A stretch of DNA of 64,000 nucleotides from Lachnospiraceae bacterium. GTDB taxonomy: Bacteria > Bacillota > Clostridia > Lachnospirales > Lachnospiraceae. How positions within the stretch are numbered: position 1 is the stretch's first letter; each line of letters starts with the position of its first letter. Positions 1 through 64,000 of this stretch are shown here, piece by piece. A model generated the notes under the pieces. That model made no database searches. It had not been told where the DNA came from and worked only from the letters and a program-made list of their open reading frames with translations. The stretch lies in contig JAQYAY010000038.1 in the NCBI GenBank assembly GCA_029338735.1, positions 3,669 to 67,668 of the forward strand, in the 5' to 3' direction. The position numbers and the translations under genes were made by a program.

Positions 1-533
1 CTGGCCTCGGCAAGTCTCTCTTTAACGTACTTGGCTGCGTCTGCTTTTACATCATCCTGTACAGTTTTCAGTAGATAATCTTTTGCCTGTTGGGAGGTAA
101 GTCCTGAGATTCGTTCGAGTTCCTGTACCCTTTGCTCATTCAGCTTCGCTACTTCCTGGCGTTCTTTTTCGATCCTCTCTTCACGAGACTGGAGTGACTG
201 TTCCTTTCTGTCAGCACTTTCGAGCTTCTTGTCCAGATTCTCTTCCTTCTGTGCGACACGGGATTCACTCTTGGAAACTTCTGCTCTGCGCTCCCTGATC
301 TCTTTCTCGAGATCGTTCTTCGAACGCATTGCTTCTTCCTTAGCCTCAATGAGGATTTCCTTCTTCTTGGTCTCTGCAGTCTTGACAGCCTCGTCGATAA
401 TCGCACGGGCCTGCTGTTCTGCTCCTCCCACCTTCTGGTCTGTCACCTTCTGGTGGTAGCTCTTCGCTACAAGAAAACCTGCTAGAACACCAACAAACAG
501 CGCAACTATTGCGATGATTATTGTTGCAAGCAC
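1..533 (-). CDS. rny: Ribonuclease Y, N-terminal part (runs off the window edge)
   Basis: Absent from the ORF track. The minus-strand reading starts at GTG 533-531, 7 nt after AGGAGG. It gives VLATIIIAIVALFVGVLAGFLVAKSYHQKVTDQKVGGAEQQARAIIDEAVKTAETKKKEILIEAKEE... This is one N-terminal TM helix followed by a Lys/Glu-rich coiled coil, typical of the RNase Y N-terminus. Confidence 0.8.
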   Translation of the reverse strand, partial: MLATIIIAIVALFVGVLAGFLVAKSYHQKVTDQKVGGAEQQARAIIDEAVKTAETKKKEILIEAKEEAMRSKNDLEKEIRERRAEVSKSESRVAQKEENLDKKLESADRKEQSLQSREERIEKERQEVAKLNEQRVQELERISGLTSQQAKDYLLKTVQDDVKADAAKYVKERLAEA

Positions 534-575
534 AGGAGCACCTCCTTAATAGGTTTATAAAATTTTTACGTTTCT

Positions 576-604
576 ATTTTATTGTATTCAATAATTGATG
601 TCAA
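576..604 (-). promoter_or_regulatory. Sigma-70-type promoter for rny
   Basis: On the minus strand: TTGACA (604-599), a 17-nt spacer, then TAAAAT (581-576). It lies about 40 nt upstream of the rny GTG. Confidence 0.6.
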
Positions 605-633
605 GGTAAAATTTGGCGTGCGTTCGGATAATT

Positions 634-1692
634 TTACATTATCCTTGCTTCCTGTGCTACCTTGTCCTTGGCGAACCTGATGGCTGTATCTCTGGAGATC
701 TGTCCGTTGTTGTACAGCTGCTGCAGTGCCTCGTCCATCGTGATCATACCCTGAGCTCTTGACGTCTGCATCGTAGATGTGATCTGGAAGGTCTTGCCTT
801 CACGGATATAGTTCCTGATGGCATTATTTCCGAGCATGACTTCGAATACACCGACACGGCCCTTGCCCTCGATCTTCGGGAGCAGCTGTTCTGCTACCAC
901 GCACTCGAGGATATCTGCAAGCTGTGTCCTGATCTGCTGCTGCTGATGAGGCGGGAATACATCGATAATACGGTTTACGGTATCAACGGCACTCACTGTA
1001 TGGAGGGTAGAGAATACCAGATGTCCGGTCTCTGCTGCCGTACATGCAAGAGAAATAGTATCGAGGTCACGCATCTCTCCTATGAGGATTACGTCAGGGT
1101 CCTCACGGAGGGCTCCACGAAGGGCTGCTGCATAGGAATGTGTATCTGTGCCTATCTCACGCTGATGCACGATACTCTTCTTGTGCCTGTGAAGGTACTC
1201 GACAGGGTCCTCGAAGGTGATGATATGATACGGATACTTCATATTGACGTAGTCTATAAGTGATGCAAGTGATGTAGACTTACCGGATCCTGTAGGACCT
1301 GTGAAAAGAATAAGTCCCCTTCTCTTGTCACAGCACTTGACCACGGAATCAGGAATTCCAAGATCATAAGGCTTCGGGATTGACGGATTCAGGAGTCGGC
1401 CTGCGACCGCATATGTTCCTCTCTGTCTGTATACATTGATACGGAGACGGGCTACACCAGGAATAGAATACGGCATATCGAGCTCTCCTACTTCCTTCAG
1501 CTCTTTGGCCTGCTCTCCGGTCAGGATCTTGTTGAGTATATCAAGCATCTCCCTGGCTCCGTACTTTTCCTCACCGAGAGGGGTGATACGGCCATCAATT
1601 CGAAGGCATGGCGCCTGACCTACACCTATATGGATATCAGAGGCATTGACCTCTTTTGCCTTGTCAACGAGTTCATCAAAATCTGTGATCAT
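634..1692 (-). CDS. pilT: Type IV pilus retraction ATPase PilT
   Basis: 352 aa. Walker A is GPTGSGKST. It has a PilT-type Asp/His box (ILIGEMRDLDTI, FSTLHT). The SD AAAGGGGA precedes the ATG. Confidence 0.85.
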   Translation of the reverse strand: MITDFDELVDKAKEVNASDIHIGVGQAPCLRIDGRITPLGEEKYGAREMLDILNKILTGEQAKELKEVGELDMPYSIPGVARLRINVYRQRGTYAVAGRLLNPSIPKPYDLGIPDSVVKCCDKRRGLILFTGPTGSGKSTSLASLIDYVNMKYPYHIITFEDPVEYLHRHKKSIVHQREIGTDTHSYAAALRGALREDPDVILIGEMRDLDTISLACTAAETGHLVFSTLHTVSAVDTVNRIIDVFPPHQQQQIRTQLADILECVVAEQLLPKIEGKGRVGVFEVMLGNNAIRNYIREGKTFQITSTMQTSRAQGMITMDEALQQLYNNGQISRDTAIRFAKDKVAQEARIM

Positions 1693-1715
1693 TTATGATC
1701 CCCTTTCTGTATTGC

Positions 1716-3446
1716 TTAAATATCGTCACCCTCGATGGTCGCTACTTTGAGCATCTCATCGATGGATGTAATCCCCTGAAGTACATACCCTTCTGCATTG
1801 TCACGGATGGTGCGCAGGCCTTCTTTTCTGGCCTCATTCTCTAGCTCATCTGTTCCGAGTCCCTTGGACACTATCCTCTTGAGCTTCGCTGTCATCTCCA
1901 TAACCTCATATATACCGATTCTGCCATAGTATCCGGTATTGCCGCATTTCGGGCAGCCGCCACGATGCGGTACGCAGATCTTTGGCGGATTCTTAGGATC
2001 CCTGTGCAGAAGCCTGCACTCTGTATCTGTGGCCAGTCTCGTCTCCTTGCAGCTCGGGCACAGACGGCGTACGAGTCGCTGGGCAATGATACCTGTCACT
2101 GAATCTGCGATCAGGTATGGCTCGATGCCCATATCCTCTAGTCGGGTAACTGTAGCTGCTGAACTGTTCGTATGAATGGTGCTGACTACCAGATGTCCTG
2201 TGATAGATGCCTGGACGGCAATCTGGGCTGTCTCTGAGTCTCGGATCTCTCCTACCATTATGATATCAGGATCCTGACGCAGGAATGAACGAAGTGCCGA
2301 TGCAAAAGTGAGCCCGGCCTTCGTATTCACCTGTACCTGGTTGATCCCTGGTACATTGGCCTCTACAGGGTCCTCAACTGTCAGTATATTGACCTCCGGA
2401 GTATTGAGCTCTGAAAGTGCAGTATAGAGTGTTGTTGACTTTCCTGATCCTGTAGGTCCTGTGACAAGGATGATGCCATTAGGATGCTTTAATATCCTGT
2501 CAAACTTTTCCATCTCATATGGCTGGATTCCGAGATCTGACTTGGCTCTCGTGAGCGCATTGGCTCTTGTGAGTCGCATAACGGTCTTCTCACCATAGAC
2601 GGTAGGAAGAACCTCGACACGGATATCATACTCTATATCGTCGACAACGGCTGTCATTCGTCCTGACTGCGGTTTGCGCTTCTCTGCTATATCGAGTCCT
2701 GATACAATTTTGATACGGGTGGAAAGTGCTGGAAGAATACTGATGTCATACATCATCTTCTCTACAAGGACACCATCGATCCTGAAACGGATCCTGACCT
2801 GTCTCTCAAGAGCATCTATATGGATATCTGATGCTCTCGAACGCACAGCCTGCTCTACAATTGAGCGGAGCAGCTGGACAATAGGAGCATTTGCGAGCTC
2901 TGTCTCAGTCCCCTGCTGCGCCTCCTCCTCTGCACGCATTCTCTCCTTATGCTGCTGTGTGAACTTCTGCGCAGCACTCATGGCCTCTTCCGAGCCATAA
3001 TATCTGTCGAGAATTGCCTGGATATCCTGCTGGGTCGCTATCAGCGGCTCGATCCTGCATCCTGTGACTATCTCGATATCCTCAATTGCCTCGATATCGA
3101 GAGGATCTGCCATCGCGAGAAAAACAGCCTGCGGATCGTTCGGATCATATCCAATTGGAAGAACGGAATGCTTTCGTAAAACCTTGCCTGAGACGAGCTT
3201 CTGCATATCATCGGAGAGTGCGAAACCGTTCAGGTCTACTATCTGATAACCCAGCTGGCTGGCAAGGGCCTTCGCTATTGCCTTGTCGTCGACATATCCC
3301 AGCTCTTTCAGGCAGTCACCCAGACGCTTCTGACGTCCCTCCTGCCTCTCTTTTTTTGAATAATCCAGCGCTGCCTTGAGCTGGTCTTCCGTGATCACCC
3401 CTGCCTTCAGCAGGAGATCACCAATTTTCAATCTCTGTCTTGGCAT
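1716..3446 (-). CDS. pilB: Type IV pilus assembly ATPase PilB/GspE family
   Basis: 576 aa. The N-terminal T2SSE_N/MshEN-like helices are KIGDLLLKAGVITEDQLKAAL and RLGDCLKELGYVDDKAIAKALASQ. Walker A is GPTGSGKST. A tetracysteine Zn motif (CPSC...CPKC) is present. Confidence 0.85.
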   Translation of the reverse strand: MPRQRLKIGDLLLKAGVITEDQLKAALDYSKKERQEGRQKRLGDCLKELGYVDDKAIAKALASQLGYQIVDLNGFALSDDMQKLVSGKVLRKHSVLPIGYDPNDPQAVFLAMADPLDIEAIEDIEIVTGCRIEPLIATQQDIQAILDRYYGSEEAMSAAQKFTQQHKERMRAEEEAQQGTETELANAPIVQLLRSIVEQAVRSRASDIHIDALERQVRIRFRIDGVLVEKMMYDISILPALSTRIKIVSGLDIAEKRKPQSGRMTAVVDDIEYDIRVEVLPTVYGEKTVMRLTRANALTRAKSDLGIQPYEMEKFDRILKHPNGIILVTGPTGSGKSTTLYTALSELNTPEVNILTVEDPVEANVPGINQVQVNTKAGLTFASALRSFLRQDPDIIMVGEIRDSETAQIAVQASITGHLVVSTIHTNSSAATVTRLEDMGIEPYLIADSVTGIIAQRLVRRLCPSCKETRLATDTECRLLHRDPKNPPKICVPHRGGCPKCGNTGYYGRIGIYEVMEMTAKLKRIVSKGLGTDELENEARKEGLRTIRDNAEGYVLQGITSIDEMLKVATIEGDDI

Positions 3447-3533
3447 TAACTGCGAATCCCTTTACTTCTATAGCCCAAAAATAAACTTTTCATAAAAAAA
3501 TTATAGTCTATTTCACTTTTTCGTGCAACTCTT

Positions 3534-4541
3534 TTATATGACGTAGAACCATGCGTCAGACTGGTCCAGATCATTTTTCTCAATGATCGTGCCATTCCTG
3601 TCCTTGAGGACGAGCTCCTGGTTCTTGATCGTGACTCTGGTTCCGGCAGGTACAGACTTCGTGATGAAGGCATTCGATCCGATCACCGAACCCTCTCCGA
3701 TGATGGTCTGGCCTCCGAGAATGGATGCACCTGAATAAATAGTCACATTGTCTTTGATAGTCGGATGACGCTTCACACCGTGAAGGGCCTGACCGGCTGC
3801 TGTTGAGAGCGCTCCTATGGTAACACCCTGATATACCTTGACATGATCTCCGATGATGGTTGTTGAACCGACTACTACACCTGTACCATGATCAAGGCAG
3901 AAATACTTACCGATAGTGGCACCCGGATGAATATCAATTCCTGTGATGGAATGAGCATACTCTGTCATCATTCTTGGAATAAGCGGGATATTGAGAAGGA
4001 ACAGCTCATGTGCGAGTCTGTTGATCGTAGTGGCACGAAGTCCCGGATATGACAGAATGATATCATCAAAGCTCGATGCTGCCGGATCTCCCTGGAATGT
4101 AGCCTCGAGGTCTGTCTGCACGTACTCCCTGACAACAGGAATCCTGTTGCAGAAAGTGAGTGCCAGGCAGTACGCCTGATCCTTGAACTTGATCTCCTCT
4201 TCAGGTGACAGGCCGCTATTGTCTCCTGCTTCCTGTCTCTTATTGATCTCGTCATAACAGAGCACTATCTCGATCTGCCGGCTCAGATTGTACAGAACAT
4301 CCTCGATAAGAACTGTCAGATTGCTCTCGAGATTGTAGCTCTTGTACACCTGATCCCTGTAATATCCCGGGAAGACAAGTCTGATCAGCTTGTTCGTGAT
4401 CTGCTTGATCTTCTCGACATCAGGCTGGTTGAAAAGTGCCATCTTGTCGATGTCACGGCCCTTCCCGTAGTCAGAAAGGATCTTCGTTACCAGCTGGTTA
4501 ACCTCTTCATTCTCTAATGTGCTCATTACAACACCTTCCAT
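3534..4541 (-). CDS. cysE: Serine O-acetyltransferase (long form)
   Basis: 335 aa. The C-terminus is a hexapeptide-repeat beta-helix (GATIGKYFCLDHGTGVVVGSTTIIGDHVKVYQGVTIG), preceded by a SATase helical N-domain. The second ATG at 4526 has the better SD (GGAAGGTG). Confidence 0.85.
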   Translation of the reverse strand: MEGVVMSTLENEEVNQLVTKILSDYGKGRDIDKMALFNQPDVEKIKQITNKLIRLVFPGYYRDQVYKSYNLESNLTVLIEDVLYNLSRQIEIVLCYDEINKRQEAGDNSGLSPEEEIKFKDQAYCLALTFCNRIPVVREYVQTDLEATFQGDPAASSFDDIILSYPGLRATTINRLAHELFLLNIPLIPRMMTEYAHSITGIDIHPGATIGKYFCLDHGTGVVVGSTTIIGDHVKVYQGVTIGALSTAAGQALHGVKRHPTIKDNVTIYSGASILGGQTIIGEGSVIGSNAFITKSVPAGTRVTIKNQELVLKDRNGTIIEKNDLDQSDAWFYVI

Positions 4542-4607
4542 TTGAAAAACTATTTAGTTCATTATAAAGCTTTTCATTGTATTTGACAAATAGTTTCCCG
4601 ATGCATT

Positions 4608-4722
4608 CTAAGCCACTTCGTGTCTACTCATTCGCGCTTTCGCGCTATAAAAAAGCAGCACATGTGAATGATATGTGAGCAGGCTCACCTTATCACACGT
4701 GCTGTCTTTTTGCATGGCTCAA
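4608..4722 (-). promoter_or_regulatory. Structured cysE 5' leader: long hairpin plus GCGC-GAAA-GCGC mini-hairpin (a divergent relative of the elements at 52568 and 54809)
   Basis: The minus-strand stem gacagcacgtgtga/tcacatgtgctgc spans 4655-4706 and is followed by U6. The mini-hairpin agcgcgaaagcgcg lies at 4634-4645. The closing pair is agccat/gtggct. Confidence 0.4.
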
Positions 4723-4730
4723 TTAATACG

Positions 4731-4759
4731 CGAAAAAAAGACCCGTGAAATCACGGGTC
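4731..4759 (-). terminator. Intrinsic-terminator-like hairpin inside the cysE leader
   Basis: On the minus strand the sequence is gacccgtg-attt-cacgggtc followed by ttttttt. No minus-strand gene lies upstream of it (lysR diverges on the plus strand). Confidence 0.5.
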
Positions 4760-4897
4760 GGTTGGAAAAAGAAAAAAGATTACTTAACATTGACTGTTCG
4801 TATGTATTATACTAGAATATGACTGTATAGTAAAGTTCAACTTTTTCATTCAATTAATGAAAAAGATTCACCGATACACCAGAAAAAGGAAAAGATA

Positions 4898-5794
4898 ATG
4901 ACACTACTTTCATATGAGATATTCCAGACAATCCTCGAACAGGGATCGTTTGCCAAAGCGGCCCAGATACTGCATCTGACGCCATCCGCCATCAGCCATT
5001 CCATATCATCTATGGAGGAAGAGATCGGATTCCCGCTCTTCATCAGAAGCAAGAACGGAGTCAGGCTCTCAAGCGCCGGTGAAGAGATCAATCCATATAT
5101 CCAGAAGATAGTGGCATCAGAAGATGCCCTGAAACAGGCAATTGCCCAGATGAAGGGTCTCGGAACCGGACATGTCAATATCGGCTGTATCAATTCCGTC
5201 TGTCTCGCATGGATCCCTGATATCATCCGTGGATTCGGAGAAAAGCATCCGCAGATCACTGTCGAGATCTATCAGGGCTCATACAGTGATGTGATCGAAT
5301 GGGTCAGAAACGGAACTATCGACCTCGGCATCGTATCAGAGGCTGCATCAGACGGGCTTCCGTTTACAGAACTCATGGAGGATGATCTCGTGGCCGTAGT
5401 ACCGAAGGGATATATGCCTGCTTCTACAAAGAGCATCACTCCTGAGGATCTGAAGGATCAGCCGTTCGTCATTCAGCAGGACAGCTGTGATATCGACATC
5501 ATCAAATACCTGGATGAATACAATCTCCAGATCCGTGCCAACTGCCACATTCTCGATGACCAGTCGGCCATTGCAATGGTTGAGGCACAGACAGGTATCC
5601 TCCTGATGCCGCGTCTCGGACTCATCAATCCGCCGAAGGATGTTGCGATCTATCCTCTCTATCCGAGACACTACAGGAAGCTCGGCATCATCACCCTGTC
5701 AGATGACTTCATGTCACCGGCAGCTACAGAGATGTCAGAGTATATTAAGAAATATGTAGCAGATTACTCTGCGAAGAATGGTTTAAGCGTATAA
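4898..5794 (+). CDS. LysR family transcriptional regulator
   Basis: 298 aa. The N-terminal HTH is FAKAAQILHLTPSAISHSISSMEEEIGFPLF. The C-terminus is a LysR substrate-binding fold. It is divergent from cysE. Confidence 0.85.
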   Translation: MTLLSYEIFQTILEQGSFAKAAQILHLTPSAISHSISSMEEEIGFPLFIRSKNGVRLSSAGEEINPYIQKIVASEDALKQAIAQMKGLGTGHVNIGCINSVCLAWIPDIIRGFGEKHPQITVEIYQGSYSDVIEWVRNGTIDLGIVSEAASDGLPFTELMEDDLVAVVPKGYMPASTKSITPEDLKDQPFVIQQDSCDIDIIKYLDEYNLQIRANCHILDDQSAIAMVEAQTGILLMPRLGLINPPKDVAIYPLYPRHYRKLGIITLSDDFMSPAATEMSEYIKKYVADYSAKNGLSV

Positions 5795-5803
5795 TTTTTT
5801 AAA

Positions 5804-6460
5804 ATGGAAAAAAAGAACTACAAAGCCGTCCTCTTTGATATGGACGGTACTATCACGGACACCGAACGAATATACAATCATTTCTGGAATTCCTGCGCAA
5901 AGGAACTCGGGATGAATGACTTCACATATCAGGATTCTCTCGATCTCAGATCATTAAATCATGCGGATTCAAAGAAGCTGATGGATGAGAGACATCACGG
6001 CAGTGTTGACTATGACAGGCTCCACACCCGGGTTGCTCTTTGTGTGCAGGACTATCTGAAGGGTCATGAGATCCCACTGAAGTCCGGTATCAGAGATATA
6101 CTGACTGCATGCCGTGAAAAAGACATCAGAACTGTTGTAGTGACAGCCACCAATCTGAAGTCAGCCAAAGAGAGGCTTGCTGATTCAGGCCTGCTGCCCT
6201 ACTTTGACGATGTCATCAGCGCACACGAGGCAAAGCATGGAAAGCCTCATCCTGATCCGTATCTGCTCGCTGCCGAGCGCATCGGTCTCCTGCCTTGCGA
6301 ATGTCTGGCAGTTGAGGATTCTCCAAATGGATGCACTTCTGCCATTGATGCAGGGATGGATACGATCATGGTCCCTGATCTCACCGAACCGGATCCTGAA
6401 CTAAAAAAAAGGCTCTACGCCGTAGCGCCAAGCCTTTCTGATATCGTCTCTATGATATAA
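5804..6460 (+). CDS. HAD-superfamily hydrolase (beta-phosphoglucomutase-like subfamily IA)
   Basis: 218 aa. Motif I is LFDMDGT. The VVTAT and GKPHPDPY motifs and the EDSPNG motif are present. Confidence 0.8.
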   Translation: MEKKNYKAVLFDMDGTITDTERIYNHFWNSCAKELGMNDFTYQDSLDLRSLNHADSKKLMDERHHGSVDYDRLHTRVALCVQDYLKGHEIPLKSGIRDILTACREKDIRTVVVTATNLKSAKERLADSGLLPYFDDVISAHEAKHGKPHPDPYLLAAERIGLLPCECLAVEDSPNGCTSAIDAGMDTIMVPDLTEPDPELKKRLYAVAPSLSDIVSMI

Positions 6461-7390
6461 TTATTTAAGGTCTGAATACAGGTCATCCTGGTACAGGCCT
6501 TTTTTTCTCATCTCTGCAAATGCATCTCTGACGGAAACAATATCTTCCTTGTATGTGATGCCATACCACTGGTCGTCAGATGAGAGCACCTTCACACTGA
6601 TCTTCTTCTGTCTCAGCAGATCCTCAACAAATACAGGAATCAGATATTCATCCTTCAGAGGATCTCCTGCCTTTCTGAGTCTCATCAGGAACTTCCTGAA
6701 TCCATCCTCCAGCATCGGAATAAACTCTTTTGTGAAGCCCCACATATTCATTGATACAAGAGAATCCAGATCCAGTTGCCCCTTTGGTGAAGAAGCTGTA
6801 CCATCAGGATTCTTACTGATCTCATGAACCTCTTCAATGCCACTCAGATATCCGTCTGCTGTCTGCTGACAGACACCCCTCGTGACCGTGCCATTGTCGC
6901 TTAAAGTATTGCCGAGTCTGAACCCTGCCATGCAGTATGAATTCGGCTCATCCGAACTCCTCAGGAAATCAGCTACTTTTACAAAAGCTTCCTTGCCATA
7001 ATAGTCATCTGCATTAATGACTGCAAATGAACCGTCAATGATACTGGCTCCGGACAGTACAGCCTTGCCAGTTCCCCATGGCTTCGTCCTGCCTTCCGGA
7101 ACTTCAAATCCCTCCGGCAGATTGTAGAGACTCTGCTTCACATAATAGACCTCCACACCGTGGCGGTCACACACGTTCTCTATTCTGCGGCCGATTATCT
7201 CCATGAAATCATCCTCTATCTCACTTCTGATGACGAAGATGATCTCATTGAATCCTGCCTCTATGGCATCATGGACTGAGTAATCCATGATAATGCTTCC
7301 ATCCTCTCCCACAGACGCAAGCTGTTTGATACCTTCACCGTAACGGGATCCGATACCAGCAGCCATAATAACCAGAGAGATCTTTTTCAA
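6461..7390 (-). CDS. Sugar-phosphate nucleotidyltransferase family protein
   Basis: 309 aa. The N-terminal motif LVIMAAGIGSRYG is the NTP-transferase G-loop, and the INADDYYG motif is present. Confidence 0.65.
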   Translation of the reverse strand: MKKISLVIMAAGIGSRYGEGIKQLASVGEDGSIIMDYSVHDAIEAGFNEIIFVIRSEIEDDFMEIIGRRIENVCDRHGVEVYYVKQSLYNLPEGFEVPEGRTKPWGTGKAVLSGASIIDGSFAVINADDYYGKEAFVKVADFLRSSDEPNSYCMAGFRLGNTLSDNGTVTRGVCQQTADGYLSGIEEVHEISKNPDGTASSPKGQLDLDSLVSMNMWGFTKEFIPMLEDGFRKFLMRLRKAGDPLKDEYLIPVFVEDLLRQKKISVKVLSSDDQWYGITYKEDIVSVRDAFAEMRKKGLYQDDLYSDLK

Positions 7391-7433
7391 TCTGTCTCCT
7401 CCCTTATTATATATCTATTTTACAAGCTTTCGG

Positions 7434-7958
7434 TCATTTACCCGGATATGTGATCACAGCATCAATATCATAATCCTTGAGACGCTCACGACCCTTGAGA
7501 CCTGCAAGCTCCATCAGGAAGATCATCTTGACTACCTTGCCGCCGAGCTTTTCAACAAGCCTGGCTGCTGCCTCAATAGTACCGCCTGTAGCGATCAGAT
7601 CATCTACCAGCACTACCTTCTGACCTGGCTGGATAGAATCCTTGTGCATCTCGATTGTTGCTGTACCGTACTCGAGATCATATGTCTGCTCAACAGTCTC
7701 TGCAGGAAGCTTGCCCTTTTTCCTGATAAGAACAAAAGGCTTGTGAAGATTGTACGCAATAGGTGTTCCGAAAATGAATCCTCTTGACTCTGTTCCTGCC
7801 AGGACATCGAAATCAAGTCCCTCAAGGAACTGCTGCATCTCATCGATTGCAAGCTCGAATCCATCCGGATCCTTAAGAACTGTGGTGATATCCCGGAACA
7901 TGACACCCTTCTCAGGGAAATCAGGAATAGTACGTACGTAATCCTCTACTTTTCTCAT
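7434..7958 (-). CDS. apt: Adenine phosphoribosyltransferase
   Basis: 174 aa. The PRPP-binding motif [13 protein letters not shown] and the typical Apt N-terminus ([15 protein letters not shown]) are present. Confidence 0.9.
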
Positions 7959-8956
7959 TGTTTTAAAATCTCCTTCTGGACAGATCCCTGATTGTTCTTG
8001 AATCTGTCTTCTACCTTTGATACGAGAGCCGGGAACTGCTCGAGGGTATTCGTCATATCTTCGAAAATAAGGCTCTTCTTTGATATATTGGTGCTTAATG
8101 TATCAATATGATCTGAAACGGTCTGATAATATGGCTTTGAGGCCTCCATTGTAGACTGGAGATTGTTCATGTCCTCAGAGCACTTGTCTATCACGCCGAC
8201 CATATTGGTATTGCCTTCTTCAATCTCGCCAGCTACTGACTTGATAGAATCAACGACTGCCTCTGTCTCATTGATATGAGTCATTGAATCCTGAATAGCT
8301 GTACGTGTATCATTGATGGAGTTCATCAGTTTGTTGTTGTTCTGATTCAGCTTCTCCATCGACTCGCCGATTGATGCAACGAGTGTCTTGATATTGCTAG
8401 AGAGTTCATTGACCTGATCAGCTACGACTGCAAATCCTCTTCCGCTCTCTCCTGCTCTTGCCGCCTCAATTGAAGCATTGAGTGCGAGGAGATTGGTCTG
8501 ATTGGCGATACCATTGATGGCATTGACCTTCTCCAGGATCTCGTCGAAACTGCTCTGGAATTCCTTGAACACTTCCTCAACTGTGGAAATAGTATCATTG
8601 ACAGATGCTGATGACTCACGGACATTATTCATATTAGCGTGAGTCTCATCGGCTGTAGTGAGCATCTTCTTGATGATCTTCTCGAAATTCTCGGTAACAG
8701 AAGTCACGTCCTTAAAACGCTCATTGAACTGCTCCATTGAGTTCGTGACCTCATCCGATCTCTGCTCAACAGCATCGAATGAATCCTTGATCTCTCCGAG
8801 TGCACTCGTCGTATCAAGTTCTTCCTGCTGAAGCTTGTTCTTCTGCTCTAAGATATAATTACCGCTATCAAGTACAGGCTGGAGCTCCTTTGAAATATCT
8901 ATCTGCTCTTTTACTTCTACCTGTTCCTGCTCTTTTGCTTTTTTCCTTCCGAACAT
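7955..8956 (-). CDS. Soluble methyl-accepting chemotaxis protein (signalling domain only)
   Basis: 333 aa. It has the highly conserved MCP hairpin tip [28 protein letters not shown]. There is no TM segment. Its stop overlaps the apt start by 4 nt. Confidence 0.8.
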
Positions 8957-9120
8957 CTATAACTCCTCTCCGACGCAAATGCATCTTGAAAAACGCTTAA
9001 TTACTAATCCAAGCTACCTTATTATTTTATTTTTTTAAGGGAAGCATGTCAACACTTTCTTTATAAAAAATAAACTCCGGAATCTTTCCATTTCATATCT
9101 TCCTTTCTTATACTAATGAC

Positions 9121-10017
9121 TTATAAATAAAGGCATTCTGCTGTCTTTATAGAAAGTTCTGAAAGATTGATCTCCCTCTCCGGATCTTTTCCTTCGTATA
9201 TCTTCTGTGTCAGAATCTTCAGAGCAAGCGCTCCCTGGTGCTTCGGATTCTGATAGATGGACGAATCTATGAGTCCTTTCCGCATGAAATCCCTTGTCGC
9301 AGATAACACATCCAATGTCACCACATGGAATGAAAGGCGCGTCGTCATCTGCCAGATGCCCTTGCATCCGCCGTATATGCCTCCTGTCGTAGCAAAGAAA
9401 AATGCTGAAATCCCCGGATGATCTGACTGCATCTTCTGTACAAGCTCATATGCCTTGTAGTCATCATCACGGCACTCACCTATGCACTCCACTGTGAGTC
9501 CCTTGTCATTCTCAGCCAGATAATCCTCAAATCCCTTAATACGCTGCTCATGGCCCTTGATGCCATGAAATCCGGTGACTATACCTACCTCAGTCTTTGG
9601 CTCGCACATGAGGCACATCTGTGATGCTGCCACCCGTCCAGCCTTGTATGGATCAGTACCAACGTATGCTATCCTTCCGGAATCTGCTATATCAGTATGT
9701 ACTGTGACTACAGGTATTCCCTTGTCAGTCAGCGCCCGGATCCTCTTTGCGACACTGATGTCATCAATCGGTGAAATGATAAGTCCCTTTAGCGGTTCCT
9801 TTGTCATCTCATCAAGAATCCTGATCTGATCTGCTGCATTCATTGGAGAAAATCTTACATCCAGCTTCGGATCAGATCTGACTGTAGGAAGTGCTGCATT
9901 GATTCCTGTCAGTACGGAATTGAAAAAATCTCCTTTGGAATCTCCGTAGAACAGTACACCTATTCTGTCCCTGTCCTTAGTTGTCTTCTTTTGTTCCTTC
10001 GTCTGTGGCATTTTCAT
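9121..10017 (-). CDS. Cytoplasmic periplasmic-binding-protein-fold (LacI-type effector domain) protein without an HTH
   Basis: 298 aa with no signal peptide. The alternating beta-alpha pattern (IGVLFYG..., GLIISP, IPVVTV, AYVGTD) is typical of sugar-binding/LacI C-domains. Confidence 0.6.
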   Translation of the reverse strand: MKMPQTKEQKKTTKDRDRIGVLFYGDSKGDFFNSVLTGINAALPTVRSDPKLDVRFSPMNAADQIRILDEMTKEPLKGLIISPIDDISVAKRIRALTDKGIPVVTVHTDIADSGRIAYVGTDPYKAGRVAASQMCLMCEPKTEVGIVTGFHGIKGHEQRIKGFEDYLAENDKGLTVECIGECRDDDYKAYELVQKMQSDHPGISAFFFATTGGIYGGCKGIWQMTTRLSFHVVTLDVLSATRDFMRKGLIDSSIYQNPKHQGALALKILTQKIYEGKDPEREINLSELSIKTAECLYL

Positions 10018-10465
10018 TACCCCCTTTGCTTATTATGTCAGACTGAGGCATAAGCTCCTCATCGATTATCGTAAGCATCTCCACAAGCTTGTCATAGTCT
10101 TCCTGTGAGAAACGCTCTCTGACCTTTTCTGAAAGTTCCTGAATATATGATTCATTTGAAGAAATATACTTCTCATACCTGGCTGTCGGCACAAGGAAAT
10201 ATGTACGCTGGTCCCTCTTTGACTGGGTCTTCTTCAGATAGCCCTTCTTCACGAGACTGGCGACCCTGTATGCTGCATTAGGTGCTGAAATATGTACTGC
10301 TCTTGCGAACTGAGCGACAGTCGGCCTGCCAATGACTGATATCGTCTCCATACTCGACTTCTCTACAGATGTCAGGTCCTGGCCCTTTCCATCACTATTC
10401 TCTCCTGCCTGTGAAAAGCTGAGGCGGAGCTTGTTGTATATATTGTGAAGCACATCCTGTAACAT
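9977..10465 (-). CDS. MarR-family winged-helix transcriptional regulator
   Basis: 162 aa. The wHTH is PTVAQFARAVHISAPNAAYRVASLVKKGYLKK...DQRTYFLVPT. Its 3' end overlaps the next ORF by 41 nt in another frame. Confidence 0.7.
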   Translation of the reverse strand: MLQDVLHNIYNKLRLSFSQAGENSDGKGQDLTSVEKSSMETISVIGRPTVAQFARAVHISAPNAAYRVASLVKKGYLKKTQSKRDQRTYFLVPTARYEKYISSNESYIQELSEKVRERFSQEDYDKLVEMLTIIDEELMPQSDIISKGGNENATDEGTKEDN

Positions 10466-10524
10466 TAAATTCCTCCACGCTTCAAAAATCGTTAAAAATA
10501 TTTTACCATTTTTTTATAAAAAGG

Positions 10525-11127
10525 TCAATGTGAATTTTCCACCACCTGATCCATGAGATCCAGCACATCCTCACGTCCATCCTTTGTCACAGAAGAAAAA
10601 GGAAGGATGATCGGATCATCCGCCTGCGTATTTGATTTAATCGAATCCCTCACTACTTTAAGGGCATGCTGCACCTGTGACCGTTTCAGCTTGTCAGCCT
10701 TGGTGGCAATGATAACGGTCTCTATTCCAAGGTATGCGAGATAGTCTATCATCTGCAGATCCTGCTTTGTCGGCTCATGGCGGATATCCACAAGCAGAAA
10801 AACAGCCGCGAGCTGCTCGGACGTGGTCAGATACTTTTCTATCATCCGGCCCCACTTCTGAGCTGTCTCACGGCTTGTCTTTGCATAGCCATATCCAGGC
10901 AGATCCACTAGATAGATCTCTTTATTGATATTGTAATAATTGATGGTCTGCGTCTTTCCAGGCTTTGAAGAAGTACGTGCCAGCTTTGCCCTGTTCATCA
11001 GGCAGTTGATCAGGCTCGACTTCCCAGCATTAGAACGGCCGGCAAACGCCACTTCAGGAAGGGCATTCACCGGCAGTGTACTCGTAATTCCACAGACTGT
11101 CTCGAGTTCAACAGTTTTTATTATCAT
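10525..11127 (-). CDS. engB: Ribosome-biogenesis GTPase YsxC/EngB
   Basis: 200 aa. G1 is [13 protein letters not shown]3 is DLPGYG and G4 is TKADK. It overlaps the clpX stop. Confidence 0.9.
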
Positions 11128-12440
11128 GCGCTCTCTTTATTCTTTTTGTCTTCAAGAGACACTACATTGTCATCTTTGTCTTCTATGCTGTCATCAAGAA
11201 GAAGATGTGAATCAACGATATCCCTCGTGATCGTGAGTTCCTTCATGCCGTCATCTGATGGGATCTCATACATGTAATCCATCATGACATTCTCCATGAT
11301 CGCACGAAGTCCTCTGGCTCCGGTCTTCCTCTCAAGTGACTTCCTGGCTATCTCTCTGATTGCATCATCATCGAAACGCAGCTCTACACCGTCCATTGCA
11401 AACAGTGCCTGATACTGCTTCACCAGTGCATTCTTAGGCTCTTTGAGTATGCGTACCAGATCATCCTCTGAGAGAAGATCAAGAGATACATTGATCGGCA
11501 CTCGTCCGATGAACTCAGGGATCAGCCCGTACTTCACGAAATCCTGAGGCAGTGCAAGCTTTAACAGCTCGCTCTCGCTCTTCTCCTTATTCGTGGTATC
11601 TGTCGGGTTCGTGTCGAATCCGATACGTCTGGTATCGAGTCTTGACTCTATGATCTTGTCGAGTCCTTCAAATGCTCCGCCACAGATGAACAGGATATTA
11701 GTCGTATTGATCTGAATCAGCTCCTGTTGAGGATGCTTACGGCCTCCCTGTGGAGGAACTGAAGCATTGGTTCCCTCGAGGATCTTTAAGAGTGCCTGCT
11801 GCACCCCCTCACCTGATACATCACGGGTGATCGATACATTCTCACTCTTCTTGGTGATCTTGTCTATCTCATCAATATATACGATTCCGAGCTCTGCACG
11901 AGGCACATTGTAGTCAGCTGCCTGTATGAGCTTCAGAAGAATATTCTCTACATCCTCACCGACATAGCCAGCTTCTGTAAGAGTCGTTGCATCTGCTATT
12001 GCAAATGGAACTCCAAGAACCCTTGCAAGTGTCTGGGCCAGAAGAGTCTTTCCTGAACCTGTAGGTCCAAGCATCAGGACATTACTCTTCTGCAGCTCAA
12101 CGTCTGCCTTATTGCCGGAAAGAATTCTCTTGTAATGATTGTATACTGCTACAGAAAGGACCTTTTTGGCCTCATCCTGACCTATGACATACTGGTCAAG
12201 AAAAGCCTTCAGCTCCTTCGGCTTCTGCAGATTGATCTCAAGACTGTCGGCATTGTCTATGCTTTTGAAAGGAGCCTTGAAATCATCGTTGAATTCCTCA
12301 TCGATGATCTCTGAACAGATATCCACACACTCATCACAGATATATGCACCATTCGGTCCTTCTATCAGCTTTCTTACCTCATTCTGGCTTCTACCGCAGA
12401 ATGAGCAATGGATGTCATTATCGAATCTTTTTCCTGCCAT
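11124..12440 (-). CDS. clpX: ATP-dependent Clp protease ATP-binding subunit ClpX
   Basis: 438 aa. The N-terminal zinc finger is CSFCG...CDEC. Walker A is GPTGSGKT. The IGF-loop region is present. Confidence 0.95.
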
Positions 12441-12442
12441 TA

Positions 12443-13036
12443 TTACTCCTCACGGTTGGTGATGACTTTGTCGATCAGACCATAGTCAAGAGCTTCATCG
12501 GCTGACATATAGTGATCACGGTCCGTATCGGCTGCGATCTGTTCTACTGACTTGCCGGTGTTCTGAGCTAAGAGCTCATTCAATCTCTTCTTGGTCTTTA
12601 AAATATTCTCAGCTGCAATCTCAATCTCTGTAGCCTGACCCTTTGTACCGCCTGACGGCTGATGGATCATGATTTCAGAATTAGGAAGTGCCATTCTCTT
12701 GCCCTTGGCACCGCCGGCGAGAAGGAATGCTCCCATAGATGCAGCAAGACCTACACAGATGGTAGATACATCACACTTGATGTACTGCATTGTATCGTAG
12801 ATGGCAAATCCTGCTGTCACCATTCCACCAGGGGAGTTGATATAGAGATGGATATCCTTGTTCGGGTCCTCTGACTCGAGGAAAAGCAGCTGTGCGACTA
12901 CAAGTGATGCTGTAGTCTCATTTACCTCTTCTCCTAAAAAGATGATCCTGTCCTTTAAAAGACGTGAATATATATCGTATGTTCTCTCGCCTCTGGAATT
13001 CTGTTCAACGACATAAGGTATTGTTGCCATAAGCAC
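12443..13036 (-). CDS. clpP: ATP-dependent Clp protease proteolytic subunit ClpP
   Basis: 197 aa. The Ser-His-Asp triad context is [11 protein letters not shown] and IMIHQP. Confidence 0.95.
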
Positions 13037-13056
13037 TTCTTCCTTCCGTATATGTA

Positions 13057-14421
13057 TTACTCTTCGGTAGTCTCTTCTTTTTCGTCCTGACTATCTTCCT
13101 TGTCGGCAGCTTTCTTGGCAGTTGACTTTCTCTTGGCTCTTTCCTTTACATGATCCATTACGAAGTCAATAGCCTTCTCCATTCTGATCTGCTCCTTGAA
13201 GCTGTCCATCTCATCATCCTGGATATTGGCCTTGAGATCCTCTGCCTTCATATTGTACTGCTTTGCCATATCATCGATACGCTTGTCGATGTCCTCATCA
13301 GTAGCATCGAGCTTTTCAGCATCTGCAATTGCACCAAGGCAGAGAGATGTCTTTATTCTCTTGACAGCCTCTGGTCTTGTCTGCTCACGGAACTTGTCGA
13401 TTGTCATTCCTGTGAACTGGAGATACTGCTGGAATGAGAGCCCGCTCTGAGCGAGATTTCTGGAATAATCATTGATGATATTGTTCACCTGTGTATCAAC
13501 CATTGCATCAGGGATATCCATCTCTGACTTCTCAACGATCTTGGTCAGGGCCTCGTCCTCTTTTGTACGCTTGGCCTCATCTTCCTTGGTCTTCTCGAGC
13601 TTCTGCTTTACATCAGCCTTGTACTCATCAACTGTATCGAATGAAGTGGTATCCTGAACGTACTCCTCATCAAGGGTTGGCACTTCCTTGGTCTTGACTT
13701 CATTGATCCTGACAGCGAATACTGCTGGCTTTCCAGCAAGGCTCTTCTCCTGATAATCCTCAGGGAAAGTAACATTGACATCAAGCTCATCTCCGGCCTT
13801 GTGACCTACGAGCTGATCCTCGAAATTGTCGATGAATGAATGAGAACCGATCTCGAGTGAATAGTTCTCGCTCTTGCCGCCTGCGAAGTGCTCACCGTCT
13901 ACAGAACCATCGAAGTCGATAACTGCAGTATCGCCATTCTCGATTGCTCCGTCCTTTGTGATAGTACGGGCATTCTTCTGAAGCTCTGCTTCTACTTCTT
14001 TATCTACTTCTTCATCTGAAACTGAAGTATCAATTTTGGTGACTGTGACACCGTCATACTTACCAAGTGTTACCTCAGGCTTTGTAGCTACTTCTGCTGT
14101 AAAAATGAAATCCTTGCCCTTCTCGATCTGAACTATATCGATCTTCGGGGAAGATACTATATCAAGGCCACTCTCATCATATGCCTTAGGATACTCCTTG
14201 CTCACAAGGATATTGGCTGCATCCTCATAGAAGACGTCTGCTCCGTAAATCTGCTCAACGACCTGCATTGGTACATGGCCCTTACGGAAACCTCTGATGG
14301 AGATTCTGTTTCTGCTACGGTCATATGCCTGCTTAATGGCCTCATCGAGTTCTTTAGCATCGACGGTAACCGTCATCTTTGACATATTCTTTGTGTCGAG
14401 TTGTTCTACCTTTACGCTCAT
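13057..14421 (-). CDS. tig: Trigger factor
   Basis: The track ORF extends to 14514. The start MSVKVEQLD at 14421 sits after AGGAGGAAA. The ribosome-binding motif GFRKGHVP and the FKBP-type PPIase domain are present. Confidence 0.9.
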
Positions 14422-14510
14422 TTTATTTGTTTTCCTCCTGGATAAAATATGCATAGAGCCTGAAAACCCCGTGCAACAAATAGACATTCTATCACAGGGT
14501 TTCAAAAATA

Positions 14511-15062
14511 TCAAGCTTTATATACTACCGAGTCTAAAATCTGGCCTGCCTTCTCCTTGCCGCAGAAATACTCTATTATGGCTCCGCCGAACGGAATTGC
14601 AGTTCCGAGTCCACGACTCGTTATGATATTTCCGTCTCTTACGACCTCATCAGTCTTCTTATGTGCTCCGGTGAGTCCGTCTTCCATTCCTGGATAGCAG
14701 GTAGCATTTTTACCCTTCAGGATTCCGGCATATCCAAGGACTGTCGGCGCTGCACAGATAGCTGCAACCAGCTTGCCTTCTTTTGCATATTTCTTCACAA
14801 GTGCTATGACTTTGGAATCTTCCTTCAGGTGATTCGTACCTGGCATTCCTCCTGGAAGGATCAGGCCGTCATATGCATCCTCATCGAAATCCTTCATCAC
14901 CCTGTCGCAGATAAAGGTGATATTTCTTGCACTTGTGACCTGTCGTGAGTCTTGGATAGATACCATATCAATATCTATGCCTGCACGGCGGAGCAGATCA
15001 ACCTGTGTGAGCGCCTCGCACTCTTCACAGCCATCAGCTATCATGATTGCTACTTTTGACAT
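14511..15062 (-). CDS. DJ-1/PfpI family protein
   Basis: 183 aa. The nucleophile elbow AAICAAP and the LPGG motif are present. Confidence 0.85.
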   Translation of the reverse strand: MSKVAIMIADGCEECEALTQVDLLRRAGIDIDMVSIQDSRQVTSARNITFICDRVMKDFDEDAYDGLILPGGMPGTNHLKEDSKVIALVKKYAKEGKLVAAICAAPTVLGYAGILKGKNATCYPGMEDGLTGAHKKTDEVVRDGNIITSRGLGTAIPFGGAIIEYFCGKEKAGQILDSVVYKA

Positions 15063-15131
15063 AATGATTTCCTTTCTATATAATAAGCTTATGTTACACT
15101 ATGAAAGTATGTAGAAACAGAGGCACCTGCC

Positions 15132-15620
15132 ATGGAAATAGAGCGCAAATTCCTGATTGATCAGGACAGAATACCGTTTGATATCAGTGCATTCCCATAT
15201 AAAGAAATAAAACAGGGATACATCCTTCATTCCCCAGCCCTTAGAATAAGGAAGGAAAATGAAGACTATATCCTCACATATAAGGATAAGGGCGGTCTGT
15301 CAAGGGAAGAGATCAATATGGCCATCCCGTCTGACGCCGGCGAGAAGCTCTTCACCAAATGTGATGGTCATATCATTGACAAGACCAGGTATCTGATCCC
15401 TGCAGATACAAAGGACCTCACATCCGGAAGAGATCTCGTAATTGAACTCGATGTATTCCATGGTGAATTCAGTTCACTCTGCTATGCAGAAGTTGAATTT
15501 GATTCAGAGGAAAGTGCTCATTCTTATAACCCGCCTGAATGGTTCGGCAGGGATGTGACCGGTATCCGCGGCTTTTCGAACAGTGATCTGTCGAAATATG
15601 GGATGCCGTCTGATTATTAA
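15132..15620 (+). CDS. CYTH-domain protein (triphosphate tunnel metalloenzyme)
   Basis: 162 aa. The N-terminal MEIERKFL matches the ExExK signature, and the beta-rich pattern fits. Confidence 0.75.
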   Translation: MEIERKFLIDQDRIPFDISAFPYKEIKQGYILHSPALRIRKENEDYILTYKDKGGLSREEINMAIPSDAGEKLFTKCDGHIIDKTRYLIPADTKDLTSGRDLVIELDVFHGEFSSLCYAEVEFDSEESAHSYNPPEWFGRDVTGIRGFSNSDLSKYGMPSDY

Positions 15621-16168
15621 TTGCCACGGAGCCTTGTAGTCTCGAATCTCTTTCTGGTCCCAAGGCAGCGCAGCAGTTCATCTATCCTGCCATCAAGCGG
15701 ACCATCATCTATGATAAAGTCAAGTGAAGCTGCCATATTGTCCAGGATCGTATCATCAATTTCTGATTCCTCTGCCATTCTCTTAGCGATCTTGAACTTC
15801 TCTTCAAAATCATCTGTATCAAGGAACGCAAGCATATCCCTGACTGCAGGTGGATTATCATCCTGTCCCTCTGTATCCTGAGTTCCTGTCTCAGTATGTA
15901 TAGCCTCGGTCTCAAGGTTCTCGATAGCAGCTCTCTCCCTTGTGGATATGGCCTTTTCTCTTTCAGGAGGTCTCGTGACCATCACATCCACATCGGTAAA
16001 AATACTGTCAAACTTCTCCTGTGGAACAATAAGCCTCAGAAAATCTCCAAACAGCTGCTGCACCACAACCACATTCTTCTCACTCTCAAGCGAAAGTGCG
16101 GTACAGATTGCCTGATACAGGTTTCCGCTTCTGTCCTTGTACTTCTCCCCGGATATGATCTTTCCCAA
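15617..16168 (-). CDS. Hypothetical acidic protein (N-terminus weakly DUF1653-like)
   Basis: 183 aa. It is a long ORF with no competing frame. The similarity call is from memory only. Confidence 0.45.
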   Translation of the reverse strand: MGKIISGEKYKDRSGNLYQAICTALSLESEKNVVVVQQLFGDFLRLIVPQEKFDSIFTDVDVMVTRPPEREKAISTRERAAIENLETEAIHTETGTQDTEGQDDNPPAVRDMLAFLDTDDFEEKFKIAKRMAEESEIDDTILDNMAASLDFIIDDGPLDGRIDELLRCLGTRKRFETTRLRGN

Positions 16169-16244
16169 AAAGTAACCTTCTTTCCTGTGTCATAATCAGG
16201 ACACTGTAGCTATTATATCATTTCTGACCATTTTTATAAAGGAG

Positions 16245-18191
16245 CTAAAGATTGAACTGCTTCACGTAGTTCAGGAATTCATCCTCTGGTACCGGCTTGG
16301 AATAGAAATATCCCTGAAGATACCTGACACCGTCTTTTACAAGCCTGTCCTTCTGGTCCTCTGTTTCGACTCCTTCTACAACAGCTTCTCTTCTGAGTCC
16401 ACGTATCAGACTGATCATATTGTCAAAAATGACCTCATTGTCATGACTCTTGAATGAATTCCACAGGAAACTCTTATCCACTTTGATAATGCGGAAAGGA
16501 TAGTTCATGATATACGAATAGTTGGCATTGCCTGTGCCAAAGTCATCAAGAGCAAAGGCCAATCCCATATCATGCAGCCTGTGAAGCACATCCTGCATCG
16601 TGGATTCACTGCCAACCACTGCTGATTCAGTGATCTCAAGATTTATCTCGTCAGATGTAACTCCGTATTTCTTCATGATCTCCGCAAAACGGTCAGGCAG
16701 ATCAGTATCCATGCACTGGATCGTAGACAGATTCACTTCTATAAAGTCTATCCCATACTGCTTTGGATTCTTTTCTGAGATAAAGCGACAGACTTTCTCG
16801 AATACTATCTCTCCGATCTTTCCTACCATTCCGGTATGTTCTGCCACCTTGATGAATTCCTCAGGCGATACATATCCCATATCCCTGTCATTCATCCTGA
16901 CAAGCGCTTCACAGGAATGGATACGATTTGTCATGGTATCATATATCGGCTGATAGAATACTTCAAAGGTATTCCCATCGAGTGCACGGTTCAGTGCGAC
17001 CTCTACCATCGCACGTCTCGCATCAGCCTTCATCACGTCCTCTGCATAAAGGATTCTGTCAGTTGGCAGATTCGCATCGTATCCTCTGTCTGTGAATACC
17101 AGCATCTGTTCTGACTGCGAGATATCATACGGAACAGAACCTATGAGAACCTGAGCCGAATACATTGCTGGTGTGTAATTATATTCCCATTCACGGCTGA
17201 AACGGTTCATGATCATATCAGCCATTGCTACTGCATTTTCCTCAGTATCGTTGAACAGCATCACAGCATATGTGAGTGGCGAGATATGATACACATGGAT
17301 CCTCTCTCTTGTGAGCTGTGACATCCATACATTTATTTTTCTCAGGAGCCCGCTGGCTATTTCCTCTCCAAGCGTCACCTCATACATTTCATTCCTTCTT
17401 ATACGGACCGAAATGACATATGAAGTATAATCTGTGCCTTCAAAAAGGATATTTGTCTCTCTCATGAGGGCATTTTTATTCATGAGAGATGTGCCCTCTT
17501 CAAATGTCTCCCTGTCATTCTCGATATATACATATACACCAAGCATGCACAGTGACTGAAGGAAGACTGTGACACGAAGATACTCATCGATCCATTCAAA
17601 CATCATGGAAACGATAAATCCTATCGTCACAAAAACGACATAACGCAGGTCTTTCTGTGCAAATGTATTCCAGTTCCTCACCATTATCAGAACACCGATC
17701 AGCAGATATGCTATTATGATTCCATAATAGATGACTGCATACAGTTGTCCACGGTTGTAAAAGCCTGCCTTGTCATAGTAAAACAACAGGTGTCTGAGCG
17801 GCGGAACCAGTTCAAATACTGTCAGAAGAATCTGCGGGATTGATATCAGCCAGACTTCGGAATGCCTTACCTCCCTGAAACTCACCAGTATCTCAAGGAG
17901 ATACAGTGTCAGAAGGAACGCTATTGATTCATGGAAGTAATGCGCTACAACAGTGATAAAAGTCTTGAGATTGTTGGAGCAGTCCAGCAGCCCATTTCTC
18001 ATCAGTCCATCGGCGTCCTCGGCTATTGCTGCAATGGTCAGATTTATGAGTAGTAAAACAAACAGCTTCGAACGGTAATTCCTTGCTTTCTTTCTGCTCA
18101 GAAAGAACACAAGAATAAGCGTATCCATCAGACTGGCAGCTATATTGAAATTCAGATTATACTTGCCTGGTGTATACAGTAAATCAAGCAT
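16245..18191 (-). CDS. Membrane-bound c-di-GMP phosphodiesterase: polytopic N-domain, degenerate GGDEF, EAL
   Basis: 648 aa. There are about 6-7 N-terminal TM helices. The middle domain has no GGDEF/GGEEF motif. The EAL domain has EALVRM, NLEITES, DDFGTG, KVDKSF and EGVET. Confidence 0.8.
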   Translation of the reverse strand: MLDLLYTPGKYNLNFNIAASLMDTLILVFFLSRKKARNYRSKLFVLLLINLTIAAIAEDADGLMRNGLLDCSNNLKTFITVVAHYFHESIAFLLTLYLLEILVSFREVRHSEVWLISIPQILLTVFELVPPLRHLLFYYDKAGFYNRGQLYAVIYYGIIIAYLLIGVLIMVRNWNTFAQKDLRYVVFVTIGFIVSMMFEWIDEYLRVTVFLQSLCMLGVYVYIENDRETFEEGTSLMNKNALMRETNILFEGTDYTSYVISVRIRRNEMYEVTLGEEIASGLLRKINVWMSQLTRERIHVYHISPLTYAVMLFNDTEENAVAMADMIMNRFSREWEYNYTPAMYSAQVLIGSVPYDISQSEQMLVFTDRGYDANLPTDRILYAEDVMKADARRAMVEVALNRALDGNTFEVFYQPIYDTMTNRIHSCEALVRMNDRDMGYVSPEEFIKVAEHTGMVGKIGEIVFEKVCRFISEKNPKQYGIDFIEVNLSTIQCMDTDLPDRFAEIMKKYGVTSDEINLEITESAVVGSESTMQDVLHRLHDMGLAFALDDFGTGNANYSYIMNYPFRIIKVDKSFLWNSFKSHDNEVIFDNMISLIRGLRREAVVEGVETEDQKDRLVKDGVRYLQGYFYSKPVPEDEFLNYVKQFNL

Positions 18192-18217
18192 AATTCTCCT
18201 CCTTCTATACTCCCACC

Positions 18218-19015
18218 CTACTTCGTGAGTATCACAAGCAGCTTCTTTGAAGTATCCATATGCTTGCTGTTATTCACGAAGCCAAATACCGGCACTGCAT
18301 CCCTGTACAGTTTATTTTCCTTCAGATATCTGCTGTCAGAAAGAATGATACCGACCGGTACCGGATCATCCATAGTGGATGGATCCGGCTTTCTGAAATT
18401 CTCATACGTCTCCGATGCTCTTGCCTTTGCTTGCTGTTCCTCAAGAGCTGAACCATCATAGTCAGGATCCTGTGTCTCCTTCTGGATCTTCCTGATCTCT
18501 GTCAGATCCACGTAGTACAGATCATCCTTATATTTTTTGAGTTCTTCCTTCGACAGCACATCTCTCAGATCCTGAAAACTGGCTGTCTCCACATAGTAAT
18601 AGAAATTCCAGGCGTCACAGACCATTGAATCAAGCGAAGCATTCATCATCTCTGCACCTATGGCTGTATTATTGCCCACATCTGACTGATCCTGCATTCC
18701 GCCTGGCGTCAGTGTCCTCGAAGTCAGAATCTCGACATTGTCCTTCTTCGTATCTATGCCTGCTGCCTTTGCAGTCTGCTCCGCCAGATCTTCTGATGCA
18801 TCATCCGATTCAGCACCGGTATTGATAAATTCTGCTATATACACCGTCGGCTTCTTCGTAAGCTGTGAATGTATAAGCGCTGCAGCAAATATTACTATTG
18901 CAGCTATGACTATTACCCAGATCAGATAATAGTGCATGAAATATGCTATTCTGTGCTTTACCGATGTGCCTTTCTGCTTGTCCCACTGCTCTTTGATATC
19001 GTCTATTACTGCCAT
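18218..19015 (-). CDS. Hypothetical membrane-anchored protein
   Basis: 265 aa with a single TM (YYLIWVIVIAAIVIFAAALI), then an acidic extracytoplasmic region. Confidence 0.5.
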   Translation of the reverse strand: MAVIDDIKEQWDKQKGTSVKHRIAYFMHYYLIWVIVIAAIVIFAAALIHSQLTKKPTVYIAEFINTGAESDDASEDLAEQTAKAAGIDTKKDNVEILTSRTLTPGGMQDQSDVGNNTAIGAEMMNASLDSMVCDAWNFYYYVETASFQDLRDVLSKEELKKYKDDLYYVDLTEIRKIQKETQDPDYDGSALEEQQAKARASETYENFRKPDPSTMDDPVPVGIILSDSRYLKENKLYRDAVPVFGFVNNSKHMDTSKKLLVILTK

Positions 19016-19025
19016 TTTCTATCCT

Positions 19026-19214
19026 TCAGACAAACTGGTTCACTTTCGGATCATACTCATAGCCTATTGTGGCAAGCCTCTTCTTTATCTCATCCTCTGT
19101 CGTCTCGAACTTTCCTGCCAGCATCGCGAGATCTGGTTCCTTGTCCCGCAGCTGCATGTTCACGATTGAGAGGAGCATGGCCGGGTCGTGTGGTAAATCC
19201 ATGTCACACCTCAT
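19026..19214 (-). CDS. DUF4250-like small protein
   Basis: 62 aa. The sequence is DPAMLLSIVNMQLRDKEPDLAMLAGKFETTEDEIKKRLATIGYEYDPKVNQF. It overlaps the purD stop. Confidence 0.6.
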   Translation of the reverse strand: MRCDMDLPHDPAMLLSIVNMQLRDKEPDLAMLAGKFETTEDEIKKRLATIGYEYDPKVNQFV

Positions 19215-20484
19215 CTATTGCGTGTCCGATATCATGACGCATATATTTATTCCTGAAGTCCACCCATTCTGTAGCAGCATACGCCTTCTTACGGGCCTCT
19301 TTTAAATCCTTGCCGACTGCTGTGATACCGAGGACACGGCCTCCGTTTGTGAGAATTGTCTTTCCATCATCTGCAAACTTCGTGCCTGAATGGAAACAGT
19401 AATACTCCTTATTGTCGAAACGTGGGTCATCTAGTCCTGTGATCGGGAATCCCTTGTCATACTTCACCGGATAGCCTTCGCTTGCGAGGATTACGCAGCA
19501 TGCTGCATCGTCTTCGAACTCCACCTTGATCTGATCGAGCCTACCATCCACGCAGTGCTCCATGACATCTATGATATCTGTCTTCTGCCTTGGAAGAACG
19601 ACCTGTGCCTCTGGATCTCCGAAACGGCAATTGTACTCGAGCACCTTCGGGCCATCAGGGGTAAGCATGAGTCCGAAGAAGATGACTCCTACGAATGGTC
19701 TTCCCTCGGCTGCCATTGCATCCACTGTCTTCTGATAGATATGCTCCTTGCAGAACTCATCTACTTCCTTCGTGTAGTACGGTGATGGAGATATGTTTCC
19801 CATGCCGCCTGTATTGAGACCTGTATCATGATCTCCGGCTCTCTTATGATCCATTGCTGAGCTCATGAGCTGGATCGTCTTGCCATCTGTATATGAAAGG
19901 ACTGATACCTCCGGGCCTGTCATGAATTCCTCGATGACTATGGTATCTCCGGCTTCGCCGAACTTCTTGTCTTCCATCAGGGTCCTGACACCCTCATAGG
20001 CTTCTTCTCTTGTCTCACAGATCAGCACTCCTTTACCGAGTGCGAGTCCGCTGGCCTTTAAAACGATAGGGATCTTTGCAGTCTTCAGATACTCAAGTGC
20101 TGCCTCCGGATCTGTAAATGTCTCATAGGCTGCTGTAGGGATGTCATACTTCTTCATCAGATCCTTTGAAAAAGCTTTGCTGCCTTCAAGGATCGCTGCG
20201 TTCTTGCGTGGTCCGAATACCTTTAATCCGGCTTTTTCGAACTCATCTACGACTCCGCCTACGAGCGGATCATCCATTCCTACTATTGTAAAATCGATTT
20301 CTTTTTCTTTTGCGAATGCTACGAGCTTGTCGAATTCCATTGCACCTATCGGAACACACTCTGCTACTGATGCTATTCCTGCATTTCCTGGCGCACAGTA
20401 TATCTTATCTGCCTTAGGGCTTTTGGCTACTGCAGCGCAGATGGCATGCTCTCTTCCGCCGCTGCCGATTACAAGTATTTTCAT
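19204..20484 (-). CDS. purD: Phosphoribosylamine-glycine ligase
   Basis: 426 aa. MKILVIGSGGREHA is present, with an ATP-grasp fold. Confidence 0.95.
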   Translation of the reverse strand: MKILVIGSGGREHAICAAVAKSPKADKIYCAPGNAGIASVAECVPIGAMEFDKLVAFAKEKEIDFTIVGMDDPLVGGVVDEFEKAGLKVFGPRKNAAILEGSKAFSKDLMKKYDIPTAAYETFTDPEAALEYLKTAKIPIVLKASGLALGKGVLICETREEAYEGVRTLMEDKKFGEAGDTIVIEEFMTGPEVSVLSYTDGKTIQLMSSAMDHKRAGDHDTGLNTGGMGNISPSPYYTKEVDEFCKEHIYQKTVDAMAAEGRPFVGVIFFGLMLTPDGPKVLEYNCRFGDPEAQVVLPRQKTDIIDVMEHCVDGRLDQIKVEFEDDAACCVILASEGYPVKYDKGFPITGLDDPRFDNKEYYCFHSGTKFADDGKTILTNGGRVLGITAVGKDLKEARKKAYAATEWVDFRNKYMRHDIGHAIDEV

Positions 20485-20495
20485 GGTTCTGCTCC

Positions 20496-21209
20496 TTACT
20501 TAACTATACTGACAATCCCGTCTTCGACCGATATCATATCGTGTGCGATCAGGTCGATTGCTCCCGGCAGGAGTTTCCACTCTGCCTGCTCCATGATCCT
20601 TCTCTGAAGTGTCTCTGGTGTGTCATCATCACGGACATATACTGCCTTCTGCATGATGATCGGACCTGTATCCGTACCTGCATCTACGAAGTGTACCGTG
20701 GCTCCGCTCACCTTTGCACCCTTGGCGAGTACACCTTCGTGTACATGAAGGCCGTAGAATCCTTTTCCACAGAATGATGGAATCAGAGATGGATGGATAT
20801 TGATAATCCTGTTTGGGAAAGCCTTTACGATCTCAGGCGGGATCACTACGAGAAATCCTGCAAGGACTACAAGGTCTATCTTCTCTTCCTGAAGCTTTTC
20901 GAGGAGAGTCCTGTTGTACTCTGCCCTGCCTGCAAAATCCTTTGGTGAGATGCACTCTGCCTTGATATCATGCTCTTTTGCTCTCTCAAGTGCATAAGCG
21001 AGCGGATTGTTGCTGATAACTATTCCGATCTCTGCATCATTAATTGCAGCCTCTTCCATCTGACCACAGATCTCAGAAGCTGTAAGATCAGTATCCTCCT
21101 GAAGGAGCTTTGACAGGCCCCATTCACCGAGATTGCCTCTGTCTATTGCATCTATAATAGCCTGAAGATTCGTTCCGCCTCCGGAGACAAGAACTGCTAA
21201 TCTCAGCAT
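20496..21209 (-). CDS. purN: Phosphoribosylglycinamide formyltransferase (with an insertion of about 30 aa)
   Basis: 237 aa. It has [25 protein letters not shown] and the HxV/D catalytic region. The extra segment [30 protein letters not shown] sits after the first beta-alpha unit. Confidence 0.9.
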
Positions 21210-22231
21210 AGCTCTACTCCTTTTTCTCCTGACTCGATATGTCCGATAACGTACGGTGTATCTCCGGTGCTCTTAGCTGCTTCCATCACCTTGTCCACAT
21301 CGGCCTTGTCTACTGCAAGTACCATTCCGATACCCATATTGAAGGTGTTGTACATCACATGCTCGTCAATATCACCCTTCTTCTGCATCAGCGGGAAGAT
21401 AGGCTGCATTGGATATGAATCCTTCTCAATGACTGCCTTCACTCCGTCATGAAGCATACGAGGTACGTTCTCATAGAATCCGCCTCCGGTGATATGGCTC
21501 ACACCGTGTACATAAGCGCCTGCTGCCTTGATGGCCTTCAGTGCGTGTACGTATATTCTCGTAGGAGCTATGAGGACATCTCCTAATTTTTTACCACCGA
21601 GCTCGTCATATGTAGTGTCGAGTGACTCTTTTGTCATCTCGAATACCTTTCTGACAAGTGAGAAACCATTCGAATGGATTCCGGTAGAAGCGAGTCCTAC
21701 AAGTATGTCTCCGTCCTTTATATTTTCTCCTGTAATCAGGTCTTTCCTGTCAGCGATTCCGACTGAAAAACCTGCGAGATCGTATTCATCCTCAGGCATG
21801 AGACCAGGATGCTCTGCTGTCTCACCACCGATCAGAGCACAGTCAGACTGCTTGCAGCCGTCTGCTACTCCCTTTACTATCTGGGCTATCTTCTCAGGAT
21901 AATTCTTGCCACAGGCTATATAGTCAAGGAAAAATAAAGGCTCTCCGCCTGCACAGGCTACATCATTTACGCACATTGCAACTGCATCAATACCTATCGT
22001 GTCGTGCTTATCCATAAGGAATGCAAGCTTTACCTTGGTTCCGCATCCATCAGTGCCTGAAAGGAGTACCGGATCATCCATCTCCTTTATCTTTGCGAGA
22101 TCAAATGCACCCGAGAAACCTCCGATGCCGCCAAGTACCTCCGGTCTCACAGTCTCTTTTACATACTTTTTCATGAGCTCGACTGACTTGTAGCCGGCCT
22201 CGATATCCACTCCGGAATTTTTATAATCCAT
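21203..22231 (-). CDS. purM: Phosphoribosylformylglycinamidine cyclo-ligase
   Basis: 342 aa. [17 protein letters not shown] and GGETAE are present. Confidence 0.95.
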
Positions 22232-22249
22232 CTGATTCCTTTCTTTAAT

Positions 22250-22319
22250 GAAGTTATAAGTTCTTAGTTCCAGGCTTTTTACTCTGAACTTGGAACTTGT
22301 AACTTTAAACTTATTACTT
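22250..22319. repeat. Inverted arrays of 7-nt units (AAGTTNN / NNAACTT) between purM and purE
   Basis: The left array is aagttat aagttct tagttcc (22251-22271). The right array is tgaactt ggaactt gtaactt taaactt attactt (22285-22319). The arms are mutually complementary in several registers. Confidence 0.7.
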
Positions 22320-22826
22320 AGAACTTAAATACTCCTTATAGCCTACTTCTTTAAGCTTTGCATCCTTTGCCTTAACATCCTCTTTCAGATCATTCACATA
22401 TGCCTTGAGTCTTTTCAGCAGTTCAGGATCCGATACTGCAAGGATCTTTGCTGCGAGGATTCCTGCATTTGCTGCTCCATTGATAGCAACTGTTGCCACA
22501 GGAATTCCTGTAGGCATCTGAACGATTGAATAGAGTGAATCAACTCCTCCGAGATCTGATGTCTTCATCGGAATTCCGATAACAGGCATTGGGAAAAGTG
22601 CTGCACACATTCCCGGAAGATGAGCTGCTTTTCCGGCTCCTGCGATGATTACCTTGATTCCTCTCTCCTCTGCAGTCTTTGCATATTCGAAGAACTCGTC
22701 CGGCTCTCTGTGAGCACTGATCACATTCATCTCATATGTGATACCGAGCTGATCAAGGATATCAGCTGCCTTTGCCATGATAGGAAGATCTGAATCGCTT
22801 CCCATAACTATTGAAACCTGTGCCAT
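22314..22826 (-). CDS. purE: N5-carboxyaminoimidazole ribonucleotide mutase
   Basis: 170 aa. [18 protein letters not shown] and AGKAAHLPG are present. Confidence 0.95.
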
Positions 22827-22844
22827 GTCAATAATCCTTTCTAT

Positions 22845-23189
22845 TTACAACACTTTTAGTAACCCGATTATATATAATAACAGAAATCCGACAAACGCCG
22901 CCACTGGGAGAAATACTCCCCAGAACCTCGATGCCGGTGTGAATCCTTCGCGCTTTGAAAACCTGATACCGAAGCACATGCTGCAAAGACTCGCAAAGAA
23001 AAAGATCATCATTGCTCCTGTAACAGTTCTGTCCGGTTTTCCTGATACTGCTGTATATATTCCTGCAGCAAGAACCACAAGGGCCGCTGCTCCGATTGCC
23101 GCACATATAATGGACTTTACGGATACACTGCCTTTTTCTCTTCTCTTTCTCCGCTTCAGCTGAACACGGCTCATCTCTTTTTCCTCCAA
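22845..23189 (-). CDS. Hypothetical small membrane protein
   Basis: 114 aa. It has a basic N-terminus followed by 3 predicted TM helices. Its position is consistent with the operon. Confidence 0.45.
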   Translation of the reverse strand: MEEKEMSRVQLKRRKRREKGSVSVKSIICAAIGAAALVVLAAGIYTAVSGKPDRTVTGAMMIFFFASLCSMCFGIRFSKREGFTPASRFWGVFLPVAAFVGFLLLYIIGLLKVL

Positions 23190-23626
23190 TGATAATGAAT
23201 ATAGTAGATGAGGCTGCCTATAAATCCACCTATCGTATTCAGAATTATGTCATCTACATCACAGCTCCCGACCCTTGTGAACAGCTGTGTGATCTCAACG
23301 CCACATGAAAAGACAAATCCGATCAGTGTCACATTGAGCACCACGCATCTTTTTTCTCTGCAGAAAAAAGTCACCAGAGCTCCGAACGGGATAAAGATCA
23401 TAATATTTCCCAGCAGATTCATAAGAGCTATAGCAGGCATAGACCATATCAGACCGATATATCTTCTGATCTCGCGGAACGGTACTGCATTGTACTTCAG
23501 CGCTCCACCCGAGTTTCTGCTCCTCCAGTCCATGAAAAACAGAATGTAGCACATTGCTATCAGATATATTATGAAAAGCACGATACCTATGAATTTTTTA
23601 AGTCCGTCGTGTTTTCCACTGCTCAT
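23171..23626 (-). CDS. VanZ-like family membrane protein
   Basis: 151 aa. NIMIFIPFG and D(V/I)DD(I/V)ILNTIGG are VanZ motifs. Confidence 0.75.
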   Translation of the reverse strand: MSSGKHDGLKKFIGIVLFIIYLIAMCYILFFMDWRSRNSGGALKYNAVPFREIRRYIGLIWSMPAIALMNLLGNIMIFIPFGALVTFFCREKRCVVLNVTLIGFVFSCGVEITQLFTRVGSCDVDDIILNTIGGFIGSLIYYIHYHWRKKR

Positions 23627-24300
23627 TTCGAAGTGCCGTACTCCTTGTAATAGTCGTCAATACGTGCCTTCATGGCATCATCTATGATCACTGTTCCATT
23701 GTATGGCTTGTTGTAGAGACATTCTACCACCTCTGCCATTGTAACGATGGAAGTAGTCTTCATACCGAATTCATCCGCTATCTCATCGAGAGCGCCCTTC
23801 TCGCCAGTGCCTCTCTCCATGCGGTCAACAGATACCACAAGTCCCTTAACCTCCGCATCTGCCTGAGCCTTGATGATAGGATAGGTCTCTCTGATAGATG
23901 TACCGGCCGTCGTCACATCCTCTATGATCACTACTCTGTCGCCATCATTGATCGGCGATCCAAGGAGAATTCCTTTCTCACCGTGATCCTTGGCTTCCTT
24001 GCGGTTTGCACAGTATCCGACATCAATTCCATGATTCTCGCTAAGTGCAATAGAAGATGCTACAGACAGCGGGATGCCCTTGTATGCAGGTCCAAACAGG
24101 ATATCAAAATCCTTCCCAAAGCTGTCTACGATTGCTCTTGCATAATATTCACCGAGCTTTTTGAGCTGTGAACCTGTTCTGTAAAATCCTGTATTTACGA
24201 AGAATGGTGTCTTTCTTCCGCTCTTTGTCACAAAGTCACCGAATTTCAGGACCTTGCAGTCTATCATGAAATGGATGAAGTCTTCCTTGTACTGTTCCAT
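23623..24300 (-). CDS. pyrE: Orotate phosphoribosyltransferase
   Basis: 225 aa. The PRPP motif VVIIEDVTTAGTS is present. Confidence 0.9.
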   Translation of the reverse strand: MEQYKEDFIHFMIDCKVLKFGDFVTKSGRKTPFFVNTGFYRTGSQLKKLGEYYARAIVDSFGKDFDILFGPAYKGIPLSVASSIALSENHGIDVGYCANRKEAKDHGEKGILLGSPINDGDRVVIIEDVTTAGTSIRETYPIIKAQADAEVKGLVVSVDRMERGTGEKGALDEIADEFGMKTTSIVTMAEVVECLYNKPYNGTVIIDDAMKARIDDYYKEYGTSK

Positions 24301-24309
24301 TGTGTCTCC

Positions 24310-25218
24310 TTACTTTACTGCTCCAATGATCTCACTGACTGAATCTATTCCCTGGTCGTTAAGATACTGTTCTATACCGTCTATTATCTCAAGTGTTGCT
24401 GTCGGATTGTAAAAATTAGCCGCTCCGACTGCTACTGCACTGGCTCCTGCAAGCATCATCTCTACTGCATCCTGCCATGTCTGAACGCCGCCCATTCCGA
24501 TAACCGGTATCTGCACTGTATTTGCAGCCTCATATACCATTCTGACTGCTACGGGATGGATGGCCGGACCACTGAGTCCGCCAGTCTTATTTGCCAGGAC
24601 GAACTTCTGCCTGTTGATGTCTATCTTCATTCCGGTGATAGTATTTATAAGAGAGATACCGTCTGCTCCGCCAGCCTCAGCTGCCTTAGCTATCTCCTTA
24701 ATATCTGTCACATTCGGAGTGAGCTTCATGACTACAGGCTTGTCTGTCGCCTCTTTTATCTCTTTTGTGATCTTCTCTACCATATGCGGATCAGTACCAA
24801 ATGCAAGAGCACCCTGCTTTACATTAGGACAGCTGATATTGATCTCAAGAAAAGAAATGGCATCGTCTGTAAGCTTTCTTACGACATTTAAGTATTCCTC
24901 TTCTGTGTGCCCGCAGACATTGACACCAATTGTGGCTCCTGATTTCTTTAAAAAAGGCAGGTCATTAGCGAGGAATCTGTCTACTCCGGGATTCTCAAGG
25001 CCAATTGCATTGAGCATTCCTGAAGGTGTCTCTGCTATACGTGGCGACGGATTACCTTCCCATGGTACATCTGAGACACCCTTGGTCACTACAGCTCCGA
25101 GCTTAGAGATATCCATGAAATCAGAATATTCTTCTCCGCTTCCAAAAGTACCGCTTGCTGTCATTACAGGATTCTTGAGCTTGGCAAAGCCCAGATCTGC
25201 TGTCATATCCGGATTCAT
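24310..25218 (-). CDS. pyrD: Dihydroorotate dehydrogenase B, catalytic subunit
   Basis: 302 aa. LKNPVMTASGTFG, NAIGLENPG, EINISCPN and GGL/SGPA are present. Confidence 0.95.
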   Translation of the reverse strand: MNPDMTADLGFAKLKNPVMTASGTFGSGEEYSDFMDISKLGAVVTKGVSDVPWEGNPSPRIAETPSGMLNAIGLENPGVDRFLANDLPFLKKSGATIGVNVCGHTEEEYLNVVRKLTDDAISFLEINISCPNVKQGALAFGTDPHMVEKITKEIKEATDKPVVMKLTPNVTDIKEIAKAAEAGGADGISLINTITGMKIDINRQKFVLANKTGGLSGPAIHPVAVRMVYEAANTVQIPVIGMGGVQTWQDAVEMMLAGASAVAVGAANFYNPTATLEIIDGIEQYLNDQGIDSVSEIIGAVK

Positions 25219-25997
25219 CAGATGATCACCTCCTGTGCATTGAATACAGGTCCGTCCTTGCAGACCCTTGCCTTCTTTACATTCAGATGATCATTGATAT
25301 CTATTGTATCAACCGTACATCCAAGGCAGGCTCCTATTCCACAGGCCATTCTCTCTTCCATGGAGACATAGCATGGGACTTTCTTTACCTCTGCAAACTT
25401 CTTGACCGCGCGAAGCATTCCTGCTGGTCCGCATGCATAGATGACTCCTGCTGTAAGGTAATTCTGCATGATGGCTCCGATCACATTGCCCTTGAAACCA
25501 TATTTACCGCTCTCTGTAGCCACATAGACCTTCGATCCTGTCTTCTCGAATTCCTTCATCAGGAAAGGAAAATTCTGATATCCGAGAACTATCTTGCAGC
25601 TCTTAGGAAATTTCTTTGCCAGCTGAAGCATTGGCGGGATACCTATGCCCCCGCCTATGATCATGACATCCTTCTCAGGGATATCTATCGGAAATCCGTT
25701 TCCAAGAGGTCCGATCATCTCAATCTCATGACCTGAGGTGTACTTTGAGAATTCCCTTGTACCCTCTCCTGAGACACGGTATACGAGTCTCAGTGAACTT
25801 CTCTCCATGTCAATCTCACAGATTGAAATCGGTCTCGGCATCAGCCTGCTCTCATCGTCACAGAAGAGATTGACAAACTGACCGGCTCTGGCCTCCCTTG
25901 CCGACGGGGTTTTGATCCACATGCTGTAGATACCTTCCGACACCTCTTCCTGCCTGATGATCACAGCTTTTTCTTTTTTCTTTGATTCTCCAGACAT
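25218..25997 (-). CDS. pyrK: Dihydroorotate dehydrogenase B electron-transfer subunit
   Basis: 259 aa. It has an FAD/NAD-binding fold and the C-terminal 2Fe-2S motif CGIGACLGC...C. Confidence 0.9.
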   Translation of the reverse strand: MSGESKKKEKAVIIRQEEVSEGIYSMWIKTPSAREARAGQFVNLFCDDESRLMPRPISICEIDMERSSLRLVYRVSGEGTREFSKYTSGHEIEMIGPLGNGFPIDIPEKDVMIIGGGIGIPPMLQLAKKFPKSCKIVLGYQNFPFLMKEFEKTGSKVYVATESGKYGFKGNVIGAIMQNYLTAGVIYACGPAGMLRAVKKFAEVKKVPCYVSMEERMACGIGACLGCTVDTIDINDHLNVKKARVCKDGPVFNAQEVII

Positions 25998-26017
25998 TAC
26001 TTTTCCTCTCAGTACTC

Positions 26018-26941
26018 TTATGATTCAAGTGCACTCTTGATGTCATATCTCATATCAAGAACTGCGGCTCTTGCTGCATCAGCAAAATGCTCCTCACCGT
26101 ACTTCTCATAGCCCTTTTTTGTGTAGGCAGCTATGATTCCTCTTGAAGAATTCACAATGGCTCCCTCTCCATTATTATCGAAAAAGCCTTTGAGATCAGC
26201 GCCCTTAGCACCCTGTGCTCCGTATCCCGGAACCAGGATAAATGTATGAGGCATACGCTTTCTGAGTTCTGCTCCCATCTCAGGATATGTGGCTCCTACT
26301 ACAGCCCCGACATCCGAATACTGTACGTCTCTTAACGGCTCACCCCATTCTTCAACCTTGTCTGCCACTTTCTCATACAGTGTATCCCCGCCGATCTTCT
26401 GATCCTGAAATTCTCCGCTCGATGGATTCGAAGTCTTCACAAGTACGAAGATACCCTTATCATTAGCCTTGCAAACATCGACAAATGGTTTCACACCATC
26501 TGTTCCGAGATATGGATTCACTGTAGCAAAATCTGCATCGAAGACCGGAAGTGTCCTGCTCCCGACTGTCATTGTGCCGAGATGAGCCTTTGCATATGAT
26601 TCAGAAGTAGATCCTATGTCTCCGCGCTTCACATCTGCAATGACGATGAGACCTCTCTCATGAGCGTAGTCTATTGTCTTCTGATATGCGATGAGCCCCG
26701 GAATCCCGAACTGCTCATACATGGCTATCTGCGGTTTCACTGCCGGAACGAGATCATATACTGCATCAATGATCGCTTCATTAAAAGCAAGGACTGCCCC
26801 TGCTGCTGCCTCGAGTGTCTCACCACATTCATTGATTGCCTGCTTCTGCAGATACTGTGGAATGAATGCGAGATTAGGGTCGAGCCCTACAACTATCGGA
26901 GCATCTTTTTTCTTGATTTCTTCTATGAGTTTTCCTACCAT
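26018..26941 (-). CDS. pyrF: Orotidine 5'-phosphate decarboxylase (type 2)
   Basis: 307 aa. VGLDP, DVKRGDIGST and the C-terminal PGYGAQG are present. Confidence 0.9.
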   Translation of the reverse strand: MVGKLIEEIKKKDAPIVVGLDPNLAFIPQYLQKQAINECGETLEAAAGAVLAFNEAIIDAVYDLVPAVKPQIAMYEQFGIPGLIAYQKTIDYAHERGLIVIADVKRGDIGSTSESYAKAHLGTMTVGSRTLPVFDADFATVNPYLGTDGVKPFVDVCKANDKGIFVLVKTSNPSSGEFQDQKIGGDTLYEKVADKVEEWGEPLRDVQYSDVGAVVGATYPEMGAELRKRMPHTFILVPGYGAQGAKGADLKGFFDNNGEGAIVNSSRGIIAAYTKKGYEKYGEEHFADAARAAVLDMRYDIKSALES

Positions 26942-26945
26942 CTGA

Positions 26946-28235
26946 TTACCTTTCTGAGGTTATAATGCCGCCTCTTATGGTCATTATCACTTCACCTGTG
27001 AGCGTTCTGCCCGCAAACGGTGTATTCCTTCCCTTGCTCTTAAACTGTGCAGGATCAACTGTCCATTTCTTCTTCGGATCAAAGATCACTATATCTGCTG
27101 TTCTGCCTGTACTGATATCTCCCCTGTCTATTCCAAGTATGCGTGACGGATTGTAGCTCATCCTCTCGGCCATACCCATAGGTGTCAGATATCTGCCATT
27201 TACCAGAACCGTATTCGTAAGTGCTGCCGAAGTCTCGAGACCTGCGATTCCGAATGGAGCCTTTGAAAAATCTCCGGCCTTCTCCTCCTCGGTATGAGGA
27301 GCATGGTCTGTACTGATGCAGTCAAAGATACCTTTTGCAAGGCCGTCTCTTAACGCTGCAACATCTGCTGCTGTCCTGAGAGGAGGATTCATCTTGTAAT
27401 TCGTATCATTCTTATCAGGTATATCCTCACAGCTGAGTGTGAAATGATGCGGACACACTTCTCCGGTCACCCGGATTCCCATCTGCTTTGCTCTGTACAG
27501 ATACTCTTCTGCTCCCTCTGTAGAACAGTGACACAGATGCAGTCTGCATCCTGTCTCCTTCGCAAGCATAATGTCTCTTGTAGCTATGATATCCTCTACC
27601 GCATTTGATATGCCCTTAAGACCGAGCCTTGAAGCCTCGGACATATTTACGACTCCGCCCTCGACCAGCGGCTTGTCCTCACAGTGATCGAGCACTACTC
27701 CGCCTGCTGCATGTATGATCCTCATAGCCCTTCTCATCAGAGAAGAGTCCATGACACTCTTTCCGTCTTCGCTGAACACACGACATCCGGCTTCTATTAA
27801 GCCTTCAAGATCCGACAGTTCTCTGCCTTCGAGTCCTTTCGTAATGGATCCGGCCTGAAGTACCTTCACCTTGCCATATGCATCCGCCTTGTCCGTGACA
27901 TACTTCCAGGTATCTGTATTGTCTACTACAGGAGATGTATTGGCCATTGCAACAATCGTAGTAAATCCACCTGCTGCTGCCGCGTCTGATCCAGTCTCTA
28001 TAGTCTCCTTCTGTGTCTGTCCCGGATCCCTGAGATGTACATGCATATCTATGAATCCTGGCATCACCCAGCATCCTGAAGCATCTACTAGGCGGTCTGC
28101 CTCTTCAGCAATGATGTCTGTTGCAATTCTTGCTACTCTGCCATCCTCGATCAGAAGATCACAGATGCTGTCAAGACGATCCGCAGGATTGATGATACGT
28201 CCATTCTTTATTAGTATATTCATCCTATTCTCCAT
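26946..28235 (-). CDS. pyrC: Dihydroorotase
   Basis: 429 aa. FIDMHVHLRDPG and TDHAPH are present, with an amidohydrolase fold. Confidence 0.9.
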   Translation of the reverse strand: MENRMNILIKNGRIINPADRLDSICDLLIEDGRVARIATDIIAEEADRLVDASGCWVMPGFIDMHVHLRDPGQTQKETIETGSDAAAAGGFTTIVAMANTSPVVDNTDTWKYVTDKADAYGKVKVLQAGSITKGLEGRELSDLEGLIEAGCRVFSEDGKSVMDSSLMRRAMRIIHAAGGVVLDHCEDKPLVEGGVVNMSEASRLGLKGISNAVEDIIATRDIMLAKETGCRLHLCHCSTEGAEEYLYRAKQMGIRVTGEVCPHHFTLSCEDIPDKNDTNYKMNPPLRTAADVAALRDGLAKGIFDCISTDHAPHTEEEKAGDFSKAPFGIAGLETSAALTNTVLVNGRYLTPMGMAERMSYNPSRILGIDRGDISTGRTADIVIFDPKKKWTVDPAQFKSKGRNTPFAGRTLTGEVIMTIRGGIITSER

Positions 28236-28268
28236 TTCTCATCACATGCATCCAGATAATTACCTATG

Positions 28269-28928
28269 TCAGCTGCCTGTCTGTAGCTTCAGGAATGCCT
28301 CTTCCTTCTTCATATCCTCATCATCAGGAAACTGTGTCAGATAGCTATCAGCACTGTCAAGTGCGCTTGCAAAATCTGCCTTCTTCTCAAATCCGATGAC
28401 ACGAAGCTTCAGTACCTTCTTAGAAGCTCTGGCTTCCTTCGGCATATCATCATAGAAATCCTCTGCACAATCATCCATTCCGACCGATATCAGAGTCTGA
28501 TATGCGCTCTCATACAGGGATGTACGCTTTGACAGACTACAGGCCTTTTTCAGATCAGCAACCGCCTTCTGGGGCCTGTTGATATCAGCATATATACAGC
28601 CTCTTAGAAACACTGCCTTGTAGTCATCTGCATCGAACTTCATAAGGCCATTCAGCGTATTGATCGCATCGCCATTCTTTCCGAGTTCATGCTGGGCTGA
28701 TGCCTTGTATAAAGCTATATCCTTCTCATCTCTGCCAACAGTTGACGAGAGCGCAAGAGCCTTATTGAAACTCTTAAGAGCCTTGTCATACTGTCCGTCA
28801 TCCATCTGTTCAATGCCTGTACGCTTGTATTCATCCTGCTTCTTCTGATTGCCGCAGGAAGACACACTTACAGCCATTGCAGCGATGAGTGCCATGGATA
28901 TTATTTTTGATGTCCTGAATTTTCTCAT
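28269..28928 (-). CDS. TPR-repeat lipoprotein
   Basis: 219 aa. The lipobox is AVSVSSC-G. TPR-like A/Y/L periodicity is visible (YDKALKSFNKALAL...). Confidence 0.6.
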   Translation of the reverse strand: MRKFRTSKIISMALIAAMAVSVSSCGNQKKQDEYKRTGIEQMDDGQYDKALKSFNKALALSSTVGRDEKDIALYKASAQHELGKNGDAINTLNGLMKFDADDYKAVFLRGCIYADINRPQKAVADLKKACSLSKRTSLYESAYQTLISVGMDDCAEDFYDDMPKEARASKKVLKLRVIGFEKKADFASALDSADSYLTQFPDDEDMKKEEAFLKLQTGS

Positions 28929-28940
28929 AGTGATTTAATT

Positions 28941-28976
28941 ATAACAAAAACAAGCCCCGAATAAAAGGGCTTGTTT
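28941..28976 (-). terminator. Rho-independent terminator after the CNNM/HlyC gene
   Basis: On the minus strand the stem is aaacaagccc/gggcttgttt (10 bp), followed by tttttgtt. Confidence 0.7.
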
Positions 28977-28980
28977 ATCA

Positions 28981-30264
28981 TTATTCATTGTCAGACTGTA
29001 CTTTTTCATCGTTCTGAGGGAGGCGGATCTTGACCTTTAAGATACGCTTCCTTCTGACTACTGCTGCGGTCAGTATCACGCCTTCCTTGGTCACATAACT
29101 CTCTCCGACACGAGGGAGATGATCGAACAGTCCCAGCAGATATCCACCGATTGTATCGTAATCATCCGACTTAAACGGGAGGTCCAGCTCATCGCACAGG
29201 TCATCAAGATTCATGCTGCCAAGGACTGTGTACTCTCCAGGACCGTTCTCTACGATATCATCCTCTTCTGTCTCGTCAAACTCATCCCTGATGTCTCCAA
29301 CGAGTTCCTCGAGCAGATCTTCAAGTGTCACGATTCCTGAAACCGAACCATACTCATCAAGGACTATTGCCATATGGATCCTCTTCTTCCGCATTTCATC
29401 GAAGAGATCATCAGCATTCTTGAACTCATAGGTAAAGAATGGTTCTCTGATATGCTTTCTGATAGAGAATCCTTCTTTCTCATCACGGGTCAGCAGATCC
29501 TTCATATTGAGGATTCCTATCACATGATCGGTGTCCTGCTCATATACCGGGAATCTCGTATACTTGTCCTGCATGAATACACTTCTGATCTGCGCATATG
29601 ACCAGTTCACATTGATCATCGTGACATCTATTCTAGGGATCATGAGCTCTCTGACTTCGGTATCCGAGAAATCAAAGAGATTATTGATATAGTCCTTCTC
29701 ATCATTCTCTATGGCGCCACTCTCATTGCCGACGTCTACTATTGTCCTGAATTCCTCCTCTGTCATGGAGTTCTTTTCTGGCTTGTTGGCCCCGACTATA
29801 TAGAGTATGCCACTGACTATATGATTCATTATGAAGATGATCGGTGTAAGAACAACCATCAGTACATGAATGATGCCAGCTACCTGAAGTGACATCGAAA
29901 GCGCTCTTCTTGATGCCAGATTCTTCGGTGTCACTTCTCCAAAGATCAGTACCAGAAGAGTCATGATACCTGTTGCTATACCTGCTCCTGCACTTCCAAA
30001 CATCTTCATAAATACTACTGTTGCAAGAGATGATGCTGAGATATTGACGATATTATTGCCGATCAGGATTGCCGATAGCATCTTGCCTGCCTTGCCGGTG
30101 ACCTTCTGAACCATTCTGGCCCTTTTGTCACCTGCATCAGCCATTGTACGGATTTTGAACTTGCTGACCGTTGTAAGAGCTGTCTCTGATGAAGAGAAAA
30201 AGCCTGACAACGCTATAAGAACTATAAGTATAACTAACTGAAAAACTACCATTGTCTGATCCAC
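28981..30264 (-). CDS. Hemolysin-family CNNM/CorC protein (DUF21 TM domain + CBS pair + CorC_HlyC)
   Basis: 427 aa. The N-terminus has 4 TM helices, followed by a CBS pair. The C-terminal transporter-associated domain is VLTAAVVRRKRILKVKI. Confidence 0.85.
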   Translation of the reverse strand: MDQTMVVFQLVILIVLIALSGFFSSSETALTTVSKFKIRTMADAGDKRARMVQKVTGKAGKMLSAILIGNNIVNISASSLATVVFMKMFGSAGAGIATGIMTLLVLIFGEVTPKNLASRRALSMSLQVAGIIHVLMVVLTPIIFIMNHIVSGILYIVGANKPEKNSMTEEEFRTIVDVGNESGAIENDEKDYINNLFDFSDTEVRELMIPRIDVTMINVNWSYAQIRSVFMQDKYTRFPVYEQDTDHVIGILNMKDLLTRDEKEGFSIRKHIREPFFTYEFKNADDLFDEMRKKRIHMAIVLDEYGSVSGIVTLEDLLEELVGDIRDEFDETEEDDIVENGPGEYTVLGSMNLDDLCDELDLPFKSDDYDTIGGYLLGLFDHLPRVGESYVTKEGVILTAAVVRRKRILKVKIRLPQNDEKVQSDNE

Positions 30265-30309
30265 CTGCCAAATGTATTATAGTTCCTATAAGTATATCAC
30301 AATCCATGC

Positions 30310-33300
30310 CTATTTCAAAAGGAAGCATCCTGTATATTCTTTTCCCTCATAAAATAATACTGCTCTCCTTTCTATTATTTTCATTTTTTCTGTAGCATGA
30401 ATTATGATTCTGCTGGCATCTCCAGGTACATATATCTTCTTCAACGAACCATCAGCCATTTCAGCCCTTATCATATATCCGCTGGCATCCGGATCACTGT
30501 CAAAGTAAACCACTTCCGAAGTTCCTTCATCCACAGTTCTTGAAATCGCCTGCTGAGGTCTGATATACGCTGCCTGAACCTTTTCTGAATCAATGTAAAA
30601 CTCTTTGCCATCAAGTGTCTTAAAATCTGCTCTTATGATGTATTCGTACAATCCTGTACGATCAGGAGTGTGAATATAATACCCGCTGCCATCTATGTCA
30701 TCAAGTCGCTTTTCACTCTCATCAGGAAATAATCTTCTGATCATTGTCCTGTATCCTGATGCATGCTCATCTGTTTCATACTCCAGACTATTTCCGCTGG
30801 TAGAATAGATATCTTTCTGTGCAGTCTTCTTTATTACAGGTGCCTTAAGGTCATATGTTGATTCTGTCTTTGTTTCAGACATGAGACTCTTATAGAGCCT
30901 GCCGCTCTCAACAGATCTGATACATGCATGAGCACTGAGCTCATACTGCCTTCCATCAAGCAGTCTTGCATCTGATATGACTATGTTTTCAGCATCATGA
31001 TAATCCGTATGCATTAATGCACCATTATCTGCCCTATAGAATACTCTGATATAATCAGCTGGTGACTCCTCATCGAATGTCACTCCCAGTGATCTGCATC
31101 CCTTGGCTGTATCTTTTATTACAGGTCTTCTTATGAATGCTGTTTCAATGTAGTCTGAGTAGTCAGAAGTCTCAGAAAGATCTGTCTTTCCTATCTGTGA
31201 TCCTTCACTCTTTACACGGTATTTGTATACGCTCTGCCGCTTAAGGGTCTCGTTGAATATCAGGAGGTCATCACCGGTATTTTTTACCTTTCCTGCTTCT
31301 ACCCATACGGCCATACCCTCACATACTTCACGTCTTTCAACTATATATCCTGAGGCGTTCCTGTCAGAGCGTATGGCAATCTTTACCTTGAGAGAGTCTC
31401 CTGTATCTTCGCATGAAAACTCTGTCTCTGGCTTTTCCAGAGATTCTGTCCTTGCAGTCTGTGAAAGAGTACGCACATATTTACCCTTATAGTAAAAATC
31501 TGCCGCTATGTCATAACTCATACCGGGTTTAAGGGAATCAATAACAACAGATGACTGCATTCTTTTACCAGCAGTTCTGATAATAGCAGGAACATTCACC
31601 CTGCTGCCATCAGCTGCGGTCACTGTCAGTTCTATCCTGTCTGTCTCTGACTTTAAATCCCACATCACACGAAGAGATGAAAGACCTGTCTCGACAAATA
31701 AAGGCTTGTTATGATCATCATTTTCTACTATATTTCCTGCAGTACGATTGGACAGGAATCTCTGTCTCCATTTTCTTAGATCAGAGCGATCATCATAGAG
31801 CATCTGCCTTGTCGCTTTGATGTCATCATCATTAAACTTCCATTTCTCTACAGGAGAATCACCGAAAGCCTTGTCAAGCGCTGCATCATATTCATCTTCT
31901 CTCCACACAGAGCCTGCTATCAGACTTTTCTTATTGTGAGAGTCGATATTCCTCACATATACAGGTGCACTTTTCAGTGTATCCGCTGATGAACCGCTTA
32001 ATCCACGTTTTCCATCATGAGATATATCATCTGTTGTATCTTCTGCATCTTCTGACATGATATGTGCCCTTGCCGTACAGACTGAAGTATGGCCATTATT
32101 ATCAGAGGCCCTATAATACACATTTACACTTCCGACATCACCCAGATTCTTCATGACCTCAATATCAAAAGTACTCTCAGACGGATCTGTATATACTCCT
32201 ATCTGCTCATTAGGTATGTCTCCATCACAGAGATCAGTTACATTTACTGTATCTGGATTTAACAGCCGCCTTCTTATATCATCCGGATCTGATAGCTCAT
32301 CTGCGTAGAAATAGCTGTCATACGCTGTGATTATCGGATATTCATCCCAGACAGCATATATCCTGACAACGGCCTCATCATCTTTAAATGACACATTCCC
32401 CATATCAAGCGCCTTTGCATACAGGCCAATTGAATCCCTCAGGGCATGGCCTTCACGGAAGATTCCATTATCACTGTATACTGCCTTGTCATCCAGGCTC
32501 CATCCTTCATATGCCACTGGATGAAGCAGATTATTTTTCTTTACGCTTTTCCTGAAATAATCCTTCTGATTCTTTTCCGGTCCGGTGTTTCCTGGAAAAG
32601 TGTACGCCATGACAATATTTCTTTCCTGATAGTTCTTCGCTCCATTTGTCTGACCATTTCCATCAAAAAGGAATGTAAATCTGCTGTCCCACACGCCACA
32701 GAATGTGTGATCATCCCCATAGATTCTTGTAATTCTCTCACCTGAGTATCTTTCGTCTCCATATCCTCCATCAGCATTCCTATCCCTCCATCCTGTCTGC
32801 TTCAGTCCTGCTGTGACATCCCTGCCATCATAAAAGATTCTTGATCTGTCAGTCTCATACAGATCAGATGCTACCGTGAATTCAGTCGGTTCTCTCCAGT
32901 AATATAATGTCTTTTCCGGATCTTCTGAACTGAAGTGATCGTTCTTTACTGGCAGATCAGCTTCATATGAGGCTTCCAGAAGACAAGATAAAACCAGGGT
33001 ACCTGTTCTGCCATTAGTATCCTCATCCTTATATTTACCCAGTCCTGATCTGAGACCTGCTGTATGTCCATAAACCTTATCAAACGCAAGTTCAAATCCG
33101 CTCATCTGCTCAGTAATTGATATCTTCTCTTCATCGTTTAGCCCATCATATGTCTCCTGCGAATAGTCAATACCTCCTCCTGCTCCCCATGGAGAGTATA
33201 GTTCTGCCATCACCCGTCCTGGATCTCTGTCAGTCTCTCTTGTAAGAAAAGTTCCTTTTGTTGATCCTATAAGGCTTTCTTCAGATTCATCATAAAAGAA

Positions 33301-35823
33301 ACGTACAGTATGACCCGGATTTAAATATATGACATTATGGCCCGTCGCATCAGGCTCTACCACTGAACCTGCAAGCATATAAAAGAGTCCGTTCTGAAAA
33401 ACAGCATCCTTCTTCGAATCTTTTATAGCTACATTCCTGTAATAGATCAGCTTTCCACTGTTATAAATCCCGTGTATTGCACCATCTATCTCAATCAGAT
33501 CATTTTCTTCAGTGAGCTCATCTCCCATTGTCAGATTGCCACCAAGGCAGTTCCTGATTCCGTACTCACAGGCACTGATCACAGCATTTTTCATCTGTGA
33601 TAGGCCGTAATTCATTATTCCACAGCCACATTTCCCGCTAATGCCTGAAATATCAAGGTCTGAATAAAATTCACCACGCGCAGATCTTTTGATTATTATC
33701 CCAGTTCCCTGCAGTGAAGACTTTATGCTGGTAGTTCCCTTGCCATTTATCTGGAATGGCACATGCATTGCATCATCACCATATATATTGTCAGTCTTAT
33801 TCTTGCCTGCAGAAACTCCAGTATTGCCCCCGTATATGTTTACAGCCGTCTCCGGCTCTATCATAAGATGACCATAAGTACAGACTATTCCTGAATCTGC
33901 TCCGTTTATGATACCTCCTGTCACAGTCAGCGATGATTTGATTCCATCGTCAATATCATCAAATATTCTCTCATCAGAAACAGCCTGCCTTTCTATGGCA
34001 TCGATTTCTTCATCCCCCATATCATGATAGTAATTCATTGCCTGTCTCAATGTATCCATATCTCTGGTACAATCTATGCCAGTGTCATCTGAATATATCA
34101 CAATATCATCCGGGAGTACTATCTTCTTGGAATTCCATAGACCACATGCAACTGCCCTGCTGCCAGCAGGCTGTGATTGCCATGCGCCCGAATGTCTCAC
34201 ACAGATAGTGACATCCTTTCCAATGCTGATGTCGCCATGATTCTGGATACCAGCCCCTCTCGTGCCAGCCATTCCGGAAAATGGTCCTGTCAGGACATTG
34301 ATACTGGAACTCCTCACATTGACAGTACCCTTCGTCCGGCCATTATTCTCACCATTCTTCCTGTCTGGAAGCACATGCTTTCTGAATATACTGCTATTAA
34401 ATCTCCCACTGGTCGTATCAAGTGCCTCATAAATGCCATGATATGCTGCATCATGAAATACATCAATTCCCTTGACGCCTTCTATAATGCATTCTGAAAT
34501 ATCCAGACTGCCACTGCCCCTGAAGTCAAATGCGTCCCCACAGTCACCTCTTATCAGACTCTCTGATATATCAAGAGAAGCATTGCCCTGAATATAAACG
34601 CCATTGAACCTGCCATATATACTGCTGTCTGCACTCACAGATGCACTGGCCGCATGTCCTGCATAAGAATTTATGAGTCCTAATCCTGTACCATAATATC
34701 CATCGGTACCCGTCAGCCTGTATACATCTTTATCCCCCATTCCATACAGTGTACTGGACGCTATAGCGCATCTCCCATAACGCATGACTAAAGCGCTTCT
34801 CCCAGCACTGACCTCAGAATTTATAAGAGAAAGTGTCCCGGATGTCGTACTTCGTCCATCATAGGTCTCATCAAATCCTACAAGTATTCCTACTCCTTCA
34901 GTACCTCCAGAAGCATTCTCTGTAATGTATTCTCCTCCATCGGTTGGTGTACTTATGATATCACCGGAATATGCATCCACATATATATTTTCAAGTGACA
35001 GAGATGCTCCTTCTATTACCAGAAACAGCGTTCCCTCCCCGCTTCTTTTTACTCTTCTGCCATTTCCATTTATATGAACTGTTGAAATGTCGCTTTCTGA
35101 CAGCCATTCACGCCTGTTCTTCCCATCTACGATACACTGTGCTCCATTACTGTCGATACTTCGTGTCAATGACAGATCTGGATACTTGTGCACCTTCTCG
35201 GAAAGGTCTGATGCATCTCTTATATATCTGTCTTTAGGAGTAGTGTATGATTCATTCAATGTACCAGAAGTGGTTGCAGACTCCATGGTAGTGTAATACT
35301 CAGTATGCTCTTCTCCCTTTTCATCCTTATATGTCCATGAATGTGATTCATCCCAGTAGTATGTCTGCGAATATTTTACAGTTACCTGATATTCTTCATA
35401 GTCCAGCAGATGATCAAGTCTTACTTCAGCACTGTTGCCATAAGAATTCAGCGTGATCTGTTCACTACCAGATCTGCTTCTCCCGGCCCCTGTTGATTTA
35501 ACAGGACTCATAGTCCAGCTCACAGTATCAGAATATGAGCCTGAACTCCTTCTTGGTACAGAAAATGTCATTGTCTTGCTGAATTCACCACTACCCGCAT
35601 CAACAGCAGTGACCTTTATATTTCTATGCCGTACCTGCTGAGTCAGATCTTCACGTGCCACAACGACTGCCTGTTCTGACTGTATACCCTGATCAGATAC
35701 ATCCTTCCCAGACCCCTCCGTCTCTTCAGCCATCACTTCAGATACAGGCATAGAACTGATACTGCCAATCATGAATGTACCTGCCAGAATTACTGATATG
35801 ATTCTTTTAATTACTTTTTTCAA
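30310..35823 (-). CDS. Giant secreted protein (1837 aa): Sec signal peptide, Gly-rich beta-helix-like centre, C-terminal beta-sandwich repeats
   Basis: It is an uninterrupted 5.5-kb ORF. The N-terminus is MKKVIKRIISVILAGTFMIGSISSMPVSEVMA-EE. Repeated modules recur in the C-terminal 450-500 aa or so (...DRNASGYIVERRE, DEHASGYRTMIRR, DPDASGYMIRAEM). No LPXTG and no C-terminal TM are present. Confidence 0.8.
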   Translation of the reverse strand: MKKVIKRIISVILAGTFMIGSISSMPVSEVMAEETEGSGKDVSDQGIQSEQAVVVAREDLTQQVRHRNIKVTAVDAGSGEFSKTMTFSVPRRSSGSYSDTVSWTMSPVKSTGAGRSRSGSEQITLNSYGNSAEVRLDHLLDYEEYQVTVKYSQTYYWDESHSWTYKDEKGEEHTEYYTTMESATTSGTLNESYTTPKDRYIRDASDLSEKVHKYPDLSLTRSIDSNGAQCIVDGKNRREWLSESDISTVHINGNGRRVKRSGEGTLFLVIEGASLSLENIYVDAYSGDIISTPTDGGEYITENASGGTEGVGILVGFDETYDGRSTTSGTLSLINSEVSAGRSALVMRYGRCAIASSTLYGMGDKDVYRLTGTDGYYGTGLGLINSYAGHAASASVSADSSIYGRFNGVYIQGNASLDISESLIRGDCGDAFDFRGSGSLDISECIIEGVKGIDVFHDAAYHGIYEALDTTSGRFNSSIFRKHVLPDRKNGENNGRTKGTVNVRSSSINVLTGPFSGMAGTRGAGIQNHGDISIGKDVTICVRHSGAWQSQPAGSRAVACGLWNSKKIVLPDDIVIYSDDTGIDCTRDMDTLRQAMNYYHDMGDEEIDAIERQAVSDERIFDDIDDGIKSSLTVTGGIINGADSGIVCTYGHLMIEPETAVNIYGGNTGVSAGKNKTDNIYGDDAMHVPFQINGKGTTSIKSSLQGTGIIIKRSARGEFYSDLDISGISGKCGCGIMNYGLSQMKNAVISACEYGIRNCLGGNLTMGDELTEENDLIEIDGAIHGIYNSGKLIYYRNVAIKDSKKDAVFQNGLFYMLAGSVVEPDATGHNVIYLNPGHTVRFFYDESEESLIGSTKGTFLTRETDRDPGRVMAELYSPWGAGGGIDYSQETYDGLNDEEKISITEQMSGFELAFDKVYGHTAGLRSGLGKYKDEDTNGRTGTLVLSCLLEASYEADLPVKNDHFSSEDPEKTLYYWREPTEFTVASDLYETDRSRIFYDGRDVTAGLKQTGWRDRNADGGYGDERYSGERITRIYGDDHTFCGVWDSRFTFLFDGNGQTNGAKNYQERNIVMAYTFPGNTGPEKNQKDYFRKSVKKNNLLHPVAYEGWSLDDKAVYSDNGIFREGHALRDSIGLYAKALDMGNVSFKDDEAVVRIYAVWDEYPIITAYDSYFYADELSDPDDIRRRLLNPDTVNVTDLCDGDIPNEQIGVYTDPSESTFDIEVMKNLGDVGSVNVYYRASDNNGHTSVCTARAHIMSEDAEDTTDDISHDGKRGLSGSSADTLKSAPVYVRNIDSHNKKSLIAGSVWREDEYDAALDKAFGDSPVEKWKFNDDDIKATRQMLYDDRSDLRKWRQRFLSNRTAGNIVENDDHNKPLFVETGLSSLRVMWDLKSETDRIELTVTAADGSRVNVPAIIRTAGKRMQSSVVIDSLKPGMSYDIAADFYYKGKYVRTLSQTARTESLEKPETEFSCEDTGDSLKVKIAIRSDRNASGYIVERREVCEGMAVWVEAGKVKNTGDDLLIFNETLKRQSVYKYRVKSEGSQIGKTDLSETSDYSDYIETAFIRRPVIKDTAKGCRSLGVTFDEESPADYIRVFYRADNGALMHTDYHDAENIVISDARLLDGRQYELSAHACIRSVESGRLYKSLMSETKTESTYDLKAPVIKKTAQKDIYSTSGNSLEYETDEHASGYRTMIRRLFPDESEKRLDDIDGSGYYIHTPDRTGLYEYIIRADFKTLDGKEFYIDSEKVQAAYIRPQQAISRTVDEGTSEVVYFDSDPDASGYMIRAEMADGSLKKIYVPGDASRIIIHATEKMKIIERRAVLFYEGKEYTGCFLLK

Positions 35824-35833
35824 TTAATCCCCC

Positions 35834-36445
35834 TCACTGATATACTGCAAGGCAGCTCATACCACCATTTGCATCAACAGATAACTGTTTCCACCTGACA
35901 AATGTCCTGTCTTCCACCTCTGGTGCCTTGACATTCTCAATTTTTTCATATCCCTTTGACGCTCTTCTCACATAGTACAGAAAATTTTCTCCCTCACTAT
36001 AGTCAAATCCTGAGTCTCTCGCTATCTCCCATGGAATGTAATAATTCATACAGACAGTAGGTCTCCTGCTTTCTCTTTCCACAATTGATGTCGTCTGCGC
36101 CTCTACTGTCCCCTTTTTCCCATTTGGAAAGGTATATTTTTCCGTCACATGAGCTGACAGAATCCCCTTATAGATATCTGCTGCCTTTACCTCTATCTCT
36201 ATATCCTTTCCATCGGACTTCATCTTGCCCAGAAAATTGCTGATAAAATCATCAATCAGAGCATCATTGTCTCCAATCTCATCTGTTCCTGTGATACAGG
36301 CCTTATTCAGAGACTGCCTAGCTGCTGAATCAAGGGAACGTTCCAGTTCAGCCTTCCTGATATCCCGTGAGTGAAGGCTTAATAGTATCATTATAATAAG
36401 AATAACCGATACCGCTCCTGCCAGTGAAAATACCAGCTGCTTCAT
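35834..36445 (-). CDS. Hypothetical N-terminally anchored protein of the pilus-like operon
   Basis: 203 aa. The N-terminal TM is MKQLVFSLAGAVSVILIIMILLSL. Its start overlaps the preceding stop (ATGA). Confidence 0.6.
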   Translation of the reverse strand: MKQLVFSLAGAVSVILIIMILLSLHSRDIRKAELERSLDSAARQSLNKACITGTDEIGDNDALIDDFISNFLGKMKSDGKDIEIEVKAADIYKGILSAHVTEKYTFPNGKKGTVEAQTTSIVERESRRPTVCMNYYIPWEIARDSGFDYSEGENFLYYVRRASKGYEKIENVKAPEVEDRTFVRWKQLSVDANGGMSCLAVYQ

Positions 36446-36951
36446 GCATTCCTCCTCTCAACAGCCGTGACAAATACCTGATAATCTGATACTACATGAT
36501 TGCTGTCTATCACATTCACCACAAGTCTGTAACTGCCCGGTGTATCAAACGTGAGTACCTGATCTGTTCTCGAAAGAACCTGGTCTGTCACCTCATATCC
36601 CTCATTGTCAAAATCTCCTCCCTCAAGCAGATAGACATGACTGATATGAATCTTATCTGCCCTTCCTCCATTGACCTTAATAAGAGCTGGAATACTAACC
36701 TGTCTTCCACAAATGACCAGTTCTTCTCCGGACATATCCATATTTGCTGCCGGAATATCCATATGCTTCTTAAGTGCTATCTCTGATGAAGCAAAAGACT
36801 CCTGTACAAGTGAAGTATCTATCTTACCGGTGATCACACCCAGCTTTCCTATTAGCGATAGTCCGCCAAAAATCAGTCCAATGACCAGGACCGTCACAAC
36901 CGCCGCCAGTATTGATTCCCCATATTCCTTGATTACTGTCTGCATCTGCAT
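36442..36951 (-). CDS. Pilin-like protein with a Flp-like N-terminus (169 aa)
   Basis: The N-terminus is MQMQTVIKEYGESILAAVVTVLVIGLIFGG: an EYG motif followed by a hydrophobic helix. The SD is GAAAGGGGG. Confidence 0.6.
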   Translation of the reverse strand: MQMQTVIKEYGESILAAVVTVLVIGLIFGGLSLIGKLGVITGKIDTSLVQESFASSEIALKKHMDIPAANMDMSGEELVICGRQVSIPALIKVNGGRADKIHISHVYLLEGGDFDNEGYEVTDQVLSRTDQVLTFDTPGSYRLVVNVIDSNHVVSDYQVFVTAVERRNA

Positions 36952-36970
36952 CCCCCTTTCTTTTAAAATA

Positions 36971-37078
36971 TCAGAATGATGTCACCGCATTAAGTACCAT
37001 GGCAAAAAAGCCTGTCAAAGCTATACCTGCTGCACAATAAAGTATTGCCATTCCAAAATCTGAAATCAGTATTTTCAT
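36971..37078 (-). CDS. Unannotated 35-aa hydrophobic Flp-like mini-protein
   Basis: Absent from the ORF track. ATG 37078-37076 follows AGGAGGTT by 3 nt. The product is MKILISDFGMAILYCAAGIALTGFFAMVLNAVTSF*. It fills the gap between two operon genes and shares the N-terminal motif. Confidence 0.5.
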   Translation of the reverse strand: MKILISDFGMAILYCAAGIALTGFFAMVLNAVTSF

Positions 37079-37089
37079 ATAACCTCCTG

Positions 37090-37437
37090 TCAGAGCACTG
37101 AAGATATGCTGTGTCTGGCATTATATCCTATCAGTGGTATTCTGTATGTGTAATTGAGTGTAGCCCTGCCATATGAAGGATACGAGTGCCCTTTCTGTGA
37201 CACCGAAACCACTTCCAGTGCGTCTGTGCTTTCTTCCCCAAACTGCTGTCTTGCATCAGCCTTACATGAATCTATGACTTCCTGTGAGTAATTGGAATTT
37301 TCTATTCTGCTGACGTATGACAGAAGTGCCTCATCTGCCTTTGTAGATCTGATTGATGAACCAATTATGCTGACTCCCATACAGGTAAGCACTATCAGAA
37401 AAAATATCCCCATAAAACTCTTGATTACTGTTTCCAT
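37090..37437 (-). CDS. Pseudopilin/TadE-like small protein (115 aa)
   Basis: METVIKSFMGIFFLIVLTCMGVSII shares TVIK(E/S)(Y/F) with the 169-aa protein. Confidence 0.55.
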   Translation of the reverse strand: METVIKSFMGIFFLIVLTCMGVSIIGSSIRSTKADEALLSYVSRIENSNYSQEVIDSCKADARQQFGEESTDALEVVSVSQKGHSYPSYGRATLNYTYRIPLIGYNARHSISSVL

Positions 37438-37447
37438 CTGTCACCTC

Positions 37448-38662
37448 CTACACGACGCCCCTAGCCATGCTTCCCATATATACCACAAACAGAAGCATCA
37501 TATCACAGACCAGCTTGAGTCCTCCTGTCAGCTGCGGTGCAAGGAACAATGCGTACATACCTGCAAGTGAATCCGAGTCAGCTGCCCGCTTTGCTTTATC
37601 ACTCATCTCCTGATTGCGTCTGATGATATCAGCTATCTGTCCCCTGGCTTCTCCGCCTTTTCCTTCTGAGATTGAATACAGCATCTTCATGGTTGATCTG
37701 ACTGCAGGAAGAGTAAACTCTGAGAGAAAATCTGTATACGCATTTTTATCATTTGGATTAAGCCTCAGTCGCCCTATCATTTTCTTCAGCTCAGGCTTTA
37801 TGATCTCGGGTGCGTCATCGTAGGATTTGAAAACCGCCATCTGCACATTTTCTGACTGCATCAGAAGTGATAACTGCATCAGCCATTCCGGAAAGCATGC
37901 CTTGATATACTCTGTGAGCTTCTTTTTTGCCGCCTTCTTACCCAGCTGATCAAAGAAACCATTCCCGTAATTCTCAAATCTCTCGTACTGCTTCACATAT
38001 TCTCTTTCCCTGTCGGTATCGTCAGCGAAATATCCTGCTGTGAGCTTCGAATCCGCCTTGTAGTATATAAACAGATCAAGCACCAGAACCACAACTGTGA
38101 TCACCTGAGCAAACGTATTTGCAGACACATCCAGATTCATACGTCCTGCCATATAGTAAACCATGGAGCATAACAGAAGTGAAGTAATGATGGAAAGAAC
38201 TATTTCTCTTCTCTTCACCTTTTTCTCCTGCTGAAGAGCATATACTCTGTCTGCCCACATTCGTCTGGATTCAAGAAGGAGCTCCACCGACTCACCATAT
38301 TCTCCGCCAAGCGCCTCTGTCCTCAGGGCAAATCTGTGCATCACTGTCAGTCCCTGATATGGATATCGCTTCTCTATTATCTTAAGGGCCTTTTCCTCGA
38401 AATCAGATTCATTGTATGTATTACGAATGTGATCAATTGCTGCACCTATGGTCTTTTTCATCTCACCCGGTTCGAATAGATCATAGGTATCCTCGAGCGT
38501 CGTCAGTACCTTTCTGCTCTTCATAAAAGAATACAGGAACTGTTCCATGTAAATATTGAGATCTGAAAACTTCTGCTGGTAATACCTGTTCCTGTATGTA
38601 TTCCTGATGAGCAACGGAAGTACTATCATTCCTGCCACAAATAATACAATCTGTGGTATCAC
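37448..38662 (-). CDS. Fused TadB/TadC-like (T2SS-F-like) polytopic membrane protein
   Basis: 404 aa from GTG 38662. It has two repeats, each a helical cytoplasmic domain plus TM helices. The frame stays open a further 55 codons upstream (to 38827, CTG) and encodes an extra TM helix. Confidence 0.7.
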   Translation of the reverse strand: MIPQIVLFVAGMIVLPLLIRNTYRNRYYQQKFSDLNIYMEQFLYSFMKSRKVLTTLEDTYDLFEPGEMKKTIGAAIDHIRNTYNESDFEEKALKIIEKRYPYQGLTVMHRFALRTEALGGEYGESVELLLESRRMWADRVYALQQEKKVKRREIVLSIITSLLLCSMVYYMAGRMNLDVSANTFAQVITVVVLVLDLFIYYKADSKLTAGYFADDTDREREYVKQYERFENYGNGFFDQLGKKAAKKKLTEYIKACFPEWLMQLSLLMQSENVQMAVFKSYDDAPEIIKPELKKMIGRLRLNPNDKNAYTDFLSEFTLPAVRSTMKMLYSISEGKGGEARGQIADIIRRNQEMSDKAKRAADSDSLAGMYALFLAPQLTGGLKLVCDMMLLFVVYMGSMARGVV

Positions 38663-38831
38663 ATGCAGACCGAAGAACCTCCCAAGTATAAAAAGTGCAA
38701 CTATAACGATACTGTATCTGACAACAGCTTTCTTAGGCGAAAATACATAGCCGTAAGCTGACAGTTCGTCTGACAGCCTGTTCTTTGTCTTCGTCTTTGC
38801 TTTCGATTTTTTTGAAACTCTTTTCAGAAAA

Positions 38832-40067
38832 TCACCCCCTGCTTCCTGCTTTTCCTATAAATGTCATTCCCCTTCGCATTTTCTCCTGAAATTTCCTGTC
38901 CATATCATTGCATTCCCTGCCATAGCTGACTGCCTTCTTCTCAGCAACCATGCCGGATGCTGCAGGCATGGAAGGTGCATGATAAGAGGTAAATTTCCTG
39001 ATCTGCTCCTGATCTGGCTCAGTATATACATACGGATCATCGATGTTTGCTTCTTCGAATTTCTTCTTCACCTCATCCGGGAAACAAGCGTCGGTCAGTT
39101 CACCTCCATCAAGTATCAGAAGGCACTTATTGTCTCTGCCTCTGCGGTAAAAAAAACCTACCTGATCCACATATCTCATCAGGCCACAGCTTCCATCACT
39201 TCGTGTCACAAGCTTCTTTCTGATAAGGACAGCTACATCTATAAAACTGTAAATATCGTTCTCAAGCCTTCCTTCAGATCGCAGATTCCCAGCCATATTG
39301 AGCATTCTGTCAGGAACCTTCCTCACATCGTCTGTATGAAGCGTGGTCATGCCGCGTACTCCTGTAGAAAAACCTTCCATCAGGTACACTACTTCCTTGG
39401 ATCTGGCTTCCGACAGCATCATCCACTTGGGATTGAGTCTGAGACAGGTCTTAATAGCCTTGGTGTAATCCATGACAGGATTGATCCGAAGCTCCACACT
39501 GTCGCTTCCCGGATTCAGTGCTGCATAATGCCATTCCGGGTTGTCCTCAATAGTGATGACACGTTCTGACTTCGGTATATACTGTGAAAAGAACTTCGCA
39601 CACTCGGTCTTGCCGACCCCGGGCTCTCCACAGAACACCATATTCATCTTCGCACGTACACAGTTGATCAGAAGATTGATCATCTCATCAGTCAGATAAC
39701 CGTCACGGGTCATGCCCTCCCGGGTGAGCCTCGTAAATGGCATTGACTTCCTGATGCAGATGGCTCTGCCAGAAATGGCTGCCGATTCATGAACTATGGT
39801 GATGCGAAGCGTATCTGTCTCTGCCTCCAGGACAGGCGACTGCTTATGAAACTGCTTGCTGACACAGTTGGCAACTCTTTTCGTAAAAGCAGCCACAAAA
39901 TCTTCCGGCAGCTCAGTCTCCGGCGAATACCTCTCATTTGAGGTATTCGACAGCCACAGCCGTCTCCCGTCAAAGTCTATGTCTGTAATCGAATCATCCT
40001 CTATATACTGGTACAGAGGTCCGAAGAATTCAGGCGTGATCACGACCTTCGTGGTCTCCTCCGCCAT
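38832..40067 (-). CDS. CpaF/TadA-like secretion ATPase (T2SSE/VirB11 superfamily)
   Basis: 411 aa. Walker A is GEPGVGKT. The Walker B/Asp box is WMMLSEARSKE. The His box is TTLHTDD. Confidence 0.85.
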   Translation of the reverse strand: MAEETTKVVITPEFFGPLYQYIEDDSITDIDFDGRRLWLSNTSNERYSPETELPEDFVAAFTKRVANCVSKQFHKQSPVLEAETDTLRITIVHESAAISGRAICIRKSMPFTRLTREGMTRDGYLTDEMINLLINCVRAKMNMVFCGEPGVGKTECAKFFSQYIPKSERVITIEDNPEWHYAALNPGSDSVELRINPVMDYTKAIKTCLRLNPKWMMLSEARSKEVVYLMEGFSTGVRGMTTLHTDDVRKVPDRMLNMAGNLRSEGRLENDIYSFIDVAVLIRKKLVTRSDGSCGLMRYVDQVGFFYRRGRDNKCLLILDGGELTDACFPDEVKKKFEEANIDDPYVYTEPDQEQIRKFTSYHAPSMPAASGMVAEKKAVSYGRECNDMDRKFQEKMRRGMTFIGKAGSRG

Positions 40068-40068
40068 A

Positions 40069-40308
40069 TCAGAATCCTCCCATCAGCATAATGATCCCCT
40101 GTGGTGTAGTAGTCGGTTTGGTAACTGTGGTGCCAGATGATGCAGCACCAGTGGCCTTACTGAAAAAATCAGTAATAAGATTTGAAAATGCCTTGCCTAC
40201 AACACTGCCTCCATCCTTTCCGATAAGGAATGTCACAAGTGCTATGAGTGCTAAAATAGCTACAACGGTAATTAATGCCGGTCCATATTCTTTCAGAATA
40301 TCTTGCAT
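40069..40308 (-). CDS. Putative major Flp-like pilin with almost no leader (79 aa)
   Basis: The sequence is MQDILKEYGPALITVVAILALIALVTFLIGK..., with a Thr/Ser-rich C-terminal part. Its stop lies 1 nt before the ATPase ATG. The SD is GAAGGGAGAA. Confidence 0.55.
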   Translation of the reverse strand: MQDILKEYGPALITVVAILALIALVTFLIGKDGGSVVGKAFSNLITDFFSKATGAASSGTTVTKPTTTPQGIIMLMGGF

Positions 40309-40337
40309 AGAATATTTGTTCTCCCTTCAATATAAAA

Positions 40338-40343
40338 TATTAT
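40338..40343 (-). promoter_or_regulatory. Candidate -10 box (TATAAT) of the pilus-like operon
   Basis: TATAAT lies on the minus strand about 30 nt upstream of the pilin ATG. The -35 region is poor (AAGAAA). Confidence 0.35.
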
Positions 40344-40494
40344 ACTAATACGTTACTAAGTTTTCTTAATGCGCATCTATGGAGATAAAAATCCTGAAAA
40401 GATATGGTGAGCTCTCCCTCATTTCGTTTTCTTAACTCCTTGCGTAAAGGATATACTCTTTTAAAATGGAAATCAATTAACAAACGATTAAAGT

Positions 40495-40514
40495 TTTATA
40501 AACTCGAGTTTATA
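40495..40514. promoter_or_regulatory. Perfect 20-bp palindrome (candidate operator) upstream of the pilus-like operon
   Basis: The sequence is ttataaactc|gagtttataa. It is followed by a direct repeat of ttgtttagaa at 40517-40526 and 40528-40537. Confidence 0.45.
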
Positions 40515-40544
40515 ATTTGTTTAGAAATTGTTTAGAATTAGGGT

Positions 40545-40572
40545 ACAAAAAAGGACGGCACTAAGTGTCGTC
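40545..40572 (-). terminator. Rho-independent terminator after mrp/apbC
   Basis: On the minus strand the stem is ggacgacac/gtgccgtcc (9 bp including one G-U), followed by tttttt. A second small hairpin lies at 40586-40600. Confidence 0.7.
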
Positions 40573-40639
40573 CTCTGTTAGTTAAAAAGACTTCAAGTCT
40601 TATTTATAATTTATTCAAATATCATTAAAAGCAGAAATT

Positions 40640-41500
40640 TTATCCTAAAGCTGTGAGCATTCTCTCTGTTATCGGTTCAAAAGGAGCCTCTATCTCATAA
40701 GACTTTCCTTCGTCTTCCTTCGCTGCATACTCAGGATCAATAGGAAGCTTCCCAAGTACAGGAAGACCGAGCGACTGAGCTACCTCATCTATATGGCTCT
40801 CACCGAATACAGAAATCTTCTCACCACAGTGAGGGCACTTCATATAGCTGTAGTTCTCAACTATTCCAAGCACTGGCACATTCATCATGGAAGCCATGTT
40901 GTAGGCCTTCTTCACTATCATGCTGACGAGATCCTGAGGGCTCGTAACTATCACCACACCATCTACAGGAAGTGACTGGAATACTGTAAGAGGCACATCG
41001 CCTGTTCCTGGCGGCATATCCACGAAAAGATAGTCCAGATCTCCCCAGACAACATCAGTCCAGAACTGCTTTACAACATTAGCGATTACCGGCCCTCTCC
41101 AAATGACCGGAGCCTCCTCATCATCAAGAAGGAGATTTATCGACATGATCTTAGTGCCATCTGCGGCCTCAATAGGATATGAGCCCTTGTCATCACCATA
41201 CGCAGGCCCGTGAACTCCATACATCTTCGGTATCGAAGGACCCGTGATATCGGCATCGAGGATTCCTACCTTATATCCGTCACACACCATCATTGCAGCC
41301 AGCTGTCCGGTCACGAAACTCTTTCCGACACCGCCTTTGCCGCTTACAACACCGATCACGTGCTTAATGCTCGAATACTTATTCAGATCCTCATGAAAAT
41401 CAGGCTGTGCCTGCTTCTGCGGCTCACCCTTTATCCCCAGATCCTTGCGGAACTGCTCCACTTCTTTATCTATTTCTTCCTGATTCTTTTCCTTAGCCAC
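40640..41500 (-). CDS. Mrp/NBP35 (ApbC) family Fe-S cluster carrier ATPase
   Basis: 286 aa with a GTG start after AGGAGG. The deviant Walker A is SGKGGVGKS. The CPHCG motif is typical of Mrp/NBP35. Confidence 0.9.
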   Translation of the reverse strand: MAKEKNQEEIDKEVEQFRKDLGIKGEPQKQAQPDFHEDLNKYSSIKHVIGVVSGKGGVGKSFVTGQLAAMMVCDGYKVGILDADITGPSIPKMYGVHGPAYGDDKGSYPIEAADGTKIMSINLLLDDEEAPVIWRGPVIANVVKQFWTDVVWGDLDYLFVDMPPGTGDVPLTVFQSLPVDGVVIVTSPQDLVSMIVKKAYNMASMMNVPVLGIVENYSYMKCPHCGEKISVFGESHIDEVAQSLGLPVLGKLPIDPEYAAKEDEGKSYEIEAPFEPITERMLTALG

Positions 41501-41562
41501 GTCAACCTCCTGCTATAAGTCTGATTCCCAGACCTTCTTTTTTGTTTATATATTATTTCTTT

Positions 41563-41612
41563 GCGGCCTTATGCACCGCTGCGTCGAAAGAGAGCGAGAG
41601 CGAGTCATGAAC
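41563..41612 (+). repeat. Truncated copy (3' half) of the structured element found at 52568 and 54809
   Basis: ttatgcaccgctgcgtc (41569-41585) is identical 17/17 to 52640-52656. After 7-8 nt it is followed by agcgagagcg.gtc..gaa, as in the full copies. No matching 5' arm is present. Confidence 0.5.
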
Positions 41613-41721
41613 AGCTGCATGTGATAGCTGCTCCGTCAAACACTGCGTTTTTTCATAATATGAAAGAAGGACTGAGAACCAGCGAATTCCCAATCCTTCT
41701 ATCAACAATTTGACAATAGAT

Positions 41722-41750
41722 ATAATACCACAACGAAACCGAAATGTCAC
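41722..41750 (-). promoter_or_regulatory. Sigma-70-type promoter for mrp/apbC (implies a leader of about 215 nt)
   Basis: On the minus strand: GTGACA (41750-41745), a 17-nt spacer, then TGG-TATTAT (extended -10, 41727-41722). Confidence 0.5.
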
Positions 41751-41844
41751 ATCTTTTTTGTAAAAAATTGAACAAATTTTAGTGCTTTTTTTAGTTATTT
41801 TCACCAAAAAAACACAAAATAGCCGATTTTTGGACACATCCTGA

Positions 41845-41882
41845 AACTAAAAGACACCCGGGATAAAAATCCCGGATGTCCC
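41845..41882 (-). terminator. Rho-independent terminator of the butyryl-CoA operon
   Basis: On the minus strand the sequence is gggacatccggga-ttttta-tcccgggtgtc followed by ttttagttt. It lies 40 nt after the etfA stop. Confidence 0.75.
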
Positions 41883-41922
41883 TTATTTTTCAAGAAACGT
41901 TTAAGAAAACGTTCAACTTTCC

Positions 41923-42981
41923 TTAAGCTTCTCCTTCCTTAGCCTTCTGAGCCTTGATAGCCTCAGTAAGAAGAGGAACGATCTTATTCAGATCTCCTAC
42001 CAGACCATAGTCAGCTACGTCGAAGATAGGTGCTCCCTCGTCCTTATTGATGGCGATGATCACATCTGACTCCTCCATACCTGCTACGTGCTGGATGGCA
42101 CCTGAGATACCGATTGCGAAATAGATATTCGGACGAACGGTCTTTCCTGTCTGACCAACCTGGAGATCCTTTGGCTTCCAGCCATTATCAACAACGGCAC
42201 GTGAGCATGATACCATAGCTCCCTTACCGAGTGCGTCTGCAAGGTCATCAAGAAGCTTGAAGTTCTCTGCTGAGCCGACTCCACGTCCACCAGATACAAG
42301 GATCTTGGCGTCCATGATGTTAGCAACCTTTGCTACGTCCTTTACTACCTTCTCGATAGTTACAGACTTGTTGTTCTCGGAGATCTGTATGTCAGCCTTG
42401 ATGACTTCTGGCTTTCTGCCAGCTACTGGCTCGAGCTTCTGCATAACTCCTGGACGAACTGTAGCCATCTGAGGACGGTTATTCGGGCAGGCGATGGTAG
42501 CAATTGTATTACCACCGAATGCAGGACGTGTCATGAGCAGCTGATTGTGCTTCTGCTCTACTCCCGGCTTAGCCTCAAGCGGGAAGTCTCCGATATCGAG
42601 CTTGGTGCAGTCTGCGGTAAGACCTGTAGCTACACGAGCTGATACTGTAGGTCCAAGGTCACGTCCGATTGCTGTAGCGCCTACAAGCATGATCTCAGGC
42701 TTATACTCATTGATAACACCTGCAAGTGCCTGTGCATACTGCTCTGTACGATATGTCTCGAGGAGAGGATCATCTACGATGATGACACGGTCAGCACCAT
42801 ACTCACCAAGTCTGTCAGCGAGACCCTCAACCTTTGATCCGATAAGGACTGCAGTTACCTGCTCTCCTAATGTGTCTGCTAATTCTTTTCCTTTACCAAT
42901 AAGCTCAAGAGAGATAGAAGAAAGCTCTCCGTCTACCTGCTGAGCATAGGTAAATACTCCTTTATAATCTTCTAAAGCCAT
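41923..42981 (-). CDS. etfA: Electron transfer flavoprotein alpha subunit
   Basis: 352 aa. The C-terminal FAD-binding region includes PNIYFAIGISGAIQH. Confidence 0.95.
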   Translation of the reverse strand: MALEDYKGVFTYAQQVDGELSSISLELIGKGKELADTLGEQVTAVLIGSKVEGLADRLGEYGADRVIIVDDPLLETYRTEQYAQALAGVINEYKPEIMLVGATAIGRDLGPTVSARVATGLTADCTKLDIGDFPLEAKPGVEQKHNQLLMTRPAFGGNTIATIACPNNRPQMATVRPGVMQKLEPVAGRKPEVIKADIQISENNKSVTIEKVVKDVAKVANIMDAKILVSGGRGVGSAENFKLLDDLADALGKGAMVSCSRAVVDNGWKPKDLQVGQTGKTVRPNIYFAIGISGAIQHVAGMEESDVIIAINKDEGAPIFDVADYGLVGDLNKIVPLLTEAIKAQKAKEGEA

Positions 42982-43016
42982 TATTTTACCTTTCTCTCAA
43001 AAGAGTTATATCTTCG

Positions 43017-43820
43017 TTAAATGAGGTGCTTCTCATTGAGCTTGCCCATGATGTAATCAACAGATTCCTGTGGGTCAAGAGTAACCTTTTCTCCAGCTCC
43101 CTTACGAACCTTATCAGAAGCCTTGGCAATCTTCGTAGGTGAACCCTTGAGTCCGAGATCCTTGTCATCAACATCCTTAAGGTCCTTACGGCCCCATACG
43201 GTAATCCTCTCGTCCTTCTGGTCGATTGCATCAAAGATTCCGCCCGGTGTCATGTACATTGGCTCCTTGCTAAGCTCTGCAAGAGCAGTGATAAGGCATG
43301 GCATCTGAGCCTTCAGGATATGATATCTGTCATCATACTGTCTCTTTACTTCAACAGTCTTTGCAGCCTCATCTACCTTGATATCCTCTGCATAAGAGAT
43401 AACAGGGATTCCGAGATGCTCTGCGATCTGTGGTCCGACCTGTGCTGTATCACCATCGATAGCCTGACGTCCTGTGATGATCAGGTCATAATCGATATTT
43501 CTGAGTGCTCCTGCGATAGTGGTCGAAGTAGCCCAGGTATCAGCACCACCGAGTACACGGTCAGTAACGAGGATACCATCATCAGCTCCCATAGCCATAG
43601 CCTCGAGCAGAACGTCCTCTGCCTTTGGAAGACCCATTGTAAGAACTGTGACAGTTGTGCCTGGATGTGCTTCCTTTATACGAAGTGCAGCCTCAAGACC
43701 AGCCTTGTCATCAGGGTTCATGATCGTAAGCATTGCTGCACGGTTAAGGGTTCCGTCCGGGTTGAATACTACGCCACCCTTGGTATCCGGAACCTGTTTA
43801 ATACATACTACAATTTTCAT
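43017..43820 (-). CDS. etfB: Electron transfer flavoprotein beta subunit
   Basis: 267 aa. MKIVVCIKQVPD is present. Confidence 0.95.
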   Translation of the reverse strand: MKIVVCIKQVPDTKGGVVFNPDGTLNRAAMLTIMNPDDKAGLEAALRIKEAHPGTTVTVLTMGLPKAEDVLLEAMAMGADDGILVTDRVLGGADTWATSTTIAGALRNIDYDLIITGRQAIDGDTAQVGPQIAEHLGIPVISYAEDIKVDEAAKTVEVKRQYDDRYHILKAQMPCLITALAELSKEPMYMTPGGIFDAIDQKDERITVWGRKDLKDVDDKDLGLKGSPTKIAKASDKVRKGAGEKVTLDPQESVDYIMGKLNEKHLI

Positions 43821-43843
43821 GTATCGTTTGCTCCTTTATTTGA

Positions 43844-43966
43844 TAGTTCTTAGTTATTAGTTCTAAGTTATTAGTTATTAGTTCTAAGTTATGAGTTTAT
43901 ATCATCAGAATACTTACTTTGAACTCAGAACTTTGAACTCAGAACTTTGAACTTTGAACTTACTTA
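43844..43966. repeat. Inverted arrays of 7-nt units between etfB and bcd
   Basis: The left array has 8 units of (t/a/g)agtt(c/a/t)(t/a) at 43844-43899. The loop is about 18 nt. The right array has 6-7 units (tttgaac/tcagaac) at 43918-43966, running into the bcd stop. Confidence 0.75.
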
Positions 43967-45120
43967 AGTAAGTTTCCTGAAATAACCATTCTCTGAACTT
44001 CTGATGTACCTTCGTAGATCTCTGTGATCTTGGCATCACGCATCATACGCTCTACATCGTACTCACGTGTATATCCATAACCACCGTGAAGCTGTACAGC
44101 CTTTGTAGTAACCGCCATTGCTGCTTCTGCTGCGAAAAGCTTTGCCTCTGCTGCCTCTACTGAGAATCTAGGCTTGTTCTTCTTTGCCTCTGCTGCTGCA
44201 TATACAAGGTACTGAGCTGCCTGCATGCGTGTAGCCATATCAGCGAGCTGGAACTGGGTATTCTGGAATGCTCCGATAGTGCGTCCGAACTGCTTTCTCT
44301 CCTTAACGAACTCAACAGTACGGTCTATAGCGCCCTCGCCAAGTCCAAGAGCCTGAGCTGCGATTCCGATACGTCCACCATCAAGAGTATGCATTGCTTC
44401 CTGGAAGCCCTTGCCTCTTACGCCGAGAAGGTTCTCAGCCGGGATACGGCAATCCTGGAAAATAAGCTCGTATGTAGATGAAGCACGGATACCCATCTTC
44501 TTCTCCTTGGTTCCGAATGAGAATCCAGGAGTTCCCTTCTCAACGATGAATGCTGAGAAATTCTTCTTTGGACGGCCCTTCTTATCTGTAGTAATATCTG
44601 TTACTGCGATGATGACATAGATATCTGCTTCCTTACCATTGGTGATGAAGCACTTTGATCCGTTGAGTACCCACTCATTTGTCTTCTCATCGAGAACAGC
44701 CTTGGTCTGTGCTCCCTGAGCGTCTGTACCTGCTCCTGGCTCAGTAAGAGCGAAGGCTCCGAGCTTCTCGCCCTTTGCAAGAGGTACAAGGTACTTCTGC
44801 TTCTGCTCTTCTGTACCGTAGTTAAGAATAGGGTCACAGCAGAGTGATGAATGAGCTGAAACGATAACGGCTGTTGTACCACAGACCTTTGCGAGCTCCT
44901 CTACACACATAACGTATGTAAGCGGATCACAGCCCTGTCCGCCGTACTCCTTTGGAATAGCAATTCCCATAAAGCCGTACTTTGCCATTTTCTCAACAGT
45001 TGCTCTCGGGAACTCCTCTGTCTCATCGATTTCCTGTGCGAGCGGCTTTACCTCTTTCTGAGCGAAATCAGCGAAGAGGGAACGAGCCATCTCATGCTTT
45101 TTATCTATAATAAAATCCAT
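43960..45120 (-). CDS. bcd: Butyryl-CoA dehydrogenase (short-chain acyl-CoA dehydrogenase)
   Basis: 386 aa. It has the ACAD signatures and the C-terminal [12 protein letters not shown]. Confidence 0.95.
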
Positions 45121-45141
45121 GGATTAATTTTCCTCCATTAT

Positions 45142-45208
45142 TAGGGGTTAGGAGTCAGGGGCCAGGGATTGGTTTACCAAAAACCCTATCCCCTATATCC
45201 TATCCTCT
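45142..45208. repeat. Inverted arrays of 7-nt units (G-rich/C-rich type) between bcd and hbd
   Basis: The left array is taggggt taggagt caggggc cagggat (45142-45169). The apex is tggtttacca. The right array is aaaccct atcccct atatcct atcctct (45181-45208). Confidence 0.75.
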
Positions 45209-46090
45209 TTACTGCTTGTCAACCGGAACCTTATTCTTGAAGCCCTGTGAATAATCATAGAAGCCTCTTCCACTCTTGACACCGAGATGTCCTGCACGAA
45301 CCATCTTCTTAAGAAGCGGAGCCGGACGATACTTGGAATCTGCTGTCTCTGTATAGAGTACGTTCATGATCGCAAGTACGATATCAAGTCCGATGTAGTC
45401 GCCGAGCTCAAGTGGTCCCATTGGGTGATTGCATCCGAGCTTCATGGCATTATCAACACCCTCGATATCTGCAACACCCTCTGAATATACGAAGATTCCT
45501 TCGTTGATCATCGGGATGAGGATACGGTTTGCAACGAAGCCTGCTGACTCCTGAACACGTACAGGCGTCTTTCCAAGCTTTCTTGCGATCTCCTCAACCT
45601 TCTCTACTGTCTCGTCAGGTGTGTTAGCGCCCTTGATGACCTCGATGAGCTTCATAACAGGTGCCGGGTTGAAAAAGTGCATTCCGATCACAGGAGTCTT
45701 TAAGCCTGCACCGATCTCTGTGATTGAAAGTGATGATGTATTTGATGCGAAAATGCAGTCAGGATTCTTGACGATATTCTCTTCAAGATCTTTGAAGCAA
45801 TTCTTCTTGATGTCCATAACCTCAAGAGCAGCCTCTACTACGAGATCAGGATCTGTAGCGATTGTATTGAGACCTGTCTTGAACTTGCCAACGATAGCGT
45901 CAGCCTTGGCCTGATCCATCTTGCCCTTGCTTACGAGCTTGTCAAGATTCTTCTTTACCTTGCCGAGTCCGCCCTCAGCGAACTCCTCTTTGATGTCGCA
46001 GAGATATACTGTCTCTACTTCATCGCACTGTGCGAATGTCTGGGCAATTCCTGAGCCCATAGTTCCGGCGCCGATACCTGCAACCTTCAT
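45209..46090 (-). CDS. hbd: 3-hydroxybutyryl-CoA dehydrogenase
   Basis: 293 aa. The Rossmann motif is [12 protein letters not shown], with the HFFNPAP motif. Confidence 0.95.
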
Positions 46091-46115
46091 GTGTTTTCCT
46101 CCTAAATGTAAGTAT

Positions 46116-46164
46116 TGTTAGTTAGGGAATAGGAGTCAGGGGGTAGGGGTTAGAGTAGCGAGTA
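46116..46164. repeat. Left arm (G-rich 7-nt units) of the hairpin element enclosing the four-helix-bundle gene
   Basis: The units are tgttagt tagggaa taggagt caggggg taggggt tagagta gcgagta. It is 23/27 identical to the left arm at 45141-45167. It encodes the gene's C-terminal ...NPYPLTPIP. Confidence 0.7.
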
Positions 46165-46514
46165 TTTCCCAGTTTCCGAATAATTGCACCAAGCATTTTA
46201 CCGACTTCATTGCATAATGAAAGTGCCAGATTAACCTGTTCCGCAGAAAGATAGGCAAGCCTAACACAAATTTCCAATTGTGTTTCTAACTCTGCTCTGG
46301 AACCTTGTGCAATTGATAAAAACCTTAAATATTCTCTGGTAGTATTTCTTTCATAGCCTTCTGCTATATTTGAAGGTATTGATACCACTGATCTTCTCAT
46401 CTGATCAGAAAGTGCATATAGTTCTTCTTTTGGAAGAGATTTTACAATATTATAAACTTCTTCCACAAGCATAATGCTCTTCTGCCAGACAATTAAATCC
46501 CTGTAACTATCCAT
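46122..46514 (-). CDS. Four-helix-bundle protein (23S rRNA intervening-sequence protein family)
   Basis: 130 aa. YRDLIVWQKS...LPKEELYALSDQMRRSVVSIPSNIAEGYER...FLSIAQGSRAELETQL matches the family consensus. Confidence 0.85.
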   Translation of the reverse strand: MDSYRDLIVWQKSIMLVEEVYNIVKSLPKEELYALSDQMRRSVVSIPSNIAEGYERNTTREYLRFLSIAQGSRAELETQLEICVRLAYLSAEQVNLALSLCNEVGKMLGAIIRKLGNTRYSNPYPLTPIP

Positions 46515-46547
46515 CCTATCCCCTATATCCTAAACCCTATATCCTAA
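46511..46547. repeat. Right arm (C-rich 7-nt units) of the hairpin element enclosing the four-helix-bundle gene
   Basis: The units are ccatcct atcccct atatcct aaaccct atatcct. cctatcccctatatccta (46515-46532) is identical 18/18 to 45185-45202. The reverse complement matches the left arm 46121-46153 at 23/33 positions. Confidence 0.7.
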
Positions 46548-47735
46548 TCAGTCACGCTCAACGATAGTAGCACATCCCATGCCGCCACCGATACAGAGTG
46601 TTGCAAGACCCTTCTTGGCATCTCTCTTCTCCATCTCGTGAAGAAGTGTAACAAGAATACGGCAGCCTGAAGCTCCTACTGGATGTCCAAGAGCGATTGC
46701 TCCACCGTTTACATTGACCTTGCTCATATCGAACTTGAGCTCCTTGGCTACTGCAACTGACTGAGCTGCAAATGCCTCGTTAGCCTCGATGAGATCCATA
46801 TCATCAACTGAAAGGCCTGTTCTCTTCATAACGTTCTTAACAGCTGCTACAGGGCCAACACCCATGATCTTCGGATCTACGCCGCCCATAGCGCCGCCAA
46901 CGAAGTATGCCATTGGCTTGACACCAAGCTCTTTAGCCTTCTCCTCTGTCATGAGTACGACTGCTGCTGCACCATCATTGATTCCTGATGCGTTTCCGGC
47001 TGTTACTACTCCGCCTTCAACACCTGATGCGCAGCGAAGCTTGGCAAGACCCTCTGCTGTGATTCCTGCACGAGGTCCCTCATCCTTATCGATTACGATA
47101 TCACCCTTCTTGCGGTCATGAATTGTGATAGGTACGATCTCATCCTTAAACTTGCCATCAGCGATAGCCTTCTGACACTTCTGCTGTGAATTAGCTGCGA
47201 ACTCGTCGAGCTCCTCACGAGTGAGCTTCCACTGCTTTGCAACGTTCTCTGCAGTAACCATCATATGATACTGGTTGAATGCATCCCAGAGTGCATCATT
47301 GATCATTGTATCTACAAGTACGCCGTTATTCATACGATATCCGAAACGTGCCTTGTCAAGAGCGAACGGTGCACGTGACATGGACTCTGTACCACCTGCA
47401 ACTACGATATCAGCCTGTCCGGCCATGATCATGTTTGCAGCTTCATTGACGCACTTAAGTCCTGATCCACAGACTGCATTCAGTGTAACTGCTGGTACCT
47501 CAACAGGAAGTCCTGCCTTGATTGATACCTGTCTTGCTACGTTCTGTCCAAGTCCGGCCTGGATAACGCATCCGAACTTAACCTCGTCTACCTGATCTCC
47601 CGGCACATTGGCACGCTTGAGAGCTTCCTTAACAACTGTAGCTCCCATATCTACTGCTGATACGGTAGAGAGCTCTCCGCCCATCTTACCGATTGCTGTA
47701 CGGCATGCTCCTGCCAGAACAATTCTTCCTGCCAT
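46548..47735 (-). CDS. thl: Acetyl-CoA acetyltransferase (thiolase)
   Basis: The track ORF is over-extended. The start [20 protein letters not shown] at 47735 follows AAAAGGAGAC. The thiolase active-site motifs ([16 protein letters not shown] and the CIGGGMG region) are present. Confidence 0.95.
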
Positions 47736-47753
47736 GTCACGTCTCCTTTTCTG

Positions 47754-47765
47754 GCGCTTTCGCGC
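47754..47765 (-). promoter_or_regulatory. GCGC-GAAA-GCGC tetraloop hairpin in the thl 5' UTR
   Basis: The 12-mer gcgcgaaagcgc (minus strand) lies about 19 nt upstream of the thl ATG. It is identical to the 12-mer in the cysE leader (4634-4645). Confidence 0.45.
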
Positions 47766-47827
47766 ACTTTGCTTTCCATGGAAAATGCGGTTTCCTGTTT
47801 CAATTTGTTTCCTGAAAAATACCAAGT

Positions 47828-47845
47828 CTGTTAAAAATTTAACAA
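47828..47845. promoter_or_regulatory. Rex (redox-sensing repressor) operator candidate
   Basis: The minus-strand sequence TTGTTAAATTTTTAACAG matches the Rex consensus TTGTTAANNNNTTAACAA at 13/14 specified positions. It lies between the thl promoter and the start codon. Confidence 0.6.
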
Positions 47846-47888
47846 TCTTTAACAAAAAATATAAGCCGCCGCACCGGCTACGCTTCAT

Positions 47889-47917
47889 ACTTTACCACAT
47901 ACGACGACTCATATCAA
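47889..47917 (-). promoter_or_regulatory. Sigma-70-type promoter of the thl operon
   Basis: On the minus strand: TTGATA (47917-47912), a 17-nt spacer, then TGG-TAAAGT (extended -10, 47894-47889). Confidence 0.55.
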
Positions 47918-47941
47918 GTGATTTTTTGTAAAAAAGAGAAT

Positions 47942-48931
47942 TTATGGATTGCACCTCTTGCACGGGCTGTAACCCTCGCTGATCAGCGTTTTCCTCTTTT
48001 CCTTAACAGTTTTCTTATTGTGATCTGCCATCTGTCTGACTGATGAACATGATGGCTTGTGAAACTTTTTCGTGTTCGTATTCAGCACATAAGTGTGCTT
48101 GCCGCTGTCATTCTGGCGGCTTCTGCTGTTCTGGGTCTTCTGCTTCGTACTCGGAGTAGATCCCGTATACTCAGGTCCCTTGCTCGATCCATCCTTGTAA
48201 TTAATAGTCACTCCTGGCTGGACATTGTAGCAGAAGGCGCAGAACCTCACTCCGCGGCCCTTATCCTCTATACTCTCCGCTTCCATCAGGACTCCGCGGG
48301 CAAGCAGTTCCTTTCCCTTGAAAACAGGAGTAACACGATACAGAACATGATCATCCGGATTGCTATGCAGGTAATCTGCCACCTCGTCCTCAAACGGCAG
48401 CATGCCCTCAATATTCAGGTATCTCGTGCCGGTAATGAGATTCTCTTCATTCGCATTCTCACCGGTGAGCTGATATCCTATCAGATGGCACCTGTTGTAG
48501 AGGTAATTCCCGTCAATTCCGGCATACTTCACCGTGTGCCAGCCACTCGGGCGGATCATCCCGATAGCACCCCTTGCCTTATCAGGCATCAGATCTGTAC
48601 CAATATTCGCAATTGTAGTCGTACATCTGCCACGGCTGTCAAGACTTCCATACTTCTCATATGACCGACTGCTCTTCAGCTGCTCCGATGTGAAATATGG
48701 CTTGTTGTGGTTGACCTTTACATATGCCTTCTTTCCATTCCATTCAGGGACATCTTCGCTATATGAAAAGCCCTTCGGGACTGGGTTGGCTTCTGCGTCA
48801 ACTACTGCATTTGTAATCTGCTGCCCACTCAGGTCAGCTCCCGTGCCTGCTGCTGATGCAATTATCAAAAAAGCGACCAGCAGTCCAGCGGGAACTGCCC
48901 TGATCGCTTTAATAAATCTGTTATTCTTCAT
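47942..48931 (-). CDS. Secreted/anchored DNA/RNA non-specific (DNA-entry type) nuclease with a C-terminal Ada-like Cys motif
   Basis: 329 aa. The N-terminus is a signal/anchor. The nuclease core is LDSRGRC...NRCHLIGYQLTGENANEENLITGTRYLN. The C-terminus is FHKPSCSSV...GYSPCKRCNP. Confidence 0.7.
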   Translation of the reverse strand: MKNNRFIKAIRAVPAGLLVAFLIIASAAGTGADLSGQQITNAVVDAEANPVPKGFSYSEDVPEWNGKKAYVKVNHNKPYFTSEQLKSSRSYEKYGSLDSRGRCTTTIANIGTDLMPDKARGAIGMIRPSGWHTVKYAGIDGNYLYNRCHLIGYQLTGENANEENLITGTRYLNIEGMLPFEDEVADYLHSNPDDHVLYRVTPVFKGKELLARGVLMEAESIEDKGRGVRFCAFCYNVQPGVTINYKDGSSKGPEYTGSTPSTKQKTQNSRSRQNDSGKHTYVLNTNTKKFHKPSCSSVRQMADHNKKTVKEKRKTLISEGYSPCKRCNP

Positions 48932-49206
48932 TAGTCGTTACTCGATGATGTCAGACTGCTGGTATAATTGTCAATTGCAGAAAGGTCAATAGGTGTGACA
49001 ACCTTTTCCTTGCTGGCAGCTGCCTGCTGGCTGGCTGTCCTTACTTTTCCATATACGGACCATCCGATCCAGACTGCAAGAGCGGCGCATATCGCAACTG
49101 ATGCCAGTCCTATCAGAAATCTGTTTCTCTTCTGTTTCTTCACTATCTGCTTCCTGTGAAGCTTCTCTTCCTTATGCTCTTCTACCTTTGCCTGACTCAT
49201 GAACAC
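48931..49206 (-). CDS. Hypothetical single-pass membrane protein
   Basis: 91 aa. It has a basic N-terminus and the TM FLIGLASVAICAALAVWIGW. It is translationally coupled to the nuclease gene. Confidence 0.45.
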   Translation of the reverse strand: MFMSQAKVEEHKEEKLHRKQIVKKQKRNRFLIGLASVAICAALAVWIGWSVYGKVRTASQQAAASKEKVVTPIDLSAIDNYTSSLTSSSND

Positions 49207-49330
49207 TAACTCCTTTTATAATACTAGTGATTCCGTACCATAAGAATCATCTTTTCTATTATACTGAATCATGGCCTGCTTTTCAACAGGAGATTTATCT
49301 GCGATTCTGCTCTGGATTTTTAGTGATGAT

Positions 49331-49777
49331 TTACGATGCTGATTCCTGATCTTTTACTTCTTTTCTTATATCCTTCAGAACATCTGCAATTGTATATTTC
49401 TTCAGATCATTCTCGAAATTTCTCTGTGCGTCAGCAAGCCTGCTGTCAAGGGCCGCATGGATATTTCTGCCAACAGGGCAGTTCGGATTCGGATTGTCAT
49501 GAAAATTGAACAGATGGTCCTTATTTTTCTCGACTGCCTCATACACATCGTAGAATGTGATCTGATCCAGCGACTTCTCGATCTGGATCCCGCCAGGTCC
49601 GCGCTTCGTCGAAATGATGCCTGCGCTCTGCAGGTCAGACATTATATTCCTGATGATCACAGGATTGCTGCCTATACTTGATGCCAGAAAGTCACTTGTA
49701 ACCTTATATTCTCCGCTAAAATAATCTACAGCCGCAAGAAGATGAATTGCTATTGTAAACTTTGTAGAAATCTGCAT
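49331..49777 (-). CDS. Rrf2 family transcriptional regulator
   Basis: The start MQISTKFTIAIHLL at 49777 follows AAAGGAG; the track ORF is extended to 49828. The wHTH is present, with no obvious 3-Cys cluster. Confidence 0.8.
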   Translation of the reverse strand: MQISTKFTIAIHLLAAVDYFSGEYKVTSDFLASSIGSNPVIIRNIMSDLQSAGIISTKRGPGGIQIEKSLDQITFYDVYEAVEKNKDHLFNFHDNPNPNCPVGRNIHAALDSRLADAQRNFENDLKKYTIADVLKDIRKEVKDQESAS

Positions 49778-49913
49778 TAAAAAATACTCCTTTAAAAACA
49801 TTTTCATTCCATCAGGAATCCTATTCATGTAATATAAATAATTGCATCATTTTTGTCAAGATGCAGGCCTTCTGATTTTGTGATAGAATAGCGGAAAAAG
49901 AAAGGAATACAAT

Positions 49914-50846
49914 ATGAATATAGTTTTTCTGGACAGAAAATCATTAGGTGACGACCTCGATCTCTCAGAGTTCAAAAAACTCGGCAATGTAACTGAATAC
50001 GGATTTACTGAGACCGCTGATATCCCTGAAAGGGCTAAGGATGCTGACATCCTGATCGTCAACAAGACTCTGGTCAATGAGCAGACCATAGGCACTGCCA
50101 CTCATCTCAGGGCTGTCTGTGTGACCGCAACAGGCGTAAACAATATAGACATCCCTTATCTTGAGAGCCGTGGCATAGGCTGGCACAATGTGGCCGGATA
50201 TTCAACTGATTCAGTTGCACAGCATACTATTGCCATCGCTCTTTATATGTACGAGCACCTGCCGTACTACGACGATTATACCAGAACAGGAAAATATGCT
50301 TCTGACACGCTCTTTACGCATTTTGCAAAGACCTTCCATGAACTCACGGGCAAGCAGTGGGGTATCGTCGGTCTCGGGGCCATTGGTCACAGAGTCGCAG
50401 AAATTGCATCTGTGCTTGGCTGCAACGTCGTATACTATTCTACTTCCGGAGTTGAGCGTCATGAGAAGTATCCTCGTCTCGACTGGGACGAATTCCTTGA
50501 GACATCAGACATTATCTCTATTCATTCTCCGCTGAACAGCCATACTGAGGGACTGTTCAATACAGCTGCTTTTGAAAAAATGAAATCTGATGCTCTCCTT
50601 GTAAACGTGGCCAGGGGTCAGATCGTAAATGAGCAGGATCTCGCCGATGCTCTCGACGATGGCACAATTGGTGCAGCTGCGCTTGATACGCTTTCCAGAG
50701 AGCCAATGGCAGCTGACAGTCCTTTCCTTCGCATGAAAAATAAGGACCGCATCCTCATCACTCCGCATATTGGCTGGGCTTCAACAGAGGCCAGACAGAG
50801 GCTCATGAAAATAATACTCGAACAGGTAAAGGAAGAAATAAAGTAA
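49914..50846 (+). CDS. D-isomer-specific 2-hydroxyacid dehydrogenase (glycerate dehydrogenase-like)
   Basis: 310 aa. The NAD motif is GIVGLGAIGHRVA. The catalytic R/E/H context is NVARG...TPHIGWAS. Confidence 0.85.
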   Translation: MNIVFLDRKSLGDDLDLSEFKKLGNVTEYGFTETADIPERAKDADILIVNKTLVNEQTIGTATHLRAVCVTATGVNNIDIPYLESRGIGWHNVAGYSTDSVAQHTIAIALYMYEHLPYYDDYTRTGKYASDTLFTHFAKTFHELTGKQWGIVGLGAIGHRVAEIASVLGCNVVYYSTSGVERHEKYPRLDWDEFLETSDIISIHSPLNSHTEGLFNTAAFEKMKSDALLVNVARGQIVNEQDLADALDDGTIGAAALDTLSREPMAADSPFLRMKNKDRILITPHIGWASTEARQRLMKIILEQVKEEIK

Positions 50847-50880
50847 AAAAAGATCCCAGAAGCAACAACGCTTCTGGGAT
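50845..50880. terminator. Bidirectional terminator (dehydrogenase gene / tRNA operon)
   Basis: The 11-bp stem atcccagaagc/gcttctgggat has an A-run on one side, which gives U7 on the minus strand. Confidence 0.7.
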
Positions 50881-50887
50881 AATATAG

Positions 50888-50961
50888 CGTGCCCGAGAGG
50901 ATTCGAACCCCCGACACCTTGGTCCGTAGCCAAGTGCTCTATCCAGCTGAGCTACGAGCAC
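50888..50961 (-). tRNA. tRNA-Arg (ACG)
   Basis: The cloverleaf was read by eye: acceptor GUGCUCG/CGGGCAC and anticodon arm CUUGG-CUACGGA-CCAAG. No CCA is encoded. Confidence 0.85.
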
Positions 50962-51030
50962 ACACTAAATGACCGGTAATGGCCTTACGCAACTTCTATT
51001 ATTATAGCACAATCGAAAAGACTATGCAAA

Positions 51031-51114
51031 TGCCGGCGACCGGGATCGAACCGGTACGATGTCACCACCACAGGATTTTAAGTCCTGCGCGTCTGCCAGT
51101 TCCGCCACGCCGGC
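51031..51114 (-). tRNA. tRNA-Leu (UAA)
   Basis: The acceptor is GCCGGCG/CGCCGGC and the anticodon loop is CUUAAAA. A long variable arm is present. Confidence 0.85.
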
Positions 51115-51232
51115 TCGTTGACGCAAGTTCTGCTTCCTCGCGTCTGTCTTGAAAAGCAGACAGACGCAAAATTCGCTCCACTGCGTCTCCTCTCCCCACG
51201 AAGCAGGCTTCGTGGGGTACTGGACACTCCGC
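51115..51232 (-). other. 118-nt structured spacer between tRNA-Asp and tRNA-Leu
   Basis: It contains two perfect 10-bp hairpins: ccccacgaag/cttcgtgggg and gcgtctgtct/agacagacgc. Alternative GACGC/GCGTC pairings are also possible. It ends in acttgcgt, like the leader before tRNA-Glu. Confidence 0.6.
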
Positions 51233-51306
51233 CGACCTGAGAGGGGTTCGAACCCTCGACCTCCGCCGTGACAGGGCGGCGCTCTAACCAACTGAGCCAC
51301 CAGGCC
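51233..51306 (-). tRNA. tRNA-Asp (GUC)
   Basis: The acceptor is GGCCUGG/UCAGGUC (two G-U pairs). The anticodon arm is CCGCC-CUGUCAC-GGCGG. Confidence 0.8.
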
Positions 51307-51329
51307 TCACTCCGTAAATTACGGATAAG

Positions 51330-51403
51330 TGGATCCTCGGGGACTCGAACCCAGGACCGACCGGTTATGAGCCGGTTGCTCTAACCAACTGAGCTAAGGA
51401 TCC
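51330..51403 (-). tRNA. tRNA with CAU anticodon (elongator Met or lysidine-modified Ile2)
   Basis: The acceptor is GGAUCCU/AGGAUCC. The anticodon arm is ACCGG-CUCAUAA-CCGGU. The T stem has one U-C mismatch. Confidence 0.8.
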
Positions 51404-51429
51404 GGACGGGTAGCAAAGACCCGATTAAC

Positions 51430-51501
51430 TGACTCCGACGGGAATTGAACCCGTGTTACCGCCGTGAAAGGGCGATGTCTTAACCGCTTGACCACGGAGC
51501 C
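51430..51501 (-). tRNA. tRNA-Glu (UUC)
   Basis: The acceptor is GGCUCCG/CGGAGUC. The anticodon arm is UCGCC-CUUUCAC-GGCGG. Confidence 0.85.
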
Positions 51502-51533
51502 ATACGCAAGTCGCTCATATCCGCGACTTGTCT

Positions 51534-51562
51534 ATAATATCACAAAGCGCTCATCAATGCAA
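51534..51562 (-). promoter_or_regulatory. Sigma-70-type promoter of the tRNA operon
   Basis: On the minus strand: TTGCAT (51562-51557), a 17-nt spacer, then TATTAT (51539-51534). Confidence 0.6.
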
Positions 51563-51573
51563 GAACTTTTTTC

Positions 51574-52221
51574 TTAATTTCCAAAATAATAATTGAATCC
51601 ATTGCCATAATGATTCATATAATCCTGAAATGCATTCATCAGATCCAGATTTCTTGCAAAAAGAATCACAGTTATCACAAGAAGCGCAAGAGATATGATT
51701 CCGCACACAATTCCTGCAATGGCAAATGCATTGCCTTTTCTCCTGGATAAAGAGACTGCACCAAAAATTATTGCAAGAACAGCCGGAAGAATATTCAGGA
51801 ATGAGCAGAAACATAGCAACGAAATGATACCAAGTACCATTGAAGCAATACCGAATCCTCTCGAATTGTCCGGCTGGTAGTATCCGTTGTATCCGTAATT
51901 CTGGTACGGATTCTGCTGATATTGACTGTTCTGTCTGTACTGACTGTTGTATGAATTTTCTCCGCCAGACTGCTGACCATTCCTGTATGCCTGCCACTGA
52001 TCAGGATTCACGCGGCTCTGATTCCACTGATTCTGATGCTGCGACTGCTGTTGATTATTGTTGGCATTATCATTCTGATCGTGACCCACGGCCTGCTGCC
52101 CTGCATTTTCATTATCATCAGAATCTTCGACAGTCTCTTCTGCAAAGATATCATCGTCCAGAACATCTTTATCGTTCTGATCGTTATTCCCATCATTATT
52201 GAAAAAATCGTTATTATCCAT
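51574..52221 (-). CDS. DUF4190-like membrane protein with an Asn/Gln/Asp-rich low-complexity N-terminus
   Basis: 215 aa. The C-terminus has two TM helices (GIASMVLGIISLL..., AIAGIVCGIISLALLVI). The N-terminal 130 aa or so are N/Q/D-rich. Confidence 0.6.
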   Translation of the reverse strand: MDNNDFFNNDGNNDQNDKDVLDDDIFAEETVEDSDDNENAGQQAVGHDQNDNANNNQQQSQHQNQWNQSRVNPDQWQAYRNGQQSGGENSYNSQYRQNSQYQQNPYQNYGYNGYYQPDNSRGFGIASMVLGIISLLCFCSFLNILPAVLAIIFGAVSLSRRKGNAFAIAGIVCGIISLALLVITVILFARNLDLMNAFQDYMNHYGNGFNYYFGN

Positions 52222-52246
52222 AATGTTTTCTCCTGATTAAAATTTC

Positions 52247-52537
52247 TTAATTCTTTGGTGCCTTAAACGGGCTTATATTAAGGCTCGAAAAGTAAGATGC
52301 ACCAACTATAAATACCAGAATATATACGAATATATAGCATACTGCGATCACCAGGCCACAGATCACAAGTCTGTCATTTTTTTCACTGTTCTTGCCATGA
52401 AGAAAAGCGAACACTACAGATGCAACAGCTGACGCAAGTCCTAAGTACCATCTCAGGCAGCTGAGAAGCAGTGCAGCTATACTAAGAGTCAAGCACAATA
52501 TCTTATATACTAATATTTTTCTGTCATTTTTATCCAT
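52247..52537 (-). CDS. Hypothetical small membrane protein
   Basis: 96 aa with three hydrophobic helices. Confidence 0.45.
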   Translation of the reverse strand: MDKNDRKILVYKILCLTLSIAALLLSCLRWYLGLASAVASVVFAFLHGKNSEKNDRLVICGLVIAVCYIFVYILVFIVGASYFSSLNISPFKAPKN

Positions 52538-52567
52538 ATCTATGCTAATCTATGTTAAAATATATCA

Positions 52568-52707
52568 GAAGAGAGATGACACAGAATCCATGAGAGACCT
52601 TTTGAGACGCCGGTGCATAAGCAGGTGTCCTTTACCTGCTTATGCACCGCTGCGTCTAAACATTAGCGAGAGCGTGTCTCGAATGGATTGCTGTGTCAGC
52701 TCTCTTC
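52568..52707 (+). ncRNA. Candidate structured cis-acting RNA element (copy B) in the 5' leader of the alpha/beta hydrolase gene
   Basis: The P1 stem is about 23 bp (gaagagagatgacacagaatccat / atggattgctgtgtcagctctcttc). P2 is gagac/gtctc, flanked by GA/GA. The long hairpin runs gacgccggtgcataagcaggt...acctgcttatgcaccgctgcgtc. The conserved segment is taaacattagcgagagcgtg. The element ends 16 nt before the ATG. Confidence 0.5.
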
Positions 52708-52723
52708 GGAAAGGATTACATAA

Positions 52724-53458
52724 ATGGTTATAGTTCTTGGTTCACAGGTCATATATTATGAGCATAAGGCTGGCAGGGACGGTGCAAAGCCACTGATACT
52801 GCTGCATGGAAATGGTGAGGATCACCATATTTTTGATACGCTCATGGATGCACTGGGTGATGAATATGAAATCTACGCACCTGATACCCGTGGTCATGGG
52901 ATGTCAGCCTGTCCTGAAGAGCTGCACTATTCTGATATGGCAGACGACCTCATGCATTTCATAATAGAACTATCCATAGACAGACCATTAATCGTCGGCT
53001 TCTCCGATGGAGCCATTACGGCATTGCTTTTTGCCACGATTCATTCCGATATGGCAAGTGGGATCATCTCCTGTGGGGCCAATACGACTCCGAAAGGCAT
53101 CACACTCAGTGAACGCTCACAGATCAAAAAAGCTTATAAAAAGAAAATCTCTTCAAAGAAAACTTTTGAAAAGACTCTCGATACCATATCAAGTGAAATC
53201 TACGCCGAGACAGGTACTCTTGAAAAGCTGATGCTCACAGAACCGGACATCTCAGATATAGCTCTTTCACATATCTCAGTTCCTGTCCTGGTGCTTGCCG
53301 GACAGAATGATGCTGTCAAAGAATCTGATACCAGGAAGATATATTCTTCAATCCCGAAAAGTGACATGCACATCATCCCTGGCGAAGACCATGGAAGCTA
53401 CATCATCAATTCTGATAAACTAAAACCATATATAGAAGGATTTGACAGCTTCTTCTAA
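52724..53458 (+). CDS. Alpha/beta hydrolase
   Basis: 244 aa. The HG oxyanion motif is LLHGNGED. The nucleophile elbow is GFSDG. The C-terminus has D...H. Confidence 0.8.
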   Translation: MVIVLGSQVIYYEHKAGRDGAKPLILLHGNGEDHHIFDTLMDALGDEYEIYAPDTRGHGMSACPEELHYSDMADDLMHFIIELSIDRPLIVGFSDGAITALLFATIHSDMASGIISCGANTTPKGITLSERSQIKKAYKKKISSKKTFEKTLDTISSEIYAETGTLEKLMLTEPDISDIALSHISVPVLVLAGQNDAVKESDTRKIYSSIPKSDMHIIPGEDHGSYIINSDKLKPYIEGFDSFF

Positions 53459-53482
53459 ACTGCCAGATCCTTATGATCTCTA

Positions 53483-54787
53483 TTAACTGTTCTTGACAGG
53501 ATGCTTTGGTATAAGCTTCTCAGTTCCACCCATGTATGGCTGAATAACCTTCGGGATGCTGACTGTACCATCGGCATTCAGATTGTTTTCAAGGAATGCA
53601 ATAAGCATACGAGGTGGTGCAACTACAGTATTATTAAGCGTATTTGCAAAATACTTCGTGCCATCTGCAGCTTTTACCCTGATTCCAAGTCTACGAGCCT
53701 GAGCATCTCCGAGATTTGAGCAGCTGCCTACCTCGAAATACTTCTGCTGTCTAGGGCTCCACGCCTCTACATCGCAGCTCTTTACCTTGAGGTCTGCGAG
53801 ATCTCCTGAGCAGCACTCAAGAGTACGTACAGGGATATCCATGCTTCTGAAGAGTTCTACAGTATAGCTCCAGAGCTTGTTGTACCAGTCCCAGGCCTCT
53901 TCCGGCTTGCAGACTACTATCATCTCCTGCTTCTCGAACTGATGGATACGGTATACACCACGCTCCTCAATACCATGAGCACCCTTCTCTTTTCTGAAAC
54001 AAGGTGAATATGATGTCATTGTATATGGAAGGTCTTCCTCATTATTGAGGGTATCCTTATAACGGCCGATCATTGAATGCTCTGAAGTACCAATAAGATA
54101 AAGGTCCTCGCCCTCGATCTTATACATCATGGCATCCATTTCCTCGAAGCTCATGACACCGTCAACGACTGCTGAATGGATCATGTAAGGAGGAATACAG
54201 TATGTAAATCCTTTATTGATCATGAAGTCTCTTGCGTATGCAAGGACTGCTGAATGAAGTCTTGCAATATCTCCGAGCAGGTAATAGAATCCGTTTCCAG
54301 CTACCTTTCCAGCGGCATCAAGATCGATTCCATCGAAACTCTCCATGATATCCGTATGATATGGGATAGGAAAATCAGGAACTACCGGATCACCAAATCT
54401 CTCGATCTCCTGATTGTATGAATCATCAGGACCGATCGGGACTGTAGGATCAATGATATTCGGGATCACCATCATATCATCGTGAACCTTCTCTGAGTAC
54501 TCTTTCTCCTTTTCCTCAAGCTCAGCGAGCTTGTCAGCCTGTGCAGTGACCTGTGCCTTGACCTTCTCGGCTTCGTCCTTTTTACCTTCCTTCATCAGGA
54601 CACCGATCTGTTTCGAGAGCTTATTTCTCTCGGCACGGAGATTGTCGGCCTCGCCTTTTGCCTCACGGGAGAGCTTGTCATACTTGAGTACTTCGTCTAC
54701 TAACGGAAGCTTCTTGTCCTGGAACTTCTTCTTGATGTTCTCACGGACAGCGTCCGGATTTTCTCTTAGAAATTTAATGTCTATCAT
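53483..54787 (-). CDS. serS: Seryl-tRNA synthetase
   Basis: 434 aa. It has an N-terminal coiled-coil arm and class II motifs, including FRKEKGAHGIEERGVYRIHQFEK. Confidence 0.95.
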   Translation of the reverse strand: MIDIKFLRENPDAVRENIKKKFQDKKLPLVDEVLKYDKLSREAKGEADNLRAERNKLSKQIGVLMKEGKKDEAEKVKAQVTAQADKLAELEEKEKEYSEKVHDDMMVIPNIIDPTVPIGPDDSYNQEIERFGDPVVPDFPIPYHTDIMESFDGIDLDAAGKVAGNGFYYLLGDIARLHSAVLAYARDFMINKGFTYCIPPYMIHSAVVDGVMSFEEMDAMMYKIEGEDLYLIGTSEHSMIGRYKDTLNNEEDLPYTMTSYSPCFRKEKGAHGIEERGVYRIHQFEKQEMIVVCKPEEAWDWYNKLWSYTVELFRSMDIPVRTLECCSGDLADLKVKSCDVEAWSPRQQKYFEVGSCSNLGDAQARRLGIRVKAADGTKYFANTLNNTVVAPPRMLIAFLENNLNADGTVSIPKVIQPYMGGTEKLIPKHPVKNS

Positions 54788-54808
54788 TTTATTAATAACT
54801 CCTATTCT

Positions 54809-54952
54809 CGATGATGTTGTGCCATTGAGCCGCTCGAGGCACGCTTTCGCTAATGCTTAGACGCAACGGACGCATAGGCGGCTTGAAGAACAGCCGCCAA
54901 GCGCCGGCGTCACGCTATTACCTCTCGCGACTCATGGCACACCCTCATCTCG
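54809..54952 (-). ncRNA. Candidate structured cis-acting RNA element (copy C) between glyA and serS
   Basis: It has the same architecture as copy B. The junctions are conserved: ccatgag, gacgccgg, and gcgtctaagcattagcgaaagcgtg. The stems carry compensatory differences, for example ggcggc/gccgcc against aagcagg/cctgctt. Confidence 0.5.
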
Positions 54953-54965
54953 TATATGCACCTGC

Positions 54966-56216
54966 TTAAAAGAATTTAGCTGAAAGTGGATACTTATCTG
55001 TCAGCGTCTGTATTATTGCTCTTGCAGCCGGGATTCCATCTTCCTTCTGGTTGATAACTGTAGCAATGGCTTCAGCTACCTGGTCGAAGTCATCTTCCTT
55101 AAGGCCTCTGGTCGTTGCTGCCGGAGTACCGAGACGGATTCCTGAGGTCACAAACGGGCTCTTCGGATCGTTCGGAACTGTGTTCTTATTGGCTGTGATA
55201 TGAGCCTCATCAAGCCATGTCTCAACCTCTTTACCAGTCAGATCCTTATTGATCAGATCTACGAGCATCAGATGGTTGTCAGTACCGCCGGATACGATAT
55301 CCACTCCTCTGCTCATTAGTCCCTTTGAAAGAGACTGTGCATTCAGAATGATCTGATGCGCATATTCCTTGAATTCAGGAGTCATGGCTTCCTTGAAGCA
55401 CACTGCCTTGGCTGCGATGACATGCATCAGAGGGCCTCCCTGGATTCCAGGGAATACAGCCTTATTGAGCTTGTACTTCTTGCTGGCTTCCTCTGTAGCA
55501 AGGATGAGTCCGCCTCTTGGTCCACGAAGAGTCTTGTGCGTAGTAGTCGTCACAATGTCCGCGTATGGAACTGGTGACTGATGATATCCTGTTGCCACAA
55601 GACCAGCGATATGAGCCATATCAACCATGAGAACAGCTCCGACCTCATGTGCAATCTCAGCGAACCTCTTGAAATCAATTGCTCTTGCATATGCAGATGC
55701 ACCGGCAATGATCATCTTCGGCTTGCACTCTTTTGCAATAGCCTCTACCTTGTCATAATCGATGAATCCCTGATCATTGACTCCATAAGGAACAATATGG
55801 AAATAATGTCCTGAGAAATTGGCCGGTGAACCATGAGTCAGATGACCGCCGTGATCAAGGCTCATACCCATGATCGTATCTCCAGGCTCACATACTGCGT
55901 ACTCAACAGCCATATTAGCCTGAGCACCAGAATGCGGCTGGACATTGGCATACTCGGCACCGAAGAGCTTCTTCGCACGGTCTCTGGCAAGATCCTCGAT
56001 GATATCGACTTTCTCGCATCCACCATAATACCTGTGACCTGGATAGCCCTCAGCATACTTATTTGTGAGAATGCTTCCCATCGCACTCATTACAGCTGGA
56101 CTCACCCAGTTCTCAGATGCGATCAGCTCAATGTGGCTGGCCTGCCTGTCATATTCCTCACAGATAGCCTGTGCAACTTCCGGGTCTTCATTCCTGATGT
56201 CGTCAATAGTGTACAT
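54966..56216 (-). CDS. glyA: Serine hydroxymethyltransferase
   Basis: 416 aa. The PLP-lysine context is [14 protein letters not shown]. Confidence 0.95.
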
Positions 56217-56230
56217 AACATTTCTCCTTT

Positions 56231-56258
56231 TAAAAAAGGCCGGGATTGGCCCGGCCTC
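56231..56258 (-). terminator. Terminator-like hairpin after secDF, abutting the glyA RBS
   Basis: On the minus strand the sequence is gaggccggg-ccaa-tcccggcc, then tttttt, directly followed by AAAAGGAGAAATGTT-ATG. Confidence 0.6.
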
Positions 56259-56262
56259 AAAC

Positions 56263-58629
56263 TTATACTATAGCACCGTTATTATACTTGTTCGGCTTTG
56301 TAACCGGCTTCTTTTTTTTCTTACGTGCATTAGGTCCCTGCTTCGTATCTTCCTCAGCCTGATGGCCAATGTGTGCACGAGCAATGTACCAGAGCGGTGT
56401 AGCGATAAAGATTGATGAATAAGTACCGCAGACAACTCCGACGAGAAGTGGGAATGCGAATTCCCTGATCGAAGATACTCCGAGGATCAGGAGCATGATG
56501 ATCGTAAGAGCCGTCGTGAATGAAGTACTCAGAGATCTGGTAAGAGTCTCAGTAACAGATCTGTCTGAAATCTCAGAAAGAACTGCCGGTGTCTTCTGCT
56601 TGCTTGTGTTGCGGAGATTCTCACGTATACGGTCAAATACGACTATAGTATCGTTGATTGAATAACCGATGATCGTCAGGATACATGCAACGAATGCAGA
56701 ACCGACTGAAAGTCTGAATACTGCATATACACCGAGTGTTACAAGTACATCGTGGCAGAGAGCAAGTACAGCAGATGTAGCGAATCTTATATCACGGAAT
56801 CTGAACCAGATGTAGATCAGGATGCAGATTACTGAAACGATTACTGCTATGATAGAAGTACGTCTCATCTCACCCGAGATTGTACCACTGATGTTCTGAG
56901 TCTGTACATCTGACTCCTTGACACCAAAACTCTTTTCGAGACGCTTGTTCAGGTCTTCTCTTTCATCAAGATCAAGAGTACGTGTCTTGAAGATGACCTG
57001 ATTGCCTCCGGTTACCTTCTGGCTCTGTACGTTTGCATCCTTGGTTACTTTTTCAATTACAGGAACTATCTGCTCATCGATCTGCTCTATAGTATAATTC
57101 TTGCTGAAATTAACAGTCGTTGAAGTACCACCTGAGAACTCAAGTGAATAGTTCAGGGCCTTTCCTGTAGTAGCTTTGTATCCGATCATTCCGATGATAC
57201 CAGCTGCTATCACACAGATTGAAATACCGAAGAAAATAGCTTTCTTCTGGATCAGCGGGAGTGTCTTGATATTCCACAGATGACCATAAATCTTTGCGTT
57301 CTGGCAGCCGAAGCTGTAGAACGAATTCATCAGACCTCTTGTAACGAAGAGTGCTGTAAACATCGACAGGCAGGTACCAAGTCCAAGGGTAATAGCGAAT
57401 CCCTTTACAGTACCGGTTCCGATGACTCCGAGCACAAATGCCACGATAAGGGTCGTGATATTACCATCGAGGATGGCTGAGAGCGCTCTTCTGAATCCTG
57501 TATCAATAGCAGCACGTACAGTACGTCCGGCAGCGATCTCCTCCTTGATTCGGGAGAAAATAATGACGTTCGCATCCACGGCCATACCGATACTAAGGAT
57601 AATACCTGCAATACCCGGAAGGGTCAGCGTGATATCGAAAACCTGAAGGATGCTTATTATAAGCTCTGTATAAAGAATAAGGGCAAGAGATGCCATTGCA
57701 CCCGGGAACAGATAGGCAATGCACATGAATACCATTACGAGCAGAAGACCGATGCCTGCTGCAAGAAGAGAAGTCTTCAAGGCATTTGAACCGAGCTGTG
57801 CTCCTACGATCTCTGACTGGATCTCCTTGAGCTTGATATCGAGTCCGCCGATACGGATGTATGATGCAAGGTTCTGAGCCTCTTCAATATCTCTCATTCC
57901 TTCGATGACACAGTTACCATCTGCAATCTCTTCTTTAACAGTAGGAACTGAAACGAAATTGCCATCATAATAGATACCAATTGTATCATTATTGTCTGCA
58001 GCAGCCTCTTTGGCAGCTTCTGCAAATGCCTCAGCACCTTTACTCTTAAGGGAAATAGAAACAACCGGCTCACGGTTTCCTGTAGAGCTCTTCTGCTGAT
58101 ATGTAGCCTGAGCACTCTTTACCTGGGAACCGTCAAGGACAATTGATCCGTCCTTCTGAAGACTCTCGATCGTGACTCCGTCAGCAAGCTTGTACTGACC
58201 AGTGGTCTTATCAAGTGTATAGTTCTCAGATCCTGATGAACTCTTATGCTTGATGAAATACAGATCACCAGGAGTTCCGAGCTGTTCAAGGATGCTGTTG
58301 GCGTCCTTTACACCAGGAATCTCGACTGCGATTCTGTCATCGCCCATCTGGTATACATTAGCTTCTGTTGTATTGGACTCACTTCCGAGATCATTTTCGA
58401 TACGCTTCTGCAGTTTGTAGATTGTATCGTTGATCTGAGTCTTGGTAGCCTTCCCCTGGATCTGGTAGGTGATAGATGCACCACCAGCAAGGTCAAGACC
58501 GAGCTTTAAGCTGTTCTTTCCATTTCGCAGGGTGTCGTGAAGGACGGTGATTGAAAACCATCCTAAGAATACTACCGCTGCAAGGAAGGCGCATAAAAAT
58601 GCGACTGATTTTCCCTTCTTTGGTTTCAT
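56263..58629 (-). CDS. secDF: Fused protein-export membrane protein SecDF
   Basis: 788 aa. The SecD half has a periplasmic P1 domain plus 6 TM. The SecF half has a further 6 TM. The C-terminal tail is Lys-rich. Confidence 0.9.
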
Positions 58630-58653
58630 TTTTAATTTACACTCCTTGTTACA

Positions 58654-60063
58654 TTATACAGTTTTTTCTTTACTCTCCTGAAGCTTCGCATCCTTTTCGG
58701 CACACGCAGCTTTTATCATGATTGCGCACTCGATTCTCTTCTTCTCGAGTGCACAGCCAATCTCATATACATCACGGAGATTGCCCGTGAAATTGTATGC
58801 ATTCGCAGTGCATCCGCCGCTGCAGTAGAACTTCGCAAAGCACTTCCTGCATTTAGGCCTTGAATATACATTGCAGCCCTTGAACTCGGTCACGATGTCC
58901 TGACGGCTGATGCCATCCCATACATTTCCGATCTTGAAATCCGGTTTTCCGACAAACTGATGACACGGAAAAATGCTTCCATCCGGGGTCACCGACACAT
59001 ACTCTGTGCCTGAGCCACAGCCTGAAAGCCTCTTATAAACACAAGGTCCGCCTTCGAGATCGATCATGAAATGGAAGAAATTGAACTCTCTGTCAGTTCC
59101 ATGACGTTCAACCATTTCCCTGGCCAGGATATCGTACTGCTCTTCAAGTACCGGAATATCCTCAGGTCTCAGTGAATAGTCTGCTTCTGGTGGAGCCACA
59201 ACAGGCTCGATGCTTATCTGTCTGAAACCGAGATCAGCCATTGCGAGAATATCTTTTGCAAAATCGAGATTGTATCTCGTATATGTGCCCCTGACATAAT
59301 ACTGCTTGCCAAGCTTCTCGCGCATTGCTGCGAACTTCTGATACTTCGGAACGATGATATCCCATGTAGTATCGCCATTATGGAATGGTCTCATGTGGTC
59401 ATGGACCTCCTTACGGCCATCAATGGACATTACGACATTGTCCATCTCCTGATTGGCAAAATCCATGATCTCGTCATTTAAGAGAATTCCATTGGTAGTG
59501 AATGTGAAACGGAAATTCTTGTCACACTCTTTCTCACGGCTTCTTCCATATGCTACGAGCTTCTTTACGACATCAAAATTAAGCGTCGGCTCACCACCAA
59601 AAAAATCCACTTCCAGATTCTTTCTGTGACCCGAATTCGCTATCAGAAAATCAAGTGCCGCCTTTCCTGTCTCATAGCTCATGAGCTCTGCCTTCTTACC
59701 AAAATACAGACCTTCGTCTGCAAAGCAGTACCGGCAGCTCAGATTGCACGCATGTGCGACATTTAAGCACATGGCCTTCACGACTGTAGGTCTCTTCGTA
59801 TAGTCAATCACACGATTCTCATATGGATCTACAGTAAAAAGAGCATTCTGATTCTTCAGCTCCGTGATCTCATCGTATGCTTCCTCAATATCCTGCTGTG
59901 ATTCGCCAGGATACTTCTCCACTATTTCAGAAATGACTTTTTCTCTCGGCTTCTCCTCGTATTCACTGATCATATCATAAGTGGGATCATCAACTACATG
60001 AATAGCCCCTGAATTCACATCCAGGACGATGTCGTACCCATTATTCTTATACTGGTGAATCAA
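58654..60063 (-). CDS. Radical SAM/SPASM maturase of the SCIFF peptide
   Basis: 469 aa. The CxxxCxxC motif is CNLSCRYC. The C-terminus is a Cys-rich SPASM domain. It lies immediately downstream of the SCIFF precursor. Confidence 0.85.
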   Translation of the reverse strand: MIHQYKNNGYDIVLDVNSGAIHVVDDPTYDMISEYEEKPREKVISEIVEKYPGESQQDIEEAYDEITELKNQNALFTVDPYENRVIDYTKRPTVVKAMCLNVAHACNLSCRYCFADEGLYFGKKAELMSYETGKAALDFLIANSGHRKNLEVDFFGGEPTLNFDVVKKLVAYGRSREKECDKNFRFTFTTNGILLNDEIMDFANQEMDNVVMSIDGRKEVHDHMRPFHNGDTTWDIIVPKYQKFAAMREKLGKQYYVRGTYTRYNLDFAKDILAMADLGFRQISIEPVVAPPEADYSLRPEDIPVLEEQYDILAREMVERHGTDREFNFFHFMIDLEGGPCVYKRLSGCGSGTEYVSVTPDGSIFPCHQFVGKPDFKIGNVWDGISRQDIVTEFKGCNVYSRPKCRKCFAKFYCSGGCTANAYNFTGNLRDVYEIGCALEKKRIECAIMIKAACAEKDAKLQESKEKTV

Positions 60064-60090
60064 AGTAAAAACCTCTATATACTTTTCTTT

Positions 60091-60240
60091 TTATTTCTGT
60101 GCAGGATTCTCGCAGTGCTGATTTCCTACTGTGCAGCTGGTCTTGCATGCTGACTGGCATGAAGTCTGGCACTCACCGCATCCGCCGTGCTGCATTGTGT
60201 TCTGAAGTCTCTTTTCATTTAATGTCTTGATGTGTTTCAT
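60091..60240 (-). CDS. SCIFF (six cysteines in forty-five residues) ribosomal peptide precursor
   Basis: Absent from the ORF track (49 aa). The product is MKHIKTLNEKRLQNTMQHGGCGECQTSCQSACKTSCTVGNQHCENPAQK*. The GGCGECQTSCQSACKTSCTVGNQ core is the family signature. Confidence 0.85.
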   Translation of the reverse strand: MKHIKTLNEKRLQNTMQHGGCGECQTSCQSACKTSCTVGNQHCENPAQK

Positions 60241-60321
60241 AATAATATCCTTTCTTATAAAGATTCTTCGTTAAAACATACTGTAAAACTATAACACAAC
60301 TCCCGAAAAAATGGAAGTGTT

Positions 60322-61443
60322 TTATTTCTCATTGACTGTCGCATTATCGACGCAGAAATCAAGGGCCTTATTGACTCTGTATATCATCTGCAGATATTTC
60401 CTGCCCGATGCCTTGCTGCTGCCGTAGCTCTCATATACATCGTCAGCTGTTGATCCGGACGGAGTCAGTGTCTTGATATAACTGTCAAAACCGCTCTCGT
60501 CAAACTTTATGTTTTCCTTATCGGCTATGGCTGTGAAGACAAGCTCTGTTGTCACATTCTTCTCAACAGCCGATCTGATACTCTTATTGAACTTCTCTTC
60601 TGTTGTACCGTACTGCTTCAGGAAGGCGCTCCACTGTTCCTTTGTGATACCATTCTGAGACATGTACTGATCCTTCAGATTTTCCATTCTCTCATTAATA
60701 AGACCCTTTGGGAACTTTTTCACCTTGCTGTTCTTCTCAACAGCATCCATCACCAGCTGTCTGGCTTCTGATTCCTTGTCTGACTCATTGCTCTCCTTAA
60801 GCTTCTTTTTAGCATAGTCAAAGAAGGCGTCCTTTGAGTCAACATTGAAATTCTTTTTGAGGAAGTCTGTATCAACTGAGTCAAGACTGGCTTTTTTGCA
60901 GATGTAGTTCACTTTAAACTCAAACGTAACCTCCTGGCCGGCCAGATCGGTTGACTGATAGTCATCAGGGAAGGTGACTTTTGAATCAACTGTGTCTCCG
61001 ACCTTAGCTCCTACAAGTCCGTCTGTAAATCCGTCTATATAGCTTGTTCCACTTGAGGCATCCTGATTGTTGGCGACATCAATTGTCACATCTTCTGCCG
61101 AGCCATTATCGAATGCAACTCCATCCTTCATACCCTTATAGTCCACATTGACTATGGAATCCTTCCTGACAGTCGTCTGGCTGTCATCCTTCGTATAGCC
61201 GCCGGCATTCGTAATGAGTGTCTCCTCGTAATCCTTTACAGCTGCATCATCTTCCTTGTAGGTCTTCGTCAGAGTCACAGTGACACCCTTATAATTGCCA
61301 AGGGTCACATAGTCTGAAGCATTATAACCAGCTACTGACTCAGCCTTTGAAGCATTGCCTGATGATGTCTTTGTCTGGTTCCCGCAGCCTGCTGCAAGCA
61401 CAAATGAACCTGCAATTAGTACTGCAATCACTTTCTTATTCAT
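60322..61443 (-). CDS. Lipoprotein paralogue of trigger factor (FKBP-type PPIase + TF C-terminal domain, no ribosome-binding domain)
   Basis: The start MNKKVIAVLIAGSFVLAAGC-G (a lipobox) at 61443 follows AAAGGAGA. VTFPDDYQSTDLAGQEVTFEFKVN parallels tig's [24 protein letters not shown]. Confidence 0.65.
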   Translation of the reverse strand: MNKKVIAVLIAGSFVLAAGCGNQTKTSSGNASKAESVAGYNASDYVTLGNYKGVTVTLTKTYKEDDAAVKDYEETLITNAGGYTKDDSQTTVRKDSIVNVDYKGMKDGVAFDNGSAEDVTIDVANNQDASSGTSYIDGFTDGLVGAKVGDTVDSKVTFPDDYQSTDLAGQEVTFEFKVNYICKKASLDSVDTDFLKKNFNVDSKDAFFDYAKKKLKESNESDKESEARQLVMDAVEKNSKVKKFPKGLINERMENLKDQYMSQNGITKEQWSAFLKQYGTTEEKFNKSIRSAVEKNVTTELVFTAIADKENIKFDESGFDSYIKTLTPSGSTADDVYESYGSSKASGRKYLQMIYRVNKALDFCVDNATVNEK

Positions 61444-61509
61444 AAGTAAATATCTCCTTTTCAAACAGCAGAAATTTTACCATAAAACATCTATTCTTTC
61501 AACTATGGC

Positions 61510-61538
61510 TTGATATTCGGTATCTGAAATGTTAGAAT
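61510..61538 (+). promoter_or_regulatory. Sigma-70-type promoter
   Basis: TTGATA (61510-61515), a 17-nt spacer, then TAGAAT (61533-61538). It lies 37 nt upstream of the ATG at 61576. Confidence 0.55.
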
Positions 61539-61575
61539 TGAAATGTTCTGAACAAAATTTAAAGGAGAATTTTTT

Positions 61576-62082
61576 ATGTATAGTTTTACTGTAGCTCCGG
61601 TATTTCTGGCTATCGGCCCGCTTGCGATTACTCTGATAGTCATTGCCGCAATCCTCGTAGTTGTCACTATCCTGCTCGCCATTCTCGGACGCAAGGCCCA
61701 GAAGAGACAGGCCGAGCAGCAGGAACAGATTGATGCAGTTGCACAGACCTACACAATGCTGATAATCGACAAGAAAAAGATGAAACTGACCGAGGCTGGT
61801 CTTCCTGCTTCCGTCACTGCCAATACACCATGGTATTCAAGACGTGCCAAGGCTCCTGTAGTCAAGGCCAAGGTCGGGCCAAAGGTAATGACATTCATCT
61901 GTGATCCTGAGGTTTTTGATATGATTCCTGTCCGCAAGGAGGTAAAGGCAACTGTTTCAGGCCTTTACATCAGCAAGGTTCAGGGAACCCATGGAACCCA
62001 TATCACTCCACCGGTCAAGAAAAAAAGAAGTCTTTCATCCTGGGCAAGAAGAAAGATCAGGGAAGCGCAGGATACCAAATAA
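61576..62082 (+). CDS. Hypothetical N-terminally anchored protein
   Basis: 168 aa. It has one long TM, then a basic soluble domain. The SD is AAAGGAGAA. Confidence 0.5.
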   Translation: MYSFTVAPVFLAIGPLAITLIVIAAILVVVTILLAILGRKAQKRQAEQQEQIDAVAQTYTMLIIDKKKMKLTEAGLPASVTANTPWYSRRAKAPVVKAKVGPKVMTFICDPEVFDMIPVRKEVKATVSGLYISKVQGTHGTHITPPVKKKRSLSSWARRKIREAQDTK

Positions 62083-62096
62083 TATGCATTTTAATG

Positions 62097-62121
62097 GAGC
62101 GGCTTTGGCCGCTCTTTTTTT
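62097..62121 (+). terminator. Rho-independent terminator
   Basis: The sequence is gagcggc-tttg-gccgctc followed by ttttttt. Confidence 0.75.
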
Positions 62122-62204
62122 GTTAGCTCATCCTACTTGATTTTATATGGCACATCAGTTATAATGCTCATTGTATACAGCACCGAAGAAAAAACAATTA
62201 CAGA

Positions 62205-63146
62205 TTGGTCTATTTTAGGAACAGTGAAAGGAACCATTTGAATCAGGTCATTGAAAAGGCTTATGCAAAAATAAATGTCGGCCTTCATATCACAGGCAGG
62301 CGTGACGATGGTTATCACCTGCTCTCAATGGTGATGCAGACCGTGAGTCTGTATGACAGGATTGGCATCTACAGGACTAATGAAGACGATGAGATCTCCA
62401 TGGATATGGATTATGGCGGATCACATCCTGAGGAAGACATGACCTGTGGAGATGACAATCTCTGTGTGAAGGCTGCAAGGCTTATCTGCAGCAGGCTCCC
62501 TGAGAGTCATGGATACTACATCCATCTGGTCAAGAATATTCCTGTCGCTGCCGGAATGGCCGGCGGGAGCTCTGATGCTGCCGCTGTGCTTCGCGGTATC
62601 AATGCCTTAGAAGGTGATTATTTTTCAAAGAATGAGCTCTGTGACATGGCCCTGACACTCGGTGCCGATGTCCCGTACTGTATTGACGGAGGCCTGTGTC
62701 TGTGTGAAGGGATCGGTGAGAAGCTGACGCCTGTAAATGCTGACTGGAATGCTCATATACTCCTTGCCAAGCCACCTGAGGGCGTCTCTACCCCATCCGC
62801 ATACAAATGGTCAGATGAGCATCCCAATCCTCTGCATGGCGACATAAGTGCTGTAATTGACGCTATTAAAAAGAATGATAATGAAAAGATAGGAAAAAAT
62901 ATCCACAATGACCTTGAAAATGCTGCAAAGCATTTCGTCCCTGAGATTTCCCGTATTGAGGATGTCATGGATGAAAACAATGCCGTTTTTTCAAGAGTCA
63001 CAGGAAGCGGTCCTACCGTCTTCGGAATCTTTGATTCAGAGGATGACAGGAGCAGGGCTGCTGCCGCTCTCAGGAAAAGTGAGCTGTGTGCGGATATTTT
63101 TTCAGTGGAGGCAGTAAGGCCCGACTATACAGCAGAACGGGAATAG
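62205..63146 (+). CDS. ispE: 4-diphosphocytidyl-2-C-methyl-D-erythritol kinase
   Basis: It has KINVGLHITGRRDDGYH and the GHMP motif PVAAGMAGGSSDAAA. The more likely start is TTG at 62238, after GAAAGGAAC. Confidence 0.9.
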   Translation: MVYFRNSERNHLNQVIEKAYAKINVGLHITGRRDDGYHLLSMVMQTVSLYDRIGIYRTNEDDEISMDMDYGGSHPEEDMTCGDDNLCVKAARLICSRLPESHGYYIHLVKNIPVAAGMAGGSSDAAAVLRGINALEGDYFSKNELCDMALTLGADVPYCIDGGLCLCEGIGEKLTPVNADWNAHILLAKPPEGVSTPSAYKWSDEHPNPLHGDISAVIDAIKKNDNEKIGKNIHNDLENAAKHFVPEISRIEDVMDENNAVFSRVTGSGPTVFGIFDSEDDRSRAAAALRKSELCADIFSVEAVRPDYTAERE

Positions 63147-63160
63147 AAAGGGAAATTTTT

Positions 63161-63841
63161 ATGGAACTCAAAATGGACGCAAATTCTGATATGCCGCTAC
63201 GCGACAATGTTTTCAATGCTCTGCGTGACGCAATACTCATGGGCGAGCTGAAACCTGGCGAGAGGCTGATGGAGATACATCTGGCCAATAAGCTCGGTGT
63301 ATCGAGGACTCCTATCCGTGAGGCCATCAGAATGCTCGAGCAGGAAGGTCTGGCTGTCACGATTCCAAGAAAAGGTGCCCAGGTTGCCCGAATGACCGAA
63401 AAAGACCTGCTGGATGTGCTTGAGATCCGTGACGCTCTCGACCAGCTGGCTGTCGCAGACGCCTGCGAACGTATGACAGATGAGCACTTCAGAGAACTCG
63501 AAGAGTCAGTGAAGAGCTTCATAGAAGTCACAAAGACAAAAGACGTCAGAGCTATTGTGACTGCCGATGAGGATTTTCACAATCTCATATACGAAGCCAC
63601 AAATAATCCGAAACTGCAGCAGATCACCAGGAATCTCAAGGAGCAGATGTACCGCTACAGATACGAGTACGTGAAGCAGGACAAGGATTATTCCGATCTC
63701 ATCTCCGACCACACGAAGATCATTGACGGTCTCAGGAGAAAAGATGTGGAATACGTGAAGTCCGTGATGCATGAGCACCTGCAGAATCAGGTGAATTCTG
63801 TCAAGAAAGTCATCCGCGAGCAGAACGAGGACATGAACTGA
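63161..63841 (+). CDS. GntR family transcriptional regulator (FadR/FCD subfamily)
   Basis: The start MELKMDAN is at 63161; the track ORF is extended to 63086. The wHTH is GERLMEIHLANKLGVSRTPIREAIRMLEQEGL. The C-terminus is a helical FCD domain. Confidence 0.85.
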   Translation: MELKMDANSDMPLRDNVFNALRDAILMGELKPGERLMEIHLANKLGVSRTPIREAIRMLEQEGLAVTIPRKGAQVARMTEKDLLDVLEIRDALDQLAVADACERMTDEHFRELEESVKSFIEVTKTKDVRAIVTADEDFHNLIYEATNNPKLQQITRNLKEQMYRYRYEYVKQDKDYSDLISDHTKIIDGLRRKDVEYVKSVMHEHLQNQVNSVKKVIREQNEDMN

Positions 63842-64000
63842 TGGCTTTCGATGTAAAGGTGCACCTCAAGTCGGTTCAGAAGGCTGACAATATGGCGGAT
63901 ATCAATCACACCGATACAGATGGACGGCTGTCTGTATCTTCCGGCAACAGATTCCTGCTGCGTTTTGATACAACTGACGAAAACGGCGGTGTGACTTCTA
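63841..64000 (+). CDS. Hypothetical protein, 5' part (possibly DUF1934-like beta-barrel)
   Basis: The ATG overlaps the GntR stop (TGATG). The sequence is MAFDVKVHLKSVQKADNMADINHTDTDGRLSVSSGNRFLLRFDTTDENGG... It runs off the window. Confidence 0.35.
   Translation, partial: MAFDVKVHLKSVQKADNMADINHTDTDGRLSVSSGNRFLLRFDTTDENGGVTS

Follow-up and report, generated by a model that had tools for sequence, protein, structure and literature searches.

Type IVb pilus systems such as TCP and CFA/III combine class III prepilins with a dedicated peptidase, and archaeal systems depend on the PibD, EppA, or FlaK peptidases together with class III signal peptides. In TCP and CFA/III, a secreted protein encoded in the pilus operon (TcpF and CofJ, respectively) docks on a minor pilin at the tip; TcpF is reported to bind the minor pilin TcpB (PMC9565799). 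In the conjugation operon of plasmid pLS20, gene 37 is annotated as a "putative VirB11" and genes 36, 38, 39, 40, and 41 as "unknown", and these genes adjoin the adhesin Tie, encoded by gene 34 (PMC8557374). The same block of genes 36–41 is also found in pXO2/pAW63-type and Paraclostridium plasmids.

The locus described here consists of eight minus-strand ORFs, g1 to g8 (coordinates 40308–30310), in a 64-kb window, the whole stretch of rumen Lachnospiraceae chromosomal DNA that was analyzed. No description of a g1–g8 system was found in the searchable literature, and a previous inspection of the DNA, hereafter the sequence-only reading, had likewise failed to match it to a described system. 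An ORF check of the window confirmed all eight ORFs and the close packing already seen by that reading, with intergenic distances from g1 to g8 of 1, 4, 10, 11, 19, −4, and 10 nt, where the 4-nt gap between g2 and g3 is valid only with CTG 38827 as the g3 start. About 75 of 80 genome loci, which come from Lachnospiraceae, Roseburia, Clostridium, Anaerosporobacter, and others, show the order g1-g2-g3-g4-(g5)-(g6)-g7-large protein, and the locus is thus a conserved operon. The upstream gene (41500–40640) encodes an Mrp/NUBPL protein of the ParA family (PF10609 match, 6e-92) and was on this ground rejected as a TadZ. Its intrinsic terminator, proposed earlier and here found as a 10-bp G+C-rich hairpin followed by TTTTTGT (about 40552..40574, minus strand), insulates the operon from upstream transcription. 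The AT-rich 5′ region of g1 (40309..40551, minus strand; GC = 0.396 in block 40001–41000) contains a TATAAT −10-like hexamer at 40344–40339, ~30 nt before the g1 ATG, which may mark the g1 promoter. No convincing −35 element was found in this region, a promoter scan flagged no site there, and the Rfam search for known RNA elements gave nothing credible.

The ATPase gene g2 (38832..40067, minus strand) encodes a 411-aa secretion ATPase of the VirB11/CpaF/archaeal supergroup, belonging to a family with 2181 matches. Walker A, Asp box, Walker B, and His box are all intact, and the catalytic residues are invariant. The protein matches T2SSE in Pfam (1.8e-18), while the best NCBIfam models, VirB11 (3e-26) and then a TadA conjugal-transfer-associated ATPase (5e-23), were all matched far below the family cut-offs. 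Searches of the PDB with a g2 profile returned HP0525 (1.3e-23), CpaF (1.3e-21), afGspE (1e-18), and PilB/PilT (~1e-6). In a neighbor-joining (NJ) tree built without archaeal sequences, the g2 family is sister to the pLS20/pXO2-type "putative VirB11" clade with 99/100 bootstrap support, so that the plasmid block is the closest relative by sequence, and it groups with CpaF in 0/100 bootstraps.

The platform protein g3 (37448..38827, minus strand) starts at a CTG and is a polytopic protein of 459 aa; it has five hydrophobic segments and contains two T2SSF-like repeats (about 56–229 and 291–457), both of them diverged. A mechanical ORF list places its start at GTG 38662 (404 aa), leaving a 169-nt gap. 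Codon by codon, however, the upstream in-frame extension lines up with homologues of 444–504 aa as far as their ATG or TTG starts; an AGGGGG ribosome-binding site lies 7 nt 5′ of the CTG, and an independent assembly has the same CTG. Neither Pfam nor the PDB gave a sequence match to the window g3 protein, and PF00482 (T2SSF) was matched by 32 of 95 diverse family members (best 8.4e-7). The internal repeat was detected at E=0.0047, each half aligns with TadB over its T2SSF region (E about 0.002–0.007), and the top Foldseek PDB match of the AF2 model (pLDDT 80, pTM 0.73) was the PilC model 3jc8_Ca (E=3e-3, prob 1.0), with a TM-score of only 0.26–0.34 against this modelled chain. Remote as these matches are, they place g3 in the T2SSF-type lineage. 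The N-terminal half aligns to p38 of pLS20 with E=2.7e-9 over 243 columns and the C-terminal half to p39 with E=9e-5, and by these alignments g3 is the fused counterpart of pLS20 genes 38 and 39. The locus is no one-off but part of a large family, with 869 platform clusters at 50% identity.

The putative major filament subunit is g1 (40069..40308, minus strand), a 79-aa protein which starts with MQDILKEYG followed by a ~20-aa hydrophobic helix, has no leader peptide, and carries a T/S/P-rich C-terminal tail added in this lineage. Its 63 distinct homologues, usually 54–62 aa, all start with M-[QKD]-[ED]-I-[FLI]-[KE]-[EQ]-Y-G, many with in-frame stops just 5′ of the start. The N-terminal 41 residues are homologous to the N-terminus of g6 (hhalign E=3.3e-10). 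In g6 (36442..36951, minus strand; 169 aa), MQMQTVIKEYG and the helix precede a beta-rich Ig-like C-terminal domain, and family members show weak Bact_surface_Ig-like and Flg_new matches. The 35-aa subunit-like micro-protein g5 (36971..37078, minus strand) consists of MKILISDFG and a hydrophobic helix; BLAST found it kept in 11 loci (77% identity in L001), and its logo, M-K-E-[LI]-I-S-[DE]-[YH]-G, agrees with those of g1 and g6. Its equivalent in Clostridium-group loci has 50 aa and begins with MQEIFEEYG. All three subunits thus start directly with M-x-[ED]-I-x-x-[EQ]-[YF]-G and a hydrophobic helix, and a looser form of this common signature is seen in g4 (37090..37437, minus strand), a 115-aa N-terminally anchored minor-subunit candidate (METVIKSFMG, then a hydrophobic helix) located directly 3′ of the platform gene in about 70 of 80 loci. 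The acidic or neutral N-terminal segment of the subunits is unusual for a membrane protein with a cytoplasmic N-terminus, a point against the filament reading. g4 and g7 are paralogues (E=2.6e-4), and pLS20-type p40 is a relative of g4 (E=2.6e-4). The modular protein g7 (35834..36445, minus strand; 203 aa) has a C-terminal Flg_new-like beta domain (130–202), is related to pLS20-type p36 (E=3.3e-5), and gives weak DUF5411 matches. In its AF2 model (pLDDT 83; H2-50, H60-75, E81-90, E95-105, E111-121), the N-terminal part is predicted to fold as a long and then a short helix followed by an antiparallel sheet of three strands, a pilin-like topology. Foldseek found no significant PDB match for this model, the best being unrelated folds with a TM of 0.2 or below. 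None of the small proteins matched the pilin models of Pfam, including Flp_Fap, TadE, and DUF4320 (g1 and g4 match no Pfam model at all), and subunit profiles were not significant against genuine Flp (E=0.3) and TadE (E>0.03). Of the models named for a search by the sequence-only reading, T2SSE was thus matched by g2 and T2SSF by relatives of g3, but Flp_Fap, TadE, and DUF4320 by none of the small proteins; its pilin-like small proteins find a parallel in the modelled topology of g7 but none in a Pfam pilin or a significant Foldseek neighbor. We regard g4 to g7 as probable minor subunits.

The locus had been interpreted as a minimal monoderm Tad/Epd-like machine, which holds for its composition (ATPase, one fused platform, and a number of pilin-like subunits) but not for membership in Tad/Epd. 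Its likeness to Tad/Flp (type IVc) systems lies in the single bifunctional-type ATPase, which is of the same supergroup and has no separate retraction ATPase beside it, and in a platform of the T2SSF type. As in those systems, the major subunit is tiny (~60 aa) and bears a Glu-Tyr dyad immediately ahead of its hydrophobic helix, it is accompanied by a number of minor subunits, and the operon closes with one large protein (cf. TadG). In contrast to these systems, the ATPase is not part of the CpaF clade, a single fused gene takes the place of two platform genes, the G/XXXXEY leader is absent, with the EY dyad at positions 7–8 of the primary translation product, and TadV, TadZ, and CpaB/RcpC are lacking. 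Tad proper was rejected on the CpaF grouping and the Flp_Fap, TadE, and DUF4320 results. With archaeal type IV pili and Epd-like systems the locus has in common a minimal set of ATPase, one platform gene, and pilins, and an ATPase supergroup that includes FlaI and afGspE, a comparison that lies outside our tree.

The last gene, g8 (30310..35823, minus strand), has a TTG start and encodes a 1837-aa protein with a Sec-type signal peptide, likely cleaved after VMA at about residue 32. The protein contains a right-handed beta-helix region, matched in Pfam only weakly by Beta_helix, and a conserved core of ~380 aa (~aa 985–1372) with Flg_new repeats, a DUF5011-like Ig domain, and a tail motif; the C-terminal region, with recurring 'ASGY' motifs, may be read as Fn3-like. 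No LPXTG-like motif, second hydrophobic segment, wall-binding repeat, or membrane anchor was detected in g8, and no PDB sequence relative was found. Using an HMM of the core, we identified a partner ORF in 55 of 63 informative loci (52 downstream and 3 upstream), and in the remaining 8 no core-bearing protein occurs within 10 kb. The operon is thus associated with a large secreted core-bearing protein, as expected from the suggestion that the giant gene travels with the ATPase/platform pair. Domains found in 21 scanned partners were Peptidase_S8 (5), Flg_new (7), Flg_new_2 (4), Beta_helix (1), fn3 (1), and CBM_4_9 (1), and the core usually lies at the C-terminal end, preceded by N-terminal domains that vary (subtilase, beta-helix, CBM). 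Partner N-termini are of Sec type with one exception, locus L035, where one 921-aa protein joins the g8 core to a g7-like N-terminus; this fusion is a single case, from a MAG. By functional analogy, the g6/g7–g8 pair may be compared to TCP/TcpF and CFA/III/CofJ, and also to the PilY1/PilC tip adhesins and the modular pilins of Streptococcus sanguinis, in which g6, g7, and the L035 fusion would be pilin stalks with extra functional modules. There is, however, no sequence or structural homology to any of these, and docking of g8 on g6 and g7 is a proposal.

A somewhat unlikely alternative is that the operon encodes a wall-crossing secretion device, resembling a T2SS in a monoderm, in which a short pseudopilus piston releases Sec-exported large proteins tagged by the core. 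The conserved core would then be a secretion signal and the cargo beta-helix proteins, subtilases, and CBM proteins. Variable enzymatic or adhesive N-terminal domains in front of one conserved C-terminal core are the pattern of a recognition tag, g8 carries neither LPXTG, wall-binding repeat, nor membrane anchor, the subtilases that make up 5 of the 21 partners are usually released proteins, and the operon has no retraction ATPase. Nevertheless, the fusion of a g7-type stalk to the core in L035 favors stable attachment over release, and the extra extracellular modules on g6 and g7 fit tip display. Moreover, monoderms need no T2SS to bring Sec substrates into the medium, and no T2SS-specific component is present.

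An A24 peptidase was found neither in the 64-kb window nor in ~89 related loci, using a looser active-site regex on polytopic ORFs and a CpaA profile, and PF01478 was absent from the precomputed Pfam annotation of four loci. TadZ, secretin, sortase, and LPXTG were also not found in the window or the ~89 loci, all in line with the sequence-only reading. Since neither a peptidase nor canonical Flp pilins are a regular feature of the homologous loci, the locus is not a fragment of a peptidase- and Flp-bearing one. A peptidase-less locus is not unprecedented: MSH loci also lack a prepilin peptidase of their own (PMC6668835), although MSH, unlike the window locus, belongs to diderms, derives from T4aP, and uses PilB-type ATPases, a secretin, and canonical prepilins. 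The genome has other T4P genes, and the canonical PilB/PilT pair located in the same window (3446–634) makes a peptidase encoded elsewhere plausible, so that the operon need not be the self-contained one of the sequence-only reading. We consider it distinctly unlikely that this is an ordinary prepilin-type system borrowing an A24 peptidase (PilD, ComC, or TadV-type) that cuts 6–10-residue leaders after Gly 7–10, with nothing mechanistically unusual apart from sequence divergence. A near-invariant Gly immediately before the hydrophobic helix in every subunit family is compatible with such a cut, as are the PilB/PilT pair, which makes further T4P genes in the genome very likely, the MSH precedent, and the known use of prepilin peptidases in common by several systems. 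However, the segment before the Gly (MQDILKEY, MKEIFEQY) is acidic or neutral, not basic, and is conserved as strongly as the helix across orthologues and paralogues, which leaders normally are not. In addition, Pro follows the Gly in 44% of g1 homologues, the cut would leave no Glu at position +5, and no peptidase accompanies the copies on mobile elements, whose identical subunits were seen in at least 6 genera. The subunits may escape processing.

The window locus is flanked by housekeeping genes (mrp, ETF and butyryl-CoA pathway, corC, pyr, pur, clpX, tig, secDF), and the chromosomal neighborhood (mrp ... corC/pyr) is kept in relatives at 50–83% ATPase identity, indicating vertical inheritance. 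Among the annotated ORFs of the 64-kb window, no VirB4, VirD4, VirB6, relaxase, integrase, or replication genes were identified. The context is chromosomal and non-T4SS, and syntenic across Lachnospiraceae. Clostridium-group copies in loci L052 and L065 adjoin genes for an FtsK/SpoIIIE-like membrane protein and a Rep_trans relaxase-type protein, while other copies of this group adjoin ParM-like genes. Identical subunits also occur across genera.

At the sequence level, homology to genes 36–40 of the pLS20/pXO2 conjugation operon is clear: p38/p39 correspond to the g3 halves, p36 to g7, and p40 to g4, and the plasmid block has a ~47-aa one-helix protein at the place of g1, includes a large adhesin, and, in the 50 kb covered of the 60-kb Bacillus subtilis plasmid, has no annotated peptidase. 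The plasmid block, in contrast, lies inside a T4SS operon with VirB4, VirD4, VirB6/8, VirB1, and VirB2-like genes, its platform is split, its adhesin is a thioester-domain protein without a g8-type core, and p41 (E=0.009) shows no evident EY-G signature. It is very doubtful that the window locus is a conjugation or mobile-element module serving mating-pair formation or DNA transfer in place of substrate adhesion, be it as the remnant or as the domesticated form of an integrated conjugative element. Such an origin is suggested by the ATPase sister clade, the homologues of g3, g4, and g7 in conjugation operons, the second-best NCBIfam model of g2, the mobile-element genes beside Clostridium-group copies, and the subunits identical across genera. 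Clustering of the ATPase and platform with conjugative T4SS, named in the sequence-only reading as an outcome against it, is seen in part, as both group with the pLS20/pXO2 module inside conjugation operons, but that module is itself T2SSF/T4F-like and not VirB-type. The housekeeping flanks without transfer genes and the conserved neighborhood speak against conjugation, as do a GC content that is not anomalous and a platform unmatched in 72,556 plasmid records. A decayed, non-functional Tad leftover, to which the missing peptidase, TadZ, and recognizable pilin domains and the lack of a canonical g3 start codon might point, is hardly conceivable with eight intact, tightly coupled ORFs, invariant catalytic motifs, a gene set kept in hundreds of lineages (the 2181 ATPase matches and 869 platform clusters), and a CTG exactly at the ATG/TTG position of the relatives and reproduced in an independent assembly.

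We lean towards the view that g1 to g8 together encode, as a single operon, a compact machine of the type IV filament (T4F) class that has diverged strongly, and that its g1 filament presents the giant g8. Because the nearest relatives lie inside conjugation operons, adhesion or display is not the only reading. In the filament model, subunits would be made without a classical basic leader and either be used unprocessed or lose 6–10 N-terminal residues when a peptidase from elsewhere in the genome cuts behind the conserved Gly. The hexameric ATPase g2 would dock on the single platform g3, the fused counterpart of TadB and TadC or of p38 and p39, and together they would lift membrane-anchored subunits, mainly the tiny g1, from the bilayer into a thin filament, primed or capped by g4 to g7 as minor subunits. 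g6 and g7 would each contribute one extra Ig-like or Flg_new-like module on a pilin-like stalk, and g8, once exported by Sec, would be captured by these modules through its ~380-aa core. The filament may thereby present a giant beta-helix adhesin or enzyme past the thick wall, without sortase, LPXTG, or wall-binding repeats.

The operon comprises eight minus-strand open reading frames (g1-g8, 40308-30310) encoding a 79-aa subunit (g1), an ATPase (g2), a platform protein (g3), four further anchored subunits (g4-g7) and a 1837-aa protein (g8), and their positions agree with those given in the sequence-only reading. The tight packing described there was also recovered, with intergenic distances of 1, 4, 10, 11, 19, -4 and 10 nt, as was the mrp terminator hairpin upstream of the operon, near 40552-40574. 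Apart from the ATPase, all parts are annotated as hypothetical proteins without a Pfam domain. For g3, mechanical ORF calling gives a GTG start at 38662 and a protein of 404 aa, leaving a gap of 169 nt after g2. The frame stays open to a CTG at 38827, 4 nt past the stop codon of the ATPase gene, with an AGGGGG ribosome-binding site 7 nt ahead of it. Homologues of g3 are 444-504 aa long and align across the extra 55 residues of the long form, the position of the CTG is occupied by ATG in two related loci (L001 and L086) and by TTG in three others (L002, L008 and L016), and an independent assembly (L081) carries the same CTG. Based on these comparisons, g3 is predicted to be a protein of 459 aa with a non-canonical CTG start; the truncation made by gene callers costs the protein its basic N-terminal end and its first transmembrane helix. 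An Rfam scan of the 5' leader of the operon for elements such as the c-di-GMP riboswitch gave no match. The window also encodes an EAL-domain protein (c-di-GMP phosphodiesterase, 16245-18191) and a protein with an MCP signalling domain (7955-8956).

The product of g2 is a T2SSE-family ATPase (Pfam, 1.8e-18), with VirB11 (3e-26) and the TadA conjugal-transfer-associated ATPase (5e-23) as top NCBIfam matches, all far under the family cut-offs. A profile built from 15 sequences matched, among PDB entries, HP0525/VirB11 (E=1.3e-23), CpaF (E=1.3e-21), afGspE (E=1e-18), FlaI (E=4e-15) and PilB/PilT (E about 1e-6). The Walker A, Asp box, Walker B and His box motifs of a type IV filament (T4F) ATPase are all present, and the motif residues G147-E155, E174/D175, S219/E220/R222 and H244/T245 are invariant among the 15 homologues. 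The ATPase has a 100% match in a MAG, and the source is an uncultured Lachnospiraceae bacterium of rumen type. In a neighbor-joining tree (342 columns, 100 bootstraps, archaeal sequences left out), the ATPase family of the window was monophyletic in all 100 replicates and sister to a clade of Gram-positive plasmid ATPases in 99 of them, while it grouped with CpaF in 0 of 100 and never with VirB11/TrbB. When plasmids were searched by tblastn, uncharacterised genes annotated as 'CpaF/VirB11 family' on Gram-positive plasmids (Paraclostridium, Bacillus, Listeria and pXO2) scored higher than proteobacterial CpaF, with true VirB11 and TrbB much further down the ranking.

The platform protein g3 itself has no sequence match in Pfam, NCBIfam or PDB, and neither the platform profile nor g8 gave anything useful when compared with PDB by sequence. 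An exhaustive profile search showed that the platform family comprises 869 clusters at 50% identity, and when 95 diverse members were scanned singly, 32 matched PF00482 (T2SSF; best 8.4e-7), far above any other family. The AF2 model of g3 (pLDDT 80, pTM 0.73) consists of two copies of a unit in which four short helices lie between two long ones, and its top Foldseek match in PDB is a PilC chain from a model of the T4aP machine (E=3e-3, prob 1.0, low TM). The two halves align to one another (E=0.0047), and each also aligns with the T2SSF portion of an authentic TadB (E=0.002-0.007). A shallow platform profile (27 sequences) gave no significant alignment to single TadB and TadC sequences or to the products of plasmid genes 38 and 39 (p38 and p39), for which deeper profiles were needed. 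From the T2SSF matches, the PilC match, the internal repeat and the TadB alignment, we regard g3 as a platform protein with two repeats that has diverged strongly and whose membership in the GspF/PilC/TadB-C family is recognized only through remote homology.

From this computational analysis, we favor on balance a model in which g1-g8 encode a diverged machine of the T4F class with a filament that presents a large protein. Such a machine would assemble g1 together with g4-g7 and would work with a Sec-exported large protein tagged by a conserved core, most likely presented on the filament. Within this model, we infer filament formation, the processing of the subunits and the fate of g8. The g8 protein has a Sec-type signal peptide, a beta-helix region and no second hydrophobic segment, and its C-terminal region contains recurring 'ASGY' motifs that we read as putatively Fn3-like. 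Residues ~985-1372 of g8 are common to the large proteins following g7 in distant loci, and this core combines Flg_new repeats with a DUF5011-like Ig domain and has a tail of the form 'YVRFI..Y....GL..S.W'. In a search with an HMM of the core, 52 of the 63 loci that extend 6 kb or more beyond the operon were found to encode a core protein downstream in the same orientation, and three further loci encode one upstream; the giant thus travels with the ATPase/platform pair, which answers a check proposed in the sequence-only reading. The core is mostly C-terminal in these partner proteins, whose N-termini are Sec-like, and among 21 of them scanned with Pfam we found Flg_new in seven, Peptidase_S8 in five, Flg_new_2 in four, and Beta_helix, fn3 and CBM_4_9 in one each. 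Ig-like or Flg_new-like modules also occur on g6 and g7, and in one locus (L035) a g7-type N-terminus and the core are joined in a single protein of 921 aa. These observations suggest that the core may be a docking or recognition module. The machine might also release core-tagged proteins in the manner of a T2SS, a possibility that we consider rather unlikely. In locus L087, the arrangement is split (2292-6933 and 9797-13925): a core-bearing Beta_helix protein of 923 aa is encoded together with the small accessory genes ~3 kb upstream of the subunit, ATPase and platform genes, separated from them by unrelated DUF2804, AraC and metallophosphatase genes.

The small proteins g1 and g4-g7 fall outside the known pilin families, since no pilin model in Pfam, among them Flp_Fap, TadE and DUF4320, matched any of the 138 homologues scanned, and since profile comparisons with genuine pilins were not significant. 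The sole Pfam signals in this set were weak ones for DUF5411, Flg_new and Ig; Flp_Fap was found in 0 of 30 g1 homologues at E<=1 and TadE in 0 of 108 homologues of g4-g7. With hhalign, g1 gave E=0.3 against two genuine Flp proteins, and g4, g6 and g7 gave E>=0.035 against five proteins of the TadE family. They do share the traits of a single set of pilins. In each of them, the only hydrophobic segment lies at the very N-terminus, and all 63 distinct g1 sequences start at the same methionine with M-[QKD]-[ED]-I-[FLI]-[KE]-[EQ]-Y-G; in many of them, in-frame stops directly upstream of this methionine leave no room for a leader. The signature is common to g5 and g6 (g1 vs g6, E=3.3e-10) and occurs in a looser version in g4, which is paralogous to g7 (E=2.6e-4); a search with g4 and g7 joined as one query retrieved homologues of g7 alone. 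In loci of the Clostridium group, proteins of 56, 50 and 178/179 aa begin with M-x-E-I-F-x-[EQ]-[YF]-G, with looser versions in proteins of 113 and 129 aa. The model of g7 (pLDDT 83) starts with an N-terminal helix of 50 residues and continues with a short helix, an antiparallel sheet of three strands and a separate beta domain. A Foldseek search with it returned no significant neighbor, only unrelated folds with a TM of 0.2 or below, so that the predicted pilin-like fold of g7 is a matter of topology only. In the window and in loci L001 and L004, g1 carries an extra C-terminus (window 40069-40140), consisting of a T/S/P-rich linker and a short hydrophobic tail (...TTVTKPTTTPQGIIMLMGGF), which may act as a glycosylation linker or provide a second contact with the membrane; it is absent from most family members, which are 54-62 aa long.

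A class III signal peptide has a short basic leader with Gly/Ala at -1, followed by a hydrophobic helix of ~20 residues, often with Glu at +5. All five subunit families have a hydrophobic N-terminal helix with a near-invariant Gly ahead of it; the 6-10 residues ahead of it show strong conservation and an acidic or neutral character, and there is no Glu at +5. The N-terminus may be retained, being conserved as the N-terminus of a mature pilin, or a leader of 6-10 residues may be removed by cleavage after the Gly. The acidic or neutral rather than basic character of the segment speaks for retention, as does the EY dyad at residues 7-8 of unprocessed g1, which has no leader. This dyad lies just ahead of the helix, as it does in processed Flp (PMC3244431), whereas the Flp motif G/XXXXEY with its leader is not found in g1. 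No candidate A24 prepilin peptidase was detected in the 64-kb window or in ~89 related loci when polytopic ORFs were searched with a loose active-site regex and with a CpaA profile, and PF01478 was absent from the precomputed Pfam annotation of four loci (L083 and L086-L088). TadZ/CpaE and TadV/CpaA are not encoded in the operon locus, g8 contains neither a [LI]PX[TSA][GAN] motif nor a C-terminal hydrophobic segment, and no sortase was found among the neighboring genes scanned. An upstream ParA-like gene was considered as TadZ and rejected: it is Mrp/NUBPL, lies behind the terminator, and is adjacent through shared synteny only.

Alternatively, the operon could be a conventional prepilin system with its peptidase supplied in trans. 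Elsewhere in the window, a canonical PilB-type ATPase (3446-1716, minus strand; T2SSE 6.6e-135, with MshEN) and a PilT-like ATPase (1692-634, minus strand) form a pair directly upstream of RNase Y, so the genome probably has other T4P genes, and no pilC, pilD or pilin gene follows the pair in the window. Shared peptidases and loci that have none of their own are known, for instance MSH (PMC6668835). We regard supply in trans as unlikely.

The sister ATPases on Gram-positive plasmids correspond to gene 37 of pLS20, and the same block layout is found in plasmids L084, L089 and L090. In pLS20, gene 37 has been designated a 'putative VirB11', genes 36, 38, 39, 40 and 41 are of unknown function, and the adhesin Tie is encoded nearby (PMC8557374). 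Profiles of the plasmid genes, built from three sequences each, were compared with profiles of the window families. Residues 13-262 of g3 matched p38 9-260 (Prob 96%, E=2.7e-9) and residues 325-406 matched p39 110-191 (E=9e-5), while g7 matched p36 (E=3.3e-5), g4 matched p40 (E=2.6e-4) and g1 gave a weak match to the ~47-aa p41 (E=0.009), the last three likewise against three-sequence plasmid profiles. The remote-homology links consist of several weak, concordant signals and one strong one, to p38. From the sister ATPases and the profile matches, the operon is therefore a chromosomal cousin, with a fused platform, of the block found in Gram-positive conjugation operons, and by transitivity the plasmid block would also be T2SSF/T4F-like. 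The p41 proteins of two of the three plasmids begin with a polar stretch whose last residue ahead of the helix is Gly. In L084, L089 and L090, a VirB2/TrbC-like or CagC-family gene follows the block, so that a T4F-like module and a VirB2-type pilin may both be present on these plasmids.

The pLS20/pXO2 block lies within a conjugative T4SS operon, whereas the window operon is chromosomal; the ORFs scanned across the window are housekeeping genes, with no VirB4, VirD4, VirB6/8, VirB1 or relaxase gene among them. Upstream of the operon are mrp (PF10609, 6e-92), ETF and the thiolase/butyryl-CoA pathway, downstream are CNNM/CorC, a TPR protein and pyr, and farther away are purD, clpX, tig, secDF, serS and glyA; the window also contains a cluster of five tRNAs (50888-51501, minus strand). 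The neighborhood from mrp through the operon to corC/pyr is retained in L086, L087 and L088 at an ATPase identity of only 50-83%, and GC content is not unusual, which points to probable vertical inheritance in the window lineage rather than a recent mobile element. A tblastn search of PLSDB with a platform homologue gave no match. A function in conjugation or as part of a mobile element is quite improbable for the window operon, and an origin from phage was rejected, the matches being only 'UNVERIFIED Bacteriophage sp.' metagenome contigs of plasmid-like look. The idea of a decayed locus was rejected as well, and we give it almost no weight.

A second subgroup of the window family, found in Clostridium, Anaerosporobacter, Lacrimispora and others, includes identical 56-aa subunits in several genera and is mobile, as judged from its FtsK-like and Rep_trans or ParM-like neighbors. 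In C. cavendishii and C. tyrobutyricum (L052 6874-8932 and 16625-17830; L065 6652-8019), the operon is flanked by DUF6037 and an FtsK/SpoIIIE-like membrane ATPase, and in L052 only, an HTH gene and a Rep_trans rolling-circle or relaxase-type gene lie beside it; this context looks ICE- or IME-like, without VirB4. Other members of this subgroup adjoin ParM-like genes. The identical subunit (MKEIFEQYGSVIIAAVAISALVAIIVMLLATDGVVANSFKNLIDSFFNRAASTITG) occurs in L036, L040, L041, L043, L047 and L049, labelled as [Clostridium] fimetarium, Lachnotalea, Anaerocolumna, Clostridiaceae and Lachnospiraceae, and its presence across these loci indicates a recent horizontal spread. A variant differing by one residue is found in Anaerosporobacter and Lacrimispora (L038 and L042), and [Clostridium] fimetarium has two copies of the system (L029 and L049). 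One record titled Thermoguttaceae (Planctomycetota; L044) carries a locus practically equal to that of a Roseburia MAG (L045) and is probably mislabelled or contaminated. A distant variant, with an ATPase 41% and a platform 21% identical, is found on an 83-kb contig (L098; MT835474, 'UNVERIFIED Bacteriophage sp.'), where it includes a duplicated subunit gene (MKETVAHILEIAVVV...) and lies beside a ParM-like and a signal-peptidase-I-like (GSSMSPT) gene; this contig looks plasmid-like rather than phage-like.

The system belongs to a known superfamily, the T4F, and a literature search covering leaderless pilins, T4F of Lachnospiraceae, and pLS20/pXO2 VirB11 in connection with a pilus or T2SSF returned no description of it. 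The proposal of a minimal T4F machine tied to the giant and matching no described system stands, while the name 'Tad/Epd-like' attached to it in the sequence-only reading fails: the ATPase does not group with CpaF, Flp_Fap and TadE proteins as well as TadZ and TadV are lacking, and one fused platform gene takes the place of the separate TadB and TadC genes of Tad/Flp systems. A more fitting label would be that of a sister of the pLS20/pXO2 VirB11 block. As a tentative joint reading, which we think possible though still short of likely, the window operon would be the first chromosomal representative of a distinct T4F family in Bacillota, in which the subunits have no class III leader, assembly requires no prepilin peptidase at all, and M-x-[ED]-I-x-x-E-Y-G stands in for the processed pilin N-terminus. 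The plasmid 'VirB11' block would then be a split form building a T4F-type filament in Gram-positive conjugation, and the chromosomal form would have taken on a new task, the transport of giant core-tagged adhesins or enzymes across the wall.

To our knowledge, a class III leader together with an A24 peptidase is taken as a universal rule for type IV filaments, and the family would be an exception to it if its subunits are used unprocessed. Neither Pfam nor NCBIfam recognizes the platform or any of the subunits, and by inference HMM-based detection of T4F would miss them as well. The family is large, as seen from the number of platform clusters, and is common among gut and rumen Lachnospiraceae as well as in Roseburia and clostridia, and surface structures of abundant commensals have therefore been missed. 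Cultured carriers include Lachnospiraceae bacterium C10, Clostridium cavendishii DSM 21758, C. tyrobutyricum ATCC 25755, Anaerosporobacter mobilis DSM 15930 and Roseburia zhanii BX1005, and BVAB1 (CP049781.1) is a carrier with a complete genome. As far as we know, Gram-positive conjugation systems are thought to lack pili; the homology described here provides a first functional hypothesis for genes 36-41 of pLS20 and their pXO2/pAW63 counterparts, and it makes it possible to test whether Gram-positive conjugation involves a filament. Finally, the occurrence of the core on variable giants (beta-helix, subtilase and CBM) suggests a new, sortase-independent way of displaying or releasing large proteins across a thick cell wall.

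Follow-up and report, generated by a model that had tools for sequence, protein, structure and literature searches.

Heptad hairpins between the cistrons of a Lachnospiraceae window

In the window, the 64,000-nucleotide stretch of Lachnospiraceae DNA analysed here, tandem 7-nt units form inverted arrays at four sites, all between protein-coding genes of its butyrate and purine operons (thl, hbd, bcd, etfB, purE and purM) and not in a 23S or 16S rRNA helix. All four had been correctly located by an earlier note, which described them as inverted heptad arrays in intergenic gaps. Three sites (hbd/bcd, bcd/etfB and purE/purM) are hairpins without an open reading frame (ORF), and the fourth (thl/hbd) is a full cassette with a gene between its arms. 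The features are listed below, with units given in the transcript sense.

43834..43958, minus strand: type-1 ORF-less hairpin cassette, bcd/etfB, a 125-nt insertion relative to an empty allele
43916..43961, minus strand: 5' arm of the bcd/etfB cassette, [A/G]AGUUC[A/U] x 6.6, starting at the bcd stop
43844..43897, minus strand: 3' arm of the bcd/etfB cassette, AACU[A/U]A[G/U] x 7.7
22251..22327, minus strand: type-1-like hairpin, purE/purM, recognised by its lag-7 array and fold
22286-22327 (5', AAGUUnn x 6) and 22251-22272 (3', about 3 units), minus strand: arms of the purE/purM hairpin
45131..45214, minus strand: type-2 ORF-less hairpin, hbd/bcd, recognised by its fold and its matches to the arms of the thl/hbd cassette
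45175-45208 (5', AUAGGGG / AUAGGAU units) and 45138-45170 (3'), minus strand: arms of the hbd/bcd hairpin
46106..46545, minus strand: full ORF-bearing cassette, thl/hbd, 440 nt (5' arm, IVP gene, 3' arm)
46511..46547, minus strand: 5' arm of the IVP cassette, UUAGGAU AUAGGGU UUAGGAU AUAGGGG AUAGGAU
46116..46165, minus strand: 3' arm of the IVP cassette, CUCUAAC CCCUACC CCCUGAC UCCUAUU CCCUAAC, complementary to the 5' arm

The cassettes stand in sense orientation, in the order stop codon of one cistron, cassette, ribosome-binding site of the next. The bcd/etfB cassette lies between the bcd stop (43960-43962) and the etfB ribosome-binding site, and the thl/hbd cassette between the thl stop (46548-46550) and the hbd ribosome-binding site. 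The description of the arrays as running into stop codons needs correcting in that they overlap coding ends, those of purE, whose stop (22314-22316) and last codons fall inside the first units, and of the IVP ORF. The latter starts in the last 5' unit, with its Shine-Dalgarno-like sequence and ATG both within the 5' arm, and extends through the 3' arm. The two unit types occur at most 25 kb apart within the window, and loose contig ends hold further loci with both.

The thl/hbd site had been taken for one gap with a short loop. The "loop" is a 130-codon ORF (46514..46122, minus strand) encoding a four-helix-bundle / 23S-rRNA-IVP protein (PF05635, 4e-41; TIGR02436, 2e-39), which we call the IVP. 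Its structural matches are PDB 2gsc (9e-23) and 2rld (4e-9), entries with five chains each. The query matched more than 6400 homologues, and in species-representative genomes none exceeded 66% identity. A whole-window search returned no second IVP ORF besides 46122..46514, and type-1 arms were not seen at any IVP gene of the window species; the nearest equivalents, in other genomes, were merely analogous arms of AGTT type (L103, L025, L048 and L182). The window protein has a pI of 6.3, compared with a median of 9.0 for the mostly basic family. Its fold is homologous to that of Avd from diversity-generating retroelements, with weak homology to bAvd (7e-12). We rejected such an assignment on a DivGenRetAVD score of 47 bits, under the family cut-off of 80, and on a neighbourhood of thl and hbd with no adjacent reverse transcriptase or template/variable repeats. 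A search of 50,697 phage records gave no IVP homologue, and we rejected a phage origin on that result. Plasmid-borne homologues were mostly cyanobacterial, and one on an Anabaena plasmid has GGTGACA / CTGTCAC arrays on its flanks. To our knowledge, the PF05635/TIGR02436 family has solved structures and no known function.

Tandem Repeats Finder reported period 7 at 43844-43897 (7.7 copies), 43916-43961 (6.6), 22286-22327 (6.0), 45184-45205 (3.1) and 46513-46547 (4.9 copies, and period 14 at 90% match), with scores of 64-78 for periods 7 and 14 at 43916..43961 and 66-92 for periods 7 and 21 at 43844..43897. Lag-7 identity in the etfB/bcd arrays was 0.79-0.81 (0.79 in the 43916..43961 arm), against 0.05-0.42 at lags other than 7 and 14. 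Significance against shuffled sequence, which the earlier note had set as a test of its own reading, held for the three type-1 arrays, whose values were reached in 0 of 200 window shuffles (28-, 42- and 49-nt segments). It did not hold for the type-2 arrays, which are not significant by periodicity alone (0.045 to 0.86 of shuffled windows reach their value). Other evidence speaks for the type-2 arrays. Their arms are mutually complementary, and cleaner copies exist in relatives: L093 has three to four CCCCTAA units in the 3' arm of its IVP cassette. The hbd/bcd hairpin shares exact 18-nt and 13-nt matches and a 34-nt alignment with the hbd/thl arms; outside them, matches within the window reach 9-11 nt at most. 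Scanned throughout at a lower threshold, the window gave the four known sites, one borderline coding match and nothing else.

On the transcribed (minus) strand, every site is predicted to form a long imperfect hairpin, which upholds the earlier description of the arrays as long imperfect duplexes. Predicted energies were -34.9 kcal/mol for bcd/etfB (z -3.2), -21.4 kcal/mol for purE/purM (z -3.2) and -30.9 kcal/mol for hbd/bcd (z -1.9); in the minimum-energy fold of the thl/hbd cassette, the arms pair across 346 nt, over the ORF (z = -2.8). A gapless inverted-repeat finder detected none of the four sites because the arms are bulged, and an Rfam scan of 41800-48000 returned no family at the hairpins. 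The units are 7 nt long, contiguous and arranged in inverted arrays, with no 24-48-nt repeats and unique spacers; as previously stated, they are not CRISPR arrays.

Heptad arms at IVP genes across phyla

We scored the 110-nt flanks of IVP genes in two independent locus sets covering many phyla, 72 loci from species-representative genomes and 75 from metagenomes, and called a flank a heptad array when lag-7 identity was at least 0.70 over 35 nt. In the species-representative set, 49% of 144 flanks carried a heptad array, compared with 1% of 128 control segments, and lags other than 7 gave 0-7%. The metagenome set replicated this result (55% of 142 flanks, 0% of 109 controls). In both sets, about half of the flanks lack clear heptads. 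The architecture seen in the window is shared by the flanks of IVP genes across phyla. It had been presented as a free-standing RNA element; the IVP gene between the two type-2 arrays was overlooked, and therefore so was the fact that this architecture is a general flank of the IVP gene family.

In 46 of 69 loci, the 5' unit and the reverse-complemented 3' unit differed by no more than one mismatch, and mean unit distance was 1.3 within loci and 3.1 between them. The arms are complementary within a locus although the unit differs almost everywhere: the 69 loci had 55 distinct consensus units, 63 of the 69 containing AG. A phase-invariant core was present in most arrays, AG in 66% of those on the 5' side and CT in 77% of those on the 3' side, and all four window sites obey the polarity and the AG/CU rule of the IVP loci. 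Neighbouring genes were co-directional upstream in 55 of 65 cases and downstream in 55 of 66, at median gaps of 54 and 36 nt. ORF-less inverted heptad pairs also occur near IVP genes in other phyla; L057 has three.

Units were common only to IVPs at least 70% identical, and below 60% identity sharing was at background level, which led us to reject a protein-to-unit code. Unit sequences change far more quickly than the protein does, which makes a sequence-specific code improbable. Another candidate reason for heptads was that they place stop codons in every reading frame. The enrichment of such units is modest (56% of 5' arms versus 40% of random units; 34% versus 24% for 3' arms), and we do not take it as the driver. 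A CRISPR-like array upstream of the L038 IVP gene proved to be a higher-order tandem repeat of heptads, of about 80 nt, with no unique spacers.

Variation and transcription of the cassettes

Close strains have a cassette, lack it or show other sequence in its place, and the difference concerns the whole unit. Across strains and metagenomes of rumen or gut, three of the four window sites occurred in full, emptied, ORF-less or replaced form. An empty bcd/etfB allele, TAA-GGAGCAAAC..ATG, occurs in DNA (L096; run X27), and the empty joint, 43833 to 43959, occurs in RNA contigs of four runs; rumen samples contain the alleles with and without the 125-nt hairpin side by side. In other strains, the place of the hbd/bcd hairpin is taken by a type-1-like hairpin, a stretch of 95 other letters or a short gap of 26-43 nt, and the purE/purM hairpin was found in four runs, one of them with a 36-nt duplication. 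At thl/hbd, the joint in an RNA contig (X1), 46105 to 46546, leaves out exactly the 440-nt IVP cassette, arms included. Some DNA contigs of this locus have the arms and lack the ORF (46166 to 46498; 46153 to 46516 with a foreign 14-nt loop, an allele that might stem from a separate insertion and not from a deletion), another allele has a 180-nt internal deletion, and in L093 the IVP gene is broken (56 aa). Where strains share an identical hbd, this gap also occurs with an IVP of 69% identity between arms of another type (NNAGAGG / CCTCNNA).

In close strains and in a sister species, the orthologous gaps lack the arrays or contain something else, with the flanking genes conserved. Absence from all relatives, combined with no effect on processing or stability, had been named as grounds for refutation; the arrays are missing from the gaps of some relatives and not of all, and we therefore read the pattern as presence/absence polymorphism of an inserted cassette. 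Strains and samples differ within the arms by indels of 7, 14 and 21 nt, which bears out the earlier suggestion that the repeats are prone to slippage. Arm lengths differ between relatives (35 versus 42 nt; 81 versus 88 nt), and the 5' arm of the IVP cassette is 14 nt (two units) longer in relatives and other samples. Further variants are 7 nt shorter or have arms of 32, 39 and 60 nt, and 7- and 8-nt indels occur in the 43844..43897 arm in other samples. Many metagenome contigs end within the arms. Recent multi-copy transposition was not seen: there were two exact IVP proteins, each with a single genomic context.

Metatranscriptome contigs from the rumen contain the bcd-etf operon in abundance, in agreement with the earlier placement of the arrays in highly expressed operons. 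RNA contigs extend across the hairpins as well as the IVP gene, and the cassettes are therefore apparently co-transcribed with the host operon; these are assembled metatranscriptome contigs and may contain DNA. No promoter-like or terminator-like site was found at any hairpin. With no U tract and with read-through in RNA contigs, the hairpins do not qualify as intrinsic terminators, and the intra-operonic position claimed before is supported. Splicing as the origin of the 125-nt skip in RNA contigs was rejected because the identical joint occurs in DNA. A G-U asymmetry test for selection at the RNA level was negative (sense versus antisense stability, 37 versus 29 loci; p = 0.77), and G-U pairs were nearly symmetric between strands (206 versus 158). 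In view of this equality of sense and antisense pairing, it may be a DNA-level process or a copying mechanism, and not selection on the RNA, that maintains the pairing.

Origin of the cassettes and their relatives

We consider it likely that the arrays are the arms of IVS-family hairpin cassettes, with or without an ORF, inserted after a stop codon and ahead of the ribosome-binding site that follows. A full cassette would comprise a purine-rich 5' arm of three to eight tandem heptads with an invariant AG, a gene of about 120 codons for the four-helix-bundle protein (PF05635, "IVP"), and a 3' arm rich in pyrimidines, whose heptads are complementary to those of the 5' arm and contain an invariant CU. 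Loss of the ORF is the most likely source of the ORF-less forms, which may also spread as mini-cassettes. By analogy with rRNA intervening sequences (IVSs), the arms of the transcript would pair into an imperfect duplex of 25-45 bp, RNase III would cut this duplex and so split the polycistronic mRNA at that point, and in a full cassette the cut would release the IVP message. The cassette would persist as a selfish passenger that borrows the transcription of the host operon, and, judged from the same analogy, it probably affects the host little or in a modulatory way.

Among described relatives, the Coxiella 23S rRNA IVS comes closest, so that an rRNA member of the family with tandem heptamers was already known when the arrays were thought to be undescribed. 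That IVS has an S23p (PF05635) ORF in a stem-loop, two to three tandem GACAGAT heptamers in strain-variable number and a decaying ORF, and experiments located RNase III cleavage in the stem, where the first repeat begins (PMC4990558). The same paper was the only one returned by a literature search for a link between PF05635 and heptad repeats (PMC4990558). S23p-type IVSs (Coxiella burnetii, Leptospira) resemble the window cassettes in having a PF05635 protein in the loop of an inverted-repeat stem, heptamers of strain-variable number in the 5' stem just upstream of the ORF, ORF decay in some strains, a sporadic distribution, and transcription with the host gene from no promoter of their own. 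In the window we found the PF05635 ORF (at thl/hbd only), stem-closing inverted repeats, variable tandem heptamers and sporadic presence. The window cassettes differ in occupying intercistronic spacers of protein-coding operons instead of a 23S rRNA helix, in their longer arms, periodic on both sides, and in the ORF-less copies that stand beside the full one. RNase III cleavage, experimental for the rRNA IVS, is for the window hairpins a reasonable guess by analogy. Gene-less stem-loops that vary between strains and operons and are removed by RNase III are also known as the ORF-less 23S rRNA IVSs of Salmonella, Campylobacter and Yersinia (PMC4990558, 10.1101/2024.02.27.582315). These parallel the three ORF-less window hairpins and differ by their location in an rRNA helix. 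We know of no report of heptad periodicity in them.

Other families share single features with the cassettes. Heptanucleotide repeats, namely the cyanobacterial STRR GGGGA[C/T]T, GGGAATC of Xanthomonas and TAACTGA of Beggiatoaceae, are mostly intergenic, often lie in operons (pecE/pecF), differ in copy number between relatives and have stop codons in all frames of their units; Xanthomonas has 70-75 convergent (inverted) heptamer pairs (PMC4692102, PMC4679880). The authors favoured a G-quadruplex or regulatory reading and drew no link to PF05635 (PMC4692102, PMC4679880). The window arrays are like these STRR/LSSR repeats in being tandem, 7 nt in period, mostly intergenic and variable in number. 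STRR-type genomes, however, have one dominant unit each, whereas the window has two unit types within 25 kb and the unit changes by locus. REP/BIME elements and MITEs are small, structured, strain-variable palindromic insertions in intergenic DNA at the 3' ends of cistrons and can affect mRNA stability. REPs are imperfect palindromes of roughly 35 nt that depend on a RAYT (Y1) transposase, an anatomy unlike the periodic multi-unit arms. MITEs share their terminal inverted repeats with an insertion sequence and make a target duplication of fixed length. Both resemble the cassettes as small structured strain-variable insertions and lack heptad periodicity. The cassettes have no transposase gene, and their target duplication is not of constant length (the junctions are ambiguous over 3 nt at bcd/etfB and over 0-1 nt at thl/hbd); we rejected a MITE or other IS-derived element on these grounds.

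The observations could be arranged differently if the hairpins were a separate REP- or STRR-like repeat family already in place in intercistronic spacers, with only the IVP ORF mobile and homing into their loops, much as rRNA IVSs occupy helix loops. Such a history would account for ORF-less and ORF-bearing alleles with identical arms at one locus, for the numerous solo heptad arrays, for heptamer families published without an IVP link (PMC4692102, PMC4679880) and for the foreign 14-nt loop in one ORF-less allele. Against it, the thl/hbd joint takes out arms and ORF together, one gap holds two IVP variants each with its own arm type, and the degenerate ORFs, of which there are several different alleles, indicate that the ORF was lost and not gained. 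The sharing of units only at 70% IVP identity or above weakens it further, because this is expected if arms and ORF travel together. We regard an independent repeat family as unlikely. The inserted-cassette reading might also be extended to an autonomous, transposase-free class of mobile cassettes formed by the PF05635 gene and its inverted heptad arms. An Avd-like pentamer would recognise the periodic hairpin through the AG/CU core and, with host polymerase or reverse transcriptase, would copy the cassette into stop-codon / Shine-Dalgarno junctions of transcribed operons and into rRNA helix loops; the cyanobacterial and xanthomonad heptanucleotide families would then be footprints of such cassettes. 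Taken as a whole, this extension is a speculation to which we give somewhat long odds.

Selection by the host, acting on RNA elements grown in place by slippage that steer processing, stability or translational coupling and are associated with the IVP only incidentally, would suit the abundantly transcribed operons, folds more stable than those of shuffled sequence, and a placement exactly between stop codon and ribosome-binding site. Yet the orthologous gaps of close strains and of a sister species are empty or replaced while the flanking genes are conserved, the strand-specific pairing signal is absent, the IVP association is strong and replicated, and the hbd/bcd hairpin nearly duplicates the IVP arms. 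We think it unlikely that the hairpins are a conserved regulatory element of the host, and very improbable that host selection with an incidental IVP link explains the arrays. The equality of sense and antisense pairing fits arrays that act at the DNA level or as protein-binding sites, whose units would be bound by a pentameric IVP, an Avd homologue, and whose inverted geometry would serve cruciform formation, recombination or templated copying instead of the processing of RNA. The fixed-phase AG/CT core of most arrays, the basic character of most of the family, the weak bAvd homology and the five chains in 2gsc and 2rld agree with this, but the window IVP itself is not basic, and ORF-less hairpins persist with no gene nearby. 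We hold a binding-site function to be highly improbable as the main explanation, and retain inserted IVS-family cassettes as the preferred one.

Cassettes of this kind break metagenome assemblies and give rise to spurious C-terminal tails on ORFs. IVP genes have been reported in association with cas loci and CRISPR arrays, and the heptad arrays beside them might contribute to such association calls. In rumen Lachnospiraceae, strain-variable hairpins in the butyrate operon could shift the ratio of the pathway enzymes. The cassettes join rRNA intervening sequences, four-helix-bundle/Avd-like proteins and the unexplained intergenic excess of heptanucleotides. For the orphan family PF05635/TIGR02436, inverted heptad arrays and a sense intercistronic position provide a testable genomic context.

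Heptad arrays and a protein gene between cistrons

The window derives from a rumen/gut Lachnospiraceae metagenome-assembled genome (MAG), for which protein-cluster members carry the name 'Candidatus Weimeria sp.', and every gene around the arrays lies on the minus strand, in two operons.

Genes and period-7 arrays (arrays from Tandem Repeats Finder)
47888..46548, minus, thl, first gene of first operon
46514..46122, minus, 130-aa ORF between thl and hbd, first operon
46090..45209, minus, hbd, first operon
45120..43960, minus, bcd, first operon
43820..43017, minus, etfB, first operon
42981..41923, minus, etfA, last gene listed in first operon
22826..22314, minus, purE, second operon, followed by purM
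22231..21203, minus, purM, second operon
46513-46547, period-7 array, hbd/thl
45184-45205, period-7 array, bcd/hbd
43916-43961, period-7 array, etfB/bcd
43844-43897, period-7 array, etfB/bcd
22286-22327, period-7 array, purE/purM

Tandem Repeats Finder confirmed heptad arrays where the earlier note had named them: AGTT-type units (type 1) at etfB/bcd and purE/purM, and TAGGGGT-like units (type 2) at bcd/hbd and hbd/thl. Lag-7 identity in the two etfB/bcd arrays was 0.79-0.81, against 0.05-0.42 at all other lags except 14, and none of the segments in 200 shuffles of the window matched the three type-1 arrays. Type 2 is degenerate and not significant by periodicity alone: the share of shuffles that attain the values of its arrays ranges from 0.045 to 0.86. 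A lower-threshold scan found no further arrays of this kind in the 64 kb. Folding in the transcript sense bore out the suggestion that the arrays form RNA duplexes: the three short sites gave long imperfect hairpins of -34.9, -21.4 and -30.9 kcal/mol (z = -3.2, -3.2 and -1.9, respectively), and the two hbd/thl arrays paired with one another across 346 nt. None of the four hairpin sites held a terminator-like motif, and the hairpins had no Rfam match.

The arrays are thus real, but the earlier description was incomplete, having overlooked a gene between the two type-2 arrays. The product of 46514..46122 matches PF05635 '23S rRNA-intervening sequence protein' (4e-41; hereafter IVP) and TIGR02436 'four helix bundle protein' (2e-39), with a weak match to bAvd under the DGR-Avd cut-off, and shows sequence similarity to 2gsc (XCC0516, 9e-23) and 2rld, both of solved structure. 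Its start codon falls within the final 5'-arm unit, and its reading frame extends across the 3' arm (46122-46165) to give a ~14-residue tail, NTRYSNPYPLTPIP, absent from the 119-aa homologues; in this manner repeat arms can inflate ORF calls.

Two further features of the first operon were recorded. The thl ORF as listed (46548-47888) encodes 446 aa, ~51 codons more than the 395-aa products in relatives, and its Thiolase_N domain begins at residue 56; the real start is probably downstream of 47888. At 41850-41922, 3' of etfA, a G+C-rich inverted repeat with a T run after it (transcript sense GGGACATCCGGGATTTTTATCCCGGGTGTCTTTTAG) looks like the operon's real terminator, which is missing from the list of a simple scan.

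Gain, loss and replacement between strains

In a sister species (loci L086-L091) the thl/hbd gap is 94 nt and lacks the IVP gene, the hbd/bcd gap holds a 166-nt non-heptad hairpin, and the bcd/etfB gap is 66 nt without heptads. Strains with an hbd protein identical to P0153, a member of the 90%-identity cluster of the window hbd (L092-L098), carried either of two variants in the thl/hbd gap: a 69%-identical IVP with other arms (NNAGAGG x5-6 / CCTCNNA x4-5), or the window type with two extra units and a broken gene. Their bcd/etfB gap is 55 nt, except in L096, where it is 14 nt only (TAA-GGAGCAAACAATAC-ATG); the sole difference there between L096 and the window is a 125-nt hairpin, placed between stop codon and Shine-Dalgarno sequence. 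At hbd/bcd, locus L001 has a type-1-like hairpin in place of the window's type 2.

Contigs of public runs extended this picture. Four rumen metatranscriptomes and one DNA metagenome showed the 125-nt skip at bcd/etfB; RNA excision as its cause was ruled out by its presence in DNA, and the skip is therefore a DNA polymorphism. One RNA contig omitted the entire 440-nt IVP cassette, and the hbd/bcd hairpin was swapped for 95 other letters or a 26-nt short gap. DNA contigs at thl/hbd kept both arms with the ORF gone (46166->46498; 46153->46516 with a 14-nt loop), and one IVP ORF allele had a 180-nt internal deletion. Cassettes are gained, lost or replaced as whole units. Arm lengths differed between samples by 7, 8, 14 and 21 nt, and the slippage the earlier note had proposed does occur in 7-nt steps, with arm complementarity maintained. 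The purE/purM hairpin was found in all 4 runs examined, one variant carrying a 36-nt duplication. The ORF-less hbd/bcd hairpin and the IVP arms have exact stretches of 18 nt and 13 nt in common; outside these places, the longest match in the window spans 9-11 nt.

A second, non-heptad hairpin family of ~120-166 nt, containing GCTTGAA[C/T]TTAGCGAAAAGAACTTCC, occurs in relatives' thl-hbd-bcd-etfBA operon at hbd/bcd, at etfB/etfA and upstream of the IVP cassette (L086 3608-3773, L092 5946-6067, L002 1-90). The window has no copy of it. Several kinds of inserted hairpin seem to share this operon's gaps as a hot spot.

Heptads beside IVP genes across phyla

An alignment of 28 homologues led to 80 IVP loci in species-representative genomes, which span many phyla, including Clostridia, Bacteroidota, Pseudomonadota, Kiritimatiellia, Ignavibacteriota, Acidobacteriota and CPR. 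Over some 35-nt stretch, lag-7 identity reached >= 0.70 in 49% of 144 flanks (110 nt each), compared with 1% of 128 control segments 1.2-1.5 kb from IVP loci; at lags 4-6 and 8-12 the flanks scored 0-7%. Among 75 independent metagenome loci the figures were 55% and 0%. Upstream arms are 64% purine, with a phase-invariant AG in 66% of arrays, and downstream arms are pyrimidine-rich, with a phase-invariant CT in 77%. In 46/69 loci the 5' consensus unit and the reverse complement of the 3' unit differed at no more than one position; these 69 loci yielded 55 distinct consensus units, with a mean distance of 1.3 within and 3.1 between loci, indicating that arm complementarity is kept while sequence drifts.

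IVP genes lie in sense orientation, with co-directional neighbours upstream (55/65) and downstream (55/66), separated from them by a median of 54 and 36 nt. Inverted heptad pairs without an ORF also occur near IVP genes in other phyla (e.g., three in Ignavibacteriaceae L057), and between co-directional genes the first arm in the transcript is nearly always the purine-rich one. The same AG-first polarity holds at 4/4 window sites. AGTT-type units resembling type 1 of the window flank IVP genes in L103, L025 and L048, and again, as AGTTG / CAACTAC, in L182-L191.

Arrays beside the IVP genes of L112, L121 and L127 are direct, not inverted (GAGATTT / GAGAATT on both sides). In L036, a rumen Bacteroidales MAG, a solo direct TTGAACT x6 array (5268-5322), the window type-1 unit, lies after a helicase gene and before efp with no inverted partner. 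In L038 (2440-2980), a Thermodesulfobacteriota MAG, the 5' arm ahead of an IVP gene has expanded to ~6 copies of a ~80-nt higher-order repeat itself made of heptads (AAGGGGC..., GAACATC...); a first impression of a CRISPR-like array was dropped, as unique spacers are absent.

Relation to intervening sequences and possible mode of action

The best-supported reading, which we consider fairly likely, is that the arrays are hairpin cassettes between cistrons, with or without a four-helix-bundle gene, resembling the intervening sequences (IVSs) of rRNA genes. In the window, as in the classical anatomy of S23p-type IVSs of 23S rRNA, a long stem carries the protein gene in its loop. In the Coxiella burnetii 23S rRNA IVS, terminal inverted repeats close a stem-loop that contains a decaying S23p ORF, with two or three tandem GACAGAT heptamers, strain-variable in number, upstream of the ORF; the stem is cut by Coxiella and E. 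coli RNase III, the 5' cut falling at the first repeat's start (PMC4990558). Protein family, stem, heptamers, strain variation and sporadic distribution are common to both, but the window elements lie outside rRNA, the defining location, and are therefore a variant of S23p-type IVSs, not members. With these relatives and the IVP gene between the type-2 arrays, the earlier proposal of an undescribed, free-standing element fails.

Intergenic heptanucleotide families have been reported in Nostoc/Anabaena (GGGGA[C/T]T), Xanthomonas (GGGAATC, 70-75 convergent pairs) and Beggiatoaceae (TAACTGA) with no mention of PF05635. IVP homologues on plasmids are mostly cyanobacterial. On Anabaena sp. 90 pANA02 (L181 1195-1563) a four-helix-bundle gene of a type I-D locus has cas6 on one side and cas4 on the other; GGTGACA / GGGAACA units stand upstream of it and CTGTCAC x4 downstream. 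This is in line with published accounts of IVP genes within cas operons (PMC3936711), and such an arrangement could account for repeated reports of the family as 'CRISPR-associated'. A full-text literature search, with many subscription journals outside it, returned no paper stating a general IVP-heptad association; an earlier description is possible.

The window cassettes lie between stop codon and ribosome-binding site and, to the extent that RNA contigs spanning the hairpins and the IVP gene reveal it, are co-transcribed with the host operon. By analogy with Coxiella, the duplexes are probable RNase III substrates; such processing is plausible and would split the cistrons from each other and release the IVP message. 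Duplexes of the sense strand are no more stable than those of the antisense strand, or the reverse, and no sign emerged that pairing is selected specifically in the RNA. Because heptad units diverge much faster than the IVP protein, a sequence-specific code linking protein and repeat is unlikely. The cassette lacks a transposase, its junctions are ambiguous by 3 nt at one insertion site and by 0-1 nt at the other, and two exact IVP proteins had one genomic context each. The series of alleles at one locus (full cassette, broken or deleted ORF, arms only, empty site) may parallel the invasion-decay-loss cycle of other selfish genes. The pattern is broad and replicated, and offers a common, testable frame for an orphan protein family and heptamer repeats.

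Follow-up and report, generated by a model that had tools for sequence, protein, structure and literature searches.

In Candidatus Weimeria, a rumen member of the Lachnospiraceae, the spacer between thl and hbd in the butyrate operon holds a gene for a small four-helix-bundle (4HB) protein of the PF05635/TIGR02436 family, flanked by two inverted arrays of some five heptanucleotides each. The gene and its arrays probably constitute a promoterless one-gene cassette, an accessory insertion belonging to a widespread class, and the architecture suggests a small insertion element of a kind not previously described, with a relationship to the protein-coding inserts of rRNA genes. Full-text literature searches of limited scope found no general description of a gene enclosed by a heptad hairpin in this manner. 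An earlier sequence-only reading of the window (the whole 64,000-nucleotide stretch of DNA analyzed here) had drawn attention to the gene and its arms; that observation is confirmed, and was in fact understated, and the interpretation placed on it is supported.

Organization of the cassette and its host site

The positions of the cassette, its neighbors and the related hairpins are listed in Table 1.

Table 1. Heptad elements and neighboring genes, in window coordinates.
Feature	Position	Strand	Basis and remarks
5' arm of cassette (mRNA sense)	46515..46547	-	sequence, period-7 array, predicted fold
4HB protein gene, 130 aa	46122..46514	-	PF05635 and TIGR02436 matches
3' arm of cassette	46117..46155 (paired part 46121-46153)	-	sequence, complementarity to 5' arm
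thl (thiolase), directly upstream	46548..47735	-	start 47735 inferred from homologues; mechanical ORF reaches 47888
hbd (3-hydroxybutyryl-CoA dehydrogenase), directly downstream	45209..46090	-	profile/ORF annotation
bcd, after hbd	43960..45120	-	
etfB, after hbd	43017..43820	-	
etfA, after hbd	41923..42981	-	
Hairpin A, gene-less, hbd-bcd spacer	45141..45207	-	5' arm 45207-45184, loop 45183-45169, 3' arm 45168-45141
Hairpin B1, gene-less, bcd-etfB spacer	43837..43961	-	AAGTTCA/GAGTTCA units; period-7 scan
Hairpin B2, gene-less, between purE and purM	22249..22327	-	AAGTTC type; seven 5' units, about three 3' units

The 5' arm of the cassette is composed of the five heptads TTAGGAT, ATAGGGT, TTAGGAT, ATAGGGG and ATAGG; it begins 1 nt past the thl stop codon (46548-46550) and reaches into the start codon of the 4HB gene, and the Shine-Dalgarno (SD)-like GGGGA just 5' of the ATG is itself part of the array. 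The 3' arm is composed of five CT-type heptads (CTCTAAC, CCCTACC, CCCTGAC, TCCTATT and CCCTAAC), covers the stop codon of the 4HB open reading frame and the 10 codons before it, and ends ~15 nt 5' of the GGAGG ribosome binding site (RBS) of hbd. The original claims that the arms abut the stop codon of thl and the RBS region of hbd, and that they supply both the tail of the reading frame and its SD-like sequence, hold at the coordinates given. The protein has a core of ~119 aa, and its C-terminal tail, SNPYPLTPIP, arises where the frame reads through into the 3' arm; entry of the frame into the repeat array likewise accounts for the unusual C-terminal tails, rich in proline and tyrosine, that many family members possess.

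After a one-base slide the arms form 23 Watson-Crick and two G-U pairs over 32 positions, and the inverted repeat of 23/33 positions described previously is therefore right with a 1-nt offset. Among 200,000 pairs of 33-mers drawn at random from the window, only 6 share 21 or more identities. In the predicted minimum-energy RNA fold of the whole 461-nt stretch the arms pair around the reading frame (z=-2.85), with 45 long-range pairs between the flanks. The GC content of the cassette is 33-37%, as against ~50% in its flanks.

Genes within ~4 kb are etfA, etfB, bcd, hbd, thl, an NS_2 nuclease, a small open reading frame and an Rrf2 regulator, and the sole promoter-like site is upstream of thl. 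An exact-sequence look-up with the hbd protein of the window returned no record. No terminator-like site (a GC-rich stem followed by a T run) is present at any heptad element in 43700-48100. A scan of the region and its sister loci with Rfam covariance models gives chance-level matches only (E>=0.2 in the region, far under gathering scores). There is no rRNA match in the cassette region, the site being the interval from the thl stop codon to the hbd RBS and not a 23S or 16S rRNA helix.

The four-helix-bundle protein

The 4HB family is very large, with more than 6,400 relatives recovered from one search, and we know of no function for PF05635/TIGR02436 proteins outside diversity-generating retroelements (DGRs). 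The assignment of the gene to this '23S rRNA IVS-protein' family, proposed from the letters and the translated reading frame, is borne out by matches of its product to PF05635 (E=4e-41, 139.8 bits, cut-off 33.8), TIGR02436 (E=2e-39, 134.1 bits, cut-off 24) and NF008911 (142.3 bits, cut-off 137). The conserved R-R...S-I-P-S-N-I-A-E-G...R motif and all other family-invariant residues are present in the alignment (R40, R41, S45, I46, P47, N49, I50, E52, G53 and R56), and a motif GxxRxxxSxxxNxxE has been noted for the family (PMC3936711). Among solved structures its nearest matches are 2GSC (E=9e-23) and 2RLD (E=4e-9), both of which were deposited as five chains, and the Xanthomonas protein is described as a homopentameric toroid (PMC4990558); by homology the protein in the window would also form a pentameric ring. 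The pN/pS ratio of the gene is ~0.1-0.3, indicative of purifying selection.

Gene-less heptad hairpins in the window

An exact-seed inverted-repeat search misses the imperfect arms, a GG-based regular expression finds two sites, and a period-based scan finds four, with period-7 arrays at 46515-46546, 45141-45167, 43837-43961 and 22281-22327. The window as a whole contains one gene-filled element and three gene-less ones, in the hbd-bcd, bcd-etfB and purE-purM spacers. The sequence-only reading had recognized the cassette and hairpin A, both of which stand, and had not listed hairpins B1 and B2.

Hairpin A has units of the TAGGGGA type, as do the cassette arms, and folds in prediction. Its near-identity to the cassette arms, noted before, is evident in the G-rich arms, which match at 25/30 positions, and in an 18-mer (45185-45202) that is exactly the same as 46515-46532, where 0.1 matches are expected at three or fewer mismatches. 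The 5' arm of hairpin B1 overlaps the bcd stop codon, and its fold of -33 kcal/mol (z=-4.3) is equaled by none of 200 shuffles; hairpin B2 folds with z=-2.1 between genes matching AIRC and AIRS. These three hairpins appear to be cargo-free members of the repeat class of the cassette, in a relation that resembles that of REPINs to the RAYT gene or of MITEs to a transposon.

Presence and exchange among Weimeria genomes

Comparison of hbd-thl gaps, proposed earlier as a check on whether the gene is ancestral at this position, indicates that it is not. The cassette is absent from the sister Weimeria genomes L004-L007, and at the same site L003 carries a different 4HB gene (64-69% amino acid identity) with TNAGAGG/CCTCNNA arms. 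Between the window and L001, pS is 0.013 in the cassette, as against 0.26-0.40 in the flanking genes. The cassette is therefore regarded as an insertion, given its foreign GC content, its absence in sisters, the different 4HB gene in L003 and a divergence far below that of the flanks. The 3' arm of the L033 cassette has two units more than that in the window.

The gene-less elements are also variable. At the hbd-bcd spacer the near-identical strains L033 and L001 have a GAGTTC-type hairpin instead of hairpin A, and L003 and L007 have no hairpin; L003, L006 and L007 are without any hairpin in the same spacers. A-type and B-type hairpins alternate at hbd-bcd among strains in a pattern that conflicts with the phylogeny of their flanks. 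The stretch over which lineages are highly identical runs past the arms, and the cassette would spread between Weimeria lineages together with its flanks, in what looks like homologous recombination and not demonstrated transposition. The filled and empty alleles available for comparison differ across the entire spacer, which leaves no definable junction and no definable target-site duplication. Of the earlier suggestion of a mobile or insertion-prone cassette, seen here as a filled site beside an empty one, the insertion is upheld; for the "empty" hairpin A, a copy of the element lacking the gene is a better interpretation than a vacant target site, and the spread resembles recombination.

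Inverted heptad arrays around other family members

Whether other copies of the family have flanking inverted repeats had been named as a further check, and such arrays prove to be the rule. Among 72 homologous loci, encoding proteins 44-65% identical to that in the window, 62 carry tandem repeats scoring above the 99th percentile of shuffles on one or both sides of the gene (36 of them on both), with no significant arrays in 10; the flanks pair around the gene, with 15 or more long-range pairs in the predicted minimum-energy fold, in 61 of the 72. The same arms surround named Cyanobacteriota and Bacteroidota copies, some of them within cas operons, and the Coxiella rRNA intervening sequence (IVS) also has heptads ahead of its reading frame; the compact cassette recurs in dozens of unrelated operons. 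Neighboring genes are both in the orientation of the 4HB gene (+,+) at 32 loci and both opposed (-,-) at three, and the 4HB start lies a median of 55 nt past the upstream stop codon.

The array period at the survey loci is 7 in ~80% and 8 in ~16%, and the commonest unit count in upstream arrays is five, with unit number differing between strains. Upstream units have A (95%) and G (92%) at one fixed pair of positions, the remaining positions being free (consensus YAGKNNN), and the downstream arm is the mirror image, with one CT per unit (C in 93%, T in 88%) and the other positions again free. Unit sequences differ from locus to locus, and it is this AG/CT rule that is nearly invariant. Two candidate accounts of the repeats were rejected: formation of G-quadruplexes, of which many unit types (AAGTTCA, CAGTGAA, TAGCGTA) are incapable, and an origin of the AG rule in TAG stop codons in all three frames, since only about half of the units begin with T.

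The median complementarity score between arms of the same locus is 31.5, compared with 14 for arms paired across loci, and arm complementarity mostly reflects one consensus unit set in inverted orientation. Mismatches within the arms comprise 54 G-U and 71 A-C oppositions, and with no G-U excess there is no signal of selection on a sense RNA stem rather than on DNA. A Mantel test of the variable heptad positions against protein sequence gives r=0.09, with 166 of 2000 permutations as high, and therefore lends no support to cognate specificity between protein and repeat.

Gene-less arrays elsewhere

The reverse test employed 238 IMG/VR loci (2 Mb) picked solely for arrays of TAGGG or YAGTG type. 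Short-loop hairpins in these 2 Mb are AG-first in 118 cases and CT-first in 3. None of the 238 loci contains a PF05635 open reading frame, and arrays therefore need no 4HB gene nearby; only four long-loop AG-first hairpins are present in these loci, none enclosing a 4HB gene. Some of the IMG/VR loci come from bins of giant viruses, a potential source of contamination by telomere-like TTTAGGG repeats. Gene-less copies of the matching unit type do occur near cassettes, in the window and in L138, L155, L145 and L135, and gene-less copies are multi-copy in L101 and in the IMG/VR loci. Gene-less hairpins are much commoner than gene-bearing ones, and their AG-first polarity is fixed.

A model for the element and alternative explanations

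In the explanation we favor, elements of this class would settle right after a stop codon and right before the next RBS in co-directional operons, and the same class would make up the protein-coding intervening sequences of rRNA genes. The cassette would be transcribed from the operon promoter, and in the transcript its arms are predicted to be capable of forming an imperfect stem of ~25-30 bp that hides the SD sequence and AUG. The analogy with rRNA intervening sequences makes this stem a likely target of RNase III, and homology to nucleic-acid-binding rings suggests that the ring protein may bind AG-heptad arrays, both those of its own cassette and those of gene-less copies. A bolder generalization, which we advance tentatively as a possibility, is that PF05635 proteins are dedicated partners of heptanucleotide repeat hairpins, the ring reading one AG per heptad. 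Gene and gene-less AG-first hairpins would then form a new class of minimal self-propagating element, similar to REPIN/RAYT but non-HUH, that colonizes operon spacers, cas operons and rRNA genes, the rRNA intervening sequences being merely its best-known habitat.

The hairpins could instead be RNA elements of the host that act between cistrons to control processing, stability or translational coupling, with the 4HB ring an RNA-binding regulator that reads one AG per heptad as TRAP reads (G/U)AG; the gene would be autoregulated by being encoded in its own target, and mobility would be incidental. Such a domesticated regulatory module fits the constant placement of the hairpins in co-directional operons, after one stop codon and ahead of the following RBS, the single invariant AG per unit with free spacer positions, the modal five upstream units beside homologous structures with five chains, the purifying selection on the protein, and the inclusion of SD sequence and start codon in the 5' array. 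It also fits the constancy of identical copies: proteins P0113 and P0044 each occur in one genomic context across many samples, so that movement, if any, is infrequent, and there is no evidence of recent transposition. We nevertheless consider this alternative doubtful, given that the close relatives L003, L006 and L007 do without hairpins in the same spacers, that hairpin types are interchangeable at one site, that the GC content of the cassette is foreign, that the same architecture is found in unrelated operons including cas operons and in rRNA genes, and that G-U oppositions do not outnumber A-C ones in the arms.

A minimal transposon acting at the level of DNA is unlikely. The arrays would serve as terminal binding sites akin to subterminal repeats, the 4HB protein would bind them and perform or recruit DNA breakage and joining, and gene-less hairpins would be non-autonomous copies moved in trans. 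A protein core of ~119 aa with no recognizable nuclease or recombinase fold is difficult to reconcile with this, as are the lack of a definable target-site duplication, the sufficiency of homologous recombination to account for the observed spread, and the many arrays, a majority, without a 4HB gene nearby. Such a transposon would however explain the fixed AG-first polarity, with the motif directed inward from both ends (118 versus 3), the arm complementarity lacking an RNA-specific signature, and the gene-less copies, both those of the same type near cassettes and the multi-copy ones; RAYT genes flanked by their REPs are a known parallel.

It is highly improbable that the gene is a DGR remnant, an Avd accessory gene that outlasted the rest of its retroelement. 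The similarity to bAvd is weak (PF22296, E=7e-12), the NF033474 score of 47.2 bits is under the Avd equivalog cut-off of 80, there is no reverse transcriptase and no template/variable repeat pair among the neighbors, where only the heptad arms repeat, and the same compact cassette is found in dozens of unrelated operons. Least credible of all is an ordinary resident gene with flanks similar by chance or drift, possibly through slippage-prone simple repeats unlinked to it: heptanucleotide repeats are common in some bacterial genomes, where polymerase slippage has been proposed (PMC4679880, PMC4692102), and unit number does differ between strains, but the shuffle and cross-locus controls speak against chance, the AG/CT rule holds over unrelated unit sequences, and the cassette is foreign in GC content and missing in sister genomes.

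Comparison with known systems

The inverted heptad arrays with one invariant AG per unit around almost all of the family genes examined, together with the abundance of gene-less hairpins of the same polarity, link two puzzles, the large PF05635/TIGR02436 family and the heptanucleotide repeats of bacteria, which have been catalogued for decades and for which we know of no explanation. Repeats of the latter kind (cyanobacterial STRR, GGGAATC/GGGGATT of Xanthomonas and Nostoc, and TAACTGA of Beggiatoaceae) are tandem and intergenic, lie preferentially between aligned open reading frames near stop or start codons, and also form convergent inverted pairs, 70-75 per Xanthomonas genome, with about four units preferred and function unknown; the reports describing them contain no mention of PF05635 genes (PMC4692102, PMC4679880). 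TAACTGA represents the CT strand of CAGTTAT-type units, as found in L150 and L161, whereas GGGAATC and GGGGATT have no AG and fall outside the AG rule of 4HB-gene flanks.

REPIN/RAYT systems have a single gene flanked by inverted short repeats, which are also found, and far more commonly, as gene-less hairpin-forming intergenic doublets in the same genome. The one filled and three gene-less elements of the window are similar in this respect, as are those of L101, L138 and L155 and the many gene-less hairpins of the IMG/VR loci. The two systems differ in that the cassette gene encodes a four-helix bundle, with matches to PF05635 and PF22296 only, and not an HUH/Y1 (IS200-like) transposase, and in that its arms are tandem heptad arrays, where a REP is a single repeat of 20-40 nt. 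To our knowledge no catalytic activity is associated with the 4HB protein.

The Avd protein of DGRs is a four-helix-bundle homologue that assembles as a pentamer and has affinity for nucleic acids (PMC10053308), but the cassette has no reverse transcriptase or template/variable repeats nearby. One further parallel is a mechanistic analogy only, with an unrelated fold. TRAP is a ring-shaped oligomer that recognizes one NAG motif per subunit with free spacers between them, and one invariant AG per heptad in arrays of modally five units could be read in a comparable manner.

In the 23S rRNA intervening sequences of Leptospira, Coxiella, Brucella and Haemophilus, the same protein family is encoded in the loop of a long stem built from inverted flanks, and the element is co-transcribed with the host gene. 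In the Coxiella IVS, GACAGAT (CAG-type) heptads in strain-variable number directly precede the S23p reading frame, the stem is cut by RNase III, and the putative SD sequence lies in the portion that this cleavage removes (PMC4990558). The cassette differs in its host, the thl-hbd mRNA spacer and not helix 25 or 45 of 23S rRNA, in having both arms clearly as heptad arrays, and in the gene-less copies nearby. Reports of '23S_rRNA_IVP' genes as CRISPR-associated (PMC3936711, PMC10910872) may merely reflect insertion into operon spacers, and the rRNA intervening sequences themselves could be reinterpreted as one habitat of a general element.

The cassette in the butyrate operon

The only gene between thl and hbd in the butyrate operon is a 130-aa ORF that scores above the cut-offs of three four-helix-bundle (4HB) profiles, PF05635 (E=4e-41), TIGR02436 (E=2e-39) and NF008911, and has 2GSC and 2RLD as its nearest solved structures. 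Its similarity to bAvd is weaker, and identification as the Avd protein of a diversity-generating retroelement (DGR) was rejected, as the score is under the cut-off and there is no reverse transcriptase nearby. The ORF has a GC content of 33-37%, as compared with ~50% in its flanks.

The sequence-only reading had placed this gene within the loop of a heptad hairpin, and the arms are indeed present. The 5' arm (mRNA sense) begins immediately 3' of the thl stop codon and reads TTAGGAT ATAGGGT TTAGGAT ATAGGGG ATAGG-ATG; the 3' arm, CTCTAAC CCCTACC CCCTGAC TCCTATT CCCTAAC, contains the end of the ORF, as that reading also held. With a one-base slide the arms form 23 Watson-Crick and 2 G-U pairs over 32 positions (at least 21 identities arise in only 6 of 200,000 random 33-mer pairs drawn from the window), and in the minimum-energy fold of 461 nt they close around the ORF (z=-2.85). 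Their reported likeness to the arms of the gene-less hairpin in the hbd-bcd spacer is borne out: one pair of arms matches at 25/30 positions, and the other pair shares an exact 18-mer.

A period-based scan added two further gene-less heptad hairpins in the window, one of them in the bcd-etfB spacer, so that three consecutive butyrate-operon spacers have heptad elements, one with a gene and two without, in two unit types. None of the operon's heptad elements has a terminator-like tail in a terminator scan, no Rfam family matches in the region, and the only promoter-like site lies upstream of thl. That site is directly followed by a terminator-like stem and T run, and the two could constitute a leader or attenuator of the butyrate operon. 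As called mechanically, the thl ORF extends to 47888, across this stem; homologues begin at MAGRIVLAG.

Features of the window and two plasmid-borne cassettes
Feature	Coordinates	Strand	Context
thl	46548-47735	minus	first gene in operon order, 5' of the 130-aa ORF
4HB ORF, 130 aa	46122-46514	minus	between thl and hbd
hbd	45209-46090	minus	3' of the 4HB ORF
bcd	43960-45120	minus	3' of hbd
etfB, then etfA		minus	after bcd in operon order
Gene-less heptad hairpin	43837-43961		bcd-etfB spacer; AAGTTCA/GAGTTCA units; fold z=-4.3
Gene-less heptad hairpin	~22249-22327		between purE and purM
Promoter-like site	47917-47889	minus	upstream of thl start (47735)
Terminator-like stem and T run	47879-47864	minus	directly after promoter-like site
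Anabaena sp. 90 plasmid cassette	L183:1495-1863		cas6-4HB-cas4; AG/CT arms
Picosynechococcus plasmid cassette	L187:1489-1845		cmr2-4HB-cmr3; AG/CT arms

Insertion and exchange among sister genomes

The window comes from Candidatus Weimeria: its hbd protein shares 97-99% identity with the hbd proteins of the genomes of that name (L003-L005) and of RUG096 (L033). Comparison of the thl-hbd spacers of these and other sister genomes supports the earlier proposal that a small cassette prone to insertion occurs here in filled and empty forms: L001, L002 and L033 have the window-type cassette, the last with two extra 3' units and an unrelated GC-rich element; L003 has a different 119-aa 4HB gene (64-69% amino acid identity) with a GTG start and arms of TNAGAGG and CCTCNNA; L004 and L005 have only the GC-rich element, and the spacers of L006 and L007 are plain. 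The cassette is thus an insertion into the thl-hbd spacer. The hbd-bcd spacer varies too, with a TAGGGGA-type hairpin in the window and L002, a GAGTTC-type hairpin in L001 and L033, and no hairpin in L003 and L007, a distribution in conflict with flank relatedness (pS from the window of 0.03-0.08 for L033, 0.12-0.18 for L002 and 0.26-0.40 for L001).

Cassette pS between the window and L001 is 0.013, 20-30x below the value for thl or hbd. Because the high-identity tract (~46700 to 45550) extends past the arms, the best explanation for spread between lineages is homologous recombination that took the cassette along, rather than demonstrated transposition. The 4HB protein is under purifying selection (pN/pS ~0.1 against L002 and 0.29 against L003). 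In the otherwise near-identical L001 gene (L001:3001-3393) Trp10, invariant in a 15-sequence family alignment, is replaced by Leu, and this may be a decaying copy.

The GC-rich element is a repeat of ~120-150 nt, CCGAAAGC...GAGATGAGA.CGAGCC...GAAGAACTTCC, found in both spacers of sister genomes (L033:1911-2032; L004:2176-2440 and 3383-3520; L005:2193-2310; L006:3383-3520), sometimes in two copies; it differs from the heptad elements and has no Rfam match. Both spacers look like hot spots at which several types of small element accumulate.

Arrays around the 4HB gene family

Flanking inverted arrays at other members of the family, the comparison that the sequence-only reading had proposed, were surveyed at 72 loci for which sequence was available on both sides: the window, L003 and 70 loci from metagenomes, the latter with 44-65% identity. 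Tandem arrays above the 99th percentile of shuffles are present on at least one side in 62 loci and on both sides in 36, with a period of 7 in ~80%, 8 in ~16% and rarely 6, and modal unit numbers of five upstream and four downstream. In the minimum-energy fold, 70 nt of upstream flank form at least 15 pairs with 100 nt of downstream flank in 61 of the 72 loci, with a median of 30 versus 11 when 3' flanks are swapped among loci. The unit sequence varies by locus, yet the upstream and downstream arrays of a locus match each other (median score 31.5, versus 14 across loci).

When 39 upstream arrays are aligned cyclically, a simple rule emerges: each unit contains a single AG (A 95%, G 92%), with a pyrimidine 5' of it (77%), G or T 3' of it (80%), and the remainder nearly free. 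The best two columns hold 1.65 and 1.48 bits, against 0.74 and 0.40 in a letter-permutation control. Downstream arrays are the mirror image, with C (93%) and T (88%), and the Pro/Tyr/Leu-rich tails of many homologues are translational read-through of this CT array. Period-8 arrays obey the same rule (L137, L147, L148 and L151-L153 have period 8, and L159 and L139 period 6 or mixed, with one AG per unit retained), and AG/CT arms also flank 4HB genes in named records from several phyla, among them, besides the two plasmid-borne cassettes, Stanieria, Nostoc and Riemerella (Bacteroidota). Departures include L097, with a plain 22-nt inverted repeat and no tandem array, and L096, L101 and Gemmatirosa (L185), with arrays on the same strand on both sides.

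The 4HB gene has the orientation of both neighbours at 32 loci and the opposite at 3, and starts a median of 55 nt 3' of the upstream stop codon. Unit number differs between strains with an identical 4HB protein. L182 (240-330) and L173 (2410-2500) also share an identical protein, and in L182 the upstream heptad array is swapped for unrelated sequence; because the 15 nt preceding the ATG and the entire downstream side are retained, the inner edge of the 5' array marks the rearrangement breakpoint.

Gene-less arrays

In the reverse direction, 238 IMG/VR loci (2.0 Mb) selected solely for TAGGG-type or YAGTG-type arrays contain 1040 period-7 arrays and no PF05635 ORF. Adjacent complementary arrays with loops of up to 60 nt have the AG-bearing arm first in 118 cases and the CT-bearing arm first in 3, a fixed polarity for which pairing by itself does not account; only four AG-first pairs have loops of 251-700 nt, none with a 4HB-coding ORF. 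Taken with the family survey, almost every 4HB gene lies within arrays and most arrays are gene-less.

Gene-less hairpins near cassettes have the same unit type in about half of cases (the window, L135, L138, L145 and L155) and a different one in L101, L112, L133, L136 and L137. Non-coding L101:3300-4351 has at least four GAAGAGT-type hairpins, with a small GC-rich hairpin (GGCAGC-TACG-CTGCC) in their loops, adjoining a 4HB cassette with GAGATTT arms. Other families of heptad hairpin, in IMG/VR loci L202:1906-3601 and L226:7355-8381, contain no AG and begin with the pyrimidine-rich arm (CCGTTTA ... CGGAAAA), so the diversity of heptad hairpins overall exceeds that of the AG-first class around 4HB genes.

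RNA or DNA level

Among 50 well-aligned arm pairs there is no G-U excess (54 G-U and 71 A-C oppositions), and no co-variation links the variable unit positions to the protein sequence (Mantel r=0.09). Arm complementarity mainly reflects one consensus unit in inverted orientation, its variable positions drifting independently. A DNA-level reading, with arrays of binding sites facing inwards from both ends, thus accounts for the data no worse than an RNA stem does. From the strong sense orientation it follows only that the gene relies on host transcription for its expression.

The cassette is most likely co-transcribed with the operon, and the transcript would be able to form a ~25-30 bp stem masking the Shine-Dalgarno sequence and AUG; by analogy with rRNA intervening sequences this might plausibly be an RNase III substrate, although we consider that somewhat doubtful. 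By homology the 4HB protein would be a nucleic-acid-binding pentameric ring. The invariant AG, free spacers and modal five units suggest that it may plausibly bind AG-heptad arrays with one AG per subunit, a proposal we regard as nearly evenly balanced.

Relationship to known systems

These cassettes are accessory, promoterless, one-gene elements of a widespread class with gene-less relatives, located in stop-to-RBS spacers, exchanged between lineages and built on slippage-prone arrays. No general description of a gene-in-heptad-hairpin architecture was found in the literature searched, a limited full-text collection. Catalogued heptanucleotide repeats (STRR, TAACTGA, GGGAATC) overlap with these arrays, although some lack AG, and neither of two reports on such repeats ties them to PF05635 (PMC4679880, PMC4692102). 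REPIN/RAYT systems are closest in logic, but the 4HB protein does not belong to the HUH transposases. Reports of 23S_rRNA_IVP genes within cas operons (PMC3936711, PMC10910872) are consistent with promiscuous insertion into the spacers of operons, and the cas6-cas4 and cmr2-cmr3 cassettes probably explain the listing of this family as CRISPR-associated.

Nearest to the cassette among known elements are protein-coding rRNA intervening sequences, whose ORF is of this protein family and which have heptads and a stem-with-cargo layout as well; unlike them, the window cassette is outside any rRNA gene. In Coxiella, GACAGAT heptads that differ in number among strains lie 5' of the S23p ORF, and RNase III cleaves at the first repeat (PMC4990558). 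ORF-bearing rRNA intervening sequences, a known oddity, thereby become part of a general class of elements with a simple, testable sequence rule.
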